A DNA stretch of 64,000 nt from Candidatus Shapirobacteria bacterium. GTDB lineage: Bacteria > Patescibacteriota > Microgenomatia > UBA12405. Each line of letters starts with the position of its first letter. Within the stretch, counting starts at the first letter, position 1. The notes below the pieces were generated by a model. It searched no databases. It saw only the letters and a list, made by a program, of their open reading frames with translations, and was not told the origin of the DNA. Both the position numbers and the translations under genes were made by a program. Location: contig JAQVSI010000001.1 in NCBI GenBank assembly GCA_028700625.1, positions 7,570 through 71,569 of the forward strand, written 5' to 3'. This document shows, piece after piece, positions 1 through 64,000 of the stretch.

Positions 1-22
1 AATTTTAATAGTATCATTAATA

Positions 23-670
23 ATGTCACTCTTTCTCGATCTAATCTTCCCTAAAATCTGCTACGGTTGTGGTCAAAAAGGGGATTATTTATGCCCCAAA
101 TGCCAAAAAAATATTCATGTTTTAAACACTAAAGCACCCCAAAACGGTTTCGACGGTGGTCTTAGTCTTTTTAAATACGATTCAGCCATAAAATCGGCCA
201 TAATTGATTTAAAATACCACTTTGTTTCCGATAATATTGATATTCTAGTCAATTTCATTGTTAAAACCCTAAAATCAGACTTTCCCAATCTAATTAAATA
301 TTGGCAGCAAAATAATTTCATTTTAATTCCCATTCCTCTTCATCCTTCTCGTCAAAATTGGCGCGGTTTTAATCAATCCCAACTTTTAGCTCAAAAAATC
401 GCCTCAAAATTGTCTTTAGATTTCTCAGATGAGATTATTATTCGTCATCAAGAGACTATGCCTCAAGCCAGACTAAAAAATACCAAAGATAGAACAAAAA
501 ATGTCGTCAATATCTTCTCTTTAAACCCAAATATAGGAAAAATAAAACATAAAAATTTTATTCTTTTTGACGATGTTTCCACGACTCAATCGACTCTTTC
601 TTCTGCTCAAAACACTCTTAAAACCTTGTCCCCATTACACTGTTGGTATTTGACTCTATCGGCTGGATAA
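23..670 (+). CDS. comFC: ComF-family phosphoribosyltransferase (ComFC-like): N-terminal CxxC..CxxC zinc finger, PIPLHPSRQNWRGFNQ motif, C-terminal PRTase motif ILFDDVSTT
   Basis: Motif match read from the translated ORF; architecture typical of ComFC/amidophosphoribosyltransferase-like competence proteins. Confidence 0.7.
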   Translation: MSLFLDLIFPKICYGCGQKGDYLCPKCQKNIHVLNTKAPQNGFDGGLSLFKYDSAIKSAIIDLKYHFVSDNIDILVNFIVKTLKSDFPNLIKYWQQNNFILIPIPLHPSRQNWRGFNQSQLLAQKIASKLSLDFSDEIIIRHQETMPQARLKNTKDRTKNVVNIFSLNPNIGKIKHKNFILFDDVSTTQSTLSSAQNTLKTLSPLHCWYLTLSAG

Positions 671-1280
671 CTTCTTCTTCAGTCGACGTATTATTTTGAT
701 CCATTTGTTGCATTCCTTCAAATGGGGTCAAAGAGCTTAGATAAAAATTATCGACATGTAATCCATGTTGAGCCAAAGAATCAATCAATTCTTGTTTTAC
801 CTCATCTTCAATAATACTTCTATCAGTCGACAAAGCTTTTATTAAAGTATGATTGGTTAAAACTTTTCTAATTCGGCTTCGAGTTACTGGTCTAACCACT
901 TTTGAAACAAAATTTTCACCAATATTTTGCCAAATTTCAGGCAATTTTTCAGTATCGAGTTTGATTAAAACTGTTGCTTCTACTGCCACAAATTTATTAT
1001 CAGAAGTTACTGCATTAATCACTTCATCACCCATTATCTCTTTATTGTCTTTCAAGATAATATCTTTAGACACAGTATATTCTATTAATTGAGCATTAAA
1101 CAATTTTACTCGGTGAATTAGAGGTACTTTAAAATGCATTCCTGGGTGCCAAACATTTTTCAAAACTCCTCTAAAAATACTATAAATACAGCCAACGTGA
1201 CCTGGTGGAACGGTTACTATAAATCCGCCAACAACTTCGTCAACTAAAAGGGAAACTAAGAGATTATCTATTGATGCCAT
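618..1280 (-). CDS. SPFH/band-7 (prohibitin/HflC-like) domain protein
   Basis: 220 aa ORF; composition and length typical of SPFH domain proteins; convergent ~50 bp overlap with comFC 3' end. Confidence 0.5.
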   Translation of the reverse strand: MASIDNLLVSLLVDEVVGGFIVTVPPGHVGCIYSIFRGVLKNVWHPGMHFKVPLIHRVKLFNAQLIEYTVSKDIILKDNKEIMGDEVINAVTSDNKFVAVEATVLIKLDTEKLPEIWQNIGENFVSKVVRPVTRSRIRKVLTNHTLIKALSTDRSIIEDEVKQELIDSLAQHGLHVDNFYLSSLTPFEGMQQMDQNNTSTEEEVIQPIESNTNSVMGTRF

Positions 1281-1301
1281 ATATGTAGAAGAATTATAGC
1301 A

Positions 1302-1949
1302 TTAAAAGGCCAAAGTTATCTCGTTTAGCTCCTTTTCTGGGTCTTTAGCTTTAATAATAAATGAAGAAATTAATATTCCTTTTGCTCCAAGTTTCAAACT
1401 AACCGACACATCTTCTTTTGAGTGTATTCCAGCTCCCACTAAAACCGGTATTTTGCCATATTTTTCCACTATTTTTTTAATTATTTCTGGTTTTTCACTG
1501 GCTACCGATTTTTCACTATTGCCAATAAATTCTTTTGGTTCGTAAGCAATCATGTCAGGTTTAATATTTTTTGCCCAACCATCAGCTTGCCCAAGGGTAC
1601 TAACGCAAACCACCGATTTAAAACCTTTTGGCCAATTTTTTAATATATTTTTAATTGAACCGGGTTTTATTTTATGCTCAGAATGGTTTATTAATGTCCC
1701 TTCTATTTTTAATTCTTTGGCTTGGAAAGGGGAAATAAATCCTGTTTTAGCTCCATCATTAACACTATCGACTGCTTGCAAATATACATCAATTCCCAGT
1801 TTTTCTTTAATTCTAACAGCATCTAATGCCGAGACTATTGGAATAATTTTAACCCCAGTTTTTTTCATCACTTTTTGGCAAATCTCTGCCATTTTCAAAG
1901 CCCCATCTCCAAACGTTTCTTTATAAATTTTAAAATTAACTAATATCAT
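1302..1949 (-). CDS. tpiA: Triosephosphate isomerase, short archaeal-type (~215 aa)
   Basis: MILVNFKIY start, LINHSEHK (catalytic His region), AYEP (catalytic Glu), VLVGAGI phosphate-binding loop; length and sequence resemble archaeal TIM rather than the ~250 aa bacterial form. Confidence 0.7.
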   Translation of the reverse strand: MILVNFKIYKETFGDGALKMAEICQKVMKKTGVKIIPIVSALDAVRIKEKLGIDVYLQAVDSVNDGAKTGFISPFQAKELKIEGTLINHSEHKIKPGSIKNILKNWPKGFKSVVCVSTLGQADGWAKNIKPDMIAYEPKEFIGNSEKSVASEKPEIIKKIVEKYGKIPVLVGAGIHSKEDVSVSLKLGAKGILISSFIIKAKDPEKELNEITLAF

Positions 1950-1962
1950 TATTAATTTTTAA

Positions 1963-3483
1963 TTATTTAACCAAACCATATTTTTGTTTTAATTGACTAA
2001 TTCCACTAATCAAAGTTTTAACAACATCTTCACTCTTTTCATTTTTTAAATTAATACCATTTATTGCATCACCAAAATATTTTTGCATTTCTGTATTAAC
2101 CCCATCATCACCAGTATTTGAAGCCAAATACCAACTACTGGCATTATTAGCTGTATCTACAAAAGGCTTAATTTTAGTATTACTGCTTATTTTTTCCACC
2201 ATACTTTTTCGAGGATAAATTTGTCCAAAACTTCTAATTAAAGAATCGGCTTGATACATTTTTTCCAATCCTTCAGTTGAAGATAAATATTCCAAAAATT
2301 TCCAAGCTTCTTTCTGATATTTACTTTTGTTATTTATTCCCTCTGTCCAATAAGTCGACCAGTGAATATTTGTTAATTCAGCCTCTGCTCCAATTTTGTC
2401 AGTTGGGGTTGATGCATTTGTTGGTAGTTGAGGTAAACTAGTCACTTGAAAATCTAAATTAGGATTTAAGGTTTGAATATCAAAAATTCTCCATGAAGGC
2501 CCAAAATAAAAACCAAGATTTCCACTAGCAAAATATTGAGTTGAATTAGGCAAACTTTCATCCCAAACCTTGTCACTAGTTTTAAATAAAGTATAAAAAT
2601 CTAATACATCTTTTAATTTTTTTTCATTATCAGCAGATAAAGTGTTTAAATCAACTCCGTTTTGTTTCATCATCAAACCCACAATATCACTCCAATGATC
2701 CACATTTTCCACTGTTCCGATTGCTGCTCCAGCCACTTTAATTTTTCCATCAGCGTCTCTTTCAGTTATTTTAACAGCCGATTTTTTCAAATCCCACCAA
2801 TTATTAGGAACCTTAACTTGAGCTTTCTCTAACAAGGAAGGGTTATAGAACATCACTAATCCGTCATACATCAGTGGCACTGATAAATATTGACCATTTT
2901 CTTTTAAATCGCTTTTATAAACATCAAAAAAGTCATTTTCTAGTCCAATAGCTGTGACCACTTCAGTAGGAACAGCAGCTAAATTGTCCCTAAACATAGG
3001 CAACCAAGTATTATGGATTCTAAAAATATCTGGAACATCTTCAGTTTCTCCGCTTTTAGCTAATCTGCCATTAAGTCTTCCAGCATAACCATTTAATTGG
3101 TTTCTTTTATAATTTATTTTTATGTTTGGATTTTTGCTTTCAAAATCGGCAATTATTCCATTCATCACACTTTCGTCTTCCCACAACCCCCAATAATTCA
3201 AAGTAACAAGTTTACTAGAATCACTTCCTTTAATAAGATTAAAAACAATAATTGCTATTATAAAAAATATTATTCCTGATCCCATCAATATAAATAGTTT
3301 TTTATGACTCTTTTTAACTATTGGAACATTAATAGGTGGAACACTTTGAGAAATATTTGTTGGTGCCTCACTCGTTTGATCATTAACCAAAGGAATACTC
3401 TGTTCAATATTTTCGTTTTCTGTTTCCGTTTTAAAAACCACTTTTCTTGGTGGTAACGGTGATTTTATATCTTCAAGACTCAC
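1963..3483 (-). CDS. Membrane-anchored extracellular solute-binding protein (family 1 sugar SBP-like), orphan (no permease/ATPase adjacent)
   Basis: N-terminal Pro-rich cytoplasmic segment plus single TM, then ~400 aa domain with LNYWGLWEDE..NPNIKINY pattern typical of SBP_bac_1. Confidence 0.45.
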   Translation of the reverse strand: MSLEDIKSPLPPRKVVFKTETENENIEQSIPLVNDQTSEAPTNISQSVPPINVPIVKKSHKKLFILMGSGIIFFIIAIIVFNLIKGSDSSKLVTLNYWGLWEDESVMNGIIADFESKNPNIKINYKRNQLNGYAGRLNGRLAKSGETEDVPDIFRIHNTWLPMFRDNLAAVPTEVVTAIGLENDFFDVYKSDLKENGQYLSVPLMYDGLVMFYNPSLLEKAQVKVPNNWWDLKKSAVKITERDADGKIKVAGAAIGTVENVDHWSDIVGLMMKQNGVDLNTLSADNEKKLKDVLDFYTLFKTSDKVWDESLPNSTQYFASGNLGFYFGPSWRIFDIQTLNPNLDFQVTSLPQLPTNASTPTDKIGAEAELTNIHWSTYWTEGINNKSKYQKEAWKFLEYLSSTEGLEKMYQADSLIRSFGQIYPRKSMVEKISSNTKIKPFVDTANNASSWYLASNTGDDGVNTEMQKYFGDAINGINLKNEKSEDVVKTLISGISQLKQKYGLVK

Positions 3484-3546
3484 ATATATATCATACCCTA
3501 AATATTCATCTCTTGGCTATAATTAATTATTAGAAATTAAAGAAAG

Positions 3547-3587
3547 TCGCCCTGTCAAGGGAGATGCCCGAAGGGCAGAGGGTTTTA
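3547..3587. repeat. Double-hairpin palindromic element, copy 1 (intergenic, upstream of ZIP gene): gtcgCCCTGTCAAGGGAGatgCCCGaagGGCagaGGGTTTT
   Basis: Sequence family recurring about 10 times in the window (see findings). Confidence 0.75.
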
Positions 3588-3596
3588 ATTAAATTC

Positions 3597-4340
3597 ATGC
3601 AATCTTTATATTTATCTCTTCTAGCAGTTTTAATTGTCAGTTTAGTTTCCCTTTCTGGCATTGCTTTATTTTTTTTAAATAAAAAAACTAGTCAAAAAAT
3701 AAATCTTCTTCTTGTTAGTTTTGCCATTGGTGCTCTTTTAGGGGACACTTTTATTCATCTTTTGCCCGAAGCTTTTCAATCACTAAATTCCTTAACTGTT
3801 TCTTTTCTAACTATCGTCGGTTTATTACTTTTTTTTGTTTTGGAAAAAATTCTTCGTTGGCATCATTGTCATGAAATTAATTGTAATGAAAGTAAACATC
3901 TTATTGTTTTAAATACTGTCGGAGACACCATTCATAATCTAATTGATGGTATGCTCATTGCGGCCAGTTTTGCCGTCAATTTTAAATTGGGAATCGTTAC
4001 CAGCATTGCCGTTCTTCTTCATGAAATTCCCCAAGAAATAGGCGATTTTGCTATTTTAATTCATGGTGGATTATCAGCCAAAAAAGCTGTTTTATATAAT
4101 TTATTTACTGCCACTTCAGCTTTTTTAGGTGTCTTTTTATTTTTCTTTTTGGGCTCTAAAATTTCCTCTTTATCTCTATATTTACTTCCAATCACTGCCG
4201 GTGCTTTCATTTATTTGTCAGCCAGCGATCTAATTCCCGAGCTTCATCGCCACGATCAAAAACTTTCCCATTCTCTTTTGCAACTAATCTTTATAATTCT
4301 CGGAGTCGCTCTCATGTCCCTTTTGGCTTTTTTAGAATAA
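3597..4340 (+). CDS. ZIP family metal (Zn/Fe) transporter
   Basis: LLHEIPQEIGDFAIL signature of ZIP/ZupT; multiple TM helices; His-rich HHCHE loop. Start placed at ATG 3597 because the upstream Met lies inside the repeat element. Confidence 0.7.
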   Translation: MQSLYLSLLAVLIVSLVSLSGIALFFLNKKTSQKINLLLVSFAIGALLGDTFIHLLPEAFQSLNSLTVSFLTIVGLLLFFVLEKILRWHHCHEINCNESKHLIVLNTVGDTIHNLIDGMLIAASFAVNFKLGIVTSIAVLLHEIPQEIGDFAILIHGGLSAKKAVLYNLFTATSAFLGVFLFFFLGSKISSLSLYLLPITAGAFIYLSASDLIPELHRHDQKLSHSLLQLIFIILGVALMSLLAFLE

Positions 4341-4401
4341 GATCATTGTTTTTCTATAATTTAGGTGTATCTTACTGATACATTATAATCATTTAAATAA
4401 A

Positions 4402-4794
4402 ATGAAAGAAAGTTTTGATGTTGAAAAAAATAGAAGTAAGGATATTTCTAAAAATGAGAAATTATTAATAGATTCTGGCGTAATCGATCTATTTGAAAAT
4501 AAAATTAAATCCCAAAAGACACTAAATGGAGGGGATCTAGAAATAAAAAGAACTCACGATTTTTCAAGTGTTATTTTTAATTGGAATTTTAAAAGTACTA
4601 GGTGTGTTTTTAATAAAGGAGAAGATTGTATTATTAATACCTGTAAAACTGTAATCGCAAAAATTAAGGAAGAAGGTTTATTTATCGGTTATTTAGGACG
4701 ACATAGTTTAGAAAATTTTGAAAAAGTCGAATCAGGAAATTTAGAAGAATTAACAAATAGGGCTATAAAATTGGCAGAAAGAAATAGTTTTTAG
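4402..4794 (+). CDS. Hypothetical protein (130 aa)
   Basis: ORF only; no recognisable motif. Confidence 0.3.
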   Translation: MKESFDVEKNRSKDISKNEKLLIDSGVIDLFENKIKSQKTLNGGDLEIKRTHDFSSVIFNWNFKSTRCVFNKGEDCIINTCKTVIAKIKEEGLFIGYLGRHSLENFEKVESGNLEELTNRAIKLAERNSF

Positions 4795-4846
4795 CATTTA
4801 TCAAACAAAAAATCAGATTTGATGTCTAATTTGCTATTATTTAAAT

Positions 4847-5263
4847 ATGCAAATCAATGTTTTTACCGATGGTGGGTCTCGTGGTAATCCTGGTCACTCT
4901 GGTTATGGTCTAGTTATTTACGATGATGATAAAAAAATCTTATTTAAAGAATCAAAATATATTGGAATTAAAACCAATAACGAAGCCGAATATGCTGGTC
5001 TAATTGGTGCTCTAAATTGGATAAAAGACAACAAAGATTCTCATAAAATTTCTCAAATCAATTTTTTTGCCGATTCTCAATTGTTGGTTCGCCAAGTCCA
5101 AGGTTTATATAAAGTTAAGGCTGTTCATTTAAAACCACTTTTTACCACTGTTAAAAATTTATTAGACCAAATTAATACAACTTATTCTTTTAAAGATATT
5201 CGTCGCGAATCCAACGAATTAGCCGATGAGTTGGCCAATTGCGCCATGGATCGAAAATGTTAA
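4847..5263 (+). CDS. rnhA: Ribonuclease HI
   Basis: FTDGGSRGNPG..EAEYAGLIGAL..ADSQLLV RNase H catalytic motifs. Confidence 0.8.
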   Translation: MQINVFTDGGSRGNPGHSGYGLVIYDDDKKILFKESKYIGIKTNNEAEYAGLIGALNWIKDNKDSHKISQINFFADSQLLVRQVQGLYKVKAVHLKPLFTTVKNLLDQINTTYSFKDIRRESNELADELANCAMDRKC

Positions 5264-5266
5264 GTT

Positions 5267-6988
5267 ATGAATAAAAAATCCCTTTTTTACTTATTTTTTA
5301 TAATTTTTTTCATTTTCTTAACTCTTCTTTTAGGTCCAATTATTGCCTATTACGACAAAACCGGCAGTAATACTTATCTCTTAGATAAAAACTATTCTCA
5401 TCTTTCTCGTAGTCAAATTTTAGATCAAATCGATAAAGATTTTATTCTTCCAGAAAATATTATTTTAATTTCTCCAAACAAAGAAAAAACCAAATTTTCC
5501 TTGGCTTCCGTTTCCGCCCAAATCAATAAAAATAAAATAGCTAGCTCTATGCTCTATCGTCGCCTTAATCAAGGAATTCCTGCTTATATCAGGTATTTCT
5601 TTAAACCAAAAAAATTTAACTTAGAAATAACTTTTGACACCAACAAGTTAAATGAGCAAGTAAACTATGTGGCCTCTCTTGTCGACAAACCTTTTATTCC
5701 CACTGAAATTAATTATAAAAATAAAGTGGTTTCCATTACTAAAGGTTCCATTGGTGTTCAATTAAATAAAGATTCCTTTATAAACACTTTTACCAGCTCA
5801 CTTATCACGGGCAATTTTAATCAAGAAATTAATCTAGAAACAGAAAATATTGGTTTTATTCCCACCGACGACCAAATCAATGAAGCCAAGCAAAAAGCTC
5901 AAAAATTAACTAAAAAATCTTTAATCCTTAATGAAGGTTTTACTAAAATAACAGTAGATAGTAATACTCTAATTTCTTGGCTTGCCTTCGAAAATAATTA
6001 TCAATCAGATAAAATCAAAGATTATATTAAAAATTTAAGTGTAAGTCTTCAAAGAGAACCTGTCGATGCTGTTTTCAAGTTTGAAAACAATAAAGTTACC
6101 GAATTTAAACCTTCCCAAGACGGAATTAAAATCAAAGAAGACGAATTGTCTAATTTAATAATAAAATCCCTAGAAAAATTAATTAATTCTGATGATGTTT
6201 CTAAGACTATTGATGTTCCCACAATTGCCACTGCTCCAAAAATTACCAACGGTGATGCTAATAATTTGGGTATAAAAGATCTTTTAGGAAGGGGAACTTC
6301 CAGTTTCAGTCATTCCAGTGTTATTCGCAATATGAATGTAGAAAAAGGAGCTTCAATTATCAACCGCATTTTAGTAGCTCCAGGTGAAACTTTTTCTTTT
6401 ATTAAAAATTTAGGTGAAGTTAGTCTAGAAGCTGGTTACAAAAAAGCTTATATCATCCGTCAAGGTAAAACCGAGCTTGATGTTGGTGGGGGAGTTTGTC
6501 AGGTTTCTACCACTCTTTTCCGAGCCATGCTCGATGCTGGTTTAAATATTACTGCTCGTCAAAATCATGCTTATCGTGTCAGTTACTACGAAGAAGATTC
6601 TAAACCTGGTTTTGATGCCACTGTTTTTATTCCCAATCCAGACCTTAAATTTATAAACGACACTCCTAGTTATCTTTTAATTCAAAGCACTTACGATGGC
6701 ACAAATAAAAAATTAGCTTATGAAATTTATGGCACCAACGATGGTCGCAAAACTGAAATTTCCAATTATAAACAATGGGGGTCTCAATCTCCACCTCCAG
6801 ACGTTTGGATCGATGATCCAACCCTTCCTGTTGGTAAAGTTATTCAAGATGAACAAAGAATTCCTGGTTTAAAAACTGCTTTCGATTGGACAGTTAAAAA
6901 AGCCGATGGTTCCATTCTTCATCAAAAAACTTTTACCTCTAATTTCGTTCCCTGGGCTGCTGTTTTCCGCCGCGGCACCAAAATCTAA
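5267..6988 (+). CDS. VanW-domain protein (membrane-anchored, YoaR-like)
   Basis: N-terminal TM; GGGVCQVSTTLFRAMLDAGL is the VanW domain signature. Confidence 0.65.
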   Translation: MNKKSLFYLFFIIFFIFLTLLLGPIIAYYDKTGSNTYLLDKNYSHLSRSQILDQIDKDFILPENIILISPNKEKTKFSLASVSAQINKNKIASSMLYRRLNQGIPAYIRYFFKPKKFNLEITFDTNKLNEQVNYVASLVDKPFIPTEINYKNKVVSITKGSIGVQLNKDSFINTFTSSLITGNFNQEINLETENIGFIPTDDQINEAKQKAQKLTKKSLILNEGFTKITVDSNTLISWLAFENNYQSDKIKDYIKNLSVSLQREPVDAVFKFENNKVTEFKPSQDGIKIKEDELSNLIIKSLEKLINSDDVSKTIDVPTIATAPKITNGDANNLGIKDLLGRGTSSFSHSSVIRNMNVEKGASIINRILVAPGETFSFIKNLGEVSLEAGYKKAYIIRQGKTELDVGGGVCQVSTTLFRAMLDAGLNITARQNHAYRVSYYEEDSKPGFDATVFIPNPDLKFINDTPSYLLIQSTYDGTNKKLAYEIYGTNDGRKTEISNYKQWGSQSPPPDVWIDDPTLPVGKVIQDEQRIPGLKTAFDWTVKKADGSILHQKTFTSNFVPWAAVFRRGTKI

Positions 6989-7126
6989 ATATTATTTAGT
7001 TGTAGATTCTTTAAGTTTCAAAATTTTATCTCTCATAATCACTTCTACTTCATTTTTTGTTACGTTTTTTGGAAAATAAAAAGACTCACCAAAACAAATT
7101 TCTATTTGTTGATTTTTATAAGGTTT

Positions 7127-7746
7127 TCAGCTGTCACAACCATGTACATAAACTGGAATAAGAGGGACCGAAGATAATTCTTGCTTCAATCTTGTTTTAT
7201 AAATATGAAATATTCCAGATTGAAAAGGTAATTCTGGATTGTAATCAATATCTCCGACCACTTGTGGAAATATTAAAATAGATCTTTTATTTAGATCAAG
7301 TATTTCATTTACATCAGAAATAAAATTTCTATTTAATTTTTTCGGATTATTTCTAACTGGAATAAGGTCGTCTCCAATACTTTTATTAAAACCTTCTTTT
7401 ATTGGCAATATTATTTTTTCTTGAACATCATTCAAAATTTTATTTTTAGGATTTTTTTCATAATCAATCTGTCCTACTATTGTAATTTTTCCCCAGTCGT
7501 CTTATAAATTTGATTGAATATAAATAAATGGTCTGGTCTTGTCCCAGAATCATCGCCACCTTCTACTAGACTATTGTGATTTGAAAAAATAATATGTGGC
7601 TTATCGATAATCTCTTTAAGATTTTCAATTCCATAAGTTTTAACATTAAATTTTTCCACATAATCAGTTCTTAAATAACCCAAAATTGGGGCTAATGTTT
7701 TTTTACCAACAAAGTTGCTAACATTTTCTATTTTTTCACTAAACAT
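7127..7746 (-). pseudogene. Possible frameshifted 1-acyl-sn-glycerol-3-phosphate acyltransferase (PlsC-like) split into two ORFs (7477-7746 and 7127-7435)
   Basis: First ORF carries an NHxSxxE block resembling PlsC motif I (Asp replaced by Glu); second carries LIFPQ..LPFQSG..VPLIPVYVHG resembling motifs III/IV; the two ORFs are in different frames. Confidence 0.3.
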
Positions 7747-7753
7747 AATCGAA

Positions 7754-8779
7754 TTATAACCCCAGTCTCGGGTTTCGATCTAATTTTTCTTTATCTTTCA
7801 CAAATTCTTTTCTCAATGCTTTGTAATAAGCCGCAATTCCAATCATAGCTGCATTATCAGTATTAAATTGTTTTTTAACTGGCATAAAAATTGGAGTTTT
7901 AGTTTCTTTTGCTAATTTTCTTAATCTTTTTCTAAGTTCTAAATTTGCCAAAACTCCACCACTGACTAATAATGTTTTTGGCTTATAAAATTCAATCGCT
8001 TTTCTAAATTTTATTAAAAGACTATCAAACACTGCATCTTGGAAAGTTGCCGATAAGTTAGCTAAATTTTGTCCAATTTTTTCTTTTGGCCAATCTTTAA
8101 TTTGATAGTAAAAAGAAGTTTTTAATCCGGAAAACGAATAATCAAAATTCTTTTGATTTGATAATGGACGAGGCAGTTTTAAATAATTTTTATCACCTTT
8201 TTCAGCTAATCTTTCTAAAATTGGTCCACCTGGATATCCAAGCCCCATCATTTTTGCTGCTTTGTCCAAAGCCTCTCCCGCCGCATCATCCAAAGTCTCT
8301 CCAATTACTTTATATTTTCCAATTTTTTCAACTAAAACTAATTTTGTATGACCTCCAGAAACAGTCATCGCTAAAGCCGGAAATTCAATTTTTCTGTCTG
8401 GCTTTCCTTCTTTATTTTTAATTAAATTAACCAAAATATGGCCTTCCACATGGTTTACCCCGATTAATTTTTTATTATATTTAATTGCCATTTCCTTAGC
8501 TTTATTTACCCCAATTCCCAAAGCAATCGCCAATCCCGGCCCCAAAGTCACTGCAATCACATCAATATCTTCCATTTTTAAATGAGCCCTTTTCAAAGAA
8601 GTTTTTATTACTGGTTCAATTCTTTCATTATGTGCTCTCTTTGCAATATCAGGAACCACTCCACCCCATTTGGCATGTAAATCAGTTTGAGATGAAATCA
8701 CATTTGAAAGTAGTTGGTCGTTTTTCAAAACAGCCGCACAAGTATCGTCACAACTAGTTTCTATTGCTAATATTTTCAT
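7754..8779 (-). CDS. tsaD: tRNA N6-adenosine threonylcarbamoyltransferase TsaD (Kae1/Gcp family)
   Basis: MKILAIETSCDDT start, HxxGH metal site (VNHVEGH), 341 aa. Confidence 0.85.
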   Translation of the reverse strand: MKILAIETSCDDTCAAVLKNDQLLSNVISSQTDLHAKWGGVVPDIAKRAHNERIEPVIKTSLKRAHLKMEDIDVIAVTLGPGLAIALGIGVNKAKEMAIKYNKKLIGVNHVEGHILVNLIKNKEGKPDRKIEFPALAMTVSGGHTKLVLVEKIGKYKVIGETLDDAAGEALDKAAKMMGLGYPGGPILERLAEKGDKNYLKLPRPLSNQKNFDYSFSGLKTSFYYQIKDWPKEKIGQNLANLSATFQDAVFDSLLIKFRKAIEFYKPKTLLVSGGVLANLELRKRLRKLAKETKTPIFMPVKKQFNTDNAAMIGIAAYYKALRKEFVKDKEKLDRNPRLGL

Positions 8780-8799
8780 TATTAATGTATTATAAATGT

Positions 8800-9489
8800 A
8801 TGGAATCGAAAAATACTAAATATCTCGTATTAACCATAGTCTTGCTGATTTTATCAGTCTTTGGAATTTTTTTGATATTCAAGATTAATAATTCTCCAGT
8901 TTCTACTCAAAATAAACCTGAAACCCAAGATCTAATATCTAAAATTTCAATTACCCCAACTTCTAAACCTATTGTCACTATAACTCCTATTGCCACAATT
9001 ACTGGCAAGATTGCTTCTCCTTCACCAACCAAAAAACCAACTATTACCAAAACTCCAACCGCGACTCCAACTGCCAAAATAACTCCAACCACAATTATTA
9101 CCCCCAGTCCAATTCCAACAGAATCAGTTTCTGGTCAAATAAATTATAAAAACCAAGAAGACGGTTTTTCTATAGAATATTCATCTACAAGAAAGTTCTA
9201 TCAAGACAAAGAAAGTAGCGGTAATCGCTATACTTTCTATAGCTTGTCAGGTAATTTTGCAGTTCACGTTGCCCTCAGTGGCTCTTGGGCTTGGACTAAT
9301 TCAGACAGAAATTTTAGTTCTAGTTTTATAGTTTCTGGTCAAAACACTTTTCGCTATGAAATCGCCACTCAAACCATTGTTGATCTTCAATCAAGCGATA
9401 AAAATTACACCATCCAATGTGTTCACAATGGCAAAGAATCGCTCAAAACCGAATGCGAAGCCTTCATTAAATCCTTCCAATTATTATAA
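8800..9489 (+). CDS. Hypothetical N-terminally anchored secreted protein with Pro/Thr-rich linker
   Basis: TM helix then PTxTPT repeats then Cys-containing globular domain; start moved to the second Met to avoid overlap with tsaD. Confidence 0.4.
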   Translation: MESKNTKYLVLTIVLLILSVFGIFLIFKINNSPVSTQNKPETQDLISKISITPTSKPIVTITPIATITGKIASPSPTKKPTITKTPTATPTAKITPTTIITPSPIPTESVSGQINYKNQEDGFSIEYSSTRKFYQDKESSGNRYTFYSLSGNFAVHVALSGSWAWTNSDRNFSSSFIVSGQNTFRYEIATQTIVDLQSSDKNYTIQCVHNGKESLKTECEAFIKSFQLL

Positions 9490-9536
9490 AAAATTATATT
9501 TGGTCATTGGAAATTGGACATTAGAAATTAAATATC

Positions 9537-10616
9537 TTAATACCTTATTTCTCTCGTATTTTCATCCAAATATTTAAACTGAATTGTCACCATTTTATTT
9601 TCTTTTTTTAGTTTCTCAAAATTTTTCTCACCCATATTTTCCGGCCACTCAATACAAGCAATATTGTTTTTGAATAATTCAAAAAATTTTATTTCTTCCA
9701 ATTCATAATCGGCACTAATTCTATACAAATCAAAATGCAAAAACTTTTTTTGTCCCCCTTTCGTCAAAGGGGGATGTCCGAAGGACAGGGGGATTTGATA
9801 TTCATTATAAATCACAAAAGTCGGACTCGTGATTTTTTCTTTTACTCCCAATAAATGTCCTATTTTACGGCTAAAAACCGTCTTACCACATCCCAAATCC
9901 CCAGTTAGGGCAAAAATAATTGGTTTATCAATATATTTTTTTAATAAAAATTCAGCAATTTTTCCTGTCTCTTTTTCCGATTTGGAAATCAATGTTTGAC
10001 TATTAGTAGTAATTAAATCACCTCGTCTTAATATTTTTAATTCCGCTTCAGTGGCATCAATTACTGTTGATGGTTTATTTCTTGGCAATTTTCCCGCATC
10101 CACAATCAAATCAATCATCTTCTTTTTCTTATTAGAAAGTGGTCTTAAAAAACTGGCGATTGAATAATTTGGAGTTCGTCCCGATAAATTTGCTGAAGTT
10201 GCTGTTATTGGTTTTTTAAATATTTTTACTAAATCGTGAATATATTTATTGTCTGGAATTCTAATTCCCAAAGTTCCATTTTCTGCTTCTATTCCGAGAG
10301 AGACCTTATGTTTTCCATTACTGACAATTGTAAAAGGGCCGGGTAATAAATTTGTATAAATATTTTGTCCATTTTCATTAAGTTCAACGTATTCCAAGGC
10401 CATTTTTTTATTAAAAACTGCGACCGAAATTGCCTTACCTGTCCATCTATTTTTAAAAGACAATAGTTTTTCTGTCGCTTTTTGGTTAGTTGGATCTACT
10501 GCCAAAATATAAACCGTATCACTTGGAAACACTACCAATCCACCATTTTTTAAAATCCTTGCGGTTTCTGATATAACTTTTTGATAATTATTTTCCTTAA
10601 TCTCCACTATTTTCAT
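9537..10616 (-). CDS. tsaC-tsaE: Fused L-threonylcarbamoyladenylate synthase (TsaC/Sua5/YrdC domain) - TsaE (YjeE P-loop ATPase) bifunctional t6A protein
   Basis: N-terminal half: VFPSDTVYIL, TSANLSGRTP (YrdC signature). C-terminal half: GDLGCGKTVF P-loop, SPTFVIYNEY, HFDLYRI (TsaE signature). Contains an in-frame repeat insertion. Confidence 0.7.
   Translation of the reverse strand: MKIVEIKENNYQKVISETARILKNGGLVVFPSDTVYILAVDPTNQKATEKLLSFKNRWTGKAISVAVFNKKMALEYVELNENGQNIYTNLLPGPFTIVSNGKHKVSLGIEAENGTLGIRIPDNKYIHDLVKIFKKPITATSANLSGRTPNYSIASFLRPLSNKKKKMIDLIVDAGKLPRNKPSTVIDATEAELKILRRGDLITTNSQTLISKSEKETGKIAEFLLKKYIDKPIIFALTGDLGCGKTVFSRKIGHLLGVKEKITSPTFVIYNEYQIPLSFGHPPLTKGGQKKFLHFDLYRISADYELEEIKFFELFKNNIACIEWPENMGEKNFEKLKKENKMVTIQFKYLDENTREIRY
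9753..9796. repeat. Palindromic element, copy 2, located in frame inside the tsaE domain (encodes ..SFGHPPLTKGGQKK.. on the minus strand)
   Basis: tccCCCTTTCGTCAAAGGGGGatgtCCGaaggaCAGGGGGATTT matches the repeat family. Confidence 0.7.
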
Positions 10617-10659
10617 GACACTATTTTATCACCTAAATACAACTTCTCCCTTTTAAAAT

Positions 10660-10708
10660 CCTCCCTGTTAAGGGAGGAAAAAAAGGTTCTTTAGGGAAGG
10701 TAGGTTTT
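10660..10708. repeat. Palindromic element, degenerate copy 3 (intergenic, upstream of valS)
   Basis: CCTCCCTGTTAAGGGAGG hairpin followed by a second hairpin region and GGTTTT. Confidence 0.5.
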
Positions 10709-10733
10709 AACTGTTTTATGCTAAAATACTCGC

Positions 10734-13013
10734 ATGGATAAAGCTTATAATTCCTCACAAGAAAGCGAAATTTATGAACTCTGGCAAAATTCTGGTGCCT
10801 TCACTCCAATAGTTCCCAAAAATCCCAAACAAGCCAAATTAAAAGATAATCCTTATTCAATTATTCTTCCTCTTCCCAATGCCAACGACCCTATGCATAT
10901 GGGCCACGCTCTCTTCACTATCCAAGATATTTTAGTTCGTTATCACCGCATGCTTGGTCAACCAACCCTTTGGCTTCCTGGTGGCGATCATGCAGGCATT
11001 GAAACTCAATTTGTTTTTGAAAAAAGATTAGCCAAAGAAGGAAAAAGTCGTTTTGATTTTGATCGTCAAACTCTCTATAAAATGATTTGGGATTTTGTTG
11101 AAGAAAATCGAAAATTAAATCAATTTCAAATGAAAAAACTTGGCTTTTCTATGGATTGGACTCGTTACCACTATTCTCTAGAAGAGCCAATTGTCGAAAA
11201 TGTTCTCGCTACTTTTAAAAAGCTTTACAGTGACGGACTAGTTTATCGCGATGAAAAAATTGTCAATTATTGTACTTTTTGCGGCACTGCTTTTTCCAAT
11301 CTCGAAGTCGATCATAAAACTGTTGCTTCTCATCTTTGGTATATAAAATATGGTCCTTTAACCGTTGCCACCACTCGTCCCGAAACCATGTTGGGTGACA
11401 CCGCTGTAGCTGTGAACCCTAAAGATAAAAGATATAAAGATTTAATTGGCAAAACCATAACTCTTCCTTTAGTTAACAAAGAAATCCCTGTAATAGGGGA
11501 TGATTCTATTGATATCGAATTTGGTACCGGTGCTGTTAAAGTCACTCCAAGTCATTCTCTTGAAGATTATGACATGGCCAAAAAACACAATCTAGAATTT
11601 GTCCGTATTTTCGATTACGATGGTAAATCAAATAATAATGTTCCCGAAAAATATCGTGGCCTATTTCCAAATCAAGTCCGTCAAATGGTCATCGACGATT
11701 TAACTGCTCTTGGTCTCATGGAAAAAATTGAAGATTATTCGCATGAAGTTGGTCATTGTTATCGTTGTGGTCGCCCTATCGAGCCAATTACTGCTCCTCA
11801 ATGGTATGTCAAAATAGATAAATTAGCCAAACCTGCAATCGAAGCTGCTAAAACTAGTCAAATCAAATTTTTCCCCACTCGTTTCAAAAAAACCTATACC
11901 ACTTGGATGGAAAATATCCGAGATTGGAACATTTCCCGTCAAATTGTCTGGGGTCCACGTATTCCGGCTTGGTATTGTCTCGATTGCAATCCCGACATTA
12001 AATTAAATTTCTTGGATAAAAACAAAGAAGTTGTTTCTGGTTTTTACAAAGATTTAAAAGGTAAATATTCAGTCGAAGAAATTAAAAATGGTTTGCAATC
12101 ATTAGTGGCTCCAGTCGATGCCGATTTTACTGTCGATCATCTCGATCACTGTCCAAAATGTAAATCTACCTCTCTTATCCAAGAAACTGATACTTTTGAT
12201 ACTTGGTTTTTAAGTGGTCAATGGCCATTAAGTACTCTTGGTTTCAATACGGCAAATTCTTCTAAATCATCACCAGACTTTGATTATTTTTATCCAACCA
12301 CTGTTATGGATACTCTTTGGGATATTTTATTTTTTTGGGTGGCCAGAATGACCATGTTTGGCCTCTATCTAACTGGCAATGTTCCTTTCAAGACTGTTCA
12401 TCTTCATTCTAAAGTTACCGATGCTAAAGGTCAAAAAATGAGTAAAAGTAAAGGTAATGTAGTTAATCCTTTGGATGTAACCGAAAAATACGGGACAGAT
12501 GCTCTTCGTATGTCACTTGTCTATGGCATTGCCCCAGCTTCTGATTTTGTCGTTTCTGAAGATAAAATTAGGGCCCAAAGAAATTTTGTCAATAAAATTT
12601 GGAATGCTTCCCGTTTTGTTGAAATGCTCATCGATCGCCTTAATCCTTCAAAAATTTCTCTTGATATAGACAAATCCAAATTAACCGATGCAGATAAAAA
12701 TATTTTAGATAAATTAAATCAAATTATCATTTCTACTACTAAAAATTTAGAAACTTATCATTTTGGCCAAGCCTCTGAAGATTTATATCAATTTTTTTGG
12801 AAAGATTTTTGTGATGTTTATATTGAAAATGCCAAAGATAGGGGAGAAGAAACTATTCCTATTTTATTGACCGTTTTAGAAACTAGTTTAAAACTTCTTC
12901 ATCCTTTTATTCCTTTTATAACTGAAACCGTCTACCAAAATTTGCAGGGAAAATTCAATTTTAAAAAAGAATTGTTAATTTCTTCTTCCTGGCCAAATGA
13001 AATCAAATATTAA
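10734..13013 (+). CDS. valS: Valyl-tRNA synthetase (short form, 759 aa, lacks long C-terminal coiled-coil)
   Basis: HMGHA (HIGH motif), KMSKS, DWNISRQIVWGPRIP (ValRS-type), CP1 editing-domain region. Confidence 0.85.
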   Translation: MDKAYNSSQESEIYELWQNSGAFTPIVPKNPKQAKLKDNPYSIILPLPNANDPMHMGHALFTIQDILVRYHRMLGQPTLWLPGGDHAGIETQFVFEKRLAKEGKSRFDFDRQTLYKMIWDFVEENRKLNQFQMKKLGFSMDWTRYHYSLEEPIVENVLATFKKLYSDGLVYRDEKIVNYCTFCGTAFSNLEVDHKTVASHLWYIKYGPLTVATTRPETMLGDTAVAVNPKDKRYKDLIGKTITLPLVNKEIPVIGDDSIDIEFGTGAVKVTPSHSLEDYDMAKKHNLEFVRIFDYDGKSNNNVPEKYRGLFPNQVRQMVIDDLTALGLMEKIEDYSHEVGHCYRCGRPIEPITAPQWYVKIDKLAKPAIEAAKTSQIKFFPTRFKKTYTTWMENIRDWNISRQIVWGPRIPAWYCLDCNPDIKLNFLDKNKEVVSGFYKDLKGKYSVEEIKNGLQSLVAPVDADFTVDHLDHCPKCKSTSLIQETDTFDTWFLSGQWPLSTLGFNTANSSKSSPDFDYFYPTTVMDTLWDILFFWVARMTMFGLYLTGNVPFKTVHLHSKVTDAKGQKMSKSKGNVVNPLDVTEKYGTDALRMSLVYGIAPASDFVVSEDKIRAQRNFVNKIWNASRFVEMLIDRLNPSKISLDIDKSKLTDADKNILDKLNQIIISTTKNLETYHFGQASEDLYQFFWKDFCDVYIENAKDRGEETIPILLTVLETSLKLLHPFIPFITETVYQNLQGKFNFKKELLISSSWPNEIKY

Positions 13014-13464
13014 AAAGATATTATCAAAGCTTTTTATTTGTTTTTTTTTAATTTTTATTATTTCTGTCAATTTTTTTGTTTTATCTACTCGTTCCGATAT
13101 TTTTACTAAACATAAAAAAGATTTATTTAGCCAAAATTTAGGGGATAGTTATTCTGGTCGTCTCAATTTGTGGCGTCTTTTAGTTCAAAACAACGACTGG
13201 ATAAATGCTGTCAAGCTTGAGCCAAAATTAAATCAAACCGAAATTAGCGACTATAAATTTAATTATCAACCTTCAGAACTTCAAAAAAAAGTTGATTATT
13301 TAAATAATAAAACAGATAAATCAGTTGAAGATTATATCGAATTATCAAGAATACAACTCCTTTTAGGTCAAAAACAAGAAAGTCTACAATCCATCAAAAA
13401 AGCCCGTCAACTCGATCCTGTTAGGGATGATGTTGACAGGCTTTATTACTCTCTGTCTAAATAA
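12997..13464 (+). CDS. Hypothetical membrane-anchored protein (155 aa), overlaps valS 3' end
   Basis: N-terminal TM; no recognisable motif. Confidence 0.3.
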   Translation: MKSNIKKILSKLFICFFLIFIISVNFFVLSTRSDIFTKHKKDLFSQNLGDSYSGRLNLWRLLVQNNDWINAVKLEPKLNQTEISDYKFNYQPSELQKKVDYLNNKTDKSVEDYIELSRIQLLLGQKQESLQSIKKARQLDPVRDDVDRLYYSLSK

Positions 13465-13468
13465 CCCG

Positions 13469-14146
13469 TTATTCGGCTTTTTCTTCCTTGTCGGTTGAAG
13501 ATTCGTCAGAATCGGATTCACTTTTTTGTTCAGTTGCTGGGACATCTTCTGGAACAACTTCTGTCTCTGGAGTTTCAATCACTTCTTCAGCTCTTGGGGC
13601 TTCAATTTTAACAATAACTTGTTCTAAGCTAGTTACCATTTCTACTTTTTCATCAAGTTTAATATCAGCCACAGTGATAGCGTCATCAACTGCATTCAAA
13701 ACTGAAATATCGACTTCAATGCTTTTCGGTAAATCAGTTGGCAAAGCCTCAACTTCAACTTCAGTAGTAACTTCAATTAAAGTATTTCCTTCTTTAACAG
13801 CCACAGATTCACCAATAAATTCAATTGGCACTGAAGCAGTAATCTTTTCTTTTAAATTAACTTTATAACAATCAATATGAATAAGATCACCTAAAATTGC
13901 ACTATATTGAGGATTTCTAAATAATATTGGTAATTTTTCTTCACCAATCAAAAGTTCAACCAAACCGGATTCTCCAACTTCATTAAAAAGTTTTTCCAAT
14001 TCTAAAGTTTTAAATTGGATTGAAAGAGATTCGAATTTATGTCCATAAACAGTTGCTGGTATCAAACCTTCTTTTCTTAATTGTCTAACTTTTCTACCGA
14101 CTACAGTTCTAATATCGGCTATCATCTGATGTTTTTCTTTTGTCAT
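13469..14146 (-). CDS. rplY: 50S ribosomal protein L25 (Ctc form with acidic C-terminal extension)
   Basis: RTVVGRKVRQLRKEGLIPATVYG N-terminus typical of L25/Ctc. Confidence 0.8.
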   Translation of the reverse strand: MTKEKHQMIADIRTVVGRKVRQLRKEGLIPATVYGHKFESLSIQFKTLELEKLFNEVGESGLVELLIGEEKLPILFRNPQYSAILGDLIHIDCYKVNLKEKITASVPIEFIGESVAVKEGNTLIEVTTEVEVEALPTDLPKSIEVDISVLNAVDDAITVADIKLDEKVEMVTSLEQVIVKIEAPRAEEVIETPETEVVPEDVPATEQKSESDSDESSTDKEEKAE

Positions 14147-14264
14147 TTTTTTCTTTTGCCTAATGTTCCTTCAGCTTAATGCTTACCTAACTTCGGCTTT
14201 AATAAACTTCGTCTATTATACCAGTAAAATTATTTTTTCCAAATCAAATAAATTAAATCAATTT

Positions 14265-14735
14265 TTATTTGCTTTTTTGTCGAGGAATCCTAACAGTATA
14301 ATAATAAAGTGGTTCTGTTTTACCAGATGTTTTAAATTCTCTTAAGTTTTCAAACCAATACCTCAATACTGCTCTGGCATCTTCATTCAAAGATTTATCC
14401 GAATTATTGATGAATAACTCTAGTGCATTATCATCCATAGTTATTTTTGTTTCTCTATGTTCAGAAATATCAAGGTTAAATCTTTTAACTTTATAATTTT
14501 CTCCAATCAATTTTGGCCAAATTTCATCTCTAATTTTACTAAATTTATCCTTAGTGTTTGAGTAATTACAAACTTCAATATTTTTACCATTGTCAACAAA
14601 ATCAACGCTCATCCTTCTTAAATTAATATGCCTTGGAACCGGAACATCCAGCATTTCTCTTATTAATTGCTGAGATGGTTTTTCTATTGTTAATAACAGA
14701 TGAAAACCAACACCATTATTTTCTACTTTTGTCAT
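14265..14735 (-). CDS. Hypothetical protein (156 aa)
   Basis: ORF only. Confidence 0.3.
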   Translation of the reverse strand: MTKVENNGVGFHLLLTIEKPSQQLIREMLDVPVPRHINLRRMSVDFVDNGKNIEVCNYSNTKDKFSKIRDEIWPKLIGENYKVKRFNLDISEHRETKITMDDNALELFINNSDKSLNEDARAVLRYWFENLREFKTSGKTEPLYYYTVRIPRQKSK

Positions 14736-14776
14736 ATATTTCCGGGCAGAAAATATTAATTTAAATATTCTAACAC

Positions 14777-15790
14777 ATGGTAAAATTTCATATGTCTAAT
14801 AAACCACGAATTCTTACTGGAGATCGACCTACTGGCCCTCTCCACCTAGGTCATTACATTGGCACTCTTAAAAATAGGGTCAAACTTCAAGATGAATTTG
14901 ATTGTTTTTTTATTATGGCTGACCTCCATACTTTAACGACTGATTTTTCAAAAGATAAAACTTCTACTCTAAAAGATCGAGTTAGGGGATTAGTTCTTGA
15001 TTATCTTTCTGTCGGTATTGATCCAGCCAAAGCTGTTATTTACCAACAAAGTAAAGTCCCCCAAGTTACTTACTTAGAGAGCATTTTTACCAATTTAATT
15101 ACTGTTCCTAGAGCTCAAAGAGTTCCTACCTTAAAAGAAGTCATTCGCGATTTAAATATTAAACAGCCTTCCCTTGGTCTTCTCAATTATCCAGCTCTTA
15201 TGGCTGCCGATATTCTTATGGTCAAGGCCAATTTAGTTCCAGTTGGTAAAGATCAGGAAAGTCATGTTGAAGTTACTCGTGAAATTGCTTCCACTTTCAA
15301 TAAAACTTATGGTGAAGTTTTCCCAATCCCAAAAGCCTTAATTGGTGATGGTGGAACATTAATTGGCACTGATGGTCAAGCCAAAATGAGTAAATCTATT
15401 GGTAATTGTATTTATCTTTCTGATGATACTGAAACTGTTAATAAAAAAGTAAAGGGTATGTACACTGATCCTACTCGTCTTAAACCAACCGATCCAGGCC
15501 ATATCGAAGGTAACCCAGTTTTTATCTATCATGATGCTTTTAATGACAATAAAGCTGAAGTTGATGATTTAAAAGCTCGTTACATAAAAGGACAAGTGGG
15601 GGATGTCGAGGTCAAAGAAAAATTAAGTTTGGCTATCAATAAATTTTTAGACCCAATTCGTGCCAAAAGAGCCGAATTTGAGGGTAAATTAGATTTAATT
15701 GACCAAATTATTGACTCTGGTTCTAAAAAAGCTAGTCTCGAATCTCAAAAAACTCTAGACGAAGTGTTGTCAGCCATGGGAATTAGATAA
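14777..15790 (+). CDS. trpS: Tryptophanyl-tRNA synthetase
   Basis: TGDRPTGPLHLGHY (HIGH), KMSKS motif, 337 aa. Confidence 0.85.
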   Translation: MVKFHMSNKPRILTGDRPTGPLHLGHYIGTLKNRVKLQDEFDCFFIMADLHTLTTDFSKDKTSTLKDRVRGLVLDYLSVGIDPAKAVIYQQSKVPQVTYLESIFTNLITVPRAQRVPTLKEVIRDLNIKQPSLGLLNYPALMAADILMVKANLVPVGKDQESHVEVTREIASTFNKTYGEVFPIPKALIGDGGTLIGTDGQAKMSKSIGNCIYLSDDTETVNKKVKGMYTDPTRLKPTDPGHIEGNPVFIYHDAFNDNKAEVDDLKARYIKGQVGDVEVKEKLSLAINKFLDPIRAKRAEFEGKLDLIDQIIDSGSKKASLESQKTLDEVLSAMGIR

Positions 15791-15797
15791 TTTTAGG

Positions 15798-15871
15798 TGG
15801 GTATGCATGGACTCGAACCATGGACCCCCGACTTATAAGATCGGTGCTCTAACCAACTGAGCTACATACCC
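15798..15871 (-). tRNA. tRNA-Ile (anticodon UAU), cloverleaf folded by hand; CCA not encoded
   Basis: Reverse complement GGGTATGTAGCTCAGTTGGTTAGAGCACCGATCTTATAAGTCGGGGGTCCATGGTTCGAGTCCATGCATACCC: 7-bp acceptor, D-arm, anticodon loop CTTATAA, T-loop TTCGAGT. Confidence 0.7.
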
Positions 15872-15875
15872 TAAG

Positions 15876-15949
15876 TAGCAGGAGTGGGACTCGAACCCAC
15901 GACCTCAGCGTTATGAATGCTGTGCTCTAACCGGCTGAGCTACCCTGCC
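15876..15949 (-). tRNA. tRNA with anticodon CAU (Met elongator or lysidine Ile2)
   Basis: Reverse complement GGCAGGGTAGCTCAGCCGGTTAGAGCACAGCATTCATAACGCTGAGGTCGTGGGTTCGAGTCCCACTCCTGCT; anticodon loop TTCATAA; G-U pairs at the acceptor ends. Confidence 0.65.
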
Positions 15950-15985
15950 AAAGTATATGAATTATACCAAAATTTATAAAGATTT

Positions 15986-16035
15986 CTCCCTTTCATCAAA
16001 GAGAGATGCCCCGCAACAGCGGGGAGAGGGATTTA
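15986..16035. repeat. Palindromic element, copy 4 (between tRNAs): TCTCCCTTTCATCAAAGAGAGATGCCCCGCAACAGCGGGGAGAGGGATTT
   Basis: Repeat family member. Confidence 0.65.
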
Positions 16036-16083
16036 AGACAAAAAACAAAAAAGCCGCCTAATTAAAGACAGCCCCTTTGTTTG

Positions 16084-16153
16084 TTGCGGGGCTAGGAGTT
16101 GAACCTAGCCTGTGAGATTATGAGCCTCACGTGCAGCCGTACACTACCCCGCA
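16084..16153 (-). tRNA. tRNA with anticodon CAU (70 nt, short D-arm, 4-nt variable loop; fMet or Met/Ile2)
   Basis: Reverse complement TGCGGGGTAGTGTACGGCTGCACGTGAGGCTCATAATCTCACAGGCTAGGTTCAACTCCTAGCCCCGCAA; perfect 7-bp acceptor, anticodon loop CTCATAA. Confidence 0.5.
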
Positions 16154-16215
16154 TGTATAGTCTCTACAAAGCTTTACGCATAGAAGACTTTGTTCGCTAT
16201 TCTAGCACAGTCATT

Positions 16216-16563
16216 TTACTGAGTAAACAGCTTAATCCATTGTCTAATTTTAGGTATTTCTTTATTTTCATTTGTTTTAGGAAATAAATCCAGATTTTCT
16301 TCTTTGTTTAGCTTCAACCAAACATCGTTTTCTCTTCCCATCCCAAATTTTTCATGAGCTTGTTGATCAATAAAAGCACTACTGGTAGCGTATTCTATTT
16401 TTTGTTTCAAAATTTGGTTTTTTTGGCTCAAATTATTAATTTCTTTCTCTATCTTTATATTTTGTTTTTTAGCTTCTTTTAGGGTTCCAAACTGGGTCGT
16501 GATATTACTAATTATTGAGCCAGTTATTACCAACCCCAGTAAAATTAAAAAAAATTTCTTCAT
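16216..16563 (-). CDS. ftsB: Septum formation initiator (FtsB/DivIC-like) protein
   Basis: N-terminal TM, coiled-coil, and conserved C-terminal IDQQAHEKFGMGRENDVW block typical of FtsB/DivIC. Confidence 0.5.
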   Translation of the reverse strand: MKKFFLILLGLVITGSIISNITTQFGTLKEAKKQNIKIEKEINNLSQKNQILKQKIEYATSSAFIDQQAHEKFGMGRENDVWLKLNKEENLDLFPKTNENKEIPKIRQWIKLFTQ

Positions 16564-16625
16564 AGCTTGTATTTAATCCTAATTAATGTTATTATAAGCC
16601 ATAATTATTATAAAAAGTTCTCTTT

Positions 16626-17495
16626 ATGGCCGACTTATCAATTGAAAACGCTTTAAGTCTTTTCACTAGCGCGCTTACCAAAAATGGTAAGTCAATTAAT
16701 ACTATTGTAGCTTACAAAGGTGATTTGAACCAATTAATTGTTTTTTTACAAAAACAATTTCAAATTTCTACCGTTGACTTAGTTAATGAAGATTCTATTG
16801 AAGCTTTTAAAAAAAATTTAACTCAAAACGAATATACTGCTAAATCTATTTCTCGTAAACTTAATTCGGTTAAAAACTTTTTTTCTTTCTTAAAAAATGA
16901 ATCTATTATTACTATTGATCCTTCTCTTGAAATTAAACATCCAAAATACGAAAACGATTTACCAAAAATTTTAAAGCCAATTGAATACAGATCCCTTCGT
17001 GACGCCTGTCGAAATGATAGCCGTGCCACTGCCATTGTTGAATTAATGCTTCAATCGGGTTTAAGAATTAAAGAAATCGAAAGTTTAAAACTTGACGATG
17101 TAAAAGACAATGAGCTTTTAATCGAAAGTTATGAGTCTCATTCTTCTCGAGTTGTTCCTTTAAATAACTCAGCCAAAACTGCTCTTAAAAAATATTTAGA
17201 TGATGGTCGCTATCCAGGAAAAGCTAAAAATGTTTTTGTTACCAAAACTGGTCGTAGTTTATTAGCCAGAAACATTAGAAGTCTTTTAAATCGTTACTTT
17301 ATCAAGGCTGACATTAAAGATATTAAAGTTAATGATCTTCGTAACACTTTCATCGTTTTTCAGCTTAAGTCAGGTGTTCCAATTGATATTGTCTCTCAAG
17401 TCGTTGGCCATAAACGCATTTCTACTACTGAAAAATATTTGGAATTAATCGATTCTAAAGAAGAATCCAAAGGCATCAAATTAAAAGAACTCTAA
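16626..17495 (+). CDS. xerD: Tyrosine recombinase, XerC/XerD-like
   Basis: N-terminal SAM-like core-binding domain (TIVAYKGDLNQL), catalytic region LRNTF..VGHKRISTTEKYLEL (R..H..R..Y). Confidence 0.7.
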   Translation: MADLSIENALSLFTSALTKNGKSINTIVAYKGDLNQLIVFLQKQFQISTVDLVNEDSIEAFKKNLTQNEYTAKSISRKLNSVKNFFSFLKNESIITIDPSLEIKHPKYENDLPKILKPIEYRSLRDACRNDSRATAIVELMLQSGLRIKEIESLKLDDVKDNELLIESYESHSSRVVPLNNSAKTALKKYLDDGRYPGKAKNVFVTKTGRSLLARNIRSLLNRYFIKADIKDIKVNDLRNTFIVFQLKSGVPIDIVSQVVGHKRISTTEKYLELIDSKEESKGIKLKEL

Positions 17496-17500
17496 ATAAG

Positions 17501-17545
17501 CCGTCCCTTTTCAAGGGAGGGTGCCCGCAGGGCGGGTGGGTTTTA
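17501..17545. repeat. Palindromic element, copy 5 (canonical): CCGTCCCTTTTCAAGGGAGGGTGCCCGCAGGGCGGGTGGGTTTTA, between convergent xerD and the ATPase gene, abutting the ATPase stop codon
   Basis: Repeat family member; double hairpin plus T-run is terminator-like. Confidence 0.75.
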
Positions 17546-19876
17546 CAATCTCGCCCTTTTTCCTATTTCCGCTTCCACCAATTCTCTTGGTCGGCCATAT
17601 TTCAATGATGATAATTTCTTAATCATCTCGGCTTTTTTAGGATCGCCTGCTTTAAGTCTTTCTGCTGCTGCCACTTTTAATGAAAATGGCTGTTTAGGAA
17701 CTCCATTAATCATAGTTTTCATATATATTTCTCCCGTTCCTAAATTCAATAGATCATGTTCTCCAAATTCTGGTTGAAATTGTTTAGCCAAAAATCCAGC
17801 ATCGGAAATACCAAGTCTAAAACTACTTATAGTACCAACGTTTCCAAACACAGCGTTTTTAACTTCATCGTCCATCTGAGAAATAAATTGATTAGCAACT
17901 GTTAAATTTAAGTGATATTTTCTGGCTTCAGATAAAATAACAGCAAAGTCTTGAGTAGCAAAATTTTGAAACTCATCCACGTATAGATAAAAATCTTTTC
18001 TCAATGCCTCTGGAGTATCTTGTCGGCTCATAGCGGCAATTAAAATCTTAGGAATCAACACTAATCCTAAAAATGCTGAATTTTCTTCTCCAATTGTTCC
18101 TTTAGCTAAATTAATTATCAAAATTTTTCCATCATCCATCGCTTGTCTAAAATTAAAAGAAGAAGTGCTTTGGCCAATAATATTTCTCATCATAGTGTTG
18201 GTAATAAAGCGTCCAAATTTAGACACTATATAATCCAAAACTTCTGATTTGTGGAAATCACTAGTTTGGGCAATTTGATCAGTCCAATAACGTCTCACCA
18301 TTGGATCAGTTAATTTTGGTAATAATTCTTGAACATAATTTTGATCAGTTAAACAACGGACTATTTCAATAAAAGTTGCCCCAGGCTCAATCATAACTGT
18401 TAACATTATATTTCTAATTGCGTGTTCAAATCGAGGTCCCACAATACCAGTTTTATATGGATCATAAAGTTTATACATCAAATTGATAATAGAACTTGTT
18501 ACAAAATCTTTTTGATCTTCTCGGTCACATTCCATCACATTAAAACCCATTGGTCTTTCTGTTTGAGATGGATCAAAATAGATAACATCATCAATTCTCT
18601 CTGGAGGAATTCTTTCCAAAATACTTTCATAAGTATCGTGTGGATCAATAAAACAAACTCCATGACCAGCCTTAATATCTTGAAGTGCCATGTCTGCTAA
18701 AAGCCAAGATTTACCCACACCAGTTTGTCCCACAATATAAAAATGTCGTTGCCTATCATTTGTTGTCATACAAAATTTTTTATTAACTCCGCGATACAGA
18801 TTGTCACCAACATAAAGTCCCTCTTGAGGGGAATCAGTTGGAGCCGGTGCTTTTTTGGCCTTTAACCAATAAATATTTGGAGTTTCAATCGATTTATTTG
18901 GAAAATGGAAGATGCCAGCAATTTCATCTGAAGATAAAACAGTCTTATTTTTAATCCACATTAACACAGGATATTTATAGATGAAATCAGCCATAAACAT
19001 CGATTTGACCATTATTTTTTTGCTAGTAAGCTTATTCCAGGGCGATTCAAATTGGCCAAAACATGCCTTAATATTGGAAATATTCATCTTAGCTATTTCT
19101 TTGCTTGGTGCCACTGCTAGAATTCTTATCACCACTTCAAAACTAGGTTTACTACTTTTTTGTTCAATTGCTTCCAATTGTTTAGCATCGATTTTGTAAG
19201 AAGCCTTTTCGGAATTAGATTCTGATTTTTTAGTACTACTAATAAAACCTCGACCCATTTTTGCCCACTTACCTTCAGTCGGTGATAAAACTAGTTGGAT
19301 TGAAATTGTTTCATTTTCGTTTAATTTAGACAAAGTTGAAGTTACTGCAGCTAAAGGATCAACCGAAATTTCTTTGTAGTTTTTTAAAGGATAATAGGGG
19401 ATTTTTTTTAAAGCCAACCATAAGTATTCTACTTTACCATCGTTAGTATAGATATTTGGTTCTTCAACCACCTTAACATCAGCTCCAGCATAAACACTGT
19501 AAATTTGTTTTTCGATTAAATCTTGATATTTTTCTGGAATTGAAATATAGAACTTAATATCATCATGAGTTCCAATAATTTCCAAAGATACACTTGGTTG
19601 AGAAATTAATGGTTGCAAAAATTTTAATTTTGCCGATTTATGTAGGCTGGAAATTGAATTAATTATTTGTTCACTAGCATCAATTTTTATCTCATTATCT
19701 TGTGGCACTGCTATCAATAAAGTTATCAACTTTAAAGACTTTTCTTCTCTATCTCTCCACTTCCACCACATTAAAACTGCCAAACTTAAAAATCCTAAAA
19801 GCAAGACAATTAATACTATTATTAGTAGTGACATCAAAAACGCAGTTATTTGTTCAACTATCAAACTTTGATTCAT
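17543..19876 (-). CDS. Membrane-anchored FtsK/TraG/VirD4-superfamily P-loop DNA-translocase-like ATPase (777 aa) with ~400 aa non-canonical N-terminal domain
   Basis: Single N-terminal TM; Walker A GQTGVGKS; Walker B LYVDEFQ; LTVANQFISQMDDEVKNAVFGNVGTISSFRLG matches the post-Walker-B Q..SQL..G....FR block of coupling proteins and FtsK. Confidence 0.5.
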   Translation of the reverse strand: MNQSLIVEQITAFLMSLLIIVLIVLLLGFLSLAVLMWWKWRDREEKSLKLITLLIAVPQDNEIKIDASEQIINSISSLHKSAKLKFLQPLISQPSVSLEIIGTHDDIKFYISIPEKYQDLIEKQIYSVYAGADVKVVEEPNIYTNDGKVEYLWLALKKIPYYPLKNYKEISVDPLAAVTSTLSKLNENETISIQLVLSPTEGKWAKMGRGFISSTKKSESNSEKASYKIDAKQLEAIEQKSSKPSFEVVIRILAVAPSKEIAKMNISNIKACFGQFESPWNKLTSKKIMVKSMFMADFIYKYPVLMWIKNKTVLSSDEIAGIFHFPNKSIETPNIYWLKAKKAPAPTDSPQEGLYVGDNLYRGVNKKFCMTTNDRQRHFYIVGQTGVGKSWLLADMALQDIKAGHGVCFIDPHDTYESILERIPPERIDDVIYFDPSQTERPMGFNVMECDREDQKDFVTSSIINLMYKLYDPYKTGIVGPRFEHAIRNIMLTVMIEPGATFIEIVRCLTDQNYVQELLPKLTDPMVRRYWTDQIAQTSDFHKSEVLDYIVSKFGRFITNTMMRNIIGQSTSSFNFRQAMDDGKILIINLAKGTIGEENSAFLGLVLIPKILIAAMSRQDTPEALRKDFYLYVDEFQNFATQDFAVILSEARKYHLNLTVANQFISQMDDEVKNAVFGNVGTISSFRLGISDAGFLAKQFQPEFGEHDLLNLGTGEIYMKTMINGVPKQPFSLKVAAAERLKAGDPKKAEMIKKLSSLKYGRPRELVEAEIGKRARL

Positions 19877-20250
19877 TCCTCATTAAATTTTACATTACCT
19901 TTGTTCTTTTTAATTAATCTAAACACAAACTCAGATAACCATCTTCCTGCATCGCCAACAGTTTTATTGAAACCTTCCGAAAAAACTTTCTTATTTGTTG
20001 GAAGAGATACTTTAACAACTGCTGGGGCAATTGTTTGTAAAACCGAATCATCATCTCCTTTAATTTGGTTTTGGCCACTTATGGCTGGATCTTGTTCCAC
20101 TTTTTCCATCCAACTTTGCACCTCTCTAGGAATAATTACATCTTTTTTTAAATCAATTAAAACCTCTGTTGGTTTTTCATTTTGTCTTCCAAGTTGTTCA
20201 CTATTTTGTTCATTTTGATCGTCTACTAATCTTTCTTTAATTTCAGCCAT
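19873..20250 (-). CDS. Hypothetical acidic protein (125 aa), 4-bp overlap with the downstream ATPase gene (likely co-transcribed)
   Basis: ORF organisation only. Confidence 0.4.
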   Translation of the reverse strand: MAEIKERLVDDQNEQNSEQLGRQNEKPTEVLIDLKKDVIIPREVQSWMEKVEQDPAISGQNQIKGDDDSVLQTIAPAVVKVSLPTNKKVFSEGFNKTVGDAGRWLSEFVFRLIKKNKGNVKFNEE

Positions 20251-20285
20251 GTATACAGTATAAGTTAGAAGGTATAATTAACACA

Positions 20286-21488
20286 ATGGTTGAAAATGAA
20301 TCCAGCTTTTCTAAAATCCGAAAAATAGATAACAGTCGTCAATGGTTGCCTTTTTGGACTACTCTTTTGCTCGTTTTTTTGATTGTGCTTGTTGTTTGGT
20401 TTTTTAAAGGAGGCAGCTTTAAATTATATGCCAGTGTCTTTTTCTTTATTTACTCTTTAACAAACAAGATCTGGATTTCTGTTATTTTAATGGGTGTTCT
20501 TCAAAATGTTTTTTTTATGCCTTTGCGTCTTATTGGTAATTCTTTTGATAAATCTCTAAAAGAGTTTGAAGATGAGTTGGATAAAATAGACAGACAAGAC
20601 AATCAGTCTTTAGTTTTTAGTAAAAAAATTAAAGAGGGAAGTCTTTCTCTTGTTTTTTATATTTTCAATTTCTTTGTTAATGCAATTGCTTTCTTTTCTG
20701 CTGGACGTATATTTTTAATCGATTTTTATTCAGATCCTCTCAAGTTACAAAAGATGAAACTCCTTTACGATTGGGTTCCTTATCCAAAATATCCACTAAA
20801 TGGCATAAATTTCCATGTTCCGCTTTTAAGAGTCACTGAAACTATGGCTCTGGATTGGTCTAGAATTTTTACTTTTGTGGGTATCACTGTTTTATTTTTT
20901 GTTGTTCTCCGTCTTTTATGGAGAATCCTTCGTATTTTTCTTGGTCGAAATAAAAAAGTTCTTTTTGCCCGCATCAAATATAATCGTTTACTTTTTACTA
21001 TTAGTGGTTTTGGTGGTGTTGCTTTAATTTTAATGGTTATCTTTTTGCGTCACATCCCAACAGCATTCCAATCGTTTGTTTTCATTGCGAATCTAAGTCG
21101 TCAAAACACTCCTATGAATTTTGTTACCGCTGTTGGCACTTTTATAGTAACCATGCATGCTGGTTATAAAAACAACATAGAAGCATCTAAAAAAGCCGAA
21201 CTTTCCAATATTCCACCCGAAATTATTAAAAAAGTTTTCAAAAATAAAATGAAACAGAGCCTTAAAAATGCCACTGTGCTTGGTCTTGGAGCCTTCTTTA
21301 TTACCAATCAAATTCCTTCTGCTTTTGAATTGTCAGTTACCACTTTTGAAGTGATGTATCTTATTTATCCCTACACTTTCGGTCTAATTATTAAAAAAAG
21401 TGGTCAATTAACTCCACCCAAATCTACTGAAGATATTCACCCTTCTCCACCTCAAAATGAGTTAATCATTGCTGAAAAAATATCATGA
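20286..21488 (+). CDS. Hypothetical polytopic membrane protein (400 aa), stop overlaps start of polyprenyl synthase gene (ATGA)
   Basis: Multiple hydrophobic segments; no recognisable motif. Confidence 0.4.
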   Translation: MVENESSFSKIRKIDNSRQWLPFWTTLLLVFLIVLVVWFFKGGSFKLYASVFFFIYSLTNKIWISVILMGVLQNVFFMPLRLIGNSFDKSLKEFEDELDKIDRQDNQSLVFSKKIKEGSLSLVFYIFNFFVNAIAFFSAGRIFLIDFYSDPLKLQKMKLLYDWVPYPKYPLNGINFHVPLLRVTETMALDWSRIFTFVGITVLFFVVLRLLWRILRIFLGRNKKVLFARIKYNRLLFTISGFGGVALILMVIFLRHIPTAFQSFVFIANLSRQNTPMNFVTAVGTFIVTMHAGYKNNIEASKKAELSNIPPEIIKKVFKNKMKQSLKNATVLGLGAFFITNQIPSAFELSVTTFEVMYLIYPYTFGLIIKKSGQLTPPKSTEDIHPSPPQNELIIAEKIS

Positions 21489-22555
21489 TAAAAATTGATG
21501 CAGTTGAGGTTTTAGATAGATATAAAAATATTTTATGGCCAGAAATTGAAAAGCACCTAGATCTTATTAAAAATTATCCTACTTTTTGTCAAATAAAGCC
21601 GGGATATCAACCACTTTTAGATTTTCATTTCAAAATGGTTTCCGATTATCCCAAAAGAAAGGGAAAATATCTTCGTCCTACTCTTTTGATGTTAACCGCC
21701 CAATCTCTTGGTGTTGATCTAAAAAATACTCTCCTTACTGCCGAGTCTATGCAAATTTCCGAAGACTGGATTCTTAATCATGATGACATTGAAGATCAAT
21801 CAGAACAGCGTCGTGGCCAGCCGGCTCTTCAAAAAATTTATGGCAATGAATTGGCTCTCAATGCCGGTGATGCTCTTCATCTTTTAATGTGGCAGGTTTT
21901 GGCAAAAAATTATTTGATTTTGGATAAAAATATAGCTCAAAAAATCGAAGACGAATTTTTTACCATGATCAACCGCACTATTCTTGGTCAAACCATTGAA
22001 ATCAAATGGACTCAAGAAAATCGTTTCGATCTAACAGAAGAAGATATTTTGTTAATTTTAGAAAGTAAGACTGGTTATTACACCATTGCCGGTCCAATGA
22101 GATTAGGTGCAATTTTAGCCAGTGCCAACGAATTTCAATTAGAATCAATTTATCGTTTTGGAGTTCTGCTTGGTCGTTCCTTTCAAATAGTCGACGATCT
22201 TTTAGATTTAACTTCCAATTTTGCTGGTCAAAAAAAGCAAAAAGGCAATGATATCTACGAAGGCAAACGAACAATTATGCTAATTCATCTATTAAATAAT
22301 GCCTCACCAGAAGATTTATCAAAATTAAAAGAAATTTTAAATAAAGCCGGGACAAAAAAATCTCCAGAAGAAGTCGCTTGGGTAATTCGAAAAATGGAAG
22401 AATATAAAAGTCTCGATCATGGTCGGGAATTAGTCAAACAGTTTGCCACCGAAGCCAATATTATTTTCGACCAAGAATTAACTTTTTTCAACAAAGAACC
22501 ATTCAATTCTGAATTAAAACTAATTTTTGATTTTATAATAACCAGAGATCACTAA
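21485..22555 (+). CDS. Polyprenyl diphosphate synthase (trans-isoprenyl diphosphate synthase family; GGPPS/octaprenyl-like)
   Basis: First Asp-rich motif LNHDDIEDQSEQRRG and second FQIVDDLLD. Confidence 0.75.
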   Translation: MIKIDAVEVLDRYKNILWPEIEKHLDLIKNYPTFCQIKPGYQPLLDFHFKMVSDYPKRKGKYLRPTLLMLTAQSLGVDLKNTLLTAESMQISEDWILNHDDIEDQSEQRRGQPALQKIYGNELALNAGDALHLLMWQVLAKNYLILDKNIAQKIEDEFFTMINRTILGQTIEIKWTQENRFDLTEEDILLILESKTGYYTIAGPMRLGAILASANEFQLESIYRFGVLLGRSFQIVDDLLDLTSNFAGQKKQKGNDIYEGKRTIMLIHLLNNASPEDLSKLKEILNKAGTKKSPEEVAWVIRKMEEYKSLDHGRELVKQFATEANIIFDQELTFFNKEPFNSELKLIFDFIITRDH

Positions 22556-22558
22556 ATT

Positions 22559-22605
22559 AGCCCTCTTTGTCAAGGGAGGGTGCCCGCAGAGTGGGTGGGT
22601 TTAAG
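22559..22605. repeat. Palindromic element, copy 6 (canonical), immediately upstream of dnaG, overlapping its annotated N-terminus
   Basis: GCCCTCTTTGTCAAGGGAGGGTGCCCGCAGAGTGGGTGGGTTTAAGG. Confidence 0.75.
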
Positions 22606-24412
22606 GTATAATAAGCCAGTGGACAATCAAGTAGACGAAATTAAACAAAAACTCAACATTGTCGATGTAATTAATCGCTATGTTCCTCTAAAAAAGCGAG
22701 GTCGTCATCATGTGGCTTGTTGCCCTTTTCATGGCGAAAAAACTCCCTCATTTACAGTCTCAGAAGAAATGCAGATTTTTAAATGTTTTGGTTGTGGTAA
22801 AGCTGGTGATATTTTTACTTTTTTAGAAGAATATGAAAAAATTGATTTTAGAGAAGCGTTGGAAGAATTAGCCAAATTAGCCGGGGTTACTTTAGTTAAA
22901 AGTAGTTTTATTGATCACCAAGAATCCAAGAAGAAATTATTAATCGAAATTAATACTCAAGTTGCCAAATTTTACAACTACATTCTTTTGTCCCATCCCA
23001 TGGGCAAAGAAGCATTAGAATATACCACCAAAAGGGGAATAACCCTAGAAACCATTAAAACTTTTAACATCGGTTTTTCTCCCGACGATTCAAAATATTT
23101 AAGCAATTTCATTTTAAAAAAAGGCTACAAAATTGATGATTTAATTTCTACAGGTACTTTTGGTAAAAGTAATTATGGACCTGGTCTTTATGATCGTTTT
23201 CAAGGTCGTCTAGTTTTTCCTCTTCCAGATTATCGTGGTCATATTGTTGCTTTTGCTGGTCGTATTTTGCCATCAACCAAAAATCCCAACATGGCTAAAT
23301 ACATTAACTCTCCAGAAACTGAAATCTATCACAAAAGCAGTATGCTTTTCGGTTTAAATTTGGCCAAAGAAGCCATTAGAGCTGAAAATTCAGTTATTGT
23401 GGTTGAAGGTGAATTCGATATGATTTCTCCTTATCAATCTGGTTTCAAAAATATAGTTGCTCTGAAAGGCACTGCTTTTACCCAAGATCAACTTCAACTT
23501 CTCCGTCGTTACACCGACACTATTATTCTTGCTCTCGATTCCGATTTTGCTGGCAATAATGCCGCCAGAAAAAGTATCGAACTTGCCGATTCTATGGAAT
23601 TTGATATTAAAGTTTTAAATTTAGGCGATAAATATAAAGATCCAGACGAAGCCATCAAAGACGATCCAGAATTTTTTAAATCACAACTCCTCAAAACCAC
23701 TGATGTTTGGGATTTCATTATTCAGTCTCAATTAAAAAGTAATGATATTAATACTGTCAAAGGCAAAAGAGAAATTTTGAATGTGACTCTTCCTTTTTTA
23801 GTTAAAATAAAAAGTCCTGTCACTAAATCAGATTATTTCAAAAAATTGGCCAATGAAATTAATTCCAACATTGAATCTGTCTATGAAGAATCCCAAAAAT
23901 TTTTACTTTCACCCGTCCGAAGCTTTAACGTAGGAGGGCCAAAACCAGTTGAGCCAGTCGAAGAATCTGAAAGCAAAACCGAAAAATTAGAAGAACTTTT
24001 ATTATCTTTAATTATTGGTGCCAAAAATCCTTCCAAATTGGCCCTAAAACTAAAAAAATATCTCGACCAGCTTACTGTTCCTCGTTTTAAAACTATCGCT
24101 AATTATCTTCTGGAAAAAGAAAATTTTTCTTTAAAAGAAATAATGGATTCTCTTCCCGCTGAAATCCAACCTCTTTTCCAAGAAATTTATTTTGAATCAG
24201 AAAAAAACCAGATCGATTCCAAAGATCGTCTATCAGAAATCAAAAAAGCTACTTCCAAAATATCTTCAATTTTATTGAAAAAGAGGTTAAATCAGCTTAG
24301 TAATCAAATAAGTAAATTAGAATCAGAAGAAGATGAAGAGCTTCTAAAACAAGTCGAAGTGGAATACAAACAAGTCCTAGAAAAACTCCATCAACTCCAA
24401 ATTAATAAATAA
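22580..24412 (+). CDS. dnaG: DNA primase DnaG
   Basis: CHC2 zinc finger (CPFHGEKTPSF..FKCFGCGKAGD), TOPRIM region (VVEGEFDMIS). True start probably slightly downstream of the repeat (near VDNQVDEIK). Confidence 0.8.
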   Translation: MPAEWVGLRYNKPVDNQVDEIKQKLNIVDVINRYVPLKKRGRHHVACCPFHGEKTPSFTVSEEMQIFKCFGCGKAGDIFTFLEEYEKIDFREALEELAKLAGVTLVKSSFIDHQESKKKLLIEINTQVAKFYNYILLSHPMGKEALEYTTKRGITLETIKTFNIGFSPDDSKYLSNFILKKGYKIDDLISTGTFGKSNYGPGLYDRFQGRLVFPLPDYRGHIVAFAGRILPSTKNPNMAKYINSPETEIYHKSSMLFGLNLAKEAIRAENSVIVVEGEFDMISPYQSGFKNIVALKGTAFTQDQLQLLRRYTDTIILALDSDFAGNNAARKSIELADSMEFDIKVLNLGDKYKDPDEAIKDDPEFFKSQLLKTTDVWDFIIQSQLKSNDINTVKGKREILNVTLPFLVKIKSPVTKSDYFKKLANEINSNIESVYEESQKFLLSPVRSFNVGGPKPVEPVEESESKTEKLEELLLSLIIGAKNPSKLALKLKKYLDQLTVPRFKTIANYLLEKENFSLKEIMDSLPAEIQPLFQEIYFESEKNQIDSKDRLSEIKKATSKISSILLKKRLNQLSNQISKLESEEDEELLKQVEVEYKQVLEKLHQLQINK

Positions 24413-24413
24413 T

Positions 24414-24453
24414 TCCCATCCTTTTGTCAAAGGAGGGGTTAGGGGTAGATTTT
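24414..24453. repeat. Palindromic element, variant copy 7, in dnaG-rpoD spacer
   Basis: CCCATCCTTTTGTCAAAGGAGGGGTTAGGGGTAGATTTTA. Confidence 0.55.
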
Positions 24454-24481
24454 AAAAGAATTTTCCTATACAATATACCGC

Positions 24482-25567
24482 ATGGCAGCCACGTTAAACA
24501 TATCCAAAGTCAAACAAACGTTACTTGCTCAAGCAAAGAAGCTTCATTATCTTACCAATGATGAAATTTTAAGTCAAATTCCCGAACCAGAAAAATATCT
24601 TCAAGAAGTAGACGATGTTTTTGATTATCTTTTTGAACATGGTATTGATGTTTTTGATCGAGTTGAATCTAAAGAAGTCCTAGAAATTGAAAAAGAAAAA
24701 AATAATTCTGCCGATCTTTTAAGTCTTTTGTCTCAAAAAGTAAACATGGATTCGGTCAGAATGTATCTAAAAGAGATTGGTAAAATTAACCTTTTAACTT
24801 TTCCAGAAGAAGTCGACTTAGCTCAACAAATTGAAAAAGGTTCTGCTTCTGCTCGTGAAAAATTAATTAATGCTAATTTAAGATTAGTTGTTTCTATCGC
24901 CAAAAAATATATTGGTCGTGGTCTAACTTTTTTAGATTTAGTTCAAGAAGGAAATCAAGGTCTTATGCGCGCTGTCGAAAAATTCGATTGGCACCGCGGT
25001 TTTAAATTTTCTACTTATGCCACTTGGTGGATTCGCCAAGCCATCACTCGTGCTATTGCCGATCAAGCCAAAACCATTCGTATTCCAGTTCATATGGTTG
25101 AAACTATCAATAAAGTTTATAAAGCCACTCGCGCCTTAACCCAAAGATTAGGCCATGAACCAGAAATTGAACAAATTGCCGAAGAAGTTGGTATAACTAT
25201 TGAAAAAGTTGAAGAAATTTATCGTATTTCTCAAGATACCACCTCTCTTTCCACTCCAGTTGGTGATGATGAAGATTCGTTTTTAGGCGATTTTATAGAA
25301 GACACCACTCAAATGTCTCCTTATGAAGAAACTAGTAAAGATTTATTAAGAGAATCAATCGAAGAAGTTTTAGGATCCTTAGATGAAAGAGAAACCAAAG
25401 TTCTGTCTCTTCGTTTTGGTCTAATGGGGGAGACTCCAAAAACTCTTGAAGAAGTCGGCAAAATTTTTAATGTCACTCGTGAGCGTATTCGCCAAATCGA
25501 AGCCAAAGCATTAAGAAAATTAAGACATCCAAGTCGTCGCAAGAAACTCCAAGATTATTTAGAATAA
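24482..25567 (+). CDS. rpoD: RNA polymerase primary sigma factor (sigma-70 family)
   Basis: Region 2 [39 protein letters not shown]; region 4 [29 protein letters not shown]; classic dnaG-rpoD linkage. Confidence 0.85.
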
Positions 25568-25571
25568 AAAA

Positions 25572-26126
25572 TCAGACTTTTTCTGTTTCTATTTCAAATT
25601 CCATTATTTCGGCATTATTTACTTCAATTTCATCAATACTTTTTCCGGTTAATTTATTTATCATCATTCTTATTGATCCATCATGAGCTATCACTAATAT
25701 TGTTGAATTTTCGTTTTCCAATTTCAAATCCTCCAAAAACAAATCAGTTCTTTTTTTTAGTTCAACCCAACTTTCAACTCCCATTTCGTCATTTATTTTA
25801 TTATCTTGATCCAATTCCTCAAGATCAATTAATTGCATTTCCATTCCCTTATATTCTCCTAAATCTCTTTCTTCTAATAATTTACACATAAATACAGGTC
25901 CTTCAATCGGATATTCAACCAAAATAGATTCTAGGGTCTCCACACATCTTTTTAAAGGTGAGCAAAAAATCATATCGATTTTATATTTTTCTTTCAACTT
26001 TTTTCCAGCTTCTTTTGCTTGTTTAATCCCTTCCTGGGTTAACTTAGTTTCTTCAATTGCCAATTTACGATCACGATTTGCTTCAGACTCACCATGTCTA
26101 ATTAAAATTAATTTCATGTCAAACAT
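25572..26126 (-). CDS. Histidine phosphatase family protein (phosphoglycerate mutase-like)
   Basis: LILIRHGESEANRD N-terminal RHG catalytic motif. Confidence 0.6.
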   Translation of the reverse strand: MFDMKLILIRHGESEANRDRKLAIEETKLTQEGIKQAKEAGKKLKEKYKIDMIFCSPLKRCVETLESILVEYPIEGPVFMCKLLEERDLGEYKGMEMQLIDLEELDQDNKINDEMGVESWVELKKRTDLFLEDLKLENENSTILVIAHDGSIRMMINKLTGKSIDEIEVNNAEIMEFEIETEKV

Positions 26127-26168
26127 TATACTATATGATTTTCTTTATTTTCTAAATCAATCTCAAAT

Positions 26169-26177
26169 GTTATAATG
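26169..26177 (+). promoter_or_regulatory. Candidate extended -10 promoter element (TGtTATAAT) ~70 nt upstream of tRNA-Asn
   Basis: Perfect TGnTATAAT read from sequence; no convincing -35; orientation uncertain. Confidence 0.25.
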
Positions 26178-26247
26178 CCTAGTACATTGATTAATTTTTA
26201 GTTTTTATTTGACATTTGTCATTGGAAATTAGAAATTAATTGTATAT

Positions 26248-26322
26248 TCGCCCTTAGCTCAACGGTAGAGCAATCCGCTGTTAACGGAAAGGTTTTTGGT
26301 TCGAATCCAGAAGGGCGAGCCA
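26248..26322 (+). tRNA. tRNA-Asn (anticodon GUU), CCA encoded
   Basis: TCGCCCTTAGCTCAACGGTAGAGCAATCCGCTGTTAACGGAAAGGTTTTTGGTTCGAATCCAGAAGGGCGAGCCA; anticodon loop CTGTTAA; discriminator G. Confidence 0.8.
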
Positions 26323-26362
26323 GCTTCAAAACGATAAAAAGTTTGTAATTTTAGGTAAATAC

Positions 26363-27031
26363 TTGTATTTTCATAAATTTGATGTATATTACCGTTATAT
26401 GAACAATAAAGAAAGTATTGATAATATTATTGAGCGTAAAAGACAAGAAATTGAATTTAAAAAACAGACAGATATTCGTCAAAAAGAAGAAAAAGATTTA
26501 GCTGAAAAAGAAAGAGCAAAATTATTAGAAATAAAAAGACAACAAGAATTAACAGAAAGAATTAAAAAAACCAGAGAAAATTTCGCAGGTAGTGGAATAA
26601 TTGAAGCTTTTGAAGAAATTATAGATAAAAAAATCCTTATTCTTGCAAAGTTAGAAATGCATGAAGTAAAAAAGGGGATATTTGGTGGTTTACGTCATAA
26701 TTTCTATGAAAAAGTTATTCCCGCAAAAATACAATATTCATTGAACGAAGTTAGTCTACTTTATAATTATTATTATCAAAGTCATCTAGAGAAAGATAAT
26801 GATGAAAGCTGGATGTCGATAAATATTGAAAAAATAGATAATAATAATTTTAACTTAAAAATTTTCAATGAGAGAGAACATCGAAATGAAAGTATTATTG
26901 GAAATTCAGAGAAAACAATAGACAGAATTGCTGATTATATAGCGAGAAACAAAGGCGAACCGTATAACCTATCTCATAGTGGGTATTCAAGTGAAGGTTT
27001 GATTCATGCTATGGAACGTTTAGGTCAATAA
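26363..27031 (+). CDS. Hypothetical protein with N-terminal charged coiled-coil (222 aa); AT-rich, immediately after tRNA-Asn
   Basis: ORF only; KRQEIEFKKQTDIRQKEEKDLAEKERAKLLEIKRQQE heptad-like region. Confidence 0.35.
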   Translation: MYFHKFDVYYRYMNNKESIDNIIERKRQEIEFKKQTDIRQKEEKDLAEKERAKLLEIKRQQELTERIKKTRENFAGSGIIEAFEEIIDKKILILAKLEMHEVKKGIFGGLRHNFYEKVIPAKIQYSLNEVSLLYNYYYQSHLEKDNDESWMSINIEKIDNNNFNLKIFNEREHRNESIIGNSEKTIDRIADYIARNKGEPYNLSHSGYSSEGLIHAMERLGQ

Positions 27032-27189
27032 AAATTTAATTTCAAACCCCTTCCACTCTTCGAGCCAATTAGACGAGAACTTTTTTTAAACCAAAAATCA
27101 GTCAACTTCATTCGATCTGCCGACTATATTTCTACAATCGTTCACCGTGCAAATCCAGAAGACATTGTTGGAGTTTATCTAAATGGAAA

Positions 27190-27786
27190 TTATTTTGAGA
27201 GATGACTTGTATCATTCCAAAATTTTACTTCAGCTTTATCTTCATCTATTTCTAATAATGATAATGCAGCTCCGTTTGTATGCTCTAATTTAAGTCCAAA
27301 AATAGAATTGAATCTACCAATAAAATGGCCATGTGTAATGATCAGAATATTTTCAAACCCTGATTTTTCAATCATTTTTTTAAAATCTAAAGCCCTTTCT
27401 TTTACATCATTTTCGCTTTCTCCACCTTTACATCTAAAATCGTCTGGGTTTAAACCGCTAGTAGTATTTCTAACGGCATAATATTCAGTTGATGGTTGAC
27501 CTTCAAATTCAAGACGATTTATTTCTCTAATTAAATCAGTAATAACTATTTTTTTAGGATCTACTTTAAAACCACCTTTAAAAATTTGATCCATAGTTTG
27601 TAATGTTCGATAAAGACTACTGCAATAAATAGCATCGATTTTTATATTTTCTTTAACCAACCTCTCACCCAATTTCTTAGCATCTTCCAGCCCCTTATCT
27701 GATAATCCGGTATAAGAAAAGGCAATGTAGCCTTCAGCGTTACTTATCGATTCACCATGTCTAGTAATGTAAACTTTCATCATCAA
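27190..27786 (-). CDS. Histidine phosphatase family protein (second paralogue)
   Basis: VYITRHGESISNAEG RHG motif; ITHGHFIG second His. Confidence 0.6.
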   Translation of the reverse strand: MMMKVYITRHGESISNAEGYIAFSYTGLSDKGLEDAKKLGERLVKENIKIDAIYCSSLYRTLQTMDQIFKGGFKVDPKKIVITDLIREINRLEFEGQPSTEYYAVRNTTSGLNPDDFRCKGGESENDVKERALDFKKMIEKSGFENILIITHGHFIGRFNSIFGLKLEHTNGAALSLLEIDEDKAEVKFWNDTSHLSK

Positions 27787-27990
27787 AATTATAGCATTCT
27801 TAGATTAAAACCTAAATTGACTTTTTCATTCTAGTTCTAAATCCGTTCCACCTCTCGAGCACGAATTAATAATCATAACTCCTCCAATTATTCATAATTG
27901 ATGGAGTTCAACTCCACCAATTAGACTTTTGGTGTTAAGAATAAATGTTTTGATGCCAAGAAAGAATATGGTGGTTCTTGTAACGAAAGT

Positions 27991-28233
27991 TTGATTAGTC
28001 TTTTAGAAGATGAAAACAGAGGTTTTAGAGCTAGAAATTCAGCTATTTGGGCTTTAGGTCAATTGGGTAATCCAAATTCTTTACCAACTCTACAAAAATT
28101 TTATACTGGAAATATTCCCGACAGAGAACCATTAGATAAAACTATTAGTCAATATGAATTAAAAAAAGCCATCAACCTTACTAGCGGCGGCAAAAACATT
28201 ACGGCAATTTTTTGGAGATATAATCTAGATTAA
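27991..28233 (+). CDS. Short HEAT/PBS-lyase-repeat-like fragment (possible gene remnant)
   Basis: ARNSAIWALGQLGNPNSLPTLQKF resembles one HEAT-like repeat; too short for a full repeat protein. Confidence 0.2.
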   Translation: MISLLEDENRGFRARNSAIWALGQLGNPNSLPTLQKFYTGNIPDREPLDKTISQYELKKAINLTSGGKNITAIFWRYNLD

Positions 28234-28367
28234 ATTAAAATTAATACCAACTCTATTCTTTTCTTCAAGTAGTATTTTAGTATTCATTCTAGTTTTCAGA
28301 TATTTTTCAGATTGATTTCTTAATATTGATTATTAACAATTAATTAATAACAGGGGGTGAGATTAAA

Positions 28368-28730
28368 ATGAATAAAAAAATAATGTTATTTGGAGGAATG
28401 GCTCTAGTTCTAGGAGGATTAAGCATATTACCTCAAACAATTTTTGCTTATCGAGGAGATACATCCGTCAAAGGTCCTAATTATACCGAAGAAAGACACG
28501 CAATTATGACCGAAGCCTTTAAAAAAAATGATTATAAATCATGGAAAGAACAAATGCAAGGTAAAGGTCGAGTAATTGAAGTTATTAACGAAGGTAATTT
28601 TTCTCGTTTTGCCCAAGCTCATAAATTAGCCGAAGAAGGTAAAATTGATGAAGCTAACAAAATTAGGCAAGAACTTGGACTTGGATTGGGTGGTAGTAAA
28701 GGCAATGGTTTCAACCGAAGAAACCAATAA
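28368..28730 (+). CDS. Small secreted protein (signal peptide, 120 aa) with strong Shine-Dalgarno
   Basis: AGGGGGTGAG 8 nt upstream of ATG; N-terminal hydrophobic signal; followed by a hairpin terminator. Confidence 0.4.
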   Translation: MNKKIMLFGGMALVLGGLSILPQTIFAYRGDTSVKGPNYTEERHAIMTEAFKKNDYKSWKEQMQGKGRVIEVINEGNFSRFAQAHKLAEEGKIDEANKIRQELGLGLGGSKGNGFNRRNQ

Positions 28731-28738
28731 AAGTTAAA

Positions 28739-28782
28739 AACTAACTCTTGTATCTATAGCTACAAGAGTTAGTTTGCTTTTG
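28739..28782 (+). terminator. Rho-independent terminator hairpin (CTAACTCTTGTA / TACAAGAGTTAG stem) followed by TTTGCTTTTGC
   Basis: 12-bp perfect inverted repeat plus T-rich tail read from sequence. Confidence 0.6.
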
Positions 28783-28823
28783 CTATAATTTATTGTAGTC
28801 ATAAAAAAGGGAGGTGATGTAAT

Positions 28824-29036
28824 GTGATAAATGAACTAAATAAAAAGATTAAAAATTTAGATACTTGGGATATGGCTTGTACTAAATTAGCAGTAATGTT
28901 TTTTGTTATGTTCTTATTTTCTGTTTTGCCAGCCTTTAGAGATTTTATTCAGTCAACTAATTATTGGATATTTTTCTTAGGTTGGGTAATTTTTGCCATA
29001 CGACCACTTAAAAGATTTTTTTATAAAAAAGTATAA
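28824..29036 (+). CDS. Small two-TM membrane protein (70 aa) with strong Shine-Dalgarno (AAGGGAGGTGA)
   Basis: ORF plus RBS plus hydrophobicity. Confidence 0.35.
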   Translation: MINELNKKIKNLDTWDMACTKLAVMFFVMFLFSVLPAFRDFIQSTNYWIFFLGWVIFAIRPLKRFFYKKV

Positions 29037-29056
29037 GGATAAAAATCTAATTAGAT

Positions 29057-30443
29057 TTAACTTCCTTTTATTACAAAGTAGCTAAAAAGTCCAAAAAATA
29101 AAATTACTAGTAATAAAATTATTTTTCTCCACCAAGATGGTTTTAGTTCTTTGGCCAGAGTTTTTTGGTTTAACCATAAAACTGCGATGCTATAAATAAA
29201 CATTGTTATTGCATTTAAAAAAGCACTAATTACCACTAATTGTAGAGGTTCTTTAAAACCAACCAATAGAATTATTATTCCTAAAATTATTTGTGTCCAT
29301 AAAAAAGCAAAATAAAAATAAGGTAGTTTATTTGCTTTAAATTTCTTTTGATTTAAAATAATCAAATTTTCAGAGTTAATTCTACTAGTTGCATCCATTA
29401 CTGACAATTGAGTTGAAAACAACATCATGGCTACCAATATTAGAAAAAATGCCCCAATTGTCGGTGCTGTTGATATTGAAATACTTTGTGCTTCTTTAAA
29501 CAAAAAATTAATACCAGACACCCCATCGGTTTTATTGTAAACAGTACTAAAAGCCAATAAACTAAGCAAAATTATTGTTGTTGCTCCAGTAAGCCAAAAG
29601 ACTAATAAATGTTCTAGATTTATTTTTTTCCACCATTCTTTAAATATTTTTAAATTTTCTTTATTAATCGAGAAAGTTTTTCCTTCTAAACTAAATTTTT
29701 ACATTTTTTTTAAGTAAGCTAGTAATTTTTCCTCCATATTTACCCATTCCATATTCTTTTTCTCTTATATAAAAAGATTGAGCTAAGTTTAAATTCCCCC
29801 CGGCTCCAGAATAAGCAAATGCTCCCAGAAAAGTTATTAGAGGTAAAGCTGCTGGTATTAACCAAAAATCATTTCCCTTGCCTATTAATCCTTGAGCTAA
29901 ATTTTGCCAATCATTTCCTTTACTTAGATAAAATGTTAACAAAAATATAAAAGGTACGCCGATAAAAATTAAGAGTTTTTGAATTTTTTCCTGTGTTTTA
30001 TAAGCCACCTTACTTAAACTTAAAATTAGGCCTATGGTTATTAACATTAATATAGCTATTAAGTTAGTGTTTTTAAACCCAAAAATATTAGCTGTTAATA
30101 CTGCTGAAGATAAAATTATTCCTGGCCACATCCAAGGAATAATGGTCGATAAAATAAACCAAATGGGTGAAATAATTTTTAATTTTCTTGCCAAACCAAC
30201 AAACACACTTTCTCCAGTAACAAGAGTATATCTTTCAATTTCCATATTTATAAAAAATTGAAAAGTAATTCCAATTATTGCTGCCCAAACAATTCCTAAT
30301 CCAAAATTAGCCGCTAGATAAGGCCACATTATTAATTCTCCGCTACCCAAACCCATTCCCAATAAGACAAAACTTGGCCCAATCATTTTTTTTAAAATGG
30401 GAGATTTTGGTAATTTAGCTTTACCGATTTCACTAAGTATCAT
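29057..30443 (-). pseudogene. Nramp-related divalent metal transporter-like gene split into two overlapping-frame ORFs (29691-30443 and 29057-29569 plus upstream extension); frameshift near 29690
   Basis: N-terminal ORF resembles Nramp TM1-TM6 (GPSFVLLGMGLGSGELIMWPY.., ..TGESV); C-terminal ORF has ~5 further TMs; the second frame opens exactly where the first stops. Confidence 0.4.
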
Positions 30444-30485
30444 ACAATATTTATATCAAAAAAAAGACATTACATATTTATTGGA

Positions 30486-31085
30486 TTGATTAATCTTTAT
30501 AAAGTAAAATTATTAATAATGACTCCTAATAATAATCATCTTTGGAAGTATAAAAACTTAATAATACTTTTCTTTGGTATTATTTTGGCTATTATTTTAT
30601 CTCAAGTAGAATCTTTTCATTCTTTTTTACTTCACCTAAACAACTTTGGTTATATTGGGGCCTTTATTGCCGGTATACTTTTTGTTTCCACTTTTACTGT
30701 TGCTACTAGTGCTTTAATTTTACTTACTCTTGCCGAAGTTTTATCCCCTATAGAAATTGCTCTAATTGCTGGTCTTGGTGCAGTAGTAGGTGATTTGTTA
30801 ATTTTTAATTTAATCAAAGATAATCTGTTTAATGAAATTAAGGAAATTTATAATAAAATTGACCAAAAAAACCATTTGAAAAAAATATTTTATTCCAAAT
30901 ATTTTAATTGGATGTTACCTGTTATCGGCGCCATTATCATTGCTTCACCACTTCCTGATGAAGTTGGTATTAGCCTAATGGGTTTATCAAAAATAAGTAC
31001 TCCTAAATTTATTTTTATTTCTTACATCTTAAATTCTATTGGCTTGTTTCTAATTATATCGGCATCAGTAGTTATTAAACCTTAA
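30486..31085 (+). CDS. Hypothetical membrane protein (199 aa)
   Basis: Hydrophobic segments only. Confidence 0.35.
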   Translation: MINLYKVKLLIMTPNNNHLWKYKNLIILFFGIILAIILSQVESFHSFLLHLNNFGYIGAFIAGILFVSTFTVATSALILLTLAEVLSPIEIALIAGLGAVVGDLLIFNLIKDNLFNEIKEIYNKIDQKNHLKKIFYSKYFNWMLPVIGAIIIASPLPDEVGISLMGLSKISTPKFIFISYILNSIGLFLIISASVVIKP

Positions 31086-31327
31086 TTTTAGACAAAACAA
31101 TTTCTGGTTTATTCCAAGACTGAAGTTTGTTTTGATATTTATTAATATTACGATTAAAACATTTTAGTAATTTGAATTACTAAGAAAGATAAACCGAAGT
31201 TACTGAATATTGAATCTTAAGGCTAATTCAAAAAAACCAATTATTTTTTAATTGAAGAAGTTTTAAGAGTATAATTAGATAATTATTTAATTAAGTTTAT
31301 TTTTAATATTTTAAAAATAAGGAAAAA

Positions 31328-31561
31328 ATGGTCACTAAAAAGAAAGAAAAAAACAGAGTTAATCCTTTTATTGCTGCCATAACAGGAGCTGTTATTGGAG
31401 CTGGTGTTGCTATTGCTAGTGTTATTTCTTTTAAAGACAAAAAGAATCGCGATAAAGTAAAAAAAGTTTTTATCGATGTTAAAGATAAAACTGAAACTTA
31501 TCTTAAACAAGCTGAAAATAAAGTAAAAAAGAAAAGAAAGGCCAAGAAAATAATTAAATAA
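31328..31561 (+). CDS. YtxH-like small membrane-anchored stress protein
   Basis: AAITGAVIGAGVAIASVISFKDKKNRDKV resembles the YtxH/DUF948 N-terminal motif; Lys-rich tail. Confidence 0.45.
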   Translation: MVTKKKEKNRVNPFIAAITGAVIGAGVAIASVISFKDKKNRDKVKKVFIDVKDKTETYLKQAENKVKKKRKAKKIIK

Positions 31562-31562
31562 T

Positions 31563-33026
31563 CTATCCTATTGCTACTATTTGTCTTAATTTAGGCAAAA
31601 ATATAGATGTATATTCAGCAAAGTCTTCTTTTTGAATTTCTCTTGATCCTGTCTCTCTAGCTGGTTCTCGTCCATGACCTAAAATAAAATTTTCTAATGA
31701 ATTTAAGTTAAATCTTTTGTAAAAATCGATTAATTCATGTCCACTAGCATGGCTACTATTACCATCAGCCCAAATTACTTCTGCAGTTTTTCTTTCTACT
31801 TTTCCATTTTCAATTTCTTTTATCATTTCTGCACCTCTAGTTCCTGGAACTTGAAAACAAGTAAGAATAAATGAATTATTAGGGTTTTGATTAAATTTAC
31901 CGCTTCTATAATTAACCGATCTCCCTCTAGTTACCATTCCACCACTAGCAAATACAATTGCTTTTTCTGAAGAATAAGCTAGATGTTCAACTAATAGTTT
32001 TGACTGTTCATGTGACTCAACTATAGTCAGATTTTTTATATTAAATCGACTCATACTATTTTCCTTAGTTTTATAAAAGCATGGATCATCACCATACCAA
32101 TTACTCATATAATCTGGACCTAAATCTTGATGAACTTTTAATACTTTTCTTGGCAACGGTGCATCCATGTAAAAATGATAATCAAGAAATTGACCCCTAC
32201 ATTCTTGATCATTGTGAAATATTTCCATTGTTGGTGCCAATCTGCCAGCTATAAGTGGCATCACCGAAACTCCACCTCTTTGTGCAGTTTTTGTTACTGC
32301 ATTAAATATATTAATCTCTCTTTCACTAAAAGAAACTGGATCTTTTTCGAAACAAGTTGATTCGGTTAATATCGTGTGAATTCTGCAGTCAGGGTATTTA
32401 CTGGAATATTCATTATAACCACCGCATGTCAATTGATTTGGTCTACCAATATCACCAGTAAATAAGGTATTTTTTTTAGTAACACCATCTTTAATTAATA
32501 CTGACACACTTCCGTTCATGTGGCCGTTTGGTATTAAAATAGCTGTTATTTTACCGTGACGACTTCCAATATCAATTTCTTCAAATGCTTCAATTATTTT
32601 CACTCGTTTTAAAATATCATTAACATCTTTCCTATTATAAAGTGGTTTTTTTTCCTTATCGCTTTCTTGAATTTTTACAGAGTCTTCCAACATTATTTTT
32701 GAAAGTTAAAATGTTTCTCTTGTAGTATAAACATTTGGAGTAAAACCATATTTAGCAATTAATGGAAATAATCCAATGTGATCAATATGGGCGTGAGTCA
32801 TAAAAAAATCTGATGTCCCTCGACAAATTTCACTTATATATTCAAGGTCTCTTAGTCTTCCTTTTTCAGATATTTCTTCAAATTTTCCTTGAAATTTCCC
32901 ATAATCAATTCCGATTTTATTATCTCCACGCTCGTAAATATGGCATGATCCAGTTACTAACCCTCCACTTCCGCCAAAAGATTCAACTGTGACATTATTT
33001 CTTTCGCAAGATTCTATTCTTTTCAT
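31563..33026 (-). pseudogene. Metallo-beta-lactamase-fold beta-CASP nuclease (RNase J/CPSF-like) interrupted by a single in-frame TAA (32706-32708); the two ORFs (32706-33026 and 31563-32693) are in the same frame
   Basis: N-terminal part carries THAHIDHIG (HxHxDH); downstream part carries TESTCF and HASGH beta-CASP motifs; only 4 codons including the stop separate them. Confidence 0.55.
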
Positions 33027-33174
33027 GATATTTTATTCAGTGTATCAATAACCTTATTAAATTATCTATAAGATAAATTTTACTTTTAACAATTTATCCC
33101 TAAAACAACATTTTATTTAAATTATTGTAATTAATTACAATTGGTGTCAAACTTAATTAGTTAAATTTAAAAAT

Positions 33175-33963
33175 ATGAAAAATAAAAATCTTTTTCTAAA
33201 AATCTTTGTTGCTGTTACTTATATAGGAATGGTTGTTGTTAATAGTTTGGCCAATATTATTCCTATTAATGGCGTAAAAACAGGACAAATTTCAGATTCA
33301 TATCAAAATTTATTTGCTCCATCTGGCTTAACTTTTTCTATTTGGAGTCTAATTTATTTTCTTCTTGCCGCCTATACTTTATATCAATTTGGACTTTTTC
33401 AAAAAAACAAAGGAATCAATAAAGATAAATTATTTAAAAAAATTGGAATTTATTTTTCTATCACTTCAATTACAAATATTTTTTGGATTTTTGCTTGGCA
33501 TTATAACTTTATTTTTATCTCAGTCTTGTTGATCGTCAATATTTTATTTTTCTTAATCAAAATTGCTGATATTTTAAACAAAGAAAAATTTTCTTTTAAA
33601 GAAAATTTATTTATAAAAACTCCCTTTAGTGTTTATTTTGGTTGGATAACTGTGGCCGTTATTGCTAATATAACCACTTTTTTAGTCAGTATAAACTGGG
33701 ACGGTTTTGGAATTTCTAATCAAATTTGGACTATTTTAATTCTTCTAATAGGAGCTGTTATTGGTATTTTAAGAATTTTAAAAGACAGAAATATTCCTTA
33801 TGGTCTAGTTTTAATTTGGGCCTACCTAGGCATTTTAATTAAACATAGTTCTCTCGATAAATTTGCCAATCGATATCCCAATATAATTGTTACTTTGATT
33901 ATTTGTATAGTTTTGTTTTCAGTTGCCGAATTCTCGATTTTATTCAACAAAAAAAGACTATAA
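33175..33963 (+). CDS. TspO/MBR-related tryptophan-rich membrane protein (long paralogue, 262 aa)
   Basis: Trp/aromatic-rich TM pattern (FAPSGLTFSIWSLIY.., FWIFAWHYNF, YFGWITVAVIAN) resembling TspO. Confidence 0.4.
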   Translation: MKNKNLFLKIFVAVTYIGMVVVNSLANIIPINGVKTGQISDSYQNLFAPSGLTFSIWSLIYFLLAAYTLYQFGLFQKNKGINKDKLFKKIGIYFSITSITNIFWIFAWHYNFIFISVLLIVNILFFLIKIADILNKEKFSFKENLFIKTPFSVYFGWITVAVIANITTFLVSINWDGFGISNQIWTILILLIGAVIGILRILKDRNIPYGLVLIWAYLGILIKHSSLDKFANRYPNIIVTLIICIVLFSVAEFSILFNKKRL

Positions 33964-33998
33964 TTCTAATTAGTTTAACTTATTAATTACCAGATTGT

Positions 33999-34397
33999 AT
34001 GAATAATACTCAAAGTTGGTATCAAAGTCTAATAAAACCATTCTGGGCCCCTCCAAGTTGGTTATTTGGGCCTACTTGGACAGTTTTATATATATTGATA
34101 TTTATTTCTTTTGGTTACGTTTTTTCTTTATTTTTCAAAGGTAAACTAACTTTTTTAGTTTCATTACCATTTATATTAAATATTTTCTTTAATATTATTT
34201 TTTCCCCCATTCAATTTGGTTTAAAAGACAACTTTTTAGCTTCAATAGATATTATTTTAATTTTATCTACTCTAATTTGGGCCATGTTTTCCATTTTTCC
34301 TCACGCAAAGTGGGTTACTTTTATAAATATTCCTTATTTGCTTTGGGTTTCTTTTGCCACAGTTCTACAAATAACAGTAACTTATTTTAATTGGTAA
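33999..34397 (+). CDS. tspO: TspO/MBR family protein (132 aa)
   Basis: WYQSLIKPFWAPPSWLFGPTWTVLYILI matches the TspO N-terminal signature. Confidence 0.6.
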   Translation: MNNTQSWYQSLIKPFWAPPSWLFGPTWTVLYILIFISFGYVFSLFFKGKLTFLVSLPFILNIFFNIIFSPIQFGLKDNFLASIDIILILSTLIWAMFSIFPHAKWVTFINIPYLLWVSFATVLQITVTYFNW

Positions 34398-34440
34398 TTT
34401 AATTTGAATTTATTGCTCCGATTTGTTAATATAACTGCTC

Positions 34441-34890
34441 ATGATCACAAAATTGGGCAAAGAAAATCTTGAAAAAGAAACAAAAAGCCTTCAAAAAGAA
34501 CTCGAAAGAACCTATAAACAGCGAAACGAAGCTGCTGCCGAAGGGGATTTAAAGGAAAATTCTGCCTATATCTTTATGGGTGAAAGAGCCGGAGTTCTTA
34601 GTTCTCAAATTTCTGAAGCCATGGACGACTTAAGGCAATCAATTGTTCAACCTGTTCCAACTCAATGTGAAACTATTTGTTTTGGCCACCAAGTTTCTGT
34701 TGTTTTTGAATCTGACAAAAAAAATTTAACTCTTACACTCGTTGGTAAAAATGATGCTCGTCTTAAAAAAGATTGGATTTCCATTAAAAGTCCAATAGGG
34801 GAAGCTCTTCTGGGTAAAAAGAAAAATGAGAAAGTTTTAGTCAATGATCAAATAATTACCATTAATGAAATTTCTGTTGGTGAAATTTAA
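34441..34890 (+). CDS. greA: Transcription elongation factor GreA
   Basis: N-terminal coiled-coil, EGDLKENSAY acidic tip motif, C-terminal FKBP-like domain. Confidence 0.8.
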   Translation: MITKLGKENLEKETKSLQKELERTYKQRNEAAAEGDLKENSAYIFMGERAGVLSSQISEAMDDLRQSIVQPVPTQCETICFGHQVSVVFESDKKNLTLTLVGKNDARLKKDWISIKSPIGEALLGKKKNEKVLVNDQIITINEISVGEI

Positions 34891-34899
34891 ATTAAAAAT

Positions 34900-35097
34900 A
34901 TGAGTAAAGAAAATTATAAAAAAGCTCATTATAAAAGAAATTGGATGCCAAACCTAGTCGGTCATCAGCAAAAAAAAACGACTCCCAGAGTTGTGGAAAA
35001 TATTGAAAAAAGAACAATTGAATTTAATCGACTTTTCTTTTCAGAGATTAAACCAGAAATCGAGGCTGCCAAAAGAAAAAATTTAGATCAATTATAA
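34900..35097 (+). CDS. Hypothetical basic small protein (65 aa)
   Basis: ORF followed by a terminator. Confidence 0.3.
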   Translation: MSKENYKKAHYKRNWMPNLVGHQQKKTTPRVVENIEKRTIEFNRLFFSEIKPEIEAAKRKNLDQL

Positions 35098-35117
35098 GAT
35101 TATCCTTTTATAACGCA

Positions 35118-35155
35118 AAAACAGGGTGTTTTTAGCACCCTGTTTTATTGTTTTA
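35118..35155. terminator. Bidirectional rho-independent terminator between convergent genes (CAGGGTG-TTTTTAG-CACCCTG flanked by T/A runs)
   Basis: 7-bp GC-rich stem with T-runs on both strands. Confidence 0.7.
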
Positions 35156-35166
35156 AGAAACGAGAA

Positions 35167-35505
35167 TTAGTATCTGCTTCCGCCACTTCGTCCACCACCA
35201 AAACCACCGTGATCATTACCACCGCGTGAGAAATTATCTCTTCGTGGAGGTCGATCTTCCATTGGTCTGGCTTCGTTAACCTTAACGGCTCGGCCATCCA
35301 ATTCCTTATCATTCCACATTTCGATAGCAGCTTGAGCTTCCTCTTCGCTGTTCATTTCCACAAATCCAAAACCTTTGGATCTACCGGAAAATTTATCTTT
35401 AATAACAATAGCTGAAACAACAGTTCCAGCTTGGGCAAAAGATGCCCCTAAGGTCTCATCGGTAGTATTGAAACTCAATCCTCCGACATACAATTTTTTG
35501 ATCAT
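35167..35505 (-). CDS. RRM-domain RNA-binding protein with Gly/Arg-rich C-terminal tail
   Basis: RNP2 LYVGGL and RNP1 KGFGFVEM motifs. Confidence 0.7.
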   Translation of the reverse strand: MIKKLYVGGLSFNTTDETLGASFAQAGTVVSAIVIKDKFSGRSKGFGFVEMNSEEEAQAAIEMWNDKELDGRAVKVNEARPMEDRPPRRDNFSRGGNDHGGFGGGRSGGSRY

Positions 35506-35639
35506 TGTCTAAAAAATATATAACTGTAGGATCTCTTTTCAAAACTATTCGGCTTGACAGAAACTTCTCTACGTTGATATTGTATCTAATTTGTCAACTA
35601 AAAGCAAATTAATTGACAGTCAACTGTTAAAATACAAAA

Positions 35640-36770
35640 ATGTTTCTAGATCAAAAAAACTATTATTATTCTCTTCCAGATTCTTTAATTGCCAACAAGC
35701 CTGAATCTAGGCGTGATCACTGTCGTCTTTTGTCTTTAAACAAAAAAAATGGCAGTATAAATCACCTTAATTTTTTTGATTTAAAAAAACTTTTAGGCCC
35801 CAATGATGTTTTGGTTTTAAACCAAAGTAAAGTTTTCCCAGCTCGTCTTTTTGGTAAAAAAATAACTGGTGGTAACTTTGAAATCTTGTTACTTCGCCAA
35901 ATCAATGTTTTTTCTTGGTTGGCTATTTCCAAACCCCGTCTAATTGTCGGTCAAAATTTAACTTTTGGTCATAAATTAGAAGCTCAAGTTTTAACAAGCG
36001 ATAAAGATACCGGTCAAATTGAGCTTAAATTTAATCAAAGTCATCAAATTTTTCTTCAAACTTTAGATAAAATTGGATACACTCCACTTCCACCCTATAT
36101 TTCTACCAAGGATTCGGAAAAAGAAATTAGAAAAGAATATCAAACCGTTTATGCTAAAGAATTAGGCTCAGCAGCAGCTCCTACTGCTGGTCTTCACTTC
36201 ACCAAAAAATTAATTTCTGATTTAAAAAAACAGGGAGTTCAAATAGAATATATCACTCTTCATGTTGGTCTTGGAACTTTTCAAAACCTTCGTCCAGAAA
36301 ATATTGCAACTAAAACTCTTCATCAAGAATTTTACGAGATAACTCCAGATACTGCTAATCGCCTTAATCTGGCCAAAAAACAAGGTAAAAGAATTATTGC
36401 TGTCGGCACCACTTCCATCCGCACCCTCGAATCTGCTGCTACATTAATTAATAATAATTTAGAAAATTCTGAATTTACCATTTTTGAAGGCCTTGAACGT
36501 GCGACGCACATTCACCAGCCAAAAAAATGTGTGAAGAGGAATTTTTATAAAATTAACTCTGGCAAAAGTTCAACTCAAATATTTATTTATCCTCCCTACA
36601 AATTCAAATTTGTCGATGCTCTTATTACTAATTTTCACCTTCCAGAATCTAGCCTTTTAATGTTGGTTTCTGCCTTTGCTTCAAAAAAATATGTCTTTAA
36701 GGCTTATCAAGAAGCTATTGAGAAACAATATCGTTTTTTTAGTTTTGGCGACGCCATGTTTATTTTTTAG
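35640..36770 (+). CDS. queA: S-adenosylmethionine:tRNA ribosyltransferase-isomerase
   Basis: YSLPDSLIANKPESRRDHCRLL N-terminus and GTTSIRTLES motif. Confidence 0.8.
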   Translation: MFLDQKNYYYSLPDSLIANKPESRRDHCRLLSLNKKNGSINHLNFFDLKKLLGPNDVLVLNQSKVFPARLFGKKITGGNFEILLLRQINVFSWLAISKPRLIVGQNLTFGHKLEAQVLTSDKDTGQIELKFNQSHQIFLQTLDKIGYTPLPPYISTKDSEKEIRKEYQTVYAKELGSAAAPTAGLHFTKKLISDLKKQGVQIEYITLHVGLGTFQNLRPENIATKTLHQEFYEITPDTANRLNLAKKQGKRIIAVGTTSIRTLESAATLINNNLENSEFTIFEGLERATHIHQPKKCVKRNFYKINSGKSSTQIFIYPPYKFKFVDALITNFHLPESSLLMLVSAFASKKYVFKAYQEAIEKQYRFFSFGDAMFIF

Positions 36771-37100
36771 TTGTATAATAAAAATATGAAAGCGATGAAA
36801 GAATTTGTTGAATTTATTCGTTCTCAAGGTGTTGTTGGTCTAGCTGTCGGTTTTATCATGGGTGGTTCCATCACTAAATTTATTACTTCTTTTGTTAACG
36901 ACATAATCAATCCACTTGTTGGTATTTTAATTAGCAGAGCAGGTGATCTAAGTTCTAATTATTTTGTAATTGGTAATGCCAAAGTTATGTGGGGAAATTT
37001 TATTAGTAATTTTATCGATTTCATTATTATTGCTCTTATCGTTTATTTTGGAGTCAAGATTCTAGGTATTAATAAATTAGATAAAGAAAAGAAAAAATAA
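36771..37100 (+). CDS. mscL: Large-conductance mechanosensitive channel
   Basis: EFVEFIRSQGVVGLAVGFIMGGSITKFITSFVNDIINPLVG matches the MscL TM1 signature. Confidence 0.8.
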   Translation: MYNKNMKAMKEFVEFIRSQGVVGLAVGFIMGGSITKFITSFVNDIINPLVGILISRAGDLSSNYFVIGNAKVMWGNFISNFIDFIIIALIVYFGVKILGINKLDKEKKK

Positions 37101-37119
37101 GTGTTATACTCTGGCTATT

Positions 37120-37383
37120 ATGGGTAAAGAAATTTTAAGTAATATACCATTTATAAAAAAAATTTTAGACGATAGATGTATAAAAAAAATTTCAAAAAAA
37201 ACAGAATTAAGAGATAACAATAACTCTCTTTCTTTAAATGGAGATACTTTTTATAGAGATAATTCTAGATGGTTATGGATGAATAACGGAAACCCTTCAG
37301 GTGAATGTAGTCTAACTTCTAAAGAATTTGGAAAAATGTTAGACCAAATCGTTCAACGAAAAGTAACAAAAAAATCTAATTAG
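37120..37383 (+). CDS. Hypothetical protein (87 aa)
   Basis: ORF only. Confidence 0.25.
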   Translation: MGKEILSNIPFIKKILDDRCIKKISKKTELRDNNNSLSLNGDTFYRDNSRWLWMNNGNPSGECSLTSKEFGKMLDQIVQRKVTKKSN

Positions 37384-38725
37384 AAAAATTTGTGTAACCT
37401 ATTTGCCAATTTTCTAATTTTATTTCTCTAAAATTTTCTTCGCTAGTTTTTTTATAACCTAATTTTTTTAATATTTCTTCCGAATTTATTCCATGAATTG
37501 CTTCTCCATATGGAATCACCCAAATTTGCCTTCCTTCAATCGGAGATCTTATATCTGAAATCTGAATATCTGGTCTATAATACTTAACCGGATCCCCAAA
37601 AGACCCAATCATATAAACCGTTTTATCTAAGATCTGAGATCTGCCATCTGAAATCTTTTTTACCACTCCTTTCCAATCTTCTCTATAATAATTAGGATTT
37701 AAAAGATAAGCCAAACTAAAAATTAAAAAACCGCCAACTACTAATATTTTTTGCCAAAATTTATTAGCATTTATTGCCAAAATTAAAGCCATAATTGGCA
37801 CTAAAAATAAAAATCTAAAATATTGTAAAAGCGGTGATTTTATTGAAAATAAAATGGCTAAAATTATTGGTACTGTTAAAAATATTTTTAACCAATTATT
37901 TTCTTTTTTGTTTTTTAAAATTAATCCAAAGATAATCAAACTCCAACTTCCTCCAACTAAATAATATAAAGTTTTTGGCAAAAAACTTATTTTCCCAATA
38001 CTAAATTTCAATGGAATTAACAACAGATTTTTTAAATTTACCTTACCTAAAACCAACATCCAATTAGTTACTTGAGCCAACATTATTTTTGAATTTTTAA
38101 TTTGAATTAACAAAAGGGGAGTTAAAACTATTATGGCAATTACGACTCCTATGTTAGTCAACCAAAATAATTTAAATTCTTTTTTGATTAATAAATAAAT
38201 AGCAAAAGTGGCAATTAGAAAAATTGATCCATAAAAAGTTCCAAACGCCAAAGCCATCATTAGATTTAAAATTATTAAATCTTTTATTTTATATTCTTTA
38301 TTTTTAATTTTTATAAAGTAATAAAATCCAATTATCAACCACATCGTCGCCATTGAATACATTCTTAATTCCTGTGAGTAATAAACGAACAATGGATTAA
38401 CCGCCAAAATCAAAGCCGTCCAAATTCCAATTTTTTTATTTTTAATTTTTTTACCAATTAAATAAACAAAATAAATTGTAATTAATGAAAACAAAACGGA
38501 ACTTAATCTTAAAACTATTACATTGTTTCCAAAAATATTTGTCCAAAAATTTAAAAATAGATAATAAAGTGGGGGATGAAAATCATTTATTGAAAAATTT
38601 TTAATAATTTCCCAAAATGGCATTTGAGCTACATTTGCCGAAATTGCTTCGTCTAACCATAAAGATTGATTAATTCCTATCAATCTTAAGCCTAAAGATA
38701 AAATTAAAACAACAATTATTTCCAT
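37376..38725 (-). CDS. GT-C fold membrane glycosyltransferase (ArnT/PMT family-like)
   Basis: Polytopic; first loop WLDEAISANVAQ and HPPLYY motifs characteristic of ArnT/PMT_2. Confidence 0.55.
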   Translation of the reverse strand: MEIIVVLILSLGLRLIGINQSLWLDEAISANVAQMPFWEIIKNFSINDFHPPLYYLFLNFWTNIFGNNVIVLRLSSVLFSLITIYFVYLIGKKIKNKKIGIWTALILAVNPLFVYYSQELRMYSMATMWLIIGFYYFIKIKNKEYKIKDLIILNLMMALAFGTFYGSIFLIATFAIYLLIKKEFKLFWLTNIGVVIAIIVLTPLLLIQIKNSKIMLAQVTNWMLVLGKVNLKNLLLIPLKFSIGKISFLPKTLYYLVGGSWSLIIFGLILKNKKENNWLKIFLTVPIILAILFSIKSPLLQYFRFLFLVPIMALILAINANKFWQKILVVGGFLIFSLAYLLNPNYYREDWKGVVKKISDGRSQILDKTVYMIGSFGDPVKYYRPDIQISDIRSPIEGRQIWVIPYGEAIHGINSEEILKKLGYKKTSEENFREIKLENWQIGYTNFSN

Positions 38726-38823
38726 AAAAAATTATAGCCCAAAACTATTCATAGGGCTATTTTAAAAACACCTGACAGTTGTCCTACTTTTAAATAACTT
38801 GTTTTTTATTGTAAACTTAAATA

Positions 38824-39495
38824 ATGAAAAAAGTTATTTGTATTACTGGTGGTGCCAACGGTCTTGGTCGTCAACTAGCTGCTTTTTTTTCTCGTCAAGC
38901 ACAGGTCATAATTTTTGATATTAACGAAAAATTTTTAGAAACTGTTGCTAAAAAATTCGATTGCGATTACCAGGTTTGTGATGTTTCCGATTTCTCTGTA
39001 GTTTCTGCCAGCATTAAAAATGTTATAAAAAAACATCACAAGATTGATTGTTTTATTAATTGTGCTGGTATCTATATTGATGGTGAAATCGAATCCAACG
39101 ACCCTAAATTAATAAAAAAAGTCTACGAAGTTAACAGTCTTGGCCCTGTTTTTACAACTCAAGCTTTGGTTGCTTTTTTTAAAAAACAAAAATCAGGCAC
39201 TATTATTAATATTAATTCAACTGCAGGTCTTCATCCTAAAGCTTTTAATTCGGTTTATCACTCATCAAAATGGGCTTTGAAAGGTTTTTCTGAGTCAATT
39301 CAACCAGAATTAGCCAATTTTGGTATTAAAGTTGTTGATATTTATCCTGGAGTTATGGCTACCAAATTTACCGATGGTACCAATTGTGATTTATCTAAAG
39401 CCATGGATCCACACCAAGTTGTCAAAGCCATCGATTTTGTTTTGTCACTCGACAGTGACACTATAATTTCCGAGTTGACCATCAAACATCTCTAG
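38824..39495 (+). CDS. Short-chain dehydrogenase/reductase (SDR) family oxidoreductase
   Basis: TGGANGLGRQLA Rossmann motif; YHSSK catalytic YxxxK. Confidence 0.7.
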   Translation: MKKVICITGGANGLGRQLAAFFSRQAQVIIFDINEKFLETVAKKFDCDYQVCDVSDFSVVSASIKNVIKKHHKIDCFINCAGIYIDGEIESNDPKLIKKVYEVNSLGPVFTTQALVAFFKKQKSGTIININSTAGLHPKAFNSVYHSSKWALKGFSESIQPELANFGIKVVDIYPGVMATKFTDGTNCDLSKAMDPHQVVKAIDFVLSLDSDTIISELTIKHL

Positions 39496-39528
39496 TCTAT
39501 ACTGGGATATTAACCAAATAAAACCCGA

Positions 39529-40722
39529 ATGATTTCACAACCGTTAGCTTCATTACTTCGTCCTAAAAATTTAGAAGATTTTGTCGGTCAAACTCATCTG
39601 GTTGGTCCTCAAAAACCGCTTCGTTTGGCAATCGAAAACCACCAAGTTTTTTCCATGATTTTTTGGGGTCCTCCTGGAGTTGGTAAAACCACATTAGCTC
39701 GAATTTTAGCCAGTGAAGCCGAGGCTACTATTCACGAGTTATCGGCAGTTTCTGCCAGTAAAGATGATATTAAAAAAATTATTGCCGCTTATCGTCCTAT
39801 GGAAAAGAATATTCTTTTTCTAGATGAAATTCATCGTTTTAATAAAGCTCAACAAGATTTTCTACTTCCCTCAGTTGAATCGGGAAAATTAATTTTAATC
39901 GGTGCCACCACTGAAAATCCCAGCTTTGAGGTCATTTCTCCACTTCTTTCTCGTTGTCGAGTTTTTGTTTTAAAAGAATTATCCGACGATGAAATGAGTC
40001 AAATCATCGATAAGGCAGTTCAAAAATTAGCTCCCCTGTCAAGGGGGGGTGGTCGTAAGACCGGAGGGGTTTTAATCAAAAAAGACGCCAAAGATTGGAT
40101 TATTCAAATGGCCAATGGTGATGCTCGTCAATGTATTACCATCATGGATAACGCTTTTACTCTTTATGGCGATTTAAAACTAGAAAGTTTAAAACAAGCC
40201 CTTCAAAATTCTTTTCTCCGTTTCGACAAAAAAGGTGAGGAGCATTACAATACCATTTCCGCTTTTATTAAATCCATGCGCGCCAGTAATGTCGACGCCT
40301 CTCTTTATTATTTAGCCCGAATGATTACTGCTGGTGAAGATCCAAAATTTATTGCCCGTCGTATGGTTGTTTTTGCTAGTGAAGATATTGGCATTGCCAA
40401 TTCTTCAGCCCTGATGTTGGCCAATAATGTTTTCGATGCAGTTATGAAAATTGGCTATCCAGAATGTCGTGAAAATTTAGCCCATGGCGTGGTTTATTTA
40501 GCAAAATCACCTAAAGATAGGTCAGCTTATGAAGCCTATTTATCTGCTCTTAAAGACGTTGAGATTCATGGTAATTTACCAATACCGCTTAATCTCCGCA
40601 ACCCCGAAACCAAATTAATGGAAGACATTGGCTATGGTAAAGGTTACGAAAAATATACCAAAGAGTCTCTTTTACCAAATAAAATTAAAGATAAAAAATA
40701 TTTTATTGAAAAGAAAAAATAA
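39529..40722 (+). CDS. rarA: Replication-associated recombination protein A (RarA/MgsA AAA+ ATPase), carrying an in-frame repeat insertion
   Basis: FWGPPGVGKTTLARILA Walker A, LFLDEIHRFNKAQQD, NGDARQ sensor region. Confidence 0.8.
   Translation: MISQPLASLLRPKNLEDFVGQTHLVGPQKPLRLAIENHQVFSMIFWGPPGVGKTTLARILASEAEATIHELSAVSASKDDIKKIIAAYRPMEKNILFLDEIHRFNKAQQDFLLPSVESGKLILIGATTENPSFEVISPLLSRCRVFVLKELSDDEMSQIIDKAVQKLAPLSRGGGRKTGGVLIKKDAKDWIIQMANGDARQCITIMDNAFTLYGDLKLESLKQALQNSFLRFDKKGEEHYNTISAFIKSMRASNVDASLYYLARMITAGEDPKFIARRMVVFASEDIGIANSSALMLANNVFDAVMKIGYPECRENLAHGVVYLAKSPKDRSAYEAYLSALKDVEIHGNLPIPLNLRNPETKLMEDIGYGKGYEKYTKESLLPNKIKDKKYFIEKKK
40029..40074. repeat. Palindromic element, copy 8, in frame within rarA (encodes ..APLSRGGGRKTGGVLI..)
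   Basis: AGCTCCCCTGTCAAGGGGGGGTGGTCGTAAGACCGGAGGGGTTTTA. Confidence 0.7.
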
Positions 40723-40724
40723 AA

Positions 40725-40973
40725 ATGTATTTTGTCTACATTATTCAATGTAATGATCAAACTCTTTACACTGGTATTACTACCGATCTAGACAGAAGGA
40801 TTAAAGAACATAATAATTCAAAACTCGGTGCTAAATATACTAAAATTAGACGACCAGTAAAATTAGTTTATTCAAAAGAATTTATTGACAGGTCTGAAGC
40901 TTCAAAAGAAGAATCAAAAATTAAAAAATTATCACGCCAAGAAAAATTAGATTTATTAAAAAATTTTAAATAA
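40725..40973 (+). CDS. GIY-YIG nuclease family small protein (UPF0213/YhbQ-like)
   Basis: FVYIIQCNDQTLYTGITTDLDRRIKEH matches the GIY-YIG motif. Confidence 0.7.
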   Translation: MYFVYIIQCNDQTLYTGITTDLDRRIKEHNNSKLGAKYTKIRRPVKLVYSKEFIDRSEASKEESKIKKLSRQEKLDLLKNFK

Positions 40974-41021
40974 AAACATTTAGTTTACATTATCACAATT
41001 AAATTGTGTATTATGTTATAA

Positions 41022-43139
41022 ATGTTTTCTTTACTAATCACTTTTCTATTATTTTTTATAGTTACAGTTCAACCTGTTAACGCTCAATTATTAGAAGAAT
41101 CCACTTCCAGCGCTCAAATTATCCCCACTGAAATTCCAATAACCGAAATCACACCAATCCCAACCGATATCGCTTCAACCTTAACAGAAAATATTTTAAT
41201 CCCCACCGAAACACCAACATTAACCCCAACTTTAATTCCAACTCCAACTCCAACTCCAACTCCAACTCCAAAAGTTATTGAAAGTGAATCCATAAAATTT
41301 CCCCAAATCACCACCGACAAGGCTGATTATTCTCCAACCGATATTGCTATTATTTCTGGTAATAATTTTTTATCAAATACTCAATACATTTTAAATATCA
41401 CTTCAGACAATTTAAATGTTAATTATCAAATTAATTCCGACGAATCCGGTTCTTTTATTTATAATTATCAACTCGATGGTATTTATCGACCAAATTATAA
41501 AGTTGAAGCCAGAGATTTAAACAACAATATTATTTCCTTCATCACTTTTACCGACAAAAGAAGTGTCCTTTCGGCCACTGTTAATGGACAAAATTCAATC
41601 AATGTTTTTTCCAGAGATTCAATTACTGTCGGAGTAAGTGTTAACACAGATTGGTGGTGGTTTTGGAACAATGATTGGAGATCAACTTCCTGGAGGTTTG
41701 GTAATTCTGGAGAGTGGAATTGTGTTGACACTCCAAACCATCTTAAATCAGGCGATTATTCAGAATTTTTTCAAATAAATGCTCCCATAAATCCCAAAAA
41801 ATATCAATTACAAATCAGAATTCATGGTTTAGAAAATTGTGGAATTTTATTTAAAAGTGATATTTTTACTCTAAAAGATGCTATAACAGTTTCTCTTCCC
41901 GACACCACTCCTCCAATTATTACCATCGATTTATACAACACAAATTTAACCAATCAAGATATTATTGTCTCAGCTTCTACCAATGAAGGCACTTTAAATT
42001 TTACTTCTCACACTTTTGAATCAAATGATTCTTTTACTTTTATTGCCACTGATAGTGTTGGTAACATTGCTACTGAAATTATAACTATCAATAATATCGA
42101 TAAAACCCCACCAACTCTTTTAAACAAAACCGAATTTGGAAACAGTTGGTACAACACCGATCAACTTTCAGTTTTTAATTTTACCGATGAAAATGGCGTT
42201 ATTTCTGGTAATAATCCAACTTGCCAAATTTTCAGCGAAGGTTCTTTTCAAACTTGTTCTGTTGGTTTAAATGTTTGTGATACCGCTGGTAATTGCAATA
42301 CTGATTTAATTTTTTCCAATAGTGCCAACATCGACAAAACTAAACCAATTTTGGGTTTTTCCATAACTCCATCTTCTTCTAATGCCGATAATAATTGGTA
42401 TAGAACTCAGCCAGAAATAAATTTAACTAATATTGAAAATAACCCTTTTATTTTCCAATACAAATGGGATTCTGAAAATAGTTGGACTAATTATAATTTT
42501 TGTTTAAGACCTTCTTTTGAAGGTTCACATACTCTTTATTTCCAATCTCAAGATTTGGCTGGTAATCAGACAAGTTCTCTTATTGAAATTAAATGGGACC
42601 AAACTGAACCATCTATTGCCCCTCAAAACATAAGTGCCAATCCAAACAACACTAGTAATAGTGTTTCTACTATCAAATGGGACCAAGCCATCGACAATAT
42701 TGGCATTGATAAATATGAAATTAAATGGACTTTAAATAACCCTAATAATCCATTTTCTTATTCTAAAACAGTTGGGTTTGATGTTAGAGAAACTGAAATT
42801 GATAAATTAATTGAAGGTCGTTGGACTGTTCAGGTTTTTGCTATCGATCCAAGTGGTTTAAAAAAAGACAATGCTATCGATTTATTTATTATTAAAAATA
42901 GCGAAATTATTTTTAATGATGTTCCTGTAAAAACAGTCTTGGCTCAAAAAAAATTATTAACAGAAATTAAAGATACTGATAATCAAATTATTCCGATTCT
43001 AACTTCATTTCCAACTGTTTTAGGCACTTCAACCACTAAAAAGAAATTTAATTTAAAATGGTTTCTTTTAGTTACAATTATGGTTCTTTTATATATCAGC
43101 ATCCGCAAGTACAACAATAAATCAAAAAAAATAATATAG
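41022..43139 (+). CDS. Large cell-surface protein (705 aa): signal peptide, Pro/Thr-rich linker, beta-rich repeats, C-terminal TM plus basic tail
   Basis: Architecture read from translation; (PT)n linker; C-terminal WFLLVTIMVLLYISIRKYNNKSKKII anchor. Confidence 0.45.
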   Translation: MFSLLITFLLFFIVTVQPVNAQLLEESTSSAQIIPTEIPITEITPIPTDIASTLTENILIPTETPTLTPTLIPTPTPTPTPTPKVIESESIKFPQITTDKADYSPTDIAIISGNNFLSNTQYILNITSDNLNVNYQINSDESGSFIYNYQLDGIYRPNYKVEARDLNNNIISFITFTDKRSVLSATVNGQNSINVFSRDSITVGVSVNTDWWWFWNNDWRSTSWRFGNSGEWNCVDTPNHLKSGDYSEFFQINAPINPKKYQLQIRIHGLENCGILFKSDIFTLKDAITVSLPDTTPPIITIDLYNTNLTNQDIIVSASTNEGTLNFTSHTFESNDSFTFIATDSVGNIATEIITINNIDKTPPTLLNKTEFGNSWYNTDQLSVFNFTDENGVISGNNPTCQIFSEGSFQTCSVGLNVCDTAGNCNTDLIFSNSANIDKTKPILGFSITPSSSNADNNWYRTQPEINLTNIENNPFIFQYKWDSENSWTNYNFCLRPSFEGSHTLYFQSQDLAGNQTSSLIEIKWDQTEPSIAPQNISANPNNTSNSVSTIKWDQAIDNIGIDKYEIKWTLNNPNNPFSYSKTVGFDVRETEIDKLIEGRWTVQVFAIDPSGLKKDNAIDLFIIKNSEIIFNDVPVKTVLAQKKLLTEIKDTDNQIIPILTSFPTVLGTSTTKKKFNLKWFLLVTIMVLLYISIRKYNNKSKKII
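41236..41266 (+). repeat. Hexanucleotide (CCAACT)n microsatellite encoding the PTPTPT linker
   Basis: About 5 perfect tandem hexamers. Confidence 0.6.
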
Positions 43140-43192
43140 CCCTCCTTGTCAAGGGAGGGTGGTCCCGCTGCTGCGGGACCGGGTGGGTTTTA
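43139..43192. repeat. Palindromic element, long copy 9, between convergent genes, ending at the helicase stop codon
   Basis: GCCCTCCTTGTCAAGGGAGGGTGGTCCCGCTGCTGCGGGACCGGGTGGGTTTTA. Confidence 0.75.
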
Positions 43193-44512
43193 ATATTTGC
43201 TTTCCACAAACGTCAACGCAAAACCAGTTTTATCACCTCGACCAGTTCGTCCAATTCGGTGAACATAATCTTCGTAATTGTTTGGTTTATCAAAATTAAT
43301 TACATGAGTAATATCGGCCACATCTAAGCCTCTGGCTGCCACATCAGTAGCAATTAAAATATTGATTTCGTTTTCTTTAAATTTTCTTAAAGTTGTTTGT
43401 CTTTGGTATTGAGCTTTGTCACCATGAAGTGATCCAACCCTAAATCCTTTTTGGCCTAAACCAACAGATATTTTTTCAACCATCGATTTAGTTGCTCCAA
43501 AAACCAACACTTTTTTAAATTCTTCTTGTGCTAATAATCTATGCAAAGTAATTTCTTTTTCTTCTCGTCTTACTCTAACAATGTTTTGTTCCACATTTTT
43601 AGAACTTTCTTGAGTTTTAACCGAAATTTTAGCTGGATTAGTTAAAAATGAATCAATTAAGTGTTCAATTTTTTTATTAACTGTCGCGGAAAAGAATAAT
43701 GTTTGATGAGGGGAGGGAATTTGCTTTACAATTTCTTTAATATCTTCCACAAAACCCATATCCAACATTCGATCAACTTCGTCTAAAACCACAGTATTAA
43801 GTCGAGAAAAATTAATTATTCTTCGTTTGGCTAAATCTTTAATTCTTCCTGGAGTTCCAACAATAATATGTGGATCTCTTTTAATATCCAAAATTTGTTC
43901 TCTAATATAAGCTCCGCCAATTGCTAAAGCCACATAAACTCTAAGTCCAAAAGTGAAAGATCTAATTTCTTGTTTAATTTGTTGGGCCAACTCTCTAGTT
44001 GGTGCCAAAACAATTATTCTTTTGCTTGAGTCCAATAAAATTTGATTAATTAAAGGCAATGCAAAAGCGGCAGTTTTTCCAGTTCCAGTATTGGCAACTC
44101 CTAAAACATCTCGGCCTTCTAAAATACGAGGAATAATTTCATCTTGAATAGAAGTTGGTTTTAAATAACCTTTATTTTTAATGTTGTCCATTAAAACCGG
44201 ACTAAAATCAAAATCGGAAAATTTATTTTTAACAACAACATCTTCGATTTTTATAACTGGTTCAGCTCTTCTAATAAACATTGAGGTGTCAATTCGGCTT
44301 TCAAAACTTCGGTTTTTTCGACCACCAAACCTACTGCCACTATTTCCATTTCTTGGGCTAAAATTACTTCGACCTCCAAATCGGATTTGATTACCATTGG
44401 ATTTTTGTCGACTTCTTGCACCAAAGTTATTGGTGAATTTATTCTGATACATAATATTTGTTGACCCAAACCTGTTTTTCGGCCTTAACCTAGAAACTTG
44501 CGGTGCCCACAA
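43190..44512 (-). CDS. DEAD-box ATP-dependent RNA helicase with Gly/Arg-rich N-terminal extension
   Basis: GTGKTAAF (motif I), DEVD, SAT, HRIGRTGR. Confidence 0.85.
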   Translation of the reverse strand: MWAPQVSRLRPKNRFGSTNIMYQNKFTNNFGARSRQKSNGNQIRFGGRSNFSPRNGNSGSRFGGRKNRSFESRIDTSMFIRRAEPVIKIEDVVVKNKFSDFDFSPVLMDNIKNKGYLKPTSIQDEIIPRILEGRDVLGVANTGTGKTAAFALPLINQILLDSSKRIIVLAPTRELAQQIKQEIRSFTFGLRVYVALAIGGAYIREQILDIKRDPHIIVGTPGRIKDLAKRRIINFSRLNTVVLDEVDRMLDMGFVEDIKEIVKQIPSPHQTLFFSATVNKKIEHLIDSFLTNPAKISVKTQESSKNVEQNIVRVRREEKEITLHRLLAQEEFKKVLVFGATKSMVEKISVGLGQKGFRVGSLHGDKAQYQRQTTLRKFKENEINILIATDVAARGLDVADITHVINFDKPNNYEDYVHRIGRTGRGDKTGFALTFVESKY

Positions 44513-44580
44513 AATATAAATGCACCAATTGCTTAAATCAGTCTGTAGTCTATCACAATCAACTCTAATTGCAAGCTTCT

Positions 44581-45858
44581 TTAAAGTTTACTTGCCACTA
44601 ATTGCCACAACATTACCAACATTGCCATTGTCATAAAAAATAGAGTTACTAAAGCGGCAAATCTATGTTTTTTCTTAGTTTTAAATTTACCAACAACTCT
44701 TTCATCATCAGACACTTTAATAATAATTGCAATCAACGGCACTGACGCTAAACCATTAATTATGGCTGCATAATATAAAGCATTCATCACATTAATCCCT
44801 AATAAATTTATTAAAAAACCAATTCCCGTTGCTACGGCAATAATTATGTAAAATACTTTAGCTTGGCTAAATTTTTTAGATAATCCTTCTTTAAATCCAA
44901 AAGTCTCAGATAAAGCATATGCCAAAGATCCAGCCAAAACTGGGATTGATTGCCATCCAATTCCAATTATTCCGACTGCAAATAGGATATAAGCAAAATT
45001 TCCAACTAATGGTTTTAAAGCCATTGCTGCTTGTTGTGGAGTATCTATTGAAAATATTCCGTTTGCATGTAAAGTTGCTGCTGTTGTTAACATAATTGCC
45101 AAAGCTATTAAATTAGAAAAAGCCATTCCTATTTTAGTGTCAAATTCCATTAATTTAACTTCATGTCTAGTAGTTACTGGATGAGAATTAAAATCTTTAA
45201 TTTCTCCAGTTGCGATTTGCTCTTCAACTTCTTGTGCACTTTGCCAAAAAAACAGATAAGGTGAAATGGTTGTTCCGACTAACCCAATAATAATCATTAA
45301 ATATTCCAAATTTATTTCTACCTGAGGAACAAAAGTATCCCAAACCAAATCGCTAAGATCATGTTTAACTAAAAATGCTGTTATTAAATAAACTATCAAA
45401 ACTAAACCAAGCCATTGTAAATATTTTATATATTTTCGATAAGGAATAGCAATTTGCATCCACACTATAAAAATAGCGGCCACTGCTAGCCAATAATAAT
45501 AATTAAAATCAAAAAGCATTTGCATTGATGCCGCCATTATTCCTAAATCTGCTCCAATATTAATTATATTAGCGATGGCCAAAAGTGAAGTAGCTAAAAC
45601 CAACATTCTTTTTGAATAATATTTTTTAATAATACTTGCCAACCCCTTACCACTTACCATTCCTATTCGACCACACATTTCTTGGATAGAAACCATCGCC
45701 GGCCATAAAAACAACATCATCCAATTCAATTTATATCCAAATTTTGCTCCCACCATCGAATAAGTAGCAATTCCAGAAGGATCATCGTCGGCTGCTCCAG
45801 TCACAAAACCAGGTCCAGTTTTTTTAAAAAAATCTTTAACCTTTTTTAATATCATCAC
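44581..45858 (-). CDS. Nramp family divalent metal transporter
   Basis: GPGFVTGAADDDPSGIATYSMVGAKFGYKLNWMML matches Nramp TM1 signature; ~11 TMs. Confidence 0.65.
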   Translation of the reverse strand: MMILKKVKDFFKKTGPGFVTGAADDDPSGIATYSMVGAKFGYKLNWMMLFLWPAMVSIQEMCGRIGMVSGKGLASIIKKYYSKRMLVLATSLLAIANIINIGADLGIMAASMQMLFDFNYYYWLAVAAIFIVWMQIAIPYRKYIKYLQWLGLVLIVYLITAFLVKHDLSDLVWDTFVPQVEINLEYLMIIIGLVGTTISPYLFFWQSAQEVEEQIATGEIKDFNSHPVTTRHEVKLMEFDTKIGMAFSNLIALAIMLTTAATLHANGIFSIDTPQQAAMALKPLVGNFAYILFAVGIIGIGWQSIPVLAGSLAYALSETFGFKEGLSKKFSQAKVFYIIIAVATGIGFLINLLGINVMNALYYAAIINGLASVPLIAIIIKVSDDERVVGKFKTKKKHRFAALVTLFFMTMAMLVMLWQLVASKL

Positions 45859-45931
45859 ATTAAAGATATCTGTTTTTTTTAATTAAATCTAGCCCTAAGA
45901 AAATTCAATAATTCTGTAGTAAAATGAAGCC

Positions 45932-47662
45932 ATGACGTCAAACTTTTCCACTATAAAAATTGCTGGTCCTGCTGGTTCTGGCATTAAATCTGCCGGTCAA
46001 CTTTTTTCCAAATTTTTAATTGATCATAGTTTTAATTTGGTCGATTATAGTGAATATCCATCTCTGGTTCGTGGTGGTCACAATACTTATCAAATTACTT
46101 TTTCCGACGAAAAAGTTTTTTCCACTCATTTTAATGTGGATCTATTTTTTTCTGTCTATCCAAATCATTGGCAACAACACTTAGAAGAATTTACTAAAGA
46201 TACTTTAATTTTTTCTGATGAGGATTTCTCTAAAGTCAAAACTAAAGCTAAGTTTTTACGTCTGCCTTTAAAAGATATGGCCACTGAAGTTGGTAGTCTT
46301 TTAGTTGTTAATACACTTTGTCTAGGAGTAGCTGCTTATCTTTATGATTTAGATACTACTCTCATTAAAGATCTTATTTGTGAAACTTACGGTAAACACG
46401 GTGACTTAAACTGTAATGCTTTTAATATTGCTTATCAATATGCATTTAAAAACTTTTTTAAGTTTCAAATTAAAATAAAAAAACCAAGCAAAAAGATAAA
46501 AATGGGTTTTTATGACGGTAACGAAGCTTTTGGTTGGGGATTTATCAAGGGTGGTGGCATTTTTTATTCCGCTTATCCAATGACTCCAGCCACCGGTGCT
46601 CTCCATTTTTTGGCTGCCAAACAAACAGAATATAAATTAACAGTAATCCATCCAGAAGATGAAATTTCTTCAGCTAACATGGCTGCTGGTGCTGCTTTCA
46701 CTGGGGCTCGTAGTGCCACAGGCACTTCAGGTGGTGGTTTTGCTCTCATGAATGAAGCTATCAGTTTCTGTGGAATTACTGAAATTGGTATGGTTTATTA
46801 TTTAGTATCAAGACCAGGTCCAGCCACTGGCCTTCCAACGTGGACAAGTCAAGGAGATCTTCTTCATGCTATCTATTCTGGTCATGGTGAATTTCCCAAA
46901 GTTGTTCTTGCTCCAGGAGATCTCGATGAATCTTTTGAATTAAGCCATACTGCTCTTGATCTAGCTGCTCATCTCCAAACTCCAATAATAGTTTTAAGCG
47001 ATAAATTAATCGGTGAATCAAGTGGTAGTACTAATTATTTCCCAGAAATGGAAGTAAAAATTGATAAGGGTGAAATTCTAAATGAAATTGAAGATGAAGA
47101 TTATAAAAGATATGCTTTCACTAAAAACGGCATTTCTCCACTTTCTCTTCCAGGCACTCCAAATGGTGAATTTTTATCCAACAGCTATGAACATGACGAA
47201 TATGGTTTTGCCACAGAAGATGCTAATCTTTCAGAAAAAATGTCTAAAAAGAGAATGTTAAAAAATAAAGTTGCTTTAACTATTTGTCCAAAAGCTAATT
47301 TTTTTGGATCTAAAAAAGCCAAAAAATTAATTATTGCCTGGGGTTCTCCCAAAGGAGCTATTCTTGAAGCCTTAAAATTAATAGAAAATAAAGAAGATTT
47401 TGCTTTTTTACAATTAAAAACTCTCTGGCCAATTAATCCTGAAATTAAAACTATTATTAATGCTTTTAAAGAAATTATTGTTATAGAAAACAATGGTACT
47501 AGCCAACTAGTTACTCTTCTTAAATCTCAATTCGATTTTAATCCAACTAGAATAATCAATAAAAACAATGGCCGTCCTTTCTTTCCAGAAGAAATCATTA
47601 AATTATTAAAAAGTTATCCTGTCAAAGGAAATGCACGCAGGGCAGAGGGTTTAAAACTATGA
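45932..47662 (+). CDS. 2-oxoacid:ferredoxin oxidoreductase alpha subunit (fused gamma-alpha, KorA-like); C-terminal residues encoded by a repeat copy
   Basis: N-terminal gamma-like IKIAGPAGSGIKSAGQLF; alpha domain GNEAFGWGFIKGGGIFYSAYPMTPAT. Confidence 0.7.
   Translation: MTSNFSTIKIAGPAGSGIKSAGQLFSKFLIDHSFNLVDYSEYPSLVRGGHNTYQITFSDEKVFSTHFNVDLFFSVYPNHWQQHLEEFTKDTLIFSDEDFSKVKTKAKFLRLPLKDMATEVGSLLVVNTLCLGVAAYLYDLDTTLIKDLICETYGKHGDLNCNAFNIAYQYAFKNFFKFQIKIKKPSKKIKMGFYDGNEAFGWGFIKGGGIFYSAYPMTPATGALHFLAAKQTEYKLTVIHPEDEISSANMAAGAAFTGARSATGTSGGGFALMNEAISFCGITEIGMVYYLVSRPGPATGLPTWTSQGDLLHAIYSGHGEFPKVVLAPGDLDESFELSHTALDLAAHLQTPIIVLSDKLIGESSGSTNYFPEMEVKIDKGEILNEIEDEDYKRYAFTKNGISPLSLPGTPNGEFLSNSYEHDEYGFATEDANLSEKMSKKRMLKNKVALTICPKANFFGSKKAKKLIIAWGSPKGAILEALKLIENKEDFAFLQLKTLWPINPEIKTIINAFKEIIVIENNGTSQLVTLLKSQFDFNPTRIINKNNGRPFFPEEIIKLLKSYPVKGNARRAEGLKL
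47617..47656. repeat. Palindromic element, copy 10, forming the last ~13 codons of the oxidoreductase alpha subunit (..PVKGNARRAEGLKL*)
   Basis: TCCTGTCAAAGGAAATGCACGCAGGGCAGAGGGTTTAAAA. Confidence 0.65.
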
Positions 47663-48282
47663 ATATTAATTATCGCTCAAAAATTGTTCCCACTTAGTGT
47701 CCAGGTTGTCATAACTTTTTAGTTTTTTCAGCTATTCAAACTGCTTTTAATTCTCTTAATTTAAAATCTTCCGATGTTGTCATGAATTACGATATTGGTT
47801 GTGTTGGTAATATGGCTGATTTCTTTAAAACTTATGGTGTTCATACTCTTCATGGTCGATCTATTGCTGTCGCTATGGGTGAAAAATTAATCAATCCAAA
47901 TCTTATGGTTTGTGTTATTGCTGGTGATGGTGGTGCTTACGGTGAAGGTTTAAACCATTTAATCGCCGCTGCCAGGGCCAACATTGATATTAAAGTTTTT
48001 GTTTCTAATAATTTTCTTTACAGTTTAACCACTGGTCAGACCAGTCCTACCACTCCCAAAGGTGCTCGCACAAAATCAACTCCACTTGGTAATTTAAACG
48101 AACCAATCAATATAATAGAGTTACTCAAAACTATTAACCCTAATATTTTTGCCAAATCAGTCGATGCTAAAAATATTTCTGAAGTTACCAAAAGAATAAA
48201 AGAAGCTCTTGAATTTAAAGGCTTTGCTTTTGTTGAAACCCTCCAGGAATGTGTCGCTTTTGGTAAACAATTAAAAAGCTAA
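47659..48282 (+). pseudogene. 2-oxoacid:ferredoxin oxidoreductase beta (TPP-binding) subunit with an in-frame TAG at 47695-47697 replacing the conserved Trp of the WCPGCG motif
   Basis: ATG at 47659 overlaps the alpha stop (ATGA); reads MNINYRSKIVPT-TAG-CPGCHNF..; downstream GDGGAYGEGLNHLIAAARANIDIKVFVSNNFLYSLTTGQTSPTTPKG is the TPP-binding signature. Internal ATG at 47782 would give a truncated product. Confidence 0.55.
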
Positions 48283-48283
48283 A

Positions 48284-49036
48284 TTAGTTCTTTTTCGCAA
48301 TTATTGTCATAAATAATGGAAATTCTTTTCTAGCTCTGTCTTCAACTTTAGCGTTAGATCCGGTGCTTTTTTTATCACTTATCCATTCTTCTATTTTTTC
48401 AATACAAAATCCGTTGTCAAAAAGCATTTCACTATAAGCTGATAAAGGATAATGATAAGACCAAGTATTTTCACTTTTTATTTTTCCCGGATGAGCTAAA
48501 ATTGGAATTTCTAGAGGTGTAGTATAACTATCAATTCGACGATATTGAATCTTTCCATTACTTATATCTTCACCCCAACTACTATGGCGGGGGATCCTAA
48601 ACACTGGATGATTTAAAACAATTACTAATTTGCCATCTTTTTTCAAGTGTTTTGAAAAATTTTTAATCACTCCAAAAGCTTTTTTAATATTTTGTAATGC
48701 TAAAACAATAGCTCCACTATCAAAATTAGTTTTACTAATTGGTAAATCTTTACTTACGTCGGCAATTAAAAATTTATGTTCTTTATTAATTTTTTTTTCA
48801 TTGGCTTCTCTAATCAAATTGCTGGCCAAATCAATTCCTATATATTCAATTTTTTCATTCATATTTCTTTCCAAAATTCCCTGTCCACAGGCTAAATCCA
48901 AAAGAGATTCATTATCTTTTAAATTTAAAATTCGCCTTAAATTTGGCATTATTATATGTTGGTGGTAATAATGACCTTCGTCTCCAACAGTGTTGTTGTA
49001 CCACTTACTTACTTTTTGCCAAGAGCTGTTTTGCAT
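48284..49036 (-). CDS. Class I SAM-dependent methyltransferase
   Basis: LLDLACGQGIL motif I; acidic motif II region. Confidence 0.65.
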   Translation of the reverse strand: MQNSSWQKVSKWYNNTVGDEGHYYHQHIIMPNLRRILNLKDNESLLDLACGQGILERNMNEKIEYIGIDLASNLIREANEKKINKEHKFLIADVSKDLPISKTNFDSGAIVLALQNIKKAFGVIKNFSKHLKKDGKLVIVLNHPVFRIPRHSSWGEDISNGKIQYRRIDSYTTPLEIPILAHPGKIKSENTWSYHYPLSAYSEMLFDNGFCIEKIEEWISDKKSTGSNAKVEDRARKEFPLFMTIIAKKN

Positions 49037-49064
49037 GTCTGAATTTTAGCATTATAATGAAACC

Positions 49065-49709
49065 ATGAAAACAAAAAAACTTTCAATTATTTTTCCTATT
49101 ATTTTAATTTTATTTTCTTTTGTCGTCGCTATTTATTTTTATCCAATTCTTCCACCTCAAGTTGCCACTCATTGGGGAATAAATAGTCAACCAAATGGTT
49201 ATTCTTCAAAAGCTTTTGGTTTATTTTTTATGCCGATTTTATCAGTTTTCTTGTTTTTTATTTTTATTTTTTTGCCAAAAATAGATCCTTATAAAAAGAA
49301 CTTTAGTCAATTTCAAAACTATTTTCAAATTTTTATTAATCTAATTTTTGCCTTTTTCTTTTATATTTATTTAACTACCATCATTTGGAATTTAGGTATT
49401 AGTTTTAATATGATGCAAGTTCTTTCTCCAGCTTTTGCTATTCTTTTTTATTATGCCGGAGTTTTAATGACTCATGCTAAACAAAATTGGTTTGTTGGAA
49501 TCCGTACTCCTTGGACTATGTCTAATGAAAAAGTTTGGGATAAAACTCATCAGCTCGGTGGTAAATTATTTAAAATAGTCGGGTTTTTAAATCTTTTGAG
49601 CTTACCTTTTCCTCAATTTTCTGTCTTTTTTATTTTAGTTCCAATTTTAATCGTTACGGTTTTCATTTTTGCCTATTCTTATTGGGAATATAGAAAAATC
49701 GTTATATAA
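49065..49709 (+). CDS. SdpI/YhfL-family membrane protein (DUF1648 plus SdpI-like)
   Basis: WFVGIRTPWTMSNEKVWDKTHQLGG resembles the SdpI family motif. Confidence 0.5.
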   Translation: MKTKKLSIIFPIILILFSFVVAIYFYPILPPQVATHWGINSQPNGYSSKAFGLFFMPILSVFLFFIFIFLPKIDPYKKNFSQFQNYFQIFINLIFAFFFYIYLTTIIWNLGISFNMMQVLSPAFAILFYYAGVLMTHAKQNWFVGIRTPWTMSNEKVWDKTHQLGGKLFKIVGFLNLLSLPFPQFSVFFILVPILIVTVFIFAYSYWEYRKIVI

Positions 49710-49716
49710 TACAAGA

Positions 49717-50475
49717 GTGATTATTATTAAAACTCTAGAACAAATTGAAGGCATCCGAAAATCGTCAAAATTGGCAGCCCTTACTTTAGAATATCTTTCT
49801 AAAATTATTAAAGCAGGTGTTTCCACTGAAAAATTAAATGAACTTGGTCATAAGTTCATTGTCGACCATCATTCCATTCCTGCTCCTCTAAATTACAGTG
49901 GTTTTCCTAAAAGTATTTGTACTTCTATTAATAACGTTGTTTGTCATGGTATTCCATCAGTAGATGAAATTTTAAAAGAAGGAGACATTATAAATATTGA
50001 TGTTACGACTATTTTAAATGGCTATTACGGTGATGTTTCTGCTTCTTTTCCTGTTGGAAAAATTAGTAAAGAAGCTCAAAATTTAATTAATATTACTAAA
50101 AAATGTCTCAATGACTCTATAAAATGCCTTAAACCTGGCAAATTATTAAATGATTGTGTTGGTAAAATTATCGAGCCTATCGCTAAAAAAAATAATTATA
50201 GTATTGTTCGCGAACTTGGTGGTCATGGAGTCGGTATCAGTTTTCATGAAGATCCTTTCGTTTACCACTTCGACACTAGTCAGGAAAAAGTAGTGTTAAA
50301 AGAGGGGATGATTTTCACTATTGAACCAATGGTTAATGCTTCTCCAAATTCCAAAATTACTCTCGATCGTAATGACGGCTGGACCATTCGCACTCTTGAT
50401 GGTTCTAATTCCGCCCAATTCGAACATACAGTTTTAATTACTAAAAATGGATCAGAAATATTAACAACTTTATAA
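49717..50475 (+). CDS. map: Methionine aminopeptidase type I
   Basis: Metal-ligand residues (VCHGIPS, NIDVT..GYYGD, HGVG, TIEPM, EHTVLIT). Start proposed at GTG 49717 (MIIIKTLEQIEGIRKS) directly after the upstream stop; the annotated ATG 49669 would overlap the preceding gene by 40 nt. Confidence 0.75.
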   Translation: MIIIKTLEQIEGIRKSSKLAALTLEYLSKIIKAGVSTEKLNELGHKFIVDHHSIPAPLNYSGFPKSICTSINNVVCHGIPSVDEILKEGDIINIDVTTILNGYYGDVSASFPVGKISKEAQNLINITKKCLNDSIKCLKPGKLLNDCVGKIIEPIAKKNNYSIVRELGGHGVGISFHEDPFVYHFDTSQEKVVLKEGMIFTIEPMVNASPNSKITLDRNDGWTIRTLDGSNSAQFEHTVLITKNGSEILTTL

Positions 50476-50483
50476 TTTTGTAC

Positions 50484-50505
50484 GGGCGGACTAATGTGTC
50501 CGCCC
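50484..50505 (+). terminator. GC-rich hairpin (GGGCGGAC-TAATGT-GTCCGCCC) after map; weak T-tail
   Basis: 8-bp perfect stem; only a TT after the stem, so terminator function is uncertain. Confidence 0.4.
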
Positions 50506-50520
50506 TTAATATAATCAATT

Positions 50521-51351
50521 ATGCAAATTTTAGATGGCAAAAAACTTTCAGAAAAAATTCTAAATGACTTGTCGTCAGAAATTAGAAATTTAGATATTAA
50601 ACCAACTCTAGATATTATTATCGTTGGCAACGATCTTTCCAGTCAAAAATATGTGGAAATGAAGCAACAAAAAGCCGAATCTATCGGTATTGGCGGAAAC
50701 ATTCATCAACTAGATCAAAACTCTACCACAGAAGCTGTTTTAGCTCTAATTGATAAATTAAATCAAGACAATTTAGTTACTTCTTTTATGGTTCAGCTTC
50801 CGCTTCCATCGCAAATTGATACCGAAAAAGTTTTATCCCAAATTAATCCTAAAAAAGATGCTGATGGTCTTAGTCCTTTTAATCTGGGTCTTCTTTTCCA
50901 AAAAAAATCAAGTGGAATTGTTTCTGCCACGGCTCTAGGAATTATTAAATTATTAGAAGAGTATCAAATTGATGTCAGCGGTAAAAACGCGGTAATAATT
51001 GGTCGTAGTCCAGAAGTATCAATTCCATTATTTGCCTCACTTATGGCAAAAAATGTAACAGTAACCATCTGTCACACCTCCACTCAAAATTTACCAGAAA
51101 TTTGTAAAAATGCCGATATTTTAATTTCATCTATTGGTAAGGCAAAGTTTGTCAATAAAAACTTTATTAAAGAGGGTGCTGTTATTATTGATGTTGGTTT
51201 TAGTATTGATTCAAATGGTTCTCTTTCTGGTGATTTTGATTTTGATCAAGTTGCTCCGATTTCTAGTTTTATCACTCCAGTTCCTGGCGGTGTCGGCCCT
51301 ATGACCATCGCTTCACTTCTTTCTAATACCGTCCAAATTGCTAAAAAATAA
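50521..51351 (+). CDS. folD: Bifunctional methylenetetrahydrofolate dehydrogenase/cyclohydrolase
   Basis: MQILDGKKLSEKI start; NAD(P)-binding and catalytic-region pattern; 276 aa. Confidence 0.8.
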   Translation: MQILDGKKLSEKILNDLSSEIRNLDIKPTLDIIIVGNDLSSQKYVEMKQQKAESIGIGGNIHQLDQNSTTEAVLALIDKLNQDNLVTSFMVQLPLPSQIDTEKVLSQINPKKDADGLSPFNLGLLFQKKSSGIVSATALGIIKLLEEYQIDVSGKNAVIIGRSPEVSIPLFASLMAKNVTVTICHTSTQNLPEICKNADILISSIGKAKFVNKNFIKEGAVIIDVGFSIDSNGSLSGDFDFDQVAPISSFITPVPGGVGPMTIASLLSNTVQIAKK

Positions 51352-51370
51352 ATTTTGTTATAATTAATTC

Positions 51371-51613
51371 ATGAAAATACAACTTTTTGATCGTGGAACT
51401 CCACAAGGTAAACAGTTATTTTCCAATATCGAAGAAGTTTGTAAACGTCTTCAAATCGATTATGATCCCGAATATGTAAAAGACATGTCACGTGTAATAA
51501 ACATGGGTCTTCAGGGTAAAACTATTCTTTTAATCAATGGGGAAATTGCTTTTATGGACAAATATCCATCAGTCAGAGAATTAGAAACCATTATTTCCGA
51601 TTTTCAAAAATAA
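51371..51613 (+). CDS. Hypothetical small protein (80 aa)
   Basis: ORF only. Confidence 0.3.
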   Translation: MKIQLFDRGTPQGKQLFSNIEEVCKRLQIDYDPEYVKDMSRVINMGLQGKTILLINGEIAFMDKYPSVRELETIISDFQK

Positions 51614-51617
51614 ACCT

Positions 51618-51827
51618 ATGTTCATAAAAAAAATTTTTCGACATATTTCTAAAAACAAACTATTTTTTACTATTTTGGAAGCAGTTACTTTTGTCACAAT
51701 CTGGAGGGGAACTTGGGGTCTTTTAGATAAATATTTATTTCCAAACTCTCCTCAAACTAGCTATTTAACCTCAATTTCTATTGGTATTCTTCTTCTTGTT
51801 ATTTTTAAAGATAAATTAATCGATTGA
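51618..51827 (+). CDS. Hypothetical small membrane protein (69 aa)
   Basis: ORF plus hydrophobic segment. Confidence 0.25.
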   Translation: MFIKKIFRHISKNKLFFTILEAVTFVTIWRGTWGLLDKYLFPNSPQTSYLTSISIGILLLVIFKDKLID

Positions 51828-52535
51828 AAATAGTATTTTAGCATTCGCGTCAATTATTTTTTCTGTTTCTTCAAAACTCATTCCCCAAATTTCTGCTACC
51901 TTTTTATAAACATATTCCACATTTTTTGGACTGTTAATTTCACCTCTAAATGGCACTGGTGTTAAGTAAGGGCAATCAGTCTCTAAAATTAACCTATCTT
52001 TAGGTATATTTTTAACTATTTCCACAAGTCCATCCTCATAAGTCAAATTTCCATCAATTCCAAAATACCAATTTTCTCCCAAATCAATTATTTTTTTAAT
52101 TCTTTTATTTCCTCCGGCATAGCAATGAAAAACTCCCGATAAATTTTTATATTCTTTTAATATTTCTACAGTTTCATCAACCGCTTTTCTTGCATGAATT
52201 ATTAGAGGTAATTTATATTTTTGTGCCAATTCAACTTGTTTCTTAAAAACAATAATTTGTTTTTCTTTATCAAAATCACTAGAAAAGTCTAATCCACATT
52301 CACCAATCGCTACAATTTTTTTATAATTTTCGTCAACTAATTTTTTCAGTTCAGCAGGGGAATCTTGATTTTCCATTGGGTGTATTCCCAAACTAGCTAA
52401 AAGTTTTTCAGGATATTTTTCACCTAAAATAAGGTTATTTTTTGAGTCTTTCATACCAGAAGCAGCTAAAATAATCTTATCTACCCCCCTATCAATGTCG
52501 CACAATGTATCTAAGTGAGCATGTGTATCAATCAT
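51816..52535 (-). CDS. tatD: TatD family metal-dependent hydrolase/DNase
   Basis: MIDTHAHLD start motif, 239 aa; directly downstream of metG as in many bacteria. Confidence 0.8.
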   Translation of the reverse strand: MIDTHAHLDTLCDIDRGVDKIILAASGMKDSKNNLILGEKYPEKLLASLGIHPMENQDSPAELKKLVDENYKKIVAIGECGLDFSSDFDKEKQIIVFKKQVELAQKYKLPLIIHARKAVDETVEILKEYKNLSGVFHCYAGGNKRIKKIIDLGENWYFGIDGNLTYEDGLVEIVKNIPKDRLILETDCPYLTPVPFRGEINSPKNVEYVYKKVAEIWGMSFEETEKIIDANAKILFSID

Positions 52536-52536
52536 C

Positions 52537-53943
52537 TTATTTTATTCTCGGAAATAAAGACTCATTTAATGGTTTTACTTCATTTTTAAAACAATTTTCA
52601 ATTTTTTTGGCCACTTTCGGGCATAAAATTTGCAAGTGGAAGGCAGCCTTTCTTATATTTTTGATACATTCATCTAATACTGCAATTCTCTCTGGATTTT
52701 CCTTTTCTAACTTCCATGGTGTAGTTTGATTCAGTTTTAAATTTGAAGTGTCAATCCATTTATTAAAAATTAAACCGAAAGCTTCGTCCAAATCAAGATT
52801 ATTAATCAAATTTTCAAACTCAATATCAAAAGTAATTTCTTCATCTATTGTTTTTTGACCTTCAGCTAATTTTGCCACTCTAGAAACTAAATTTCCTAAA
52901 TTATTAGCTAAATCAGCATTATATTTTTCCTTAAATCGATTAATTCCAACATCTGAATCATTTTTAGAAGGAAAAGATCTAACAATTAAATATTTAGTTC
53001 CCTCAACTCCAAATAGATCGATTAACTGTTGTGGTGAAATTACATTACCTAAAGATTTAGACATTTTTTGTCCATCAATCATGTAAAAACTATGAGTGTA
53101 TGTTTTTTTAGGCAATTCAATTTTTGCTGAAAGAAGCATTGCTTGCCAAATAACGGTGTGAAACCACAAAATTTCTTTTCCAAGTAAATGTAAATCAGCT
53201 GGCCAGAAATCTTTTTTACCATCCACAAACTGGGTGGCACTAAAATAATTTATTAAAGCGTCAATCCACACATAAACGGTTTGTTTTGCATCCCAAGGGG
53301 TTGAAATTCCCCATTCTACATTTTCTCTTGAAATTGAAACATCTTTAACTCCAGATTTAAGTTTTGTCAATATTTCCGATCTTTTACCTTCTGGAAAAAT
53401 ATAATTACTTTCATTATTTTCAATTAATTTAATAATCTCGGGAATATATTTAGTCAATTTAAAAAACCAATTTTCTTCACTTTTAAAAACAGTTTTTTCT
53501 GGTGGGTGAAGAGGACATTTGTTATCGACTAAATCAGTTTCGGTTAAAAATTTTTCACAGCCAACACAATACAAACCTTCATATTTAGCTTTATAAACAT
53601 CATTATTATTGTAAATTTTTTGCAAAATTTCACCAACCACTTTCTTGTGTCGTTCATCAGTTGTTCTAATGAAAAAATCAAAACTAATGTCTAAATTTTT
53701 CCAAGCTGCTTCAAATCTTGGGGAAATTTTATCGCAGTAAACCTTAACTTCTAGTCCTTCTTTTAAAGCTGTTTCTGCTACTTTTTGGCCATGCTCATCA
53801 GTTCCAGTTAAAAAGAAAACATTTTCTCCTTTTGCTCGATGAAATCTAGCCACTACATCAGCAGCCACTGTTGTACAAGTATGACCAATATGAGGAATAT
53901 CATTTATGTAATAAATTGGGGTTGTTATAAAAAAATTTTTCAT
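52537..53943 (-). CDS. metG: Methionyl-tRNA synthetase (short form)
   Basis: ITTPIYYINDIPHIGH (HIGH), KMSKS, Cys-knuckle CVGCEKF. Confidence 0.85.
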   Translation of the reverse strand: MKNFFITTPIYYINDIPHIGHTCTTVAADVVARFHRAKGENVFFLTGTDEHGQKVAETALKEGLEVKVYCDKISPRFEAAWKNLDISFDFFIRTTDERHKKVVGEILQKIYNNNDVYKAKYEGLYCVGCEKFLTETDLVDNKCPLHPPEKTVFKSEENWFFKLTKYIPEIIKLIENNESNYIFPEGKRSEILTKLKSGVKDVSISRENVEWGISTPWDAKQTVYVWIDALINYFSATQFVDGKKDFWPADLHLLGKEILWFHTVIWQAMLLSAKIELPKKTYTHSFYMIDGQKMSKSLGNVISPQQLIDLFGVEGTKYLIVRSFPSKNDSDVGINRFKEKYNADLANNLGNLVSRVAKLAEGQKTIDEEITFDIEFENLINNLDLDEAFGLIFNKWIDTSNLKLNQTTPWKLEKENPERIAVLDECIKNIRKAAFHLQILCPKVAKKIENCFKNEVKPLNESLFPRIK

Positions 53944-54028
53944 TTTAGTTTAAAAAACAAAAAAGAGTATCTCTTAGATACTCTTCATTTTGCCACATTA
54001 TTTGGATAAATCCAAATCTCTGTGGCTA

Positions 54029-54349
54029 TTACATTTTTTTGTTAGATTTTTTAGTCACTTTTTTGACTATTTTTTTAGTTGGTTTTTTCTTAGCCACAAC
54101 TTTTTTTACAACTTCAATCCCAACTTTTTTTGAGTAGTTAGATTTAAGTCTGTCAGATTTATTTTTATGAAATAAATTCTTTTTAACAGCTTTATCTAAA
54201 ATAGAATAAACTTCTTTTAAACCATCATTAGTTGGTTTAGCTAAAAACTTTTTAATAATAGTTTTTAACTGATTTTTAAAAGAAACATTATCCTTATTAT
54301 TTTTTAAGGATTTTCTTAATGATTTTTTTGCAGATAAACTAATTGGCAT
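54029..54349 (-). CDS. rpsT: 30S ribosomal protein S20 with Lys-rich C-terminal extension
   Basis: MPISLSAKKSLRKS N-terminus and LFHKNKSDRLKS motif resemble S20. Confidence 0.6.
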   Translation of the reverse strand: MPISLSAKKSLRKSLKNNKDNVSFKNQLKTIIKKFLAKPTNDGLKEVYSILDKAVKKNLFHKNKSDRLKSNYSKKVGIEVVKKVVAKKKPTKKIVKKVTKKSNKKM

Positions 54350-54424
54350 GAGCAGTATTTTATCTTATCTTTTTCCTATTTACAACCATATATAACTAGT
54401 TAATAATCAGATATAATTCAAATC

Positions 54425-56038
54425 ATGACCTTTAAAGAAAGAATTCAGCTTATAAGTCAAAAAAAACAAAGTACTATTTTGTCAGCTTCTTTGGTTTTAG
54501 CCATAACTTTCAGTATTTCTTCTATTCTTGGTCTTTTAAGAAACCGTTTTCTTTATGCTAAGTTCTTTTCTTGTTGTGTTGCTCAACTTGATGTTTATAA
54601 TGCTGCTTTTCGTCTCCCTGATTTAATTTTTAAACTTTTAGTTACTGGTGTTTTATCAGCTTCATTTATTCCAGTTTTTTCTAGTTATCTACATAAAAAC
54701 AAAAAAGTTGCCGACGAAATCGCTTCAACTGTTATCAATCTTCTCCTTATTACTTTTATTTTCATTTCTCTTATTGCTTTCATTTTCATTAAACCAATTT
54801 CAGCTTTAATTGCTGCTGGTTTTTCCCCAGAGCAGTTAACTCTTATGGTTGGTATTAGTCGGATACTTCTTATTGCTCAAATTTTCTTTCTCCTTAGTAA
54901 TTTTGTTACCGCCATTCTTCAAGTCAATCAGATTTTTATTATTCCAGCTATCTCCCCTATTGTCTACAACCTCTTCATTATTATTAGTATTTTTACCCTA
55001 GCTCCAATTTTTGGAATTTATGGAGTGGCCGTTGGAGCTGTTGTTGGTGCTTTTTTTCATTTAGCTATTCAAATACCAGTTCTTCGTCGTCAAGGTTTTG
55101 TTTACTATCCCATAATTAGAACAAAATTAAGTGGTGTCAGAGAGATTTTTAGACTTATGGTACCAAGAATTTTATCGTTAGGTTTGGGTGAAATTGAAAA
55201 TACTGTTACTTTGTTTTTTGCCAGTTCTCTTGCTTCTGGCTCCATTTCTCTTTTAAATTTAGCCCTTCAATTTATGTATTGGCCTAGCCGTATTTTTGGA
55301 ACTACTGTTGGTCAAGCATCTCTTCCTGTTCTTTCAAAAAATATTGCTAAAAACGAGTTAAATACTTTTAGAAATACCGTTAATCGAATTATTGTTCAAA
55401 GTTTGTTTATTGCCGTTCCCATTAGTGCTTTAATTTTGGTCGAAAGAGTTTCCCTTATTAGACTTCTCTATGGATCTCGTGAATTTCCTTGGACAGCCAC
55501 TATTTTAACTTCTAGAATTTTGGCTTTTTTAACACCAGGGATAATTTGTCAGGCAGTAATTCAGATATTGGTTAGAGCTTTTTATGCTCTTCACAACACC
55601 AAAATTCCTTTCATTGTTTCAACAATTTCCTTAATTGTAAATATTTTAACCAGTTTCTACTTTGTTAGGTTTACAAATCTTGGAGTGATTGGTTTAGCAA
55701 TTAGTGCTTCGGTTGGCAATTTAATTCAACTCTTTGGTCTATTAATTATGTTTATCAGAGTTGTCGATGGTTTCAATTGGTCTCTAATGCTCACTAAATT
55801 CTATAAAATTTTTGTTTCTGCTCTTTTGATGGGTATTAGTAGTTGGTTTTCAATAAAATTTTTAGATCTTTTCATTTTAGACACTACACATGTCATTCCA
55901 GTCTTGACATTAATGATAATTTCTTCAATTGTTGGCCTACTTACCTACATATTTTCTGTTCGTTTTTTAAAACTTGATGAAGCAAATGATTATCAAAAAT
56001 ATTTTATAAAATTTAAAGATTTTATTTTCCACAAATAG
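54425..56038 (+). CDS. murJ: Lipid II flippase MurJ/MviN
   Basis: 537 aa, ~14 TM; N-terminal SILGLLRNRFLYAKF..DVYNAAFRLPDLIFKLL pattern typical of MurJ. Confidence 0.7.
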   Translation: MTFKERIQLISQKKQSTILSASLVLAITFSISSILGLLRNRFLYAKFFSCCVAQLDVYNAAFRLPDLIFKLLVTGVLSASFIPVFSSYLHKNKKVADEIASTVINLLLITFIFISLIAFIFIKPISALIAAGFSPEQLTLMVGISRILLIAQIFFLLSNFVTAILQVNQIFIIPAISPIVYNLFIIISIFTLAPIFGIYGVAVGAVVGAFFHLAIQIPVLRRQGFVYYPIIRTKLSGVREIFRLMVPRILSLGLGEIENTVTLFFASSLASGSISLLNLALQFMYWPSRIFGTTVGQASLPVLSKNIAKNELNTFRNTVNRIIVQSLFIAVPISALILVERVSLIRLLYGSREFPWTATILTSRILAFLTPGIICQAVIQILVRAFYALHNTKIPFIVSTISLIVNILTSFYFVRFTNLGVIGLAISASVGNLIQLFGLLIMFIRVVDGFNWSLMLTKFYKIFVSALLMGISSWFSIKFLDLFILDTTHVIPVLTLMIISSIVGLLTYIFSVRFLKLDEANDYQKYFIKFKDFIFHK

Positions 56039-56055
56039 TCGTATATACTGGATAT

Positions 56056-56634
56056 ATGGCTGCCAAGAAAGAAATTTCTCTATTACCAGAATCCAAAAAT
56101 CCAAGATCTTTTGGAGCACGTTTTCTTAAATGGATTACCACTACTGGTAGAGTTACTATTATCCTTACCGAGCTAATTGTTATTTCTGTTTTTATTTCTC
56201 GCTTTTGGTTAGACCGTAAAAATTCAGATCTTTCAGAGATTTTACGTCAAAAGCAGGCTATTTTAGAAAGTGTTATTCCTTTTGAGCAAGAGTTTATTGG
56301 TCTACAGCAAAGATTAACCTACATAAAAGACTTTTATTCAAATCAACCAGAATATAATAAACAGATAGATTCTCTAATTTCTAGCACTCCTCAAAATCTT
56401 TTTTACGAAAGCCTTTCAATCTTAAAAGATGAAAAATCGAAATCGACTACAATTAATACATCTCTAATTGCCTACAAAGAAGAAGATATCGTTTCTTTTA
56501 TTACCAATCTTATGTTGAATCCAGACATTGATCAAGTTGACGTAAATAGAATCGAGAAAAAAGAAAAAGAGAATCAATATTCAATTTCACTTACCTTATT
56601 TTTTAAAACAGTCAAAACTAATCCTAAAACATGA
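56056..56634 (+). CDS. PilN-like type IV pilus assembly protein (bitopic)
   Basis: N-terminal ISLLP motif (cf. PilN INLLP), single TM, periplasmic domain. Confidence 0.45.
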   Translation: MAAKKEISLLPESKNPRSFGARFLKWITTTGRVTIILTELIVISVFISRFWLDRKNSDLSEILRQKQAILESVIPFEQEFIGLQQRLTYIKDFYSNQPEYNKQIDSLISSTPQNLFYESLSILKDEKSKSTTINTSLIAYKEEDIVSFITNLMLNPDIDQVDVNRIEKKEKENQYSISLTLFFKTVKTNPKT

Positions 56635-57266
56635 TAATAACTAAATCTTGGTCCCAACTTAGACCAATGTATGATTATATTAAAAAACAGACAGAAAATG
56701 AAAAGTTTTTTAAAAACTTAGAAATTGGTGGCACTTTCACCTTAATTGCCATCTTTCTATTTTTCGCTATTATGCCAACCATAATTACTATTTCTTCATT
56801 GATTGGAGATATTAAGTCTAAAGAAGCTTTTATAAAAAAAGTGGATTTAAAGGTTGCTAATATTATTAAAGCTCAAGAATCCTACAGTCAAGTTCAAGAA
56901 AAATACTATTTAATTGAAGAGACCTTTCCTTCTCTGGCTAATTACTACAGTGGAACTTCTAATATTGCTACCATATTTAGAGATTCTTCTTTGAGTATTG
57001 ATCAAATTAGTTTAAACTTGAATGAAAATAAAAATGAAGAAAAAAAATTCTTTAGTTCTTATCAACTCAATCTTAATGGTGAAGGTAACTATTCTTCAAT
57101 TATAGAAATGGTTAAAAAAATGTTAAACAATCGCCGTCTAGTTGACACTACTAGTATCCAGATTAGTCAAGTAAAATCGGATGCTAATCAAGCATCTACT
57201 GAGAATGTTAGGGTCAATTTTTCTAGTAATTTATATTTTTTACCAGATAATAATGAAAAAAAATAA
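56631..57266 (+). CDS. PilO-like bitopic membrane protein
   Basis: TM at ~residue 30-60 followed by a coiled-coil and C-terminal domain; 4-bp overlap with the previous gene. Confidence 0.4.
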   Translation: MIITKSWSQLRPMYDYIKKQTENEKFFKNLEIGGTFTLIAIFLFFAIMPTIITISSLIGDIKSKEAFIKKVDLKVANIIKAQESYSQVQEKYYLIEETFPSLANYYSGTSNIATIFRDSSLSIDQISLNLNENKNEEKKFFSSYQLNLNGEGNYSSIIEMVKKMLNNRRLVDTTSIQISQVKSDANQASTENVRVNFSSNLYFLPDNNEKK

Positions 57267-57564
57267 ATTATCTTCTTATTTTATATTTATATCTTTTATC
57301 ACCTTTTTAACTATATTTTTATCGATAGTTCAAAAAAGTTATTTTAGCTTAAAAAAGCCTCAGAATATAGTTGAAAAAAATGCATTATTAAAAGAAATTA
57401 GCCCAAATCTAGATCTTTTTGTTATTTCTATTATTGAATCAAAAGGAAAAAATACAGACGATAATTTTGATTTTTCAATCATAAGATCAAGCAAAAACTT
57501 GAATACAAACACAATGATTACTCCAATTGCCAGCCAGGCAGCTGAAGCATTAACAACACCATAA
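57253..57564 (+). CDS. Small N-terminally anchored protein (about 103 aa); start chosen at MKKNKLSS
   Basis: Overlaps the previous stop by 14 nt; TM then soluble region. Confidence 0.3.
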   Translation: MKKNKLSSYFIFISFITFLTIFLSIVQKSYFSLKKPQNIVEKNALLKEISPNLDLFVISIIESKGKNTDDNFDFSIIRSSKNLNTNTMITPIASQAAEALTTP

Positions 57565-58859
57565 TGATTAAAGAAAAAAAAATTCCCACAATATTGGGAC
57601 TATTTATTTTAATAGGGGGACTTTTTGTTGGTGTTTTATTAAACAACAAAAATACTAATTTTATTTCTAAAGCGAGTAGTGATTGCGTTCCCCAAAACCC
57701 ACAAATAACCAATATAACAGACAATTCCGTTGCTTTATCTTTTGTTACTGAATCTTCTTGTCTTTCAACCTTGTTGATTAATAATCAAATTATTAATAAT
57801 TCTGCTGTTTTAGCTAATAGTCAGAAAAGTAAAATTCATTATTTTGATGTCACTAATTTATCAGACAACACTCAATACGAGTATTCTTTTGTTAACGACG
57901 GTAAATCTTATCCTCAATCTCCAAAAATTAAGACGGCTGAAAAACCAAACGGATCAATTCCTTCTTCAAATTTGGCTTGGGGTAGAGTTTTTACTCCAGA
58001 GTTAAAATCAGCAAGTAAGGTTATGCTTTTTATTAATATTCCTGGAGCTGCACCTTTATCTGCTTTAGTGACCACTTCTGGTAATTGGAATATTTCTCTA
58101 GTTAATAGTTTTAATGAATCAAAAACCAACAGATTTAATCCACCTCAAGATACAGTTGAAGAGATTATTGTCATTGATCAGGAAAAACAAACCACTCAAA
58201 TTAGTGCCAATACTTCACAAAACAATCCAGTTCCAGATATTATCTTAGGTCAAAATCAATTTTCCTTACTACCTGTCACTTTTAATGCAGAAACAAACAC
58301 TGGTTTTTTGCCTTCAATTTCTCCAGTTCAAAGTTCTAAAGAATTAGATATTTTAAATCCAAAAGATAACGAACCTCTTTCTACAAAAAAGCCAGATTTT
58401 TTTGGAACTGGGCCAATTAATTCTAAAATAAAAATAGAAGTGCACTCACCCACTGTCTACAAAGGGGAAGTAACTACTCAAAGTGATGGTTCCTGGAATT
58501 GGTCTCCACCATCAGATTTAACTCCAGGAGAACATACTATTACTGCTACTGTTATCGAAAATGGTGTTGAAAAAATTATTTCTCGAAAATTTATCGTTCT
58601 TGCTGCTGACAATTCTCTTGCTTATTCAGCCTCTTCTTCCGCAATTACCTCGACTCCAACTCCAACTACAACCCCAACCCTAACTCCAACCAAAATAATC
58701 ACTCCCACTGTCATTCCAACCATTCGTACTAGTAAACCAAGTACAAGCTCTGGTGTTCCTACAACGGGAAATTCATTTCCTACTTTTATTTTAATTTTAA
58801 CAGCCATTTCTTTTATTAGCCTTTCTCTTTTCTCTCTTAGAAAAGTAATAAAAAACTAA
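57564..58859 (+). CDS. Surface protein (431 aa): N-terminal TM/signal, beta-rich domains, Pro/Thr linker, C-terminal VPTTG plus hydrophobic plus basic tail
   Basis: Read from translation; the C-terminus resembles a sortase-type sorting signal (VPTTG..FILILTAISFISLSLFSLRKVIKN). Confidence 0.4.
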   Translation: MIKEKKIPTILGLFILIGGLFVGVLLNNKNTNFISKASSDCVPQNPQITNITDNSVALSFVTESSCLSTLLINNQIINNSAVLANSQKSKIHYFDVTNLSDNTQYEYSFVNDGKSYPQSPKIKTAEKPNGSIPSSNLAWGRVFTPELKSASKVMLFINIPGAAPLSALVTTSGNWNISLVNSFNESKTNRFNPPQDTVEEIIVIDQEKQTTQISANTSQNNPVPDIILGQNQFSLLPVTFNAETNTGFLPSISPVQSSKELDILNPKDNEPLSTKKPDFFGTGPINSKIKIEVHSPTVYKGEVTTQSDGSWNWSPPSDLTPGEHTITATVIENGVEKIISRKFIVLAADNSLAYSASSSAITSTPTPTTTPTLTPTKIITPTVIPTIRTSKPSTSSGVPTTGNSFPTFILILTAISFISLSLFSLRKVIKN

Positions 58860-58897
58860 AATATAAAGCTAAACAATCGTAATGGTATTATATTATA

Positions 58898-59833
58898 TTG
58901 ATGATATCTCAAATTAAACTTTTCAAGTCTATTTTAGAAGAACTTCGTCCTATTCAATGGATAAAAAATTTAGCTATTTTTGCTGCTGTAATTTTGAATG
59001 GTCAATTGTTCGATAAAAATTTGTTTATTAAAAGTTTTTTTGCTTTTGTAACTTTTTGCTTACTCTCTTCTTCTTCTTACATAATTAATGATCTTATTGA
59101 TATTGAAAAAGATCGTCTTCATCCAACCAAAAAAAATAGACCAATTGCTAGAGGTGATATTCCAGAATATCTAGGTGTCTTTATTGCTATTATCCTTCTG
59201 TTTTTTGGTTTAGCCATTGCTCTTTTTACCAGTTATCCATTTTTTATTATTTCTCTGATTTTTATCTTACTCCAATATTCTTATTCCTTATTTTTAAAAA
59301 AGAAAGCTATCATAGATATTGTTGGAATTGCTTTGTTTTTCATAATTCGTGCTTACGCCGGTGAATTGGTTACTGGATATCATCTTCCAATTTGGATTAT
59401 GTTAACTGTTATTTTCTTATCACTCTTTATCGCTAGTGGAAAACGTCGCAGCGAACTAGTAAACAGTGGAATCAAAACACGCTCTGCCTTGGCTGGTTAC
59501 GGTAAAACCTTATTGAATTTCTATACCACCATGTTTGCTGTTTGCACTTTAATTACCTACGCTATGTTTACTTTTTTTGAAGAATCAGTAACTTTTTCTG
59601 GATCTGGTATCTTACATAGCTTCCTTTTAGATAATTTTCCAAACGCTTTGAATCGAAAATGGTATATGATCACTCTTTTACCAGTTATATTCGGAATGAT
59701 GCGTCATGGTCAGATTATTTTTGAAATGCAAGAAGGTGAGAGACCTGAAAGAGTTATTGCTACAGACATACCACTTTTACTTTCAGTTCTAACTTGGGGA
59801 TTGATGATGATTGGTATTATCTATGCAATTTAA
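58898..59833 (+). CDS. UbiA-family prenyltransferase resembling decaprenyl-phosphate phosphoribosyltransferase (DPPR synthase)
   Basis: NDLIDIEKDRLHPTKKNRPIARGDI Asp-rich motif characteristic of the DPPR-synthase-like UbiA subfamily; ~8 TMs. Confidence 0.65.
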   Translation: MMISQIKLFKSILEELRPIQWIKNLAIFAAVILNGQLFDKNLFIKSFFAFVTFCLLSSSSYIINDLIDIEKDRLHPTKKNRPIARGDIPEYLGVFIAIILLFFGLAIALFTSYPFFIISLIFILLQYSYSLFLKKKAIIDIVGIALFFIIRAYAGELVTGYHLPIWIMLTVIFLSLFIASGKRRSELVNSGIKTRSALAGYGKTLLNFYTTMFAVCTLITYAMFTFFEESVTFSGSGILHSFLLDNFPNALNRKWYMITLLPVIFGMMRHGQIIFEMQEGERPERVIATDIPLLLSVLTWGLMMIGIIYAI

Positions 59834-61319
59834 TAAAATTAAGAATTTTTTAATTCCACTGTCTTTATTAGTTTTGATGCTAGCTACTCGTTTTTGTTTT
59901 CTAAATTGGGGTAATGGTTTTTTCTTCAATCCAGACGAAAATAATATGGCCGCTTCAATAGCTCAAATGAGTTATTCCAATCTTAATCCTGATTTTTTTG
60001 CTTATGGTCAGTTTCCTCTTTTTCTAACTTTTTTTACTACTCCAAATTATAATTTTTCGACCATTATTTTAACTCTTCGTTTTTGGTCAGCCATTTTTTC
60101 TTGTCTTTCTCTTTTTTTCTTTTATTTAATTTCTAAAAATATTTTTAAATCTCCCAAAGTTAGTTTTATTTTTGTTTTACTGTTAATTTTTACCCCAGGT
60201 CTAATTCAATTAGCTCATTTTGGTACTACCGAATCTCTTTTGATTTTTGTTTTTTCCGCTAACATTTTTTTGTCTTTAAAATATTATCAAAATCAACAAA
60301 AAAAATATTTTCTTTTTTCTGTTTTAATTAGTGCCATAGGTCTTTCTTCAAAAATAACTGCCATCTTTTTTATACTTCCTTTTTACTTTTCTCTTTTTTT
60401 TATTTTTTTAGAAAATAAAAAAATATTAAATTTTATTTCCACCACCTTAATTTTTACTTTTTTCTTTTTATCTTTATCTATTCTTTTTTCACCATTTAAT
60501 ATTATTGATTTTTCCAATTTTAAATCAACCATGATTCATGAAACTTCAATTGCCACTGGTCAACTTAAAATTTTTTATACTCATCAATTTGAAAATTCCT
60601 ATGCCTATTTATTTCAATTTAAAAATATTTTTCCTTATACAAATGGCATTTTTATATTTACTTTATCTTTTTTTGGTTTTTTTATTTTTTTAAAAAATAA
60701 AATTAGAAAAGAATTACTTTTAGTTTTTCTTCCATCAATAATTTATTTTCTCTATGTTGGTCAACTTTTTGTTAAATGGACACGTTTTGTTTCTCCTCTC
60801 TTTTTTATTGGACCATTTTTTTGTCTTTTTATTTTTAAAAAATTTAAAAATGTTTTTCTGACTTTTATTTTAATTATTTTAATGATTAGTCCAGGAATTT
60901 ATTTTTTTCAAAAATATTTTTTACCAGACAATAGAATAACAGCCTCTAATTGGATTAATTCCAATATTCCTCTAAATTCTTATATTTTATCTGAATCCGG
61001 TAATGTTATTAATTTACCTTTATTTTCTTCAAAATTTACTGTAAATAATTTTGATTTTTATAATCCAGAAAATCTAAGCAATTTATCAGCAGAAATAAAC
61101 AAAAGTGATTATATTATTGTTCCGTCTCGACGTGTTTTTAAAAACAATTTTTCATTGACACAAAATTATTATCAACAATTATTTTCAGGAGAAATTGGTT
61201 TTAACGAAATTAAAAAATTTAATAATCAAAAAAGTTTATTTTTAAATTCCGAAAATGCTGAAGAAACATGGTCAGTTTTTGATCATCCAACCATCAGAAT
61301 ATATCAACATGTCAAATAA
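59811..61319 (+). CDS. GT-C fold polytopic membrane glycosyltransferase
   Basis: 502 aa, many TMs, NPDENN motif in first extracytoplasmic loop. Confidence 0.45.
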   Translation: MVLSMQFNKIKNFLIPLSLLVLMLATRFCFLNWGNGFFFNPDENNMAASIAQMSYSNLNPDFFAYGQFPLFLTFFTTPNYNFSTIILTLRFWSAIFSCLSLFFFYLISKNIFKSPKVSFIFVLLLIFTPGLIQLAHFGTTESLLIFVFSANIFLSLKYYQNQQKKYFLFSVLISAIGLSSKITAIFFILPFYFSLFFIFLENKKILNFISTTLIFTFFFLSLSILFSPFNIIDFSNFKSTMIHETSIATGQLKIFYTHQFENSYAYLFQFKNIFPYTNGIFIFTLSFFGFFIFLKNKIRKELLLVFLPSIIYFLYVGQLFVKWTRFVSPLFFIGPFFCLFIFKKFKNVFLTFILIILMISPGIYFFQKYFLPDNRITASNWINSNIPLNSYILSESGNVINLPLFSSKFTVNNFDFYNPENLSNLSAEINKSDYIIVPSRRVFKNNFSLTQNYYQQLFSGEIGFNEIKKFNNQKSLFLNSENAEETWSVFDHPTIRIYQHVK

Positions 61320-61941
61320 ATATTTAACAAAAAAAACTATTAATTTATTTCCTCTTTTTTGGCCAAGATTTTATGTCTATTTAAGATCAATAGTATTGCC
61401 TCTTTTTCAAATTGAATCTCTTTTACCCCCAAAAGGATCAATTTTAGATGTTGGCTGCGGTTATGGATTTACTTCAATTTTTTTTGCTCTTAAAAATAAA
61501 AAGCGTCAAATTTTTGGCTCAGAAATTGAATCAAAAAGAGTTTTATTGGCGAAAAAAGTTTCAAAATCTATTTCAAATATCTCGTTTGAAACTTCAGATT
61601 TGATCAATAAAAATAAATCAAAATTCGATGTTGTTTTGGCAATCGATCTTCTTCACCATATAAATTTTTCTCAAAAAAAGACTTTTTTAAAAGATGCTTC
61701 TTTAAAACTAAAGCCAAAAGGACTTTTAATTATTAAAGATATCGATACTACACCTATACATAAATATTTTTGGAATTATATTCATGATTCAATCATGACC
61801 AAATTTTCCAAACTTTATTTTTTATCTTCTAATCAAATAGAAAATCTTTTAATTAAAAATAATTTTAAAATTATTAAAAAAGGAAAATATAAAAACCTTT
61901 TTTACCCACATATTTTTTATGTTTGTCAAAAAAACTTTTAA
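61255..61941 (+). CDS. Class I SAM-dependent methyltransferase
   Basis: ILDVGCGYGFTSIFFAL motif I; LAIDLLHH motif. Confidence 0.6.
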   Translation: MLKKHGQFLIIQPSEYINMSNKYLTKKTINLFPLFWPRFYVYLRSIVLPLFQIESLLPPKGSILDVGCGYGFTSIFFALKNKKRQIFGSEIESKRVLLAKKVSKSISNISFETSDLINKNKSKFDVVLAIDLLHHINFSQKKTFLKDASLKLKPKGLLIIKDIDTTPIHKYFWNYIHDSIMTKFSKLYFLSSNQIENLLIKNNFKIIKKGKYKNLFYPHIFYVCQKNF

Positions 61942-63646
61942 TTATCAAATATTTTTCATTTTTTCAATTTTTTGTTTATCCTTAATAATCAGGCTTTTTA
62001 ATATTAATTGGGATCAAGGCCAACATCTTCATCCAGACGAAAGATTTTTGACGATGGTAGAAAGCACCATTAAATTGCCAAACTCACTTTCCCAGTATTT
62101 AAATACTGGTGATTCTCCTTTAAATCCATACAACTATAAAGAATTTCAATTTTTCGTTTACGGTACTTTTCCTATTTTTTTAATTAAATACATATCAAAT
62201 TTTATTAATATGGGTGAATATCATCAGGTTTATTTAGTTGGTCGATTTTTTTCTGCCTTTTTTGATTCATTAAACATAATCGGTATTTATTTATTTATGA
62301 AATTTTTAATTAAAGAAAAGAAAAATAAATTTATAGTTTTATTGCCAAGTTTCTTATATGCTTTTTGCGTTTTACCAATTCAGTTATCTCATTTTTTTGC
62401 TGTCGATACTTTTTTAACACCAATTTTATTATTTACTTTTATTTTTCTTGTTTATTGGATTTCCAAAAGAAAAATTATTTTTCTTTTAATCGCTGCCGTT
62501 TTATTTGGGTTAGGCCTTTCAACTAAAATTTCTGCTTATTTATTTTCACCAGTAATTTTACTTTTTTTTATTTATCATTTTTTCACCACTAAAAACAAAA
62601 TACAAACTTTATACTTATCAATTATTTTTTCTCTGATAAGTCTTACTATTTTTAGATTTTTTCAGCCATATGCTTTTGTTGGTTTATTTAAAATAAATCC
62701 AATTTTTGTTGAAAACATGGTTTATTTAAAATCAATGTTAACTAACAAAAATGTTTTTTATCCACCAGAAATTCAATGGTTAAGTAAAACACCTCTAATT
62801 TATCCTCTCTATAACATTTTAGTTTGGGGTCTCGGTTTACCCCTCAGTTTAATTCTTTTTTTAAAAATAAAAAAAACCACCAATCCATTTGTTGTGTTTT
62901 GCATTATTTTTTGGATTCTTTTTCTTTTTATTCAACAAGGTCTTCAATTTACTCACACTATGCGTTATTTTCTACCAATTTATCCATTTATATTTGTTTT
63001 AGTTGGTTTAATTTTTCAAAATCATTTTTCTAAAAAAATTCTTTTTATTTTACTTTCACTGCATGTTATTTATTGTTTGTTCTTTATTTCAATTTACACT
63101 CGGCCACATTCTCGAATTCAAGCCTCAAATTGGATTTATAAAAATATTCCTTCAGAATCAAAAATCGCCAATGAATATTGGGATGATCCGCTTCCTCTTT
63201 ATTTAGACTCTTCTAATTTTTATTCAAACCAAACACTTGATCTTTATTCCCCAGACACTCAAGAAAAATGGCAGAAAATTAACTCCATTTTAGAAGACAC
63301 AGATTATCTTTTTCTTAGCTCAAATCGTCTATGGTCTTCTATTCCGTCAGTTCCCAAAAAATATCCTTTAGCTACTAAATATTACCAAGATCTTTTTGAT
63401 GGTAATTCAAATTTTAAGAAAATAATAGAATTTAATTCTTATCCAGGCATTTCACTCCCTTTTTTAAACAAGTGTTTTTATTTTGGTCCAACTAATTTTC
63501 CTTATTCACAAAATGAAAATAAATGGTTTGAGGTCAACAAAAGTTGTCTTTATCCAGGGATTTATCTTAGAGATGATGTTGCTGAAGAAGCTTTTTCAGT
63601 CTACGATCATCCAAAAGTAATTATCTTTAAAAAAATGATAAACTAA
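61919..63646 (+). CDS. GT-C fold polytopic membrane glycosyltransferase (second paralogue)
   Basis: 575 aa, HLHPDERF motif after TM1; many TMs. Confidence 0.45.
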   Translation: MFVKKTFNYQIFFIFSIFCLSLIIRLFNINWDQGQHLHPDERFLTMVESTIKLPNSLSQYLNTGDSPLNPYNYKEFQFFVYGTFPIFLIKYISNFINMGEYHQVYLVGRFFSAFFDSLNIIGIYLFMKFLIKEKKNKFIVLLPSFLYAFCVLPIQLSHFFAVDTFLTPILLFTFIFLVYWISKRKIIFLLIAAVLFGLGLSTKISAYLFSPVILLFFIYHFFTTKNKIQTLYLSIIFSLISLTIFRFFQPYAFVGLFKINPIFVENMVYLKSMLTNKNVFYPPEIQWLSKTPLIYPLYNILVWGLGLPLSLILFLKIKKTTNPFVVFCIIFWILFLFIQQGLQFTHTMRYFLPIYPFIFVLVGLIFQNHFSKKILFILLSLHVIYCLFFISIYTRPHSRIQASNWIYKNIPSESKIANEYWDDPLPLYLDSSNFYSNQTLDLYSPDTQEKWQKINSILEDTDYLFLSSNRLWSSIPSVPKKYPLATKYYQDLFDGNSNFKKIIEFNSYPGISLPFLNKCFYFGPTNFPYSQNENKWFEVNKSCLYPGIYLRDDVAEEAFSVYDHPKVIIFKKMIN

Positions 63647-63650
63647 AGCT

Positions 63651-64000
63651 GTGAATTTAAACCTAAAAAAAATTCTATTTTGGCAATCAAAAAAAGATTT
63701 TCTTGTTGTTTTTGATCACGATTTTTGGGGAGAAATTTCTTTAATTTTTTTAAATTATTCAATTTGGATTTTTTTCTTTTTTCTTTCTTATCAATTAATT
63801 TCTTTTGATATTAATTTTTTTGGCCGTCTTCTTATTGCCACCATTATTGCCGAATTAATTGAAAGAGGTCTTAAAAAGAAATGTTTTTGGATTAGACCTA
63901 TGTTTAATCGTCGAAAAGTTTCGCCAAAAGGTTTAGTTAATAATTGGTATCACAGTGGTTCTTTTCCGTCGGGCCACACCATGAAAGCCACTTTTTTCTT
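63651..64000 (+). CDS. PAP2-family phosphatase (3'-truncated by window edge; GTG start)
   Basis: KKKCFWIRP (KxxxxxxRP) and SFPSGH PAP2 motifs. Confidence 0.6.
   Translation, partial: MNLNLKKILFWQSKKDFLVVFDHDFWGEISLIFLNYSIWIFFFFLSYQLISFDINFFGRLLIATIIAELIERGLKKKCFWIRPMFNRRKVSPKGLVNNWYHSGSFPSGHTMKATFF

What the first reader, a model, noticed from the sequence alone, without database searches (positions are those of the whole stretch)
58898..64000. UbiA DPPR-synthase-like prenyltransferase, two GT-C glycosyltransferases, methyltransferase and PAP2 phosphatase cluster: polyprenyl-phosphate-pentose glycan pathway
The UbiA protein carries the NDxxDxxxDxxHPxKxxRP motif of decaprenyl-phosphate phosphoribosyltransferases. 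In mycobacteria that enzyme is followed by a PAP2 phosphatase to make the lipid-linked arabinose donor, which is used by GT-C arabinosyltransferases. Here the same logic (UbiA, GT-C, MTase, GT-C, PAP2) appears in a low-GC reduced genome. This implies a lipid-linked pentose (ribose/arabinose-type) envelope glycan with methylation. A third GT-C (37376-38725) lies next to an SDR that could act as a DprE2-like reductase.
Basis: partly seen in the sequence, partly recalled or inferred. Interest (0 to 1): 0.6.

Follow-up and report, generated by a model that had tools for sequence, protein, structure and literature searches.

The report
Lipid-linked pentose surface-glycosylation operon in CPR
A tiny-genome Candidate Phyla Radiation bacterium (Ca. 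Shapirobacteria) carries a conserved operon that most likely makes a lipid-linked ribose-type sugar from PRPP and uses membrane glycosyltransferases to attach it to a cell-surface target outside the cell. This pathway type is known from mycobacteria, Pseudomonas pili and some O-antigens, but I found no paper describing it in this group.

Summary
Five tightly packed, co-directional genes lie at 58898-64000: a UbiA-family enzyme, a GT-C, a SAM methyltransferase, a paralogous GT-C, and a PAP2 phosphatase cut by the window end. A near-identical contig shows one more GT-C-fold gene (DUF2298) before an unrelated helicase.

The UbiA protein is a polyprenyl-phosphate 5-phosphoribosyltransferase. It passes an NCBIfam DPPR-synthase model, its best solved relative is Rv3806c, and 10 of the 12 Rv3806c substrate-site residues checked are invariant in it and 69 relatives.

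UbiA, both GT-Cs, PAP2 and DUF2298 are each kept in 45-48 of 48 related species-level genomes. The methyltransferase belongs to a swap-in cassette; other genomes carry a GalE-type epimerase, DUF362 or GT4 enzymes there. GT-C #2 alleles co-vary with that cassette, whereas UbiA and GT-C #1 do not.

No DprE1/DprE2 was found, so ribofuranose (possibly methylated) is more likely here than arabinose. The SDR at 38824 is generic and not linked to the cluster. There is no dedicated small flippase, and the acceptor is unknown. Candidates are the Thr/Pro-rich, sortase-type surface protein just upstream, or a wall polymer.

This is a new variant of a known kind. All evidence is computational.

The parts
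58898..59833 (+). Polyprenyl-phosphate 5-phosphoribosyltransferase (DPPR/PPPR synthase, UbiA superfamily). It makes polyprenyl-P-ribose-5-P from PRPP. The activity is inferred from sequence.
   Evidence: PF01040 92.8 bits. NCBIfam NF008978 DPPR synthase 209.5 bits against a 207 cut-off; other UbiA subfamilies score under 50 bits. Best PDB hit is 8j8j (Rv3806c), E=7.5e-39. Ten of the 12 Rv3806c substrate-site residues checked (R22, K28, Y70, N73, D77, K87, R90, Q135, Y138, K143) are invariant in this protein and 69 CPR orthologues; Y157 is Phe and K208 varies.
59811..61319 (+). GT-C #1: a constant, membrane-embedded glycosyltransferase with a C-terminal extracytoplasmic domain. It overlaps the UbiA stop codon.
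61255..61941 (+). Class-I SAM-dependent methyltransferase (probable start 61309, 210 aa). It is an accessory cassette gene; the proposed role is methylating the lipid-linked sugar on the cytoplasmic side, which is inferred.
   Evidence: Methyltransf_31/23/12/25/11 hits. Only generic PDB and NCBIfam matches. Present in 7 of 48 loci (including the window's own contig L001), always between GT-C #1 and GT-C #2. No strong transmembrane segment was noticed in the sequence.
61919..63646 (+). GT-C #2: a paralogue of GT-C #1 and the variable-specificity transferase of the system.
   Evidence: PMT_2 34.8 bits. hhalign against GT-C #1 gives probability 100%, E=5.9e-77. The HPDER loop is invariant. Alleles cluster by accessory-gene class: 50.4% identity within a class against 40.8% between classes, with 0 of 2000 label permutations reaching that difference. 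UbiA and GT-C #1 show no such signal.
63651..64000 (+). PAP2-family lipid phosphatase, N-terminal 116 aa only (the full protein is 191 aa). The proposed role is removing the 5-phosphate from polyprenyl-P-ribose-5-P, which is inferred.
   Evidence: The full-length copy on L001 (10509-11084) gives PF01569 37.9 bits. All three catalytic motifs are present in 47 of 47 orthologues, and the C1-C2 loop has a net charge of about +6.7, so it is predicted to be cytoplasmic. Similarity to the Tsukamurella Rv3807c orthologue is at motif level only (E=4e-8). A PAP2 gene lies immediately next to the DPPR synthase gene in Mycobacteriales and in Marivivens as well.
57564..58859 (+). Context and candidate acceptor: a surface protein with an N-terminal TM segment, a Big_13 (Ig-like) domain, a Thr/Pro-rich stalk and an LPxTG-like C-terminal sorting signal (VPTTG, then a hydrophobic helix, then a basic tail).
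   Evidence: Big_13 30.1 bits. The stalk and an xPxTG-type signal recur in nearly all of 58 orthologues, which lie directly upstream of UbiA or are separated from it only by further TP-stalk surface proteins. A role as acceptor is an inference.
54425..57564 (+). Syntenic upstream genes of the same co-directional array: MurJ (54425-56038), PilN-like (56056-56634), PilO-like (56631-57266) and a small TM protein (57181/57253-57564).
   Evidence: MurJ: PF03023 246.5 bits and TIGR01695 262 bits against a 235.6 cut-off. PilN 22.1 bits (just under the cut-off) and PilO 24.8 bits. The order is conserved in the Shapirobacteria loci. A functional link to the glycosylation genes has not been shown.

Best explanation
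This is an operon for extracytoplasmic glycosylation with a lipid-linked pentofuranose.

Step 1 (strongly supported by sequence): the UbiA-family enzyme transfers 5-phosphoribose from PRPP to a polyprenyl phosphate on the cytoplasmic face of the membrane.

Step 2 (inferred): the PAP2 phosphatase, whose catalytic loops are predicted to face the cytoplasm, removes the 5-phosphate and leaves polyprenyl-P-ribofuranose.

Step 3 (inferred): in this genome the cassette methyltransferase may methylate a share of that donor. Related genomes carry a GalE-type epimerase or a DUF362 protein at this place, which would change the pentose instead.

Step 4 (not identified): the donor is flipped across the membrane. 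No small GtrA/SMR-type flippase is encoded here. Candidates are the syntenic MurJ or the GT-C proteins themselves.

Step 5 (fold and catalytic motif shown, donor and acceptor inferred): three GT-C-fold enzymes transfer the sugar outside the cell. These are GT-C #1 (constant), GT-C #2 (whose allele is matched to the sugar-editing cassette) and DUF2298, which lies just beyond the window.

The acceptor is unknown. The best candidates are the Thr/Pro-rich stalk of the sortase-type surface protein encoded immediately upstream, or a peptidoglycan-associated polymer.

Without DprE1/DprE2, the sugar in this strain is most likely ribofuranose or methyl-ribofuranose, not arabinofuranose.
For: Enzyme identity of UbiA:
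- Searches give the family, subfamily and best solved relative.
- One search shows the PRPP, phosphoribose and Mg2+ ligands defined in PMC10994848 are invariant.
- One search gives 30% identity to Rv3806c over 300 aa.

Operon and conservation:
- Genes overlap or nearly abut, and there is no internal terminator.
- UbiA, GT-C #1, GT-C #2, PAP2 and DUF2298 are each kept in 45-48 of 48 species-level genomes.

GT-C nature:
- Pfam hits.
- An invariant D-E loop after TM1.

Link between the GT-Cs and the UbiA product:
- UbiA is the only lipid-sugar synthase in the locus.
- GT-C #2 alleles co-vary with the donor-editing gene (MTase, epimerase or DUF362), while UbiA and GT-C #1 do not.

PAP2:
- Motifs are intact in 47 of 47 orthologues and the loop charge points to a cytoplasmic face.
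- The same DPPR synthase-PAP2 adjacency occurs in Mycobacteriales and Marivivens.

Precedent: PMC11127046 describes a PPPR synthase, flippase and GT-C, with an optional epimerase that sets the pentose. bioRxiv 10.1101/2020.04.19.049825 describes TfpW.
Against: - There is no biochemical or glycan evidence of any kind.
- The DPPR-synthase HMM is passed by only 2.5 bits, and two sister DPPR-synthase models are not passed.
- The PAP2 is no closer to Rv3807c than to undecaprenyl-diphosphatases, so it could simply recycle the lipid carrier.
- No flippase was identified.
- The GT-Cs show no sequence similarity to Emb/Aft enzymes, or to the candidate GT-Cs next to the Lactococcus and Marivivens DPPR synthases. 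GT-C donor specificity cannot be read from fold.
- DprE1/DprE2, a GtrA-type flippase and a polyprenyl-P-hexose synthase could all be encoded in the roughly 90% of the genome I could not see.
- The co-variation test does not correct for phylogeny except by using UbiA and GT-C #1 as internal controls.
Confidence: 0.62

Rival explanations
1. This is a full mycobacterial-type arabinose pathway. DprE1/DprE2 encoded elsewhere in the genome (or the SDR at 38824-39495 acting as DprE2) convert the ribose donor to polyprenyl-P-arabinofuranose, and the GT-Cs are arabinofuranosyltransferases.
Confidence: 0.12
2. The genes are neighbours but do not form one pathway. The GT-Cs use a different donor, such as polyprenyl-P-mannose or -glucose made elsewhere, for PMT-like protein O-glycosylation. 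PAP2 recycles undecaprenyl-PP. The UbiA product serves another purpose.
Against: No GT2-type polyprenyl-P-hexose synthase is present in the locus or in the scanned window ORFs. UbiA and GT-C #1 overlap, which suggests translational coupling, and they stay adjacent in 45 of 48 genomes. In L052, UbiA is followed directly by PAP2-DUF2298. GT-C #2 co-varies with small-molecule-editing genes that make most sense acting on a lipid-linked sugar. Distant Microgenomates again place the UbiA homologue beside GT-C-like proteins and a WecA-like initiating transferase.
Confidence: 0.18
3. The UbiA protein is an ordinary aromatic or lipid prenyltransferase (MenA, UbiA, haem O synthase, or archaeal-lipid type), and the glycan reading is wrong.
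For: It belongs to the UbiA superfamily. A trans-polyprenyl synthase is encoded in the same window (21485-22555).
Against: All such subfamily models score under 50 bits, against 163-210 bits for the DPPR-synthase models. PDB ranking gives Rv3806c at E=7.5e-39, against 4.9e-8 for the next UbiA-family structure. The phosphoribose-binding residues, which PMC10994848 reports as not conserved in the wider UbiA superfamily (K28, Y70, Q135, Y157/F), are conserved here.
Confidence: 0.03

Closest known systems
Three-component extracytoplasmic pentofuranose glycosylation systems (Citrobacter youngae O1/O2 ORF15-ORF14-ORF12, with or without the ORF13 epimerase; Kelly et al. 2024, PMC11127046)
   Same: Both have a PRPP-dependent polyprenyl-phosphate phosphoribosyltransferase of the Rv3806c type, a dephosphorylation step, and a GT-C enzyme that transfers the pentofuranose outside the cytoplasm. 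In both, the identity of the sugar is set by an optional, swappable editing gene. A GalE-type SDR epimerase sits inside the locus in 6 of 48 relatives here.
   Different: The phosphatase is a separate PAP2 membrane protein, not a fused HAD domain. There is no small 4-TM flippase. There are three GT-C-fold proteins from families so far seen with CPR names only, and they are unrelated in sequence to the candidate GT-Cs of the Lactococcus and Marivivens systems. A methyltransferase is used as an editing option. There is no O-antigen context, since this is a monoderm-type CPR cell. GT136 membership could not be tested.
Mycobacterial decaprenyl-phospho-arabinose pathway (Rv3806c UbiA, Rv3807c PAP2, DprE1/DprE2, Emb/Aft GT-C enzymes; PMC10994848)
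   Same: The first two enzyme types match: a DPPR synthase with the same substrate-binding residues, and a PAP2 phosphatase in the same gene cluster. Several GT-C transferases are present.
Pseudomonas aeruginosa Pa5196/PA7 type IV pilin O-arabinofuranosylation (PsPA7_6246-6249 plus the GT-C TfpW; bioRxiv 10.1101/2020.04.19.049825)
   Same: A PPPR synthase feeds a GT-C that O-glycosylates Ser/Thr of a surface protein. TfpW was proposed to act as its own flippase, which would explain the lack of a dedicated flippase here. The locus lies next to PilN/PilO-like genes and a Thr/Pro-rich surface protein.
   Different: No pilin gene is adjacent, and there is no DprE1/E2 or GtrA. The link to pili or to protein acceptors rests on synteny only.
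Protein O-mannosyltransferases (PMT, GT39) and ArnT (GT83)

Membership tests
DPPR/PPPR synthase (Rv3806c-type polyprenyl-phosphate phosphoribosyltransferase) | UbiA-superfamily membrane fold with an Asp-rich NDxxDxxxD motif | tested here: met
   PF01040 92.8 bits. N64-D65-x-x-D68-x-x-x-D72 is present and invariant in 70 sequences.
DPPR/PPPR synthase (Rv3806c-type polyprenyl-phosphate phosphoribosyltransferase) | Scores above the curated cut-off of a DPPR-synthase equivalog model and well above other UbiA subfamilies | tested here: met
   NF008978 scores 209.5 bits against a 207 cut-off, a narrow pass. NF008977 (170 vs 234) and NF008976 (163 vs 474) are not passed. All MenA, UbiA, CyoE, ChlG and GGGP models score under 50 bits. 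The best PDB relative is 8j8j, E=7.5e-39.
DPPR/PPPR synthase (Rv3806c-type polyprenyl-phosphate phosphoribosyltransferase) | PRPP-binding residues defined in the Rv3806c structure (R22, K28, Y70, N73, D77, K87, R90, Q135, Y138, K143, Y157) | tested here: met
   The first ten are invariant in the window protein and 69 CPR orthologues. Y157 is Phe, a substitution also reported in some mycobacteria (PMC10994848). The peripheral K208 is not conserved.
DPPR/PPPR synthase (Rv3806c-type polyprenyl-phosphate phosphoribosyltransferase) | Catalyses PRPP + polyprenyl-P to polyprenyl-P-5-phosphoribose | not testable with these tools
   This needs a membrane enzyme assay.
Mycobacterial DPA (arabinose donor) pathway | Rv3807c-type PAP2 phosphatase in the cluster | tested here: inconclusive
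   A PAP2 with all catalytic motifs is present. Similarity to an Rv3807c orthologue is restricted to 53 residues around motifs C2 (PSGH) and C3 (E=4e-8), and it is no better than similarity to undecaprenyl-diphosphatase models.
Mycobacterial DPA (arabinose donor) pathway | DprE1 (FAD oxidase) and DprE2 (reductase) 2'-epimerase pair | tested here: not met
   None was found in the window ORFs scanned or in six-frame translations of the window plus 79 CPR loci (the queries were two GlcD-like flavoproteins, so sensitivity is limited). The SDR at 38824 shows no DPA-pathway (DprE2) family among its 25 best NCBIfam matches. The rest of the genome could not be searched.
Mycobacterial DPA (arabinose donor) pathway | Emb/Aft-family arabinofuranosyltransferases | tested here: not met
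   [not shown]
Three-component pentofuranose glycosylation system (PMC11127046) | PPPR synthase generating the lipid-linked donor | tested here: met
   See the DPPR synthase rows.
Three-component pentofuranose glycosylation system (PMC11127046) | Dedicated small flippase (4-TM EmrE/ArnE/GtrA-like) in the locus | tested here: not met
   The genes abut with no room for a small ORF. No 4-TM small protein was found among the window's small ORFs. Only MurJ (MOP superfamily; passes the TIGR01695 equivalog model) lies four genes upstream.
Three-component pentofuranose glycosylation system (PMC11127046) | GT-C fold transferase encoded with the synthase | tested here: met
   Two paralogous GT-Cs plus DUF2298. 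Membership of CAZy GT136 specifically was not tested, because no GT136 sequence was available.
GT-C glycosyltransferase superfamily | Multi-TM GT-C fold with an acidic catalytic motif in the first extracytoplasmic loop | tested here: met
   [not shown]
Protein O-mannosyltransferase (GT39) | Uses polyprenyl-P-mannose supplied by a Ppm1/DPM1-type GT2 synthase | tested here: inconclusive
   Pfam PMT/PMT_2 thresholds are passed and NCBI names the protein GT39. No GT2 synthase is present in the locus or the scanned window ORFs, but the rest of the genome was not seen.

The most novel reading that the evidence does not exclude
In Shapirobacteria the pathway O-glycosylates the Thr/Pro-rich stalks of sortase-anchored surface proteins (or pilus-associated proteins) encoded immediately upstream, using ribofuranose-type sugars. 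A swap-in cassette (methyltransferase, GalE-type epimerase, DUF362 or GT4) together with a matched GT-C #2 allele re-codes the surface sugar from strain to strain. That would make it an antigenic or host-recognition diversification system on the surface of an episymbiotic ultrasmall bacterium. It would also be the first protein O-ribofuranosylation system, and it would run without a dedicated flippase.
Probability: 0.2. Interest if true: 0.75.

Novelty: new variant of a known kind. Interest (0 to 1): 0.5.

Why it matters
Almost nothing is known experimentally about the cell envelope of CPR/Patescibacteria, although their lifestyle (attachment to host cells, exposure to phage) depends on it. 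This locus gives a concrete and testable prediction: Shapirobacteria and other Microgenomates spend PRPP on a lipid-linked pentofuranose and display it on their surface.

The enzyme logic is otherwise known from the mycobacterial cell wall (a drug target), Pseudomonas pilin glycosylation (phage defence) and O-antigen side chains.

The core is conserved in 45-48 of 48 species-level genomes despite extreme genome reduction, which argues that it matters to the organism. The cassette that co-varies with one GT-C allele suggests strain-level surface variation.

The analysis also assigns a fold and a likely role to two uncharacterised families: DUF2298 (Chlor_Arch_YYY) and a large CPR GT-C family. 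The enzymes are simple enough to test in E. coli membranes with published assays.

Tried and rejected
1. Sequence searches of both GT-Cs, as single sequences and as profiles, and of a DUF2298 profile against all PDB chains found nothing with E below 0.4. The best rows were a marginal Pmt2 match (E=1.5) and unrelated proteins. Fold comparison was needed instead.

2. hhalign of DUF2298 against GT-C #1 found only a 35-column motif at the start of the C-terminal domain (probability 7.6%). It is not evidence of close kinship.

3. I tried to obtain genuine DprE1/DprE2 sequences from actinobacterial 'plasmid' records to use as probes. The FAD enzyme next to Tsukamurella aftB is GlcD-like, and a further 47 kb held no DprE genes. 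I used two FAD-binding proteins as weak surrogate probes.

4. Looking up the window's 705-aa ORF (41022-43139) in the assembly index found nothing. The window was therefore annotated by Pfam scans, which showed housekeeping genes and nothing else relevant to the pathway.

5. The promoter and terminator scan gave counts at chance level, so operon structure rests on gene spacing and synteny only.

6. The methyltransferase could not be assigned a substrate. Its best PDB and NCBIfam matches are generic (phosphoethanolamine N-MTase, UbiG, BchM, CFA synthase).

7. The idea that the third GT-C and the SDR form a DprE2-like module was rejected.

8. Literature searches combining CPR/Patescibacteria with decaprenyl-phosphate phosphoribosyltransferase, arabinofuranose, O-glycosylation or DUF2298 returned no relevant paper. 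The supplement of PMC11127046 lists no CPR example.

9. I looked for Thr/Pro-stalk proteins next to the UbiA homologue in distant Microgenomates. Only one of eight loci had one, so that association is specific to the Shapirobacteria lineage.

Full report
**1. What is in the sequence**

The window is AT-rich (GC 22-36%). The finding's coordinates hold five co-directional ORFs on the + strand:
- UbiA, 58898-59833
- a GT-C, 59811-61319
- a methyltransferase, 61255-61941 (more likely starting at 61309, as called on an identical JGI contig)
- a second GT-C, 61919-63646
- a GTG-started ORF from 63651 that runs off the window end

Pfam confirms each assignment: UbiA 92.8 bits; PMT_2/PMT for both GT-Cs, above the gathering thresholds; multiple class-I SAM methyltransferase families. 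The truncated last ORF gives only a weak PAP2 hit.

A near-identical 14.9-kb metagenome contig (L001) completes the picture. The PAP2 protein is 191 aa (PF01569 37.9 bits). It is followed by a 710-aa DUF2298/Chlor_Arch_YYY membrane protein (303 bits Pfam; 464 bits TIGR03662) and then an unrelated UvrD/PcrA-type helicase. The functional unit therefore extends about 3.3 kb beyond the window.

Neighbouring genes overlap or are at most 4 nt apart, apart from a 38-nt gap before UbiA. No terminator-like hairpin lies within the array, and promoter-like matches are at chance level. Homologues are named Candidatus Shapirobacteria, a CPR/Microgenomates lineage. A 100% identical GT-C #1 sits on a 72-kb NCBI MAG contig, where it is annotated 'glycosyltransferase family 39'.

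**2. The UbiA protein is a phosphoribosyltransferase, not a prenyltransferase**

- NCBIfam's DPPR-synthase equivalog NF008978 is passed (209.5 bits against 207, a narrow pass). Two sister DPPR-synthase models score 170 and 163 bits. Every quinone, haem, chlorophyll or archaeal-lipid UbiA model scores under 50 bits.
- The best solved relative is M. tuberculosis Rv3806c (8j8j), E=7.5e-39. The next UbiA-family structure scores 4.9e-8.
- Identity to Rv3806c and to annotated DPPR synthases from Rhodococcus, Tsukamurella, Marivivens and Lactococcus is 29-32% over the full length.
- The structure paper (PMC10994848) defines the Mg2+/PRPP ligands and states that the phosphoribose-binding positions are not conserved in the wider UbiA superfamily. 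Mapping them shows R22, K28, Y70, N73, D77, K87, R90, Q135, Y138 and K143 are invariant in the window protein and in 69 CPR orthologues.
- Y157 is Phe, as in some mycobacteria. Only the peripheral K208 varies.

**3. The other core proteins**

GT-C #1 and GT-C #2 are paralogues (hhalign probability 100%, E=5.9e-77). They share a conserved HPDE loop after TM1 and a conserved C-terminal AEE..V.D.P motif. Neither single sequences nor profiles hit any PDB chain.

The GT-C #1/#2 family is large, with 1143 clusters (at 50% identity) at E of 1e-30 or better. Every sampled member that carries an organism name is from CPR Microgenomates or Patescibacteria.

The PAP2 keeps Kx6RP, PSGH and Rx5Hx3D in 47 of 47 orthologues. 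The loop carrying the first two motifs averages 7.6 Lys/Arg against 0.9 Asp/Glu. Together with a basic N-terminus and two intervening TM segments, this predicts a cytoplasm-facing active site (this is an inference from the positive-inside rule). Its similarity to an Rv3807c orthologue is at motif level only, no better than to undecaprenyl-diphosphatase models.

**4. Comparative genomics**

A scan of one genome per species returned 74 loci from Shapirobacteria and other Microgenomates. Several are mislabelled 'uncultured Gammaproteobacteria'.

In Shapirobacteria the order is fixed: MetRS<, S20<, MurJ>, PilN-like>, PilO-like>, small TM protein>, surface protein>, UbiA>, GT-C #1>, GT-C #2>, PAP2>, DUF2298>, UvrD>.

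Among 48 complete UbiA-to-DUF2298 intervals:

| Gene | Loci with it |
|---|---|
| UbiA | 48 |
| DUF2298 | 48 |
| PAP2 | 47 |
| GT-C #2 | 47 |
| GT-C #1 | 45 |
| GT4 Leloir transferase | 20 |
| the window-type methyltransferase | 7 |
| GalE-type NAD epimerase (PF01370) | 6 |
| DUF362 protein, at the same position | 5 |
| FkbM methyltransferase | 4 |
| extra PMT_2 GT-C | at least 5 |

These assignments rest. The methyltransferase count includes L001, the window's own near-identical contig.

GT-C #2 alleles track the accessory gene. Mean identity is 50.4% within a cassette class and 40.8% between classes, and 0 of 2000 label permutations reach that difference. UbiA (+0.6) and GT-C #1 (-0.5) from the same genomes show no such structure. 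For example, L006 and L007 both have 83% UbiA identity to the window. L006, which has the methyltransferase, has 63% GT-C #2 identity. L007, which has the epimerase, has 32%.

This ties GT-C #2 to whatever the cassette modifies. The simplest reading is that the cassette edits the lipid-linked pentose and GT-C #2 is the transferase matched to the edited donor.

More distant Microgenomates (45-49% UbiA identity) put the UbiA homologue next to a WecA/MraY-family initiating transferase, a GT-C-like protein and two unassigned membrane proteins. This is again a lipid-linked glycan context.

**5. What is missing**

No DprE1-like flavoprotein or DprE2 was found:
- not among the window ORFs scanned with Pfam;
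- not in six-frame translations of the window plus 79 CPR loci probed with two FAD_binding_4 proteins (this is a weak probe).

The SDR at 38824-39495 is a generic classical SDR. Its best NCBIfam matches are unspecific. It is divergently transcribed from the third GT-C and co-directional with RarA. That GT-C is a separate ArnT-like family.

No small 4-TM flippase is encoded in the locus or among the window's small ORFs. MurJ, four genes upstream, passes the MurJ equivalog model and is probably the lipid II flippase. Whether it also serves this pathway is unknown. I could not search the remaining roughly 90% of the genome.

**6. Most likely mechanism**

- Shown by sequence: a PRPP-dependent polyprenyl-phosphate phosphoribosyltransferase; a catalytically intact PAP2; three GT-C-fold proteins with an intact acidic loop; operon organisation and deep conservation.
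- Inferred: PAP2 removes the 5-phosphate on the cytoplasmic face, as Rv3807c does. The cassette methyltransferase (no strong TM segment was noticed) methylates part of the lipid-linked ribose. The donor is flipped by an unidentified route. GT-C #1 transfers the unmodified sugar, GT-C #2 the edited one, and DUF2298 acts as a further transferase or ligase.
- Without a 2'-epimerase, the sugar here is most likely ribofuranose or methyl-ribofuranose.

**7. Acceptor candidates**

The gene immediately upstream (57564-58859) encodes a protein with an N-terminal TM segment, a Big_13 domain, a Thr/Pro-rich stalk and a C-terminal VPTTG + hydrophobic + basic sorting signal. The stalk and an xPxTG-type signal recur in nearly all of 58 orthologues.

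In 23 of 59 relatives, one or two further surface proteins are inserted between it and UbiA. Most of them have PT-repeat stalks and a conserved '...PSPTRIVLPxAG...' C-terminal anchor.

Ser/Thr-rich stalks are the classic substrates of PMT-type GT-Cs, and Pmt4 is the best fold match. P. aeruginosa TfpW, a GT-C, O-arabinosylates pilin from the same kind of donor (bioRxiv 10.1101/2020.04.19.049825).

Several observations point instead to a peptidoglycan-associated polymer:
- some DUF2298 orthologues carry a LysM domain;
- MurJ is syntenic;
- distant relatives pair UbiA with a WecA-like enzyme.

The data do not decide between these.

**8. Comparison with known systems, and novelty**

The closest conceptual match is the three-component pentofuranose system of Kelly et al. 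(PMC11127046): a PPPR synthase, a flippase and a GT-C, with an optional epimerase that sets the sugar.

Natural comparators fetched here show the same modular theme:
- Lactococcus plasmid: hypothetical membrane protein, DPPR synthase, HAD phosphatase, GtrA;
- Marivivens plasmid: large hypothetical protein, small EamA transporter, GT4, DPPR synthase, divergent PAP2;
- Mycobacteriales: glf, glfT2, PAP2, DPPR synthase, then a 620-670-aa gene annotated 'ZomB' at the position of mycobacterial aftB.

The CPR locus differs in five ways:
- a mycobacterial-style PAP2 is combined with non-Emb/Aft GT-Cs;
- there are three GT-C-fold proteins, from families so far seen with CPR names only, one of them DUF2298;
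- no dedicated flippase or DprE pair is present;
- a methyltransferase is used as an editing option;
- the locus is linked to sortase-type Thr/Pro-stalk proteins and PilN/O-like genes.

Database pipelines already name some orthologues 'decaprenyl-phosphate phosphoribosyltransferase' and 'GT39'. I found no paper that discusses the pathway in CPR.

I rate it a new variant of a known kind, of moderate interest. It is not surprising in mechanism. It is a concrete, testable handle on the almost unknown envelope glycobiology of CPR bacteria.

Noticed in passing
window 57564-58859; relatives e.g. L031:8941-9978, L027:8638-9969, L056:8711-9967: Surface proteins lie directly upstream of UbiA. The window protein has a Thr/Pro-rich stalk and a VPTTG-type sorting signal. 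In 23 of 59 relatives, one or two extra no-Pfam ORFs (115-651 aa) are inserted there. Most of them share an N-terminal 'YLVxxNQDxRxxA' segment, Cys-rich cores, PT-repeat stalks and a conserved C-terminal 'GPSPTRIVLPxAG(V/F)(D/E)FP + hydrophobic ...GFLILL' anchor. This may be an uncharacterised sorting signal.
   Followed up: partly
window 56056-57564: PilN-like (22.1 bits, just under the Pfam cut-off) and PilO-like (24.8 bits) genes, plus a small TM protein, sit between MurJ and the surface protein. There is no PilM, pilin or ATPase nearby. The order MurJ-PilN-PilO-small-surface protein is conserved across Shapirobacteria.
   Followed up: partly
[not shown]
   Followed up: yes
L014:10650-11723, and equivalents in L036, L046, L062, L073: A DUF362 protein (about 351-364 aa) occupies the slot where other genomes have the GalE-type epimerase. 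The GT-C #2 alleles of the DUF362 and epimerase classes resemble each other (54.9% identity) more than either resembles the methyltransferase class (about 36%). DUF362 may therefore be an alternative sugar-editing enzyme.
   Followed up: partly
L064-L071 (Levybacteria, Chisholmbacteria and unnamed Microgenomates): Distant UbiA homologues (45-49% identity) sit in a different conserved block: TatD, an unassigned protein of about 498 aa, a GT-C-like protein, a 117-134-aa 3-4-TM protein (possible flippase, no Pfam hit), a WecA/MraY-family transferase, then UbiA. In L069 a convergent PEGA/SH3 surface protein follows; the other loci have a convergent 271-330-aa ORF there that was not scanned.
   Followed up: partly
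L038 (two adjacent UbiA ORFs): In one genome two adjacent ORFs both match UbiA (72% and 73% identity to the window protein). I did not check whether this is a tandem duplication or one gene split in the assembly.
   Followed up: no
window 37376-40973: A third PMT_2 GT-C (ArnT-like 'LDE' loop) is divergent from an SDR-RarA-GIY-YIG gene string. An MscL gene and an 87-aa ORF with no Pfam hit lie on its other side. I found no evidence linking these to the pentose locus.
   Followed up: yes
window 41022-43139, 20286-21488, 17543-19876: Three large ORFs have little or no annotation: 705 aa and 400 aa with no Pfam hit, and a 777-aa protein with only a HerA/DUF87 ATPase domain (33.1 bits, cut-off 23.2). 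A tyrosine recombinase (16626-17495) lies next to the last of these.
   Followed up: no
loci L006, L008, L009, L011 and others: Many species-representative MAGs that clearly belong to Shapirobacteria (64-83% identical UbiA, in the same synteny where the flanks were recovered) are titled 'uncultured Gammaproteobacteria bacterium' in their records.
   Followed up: no
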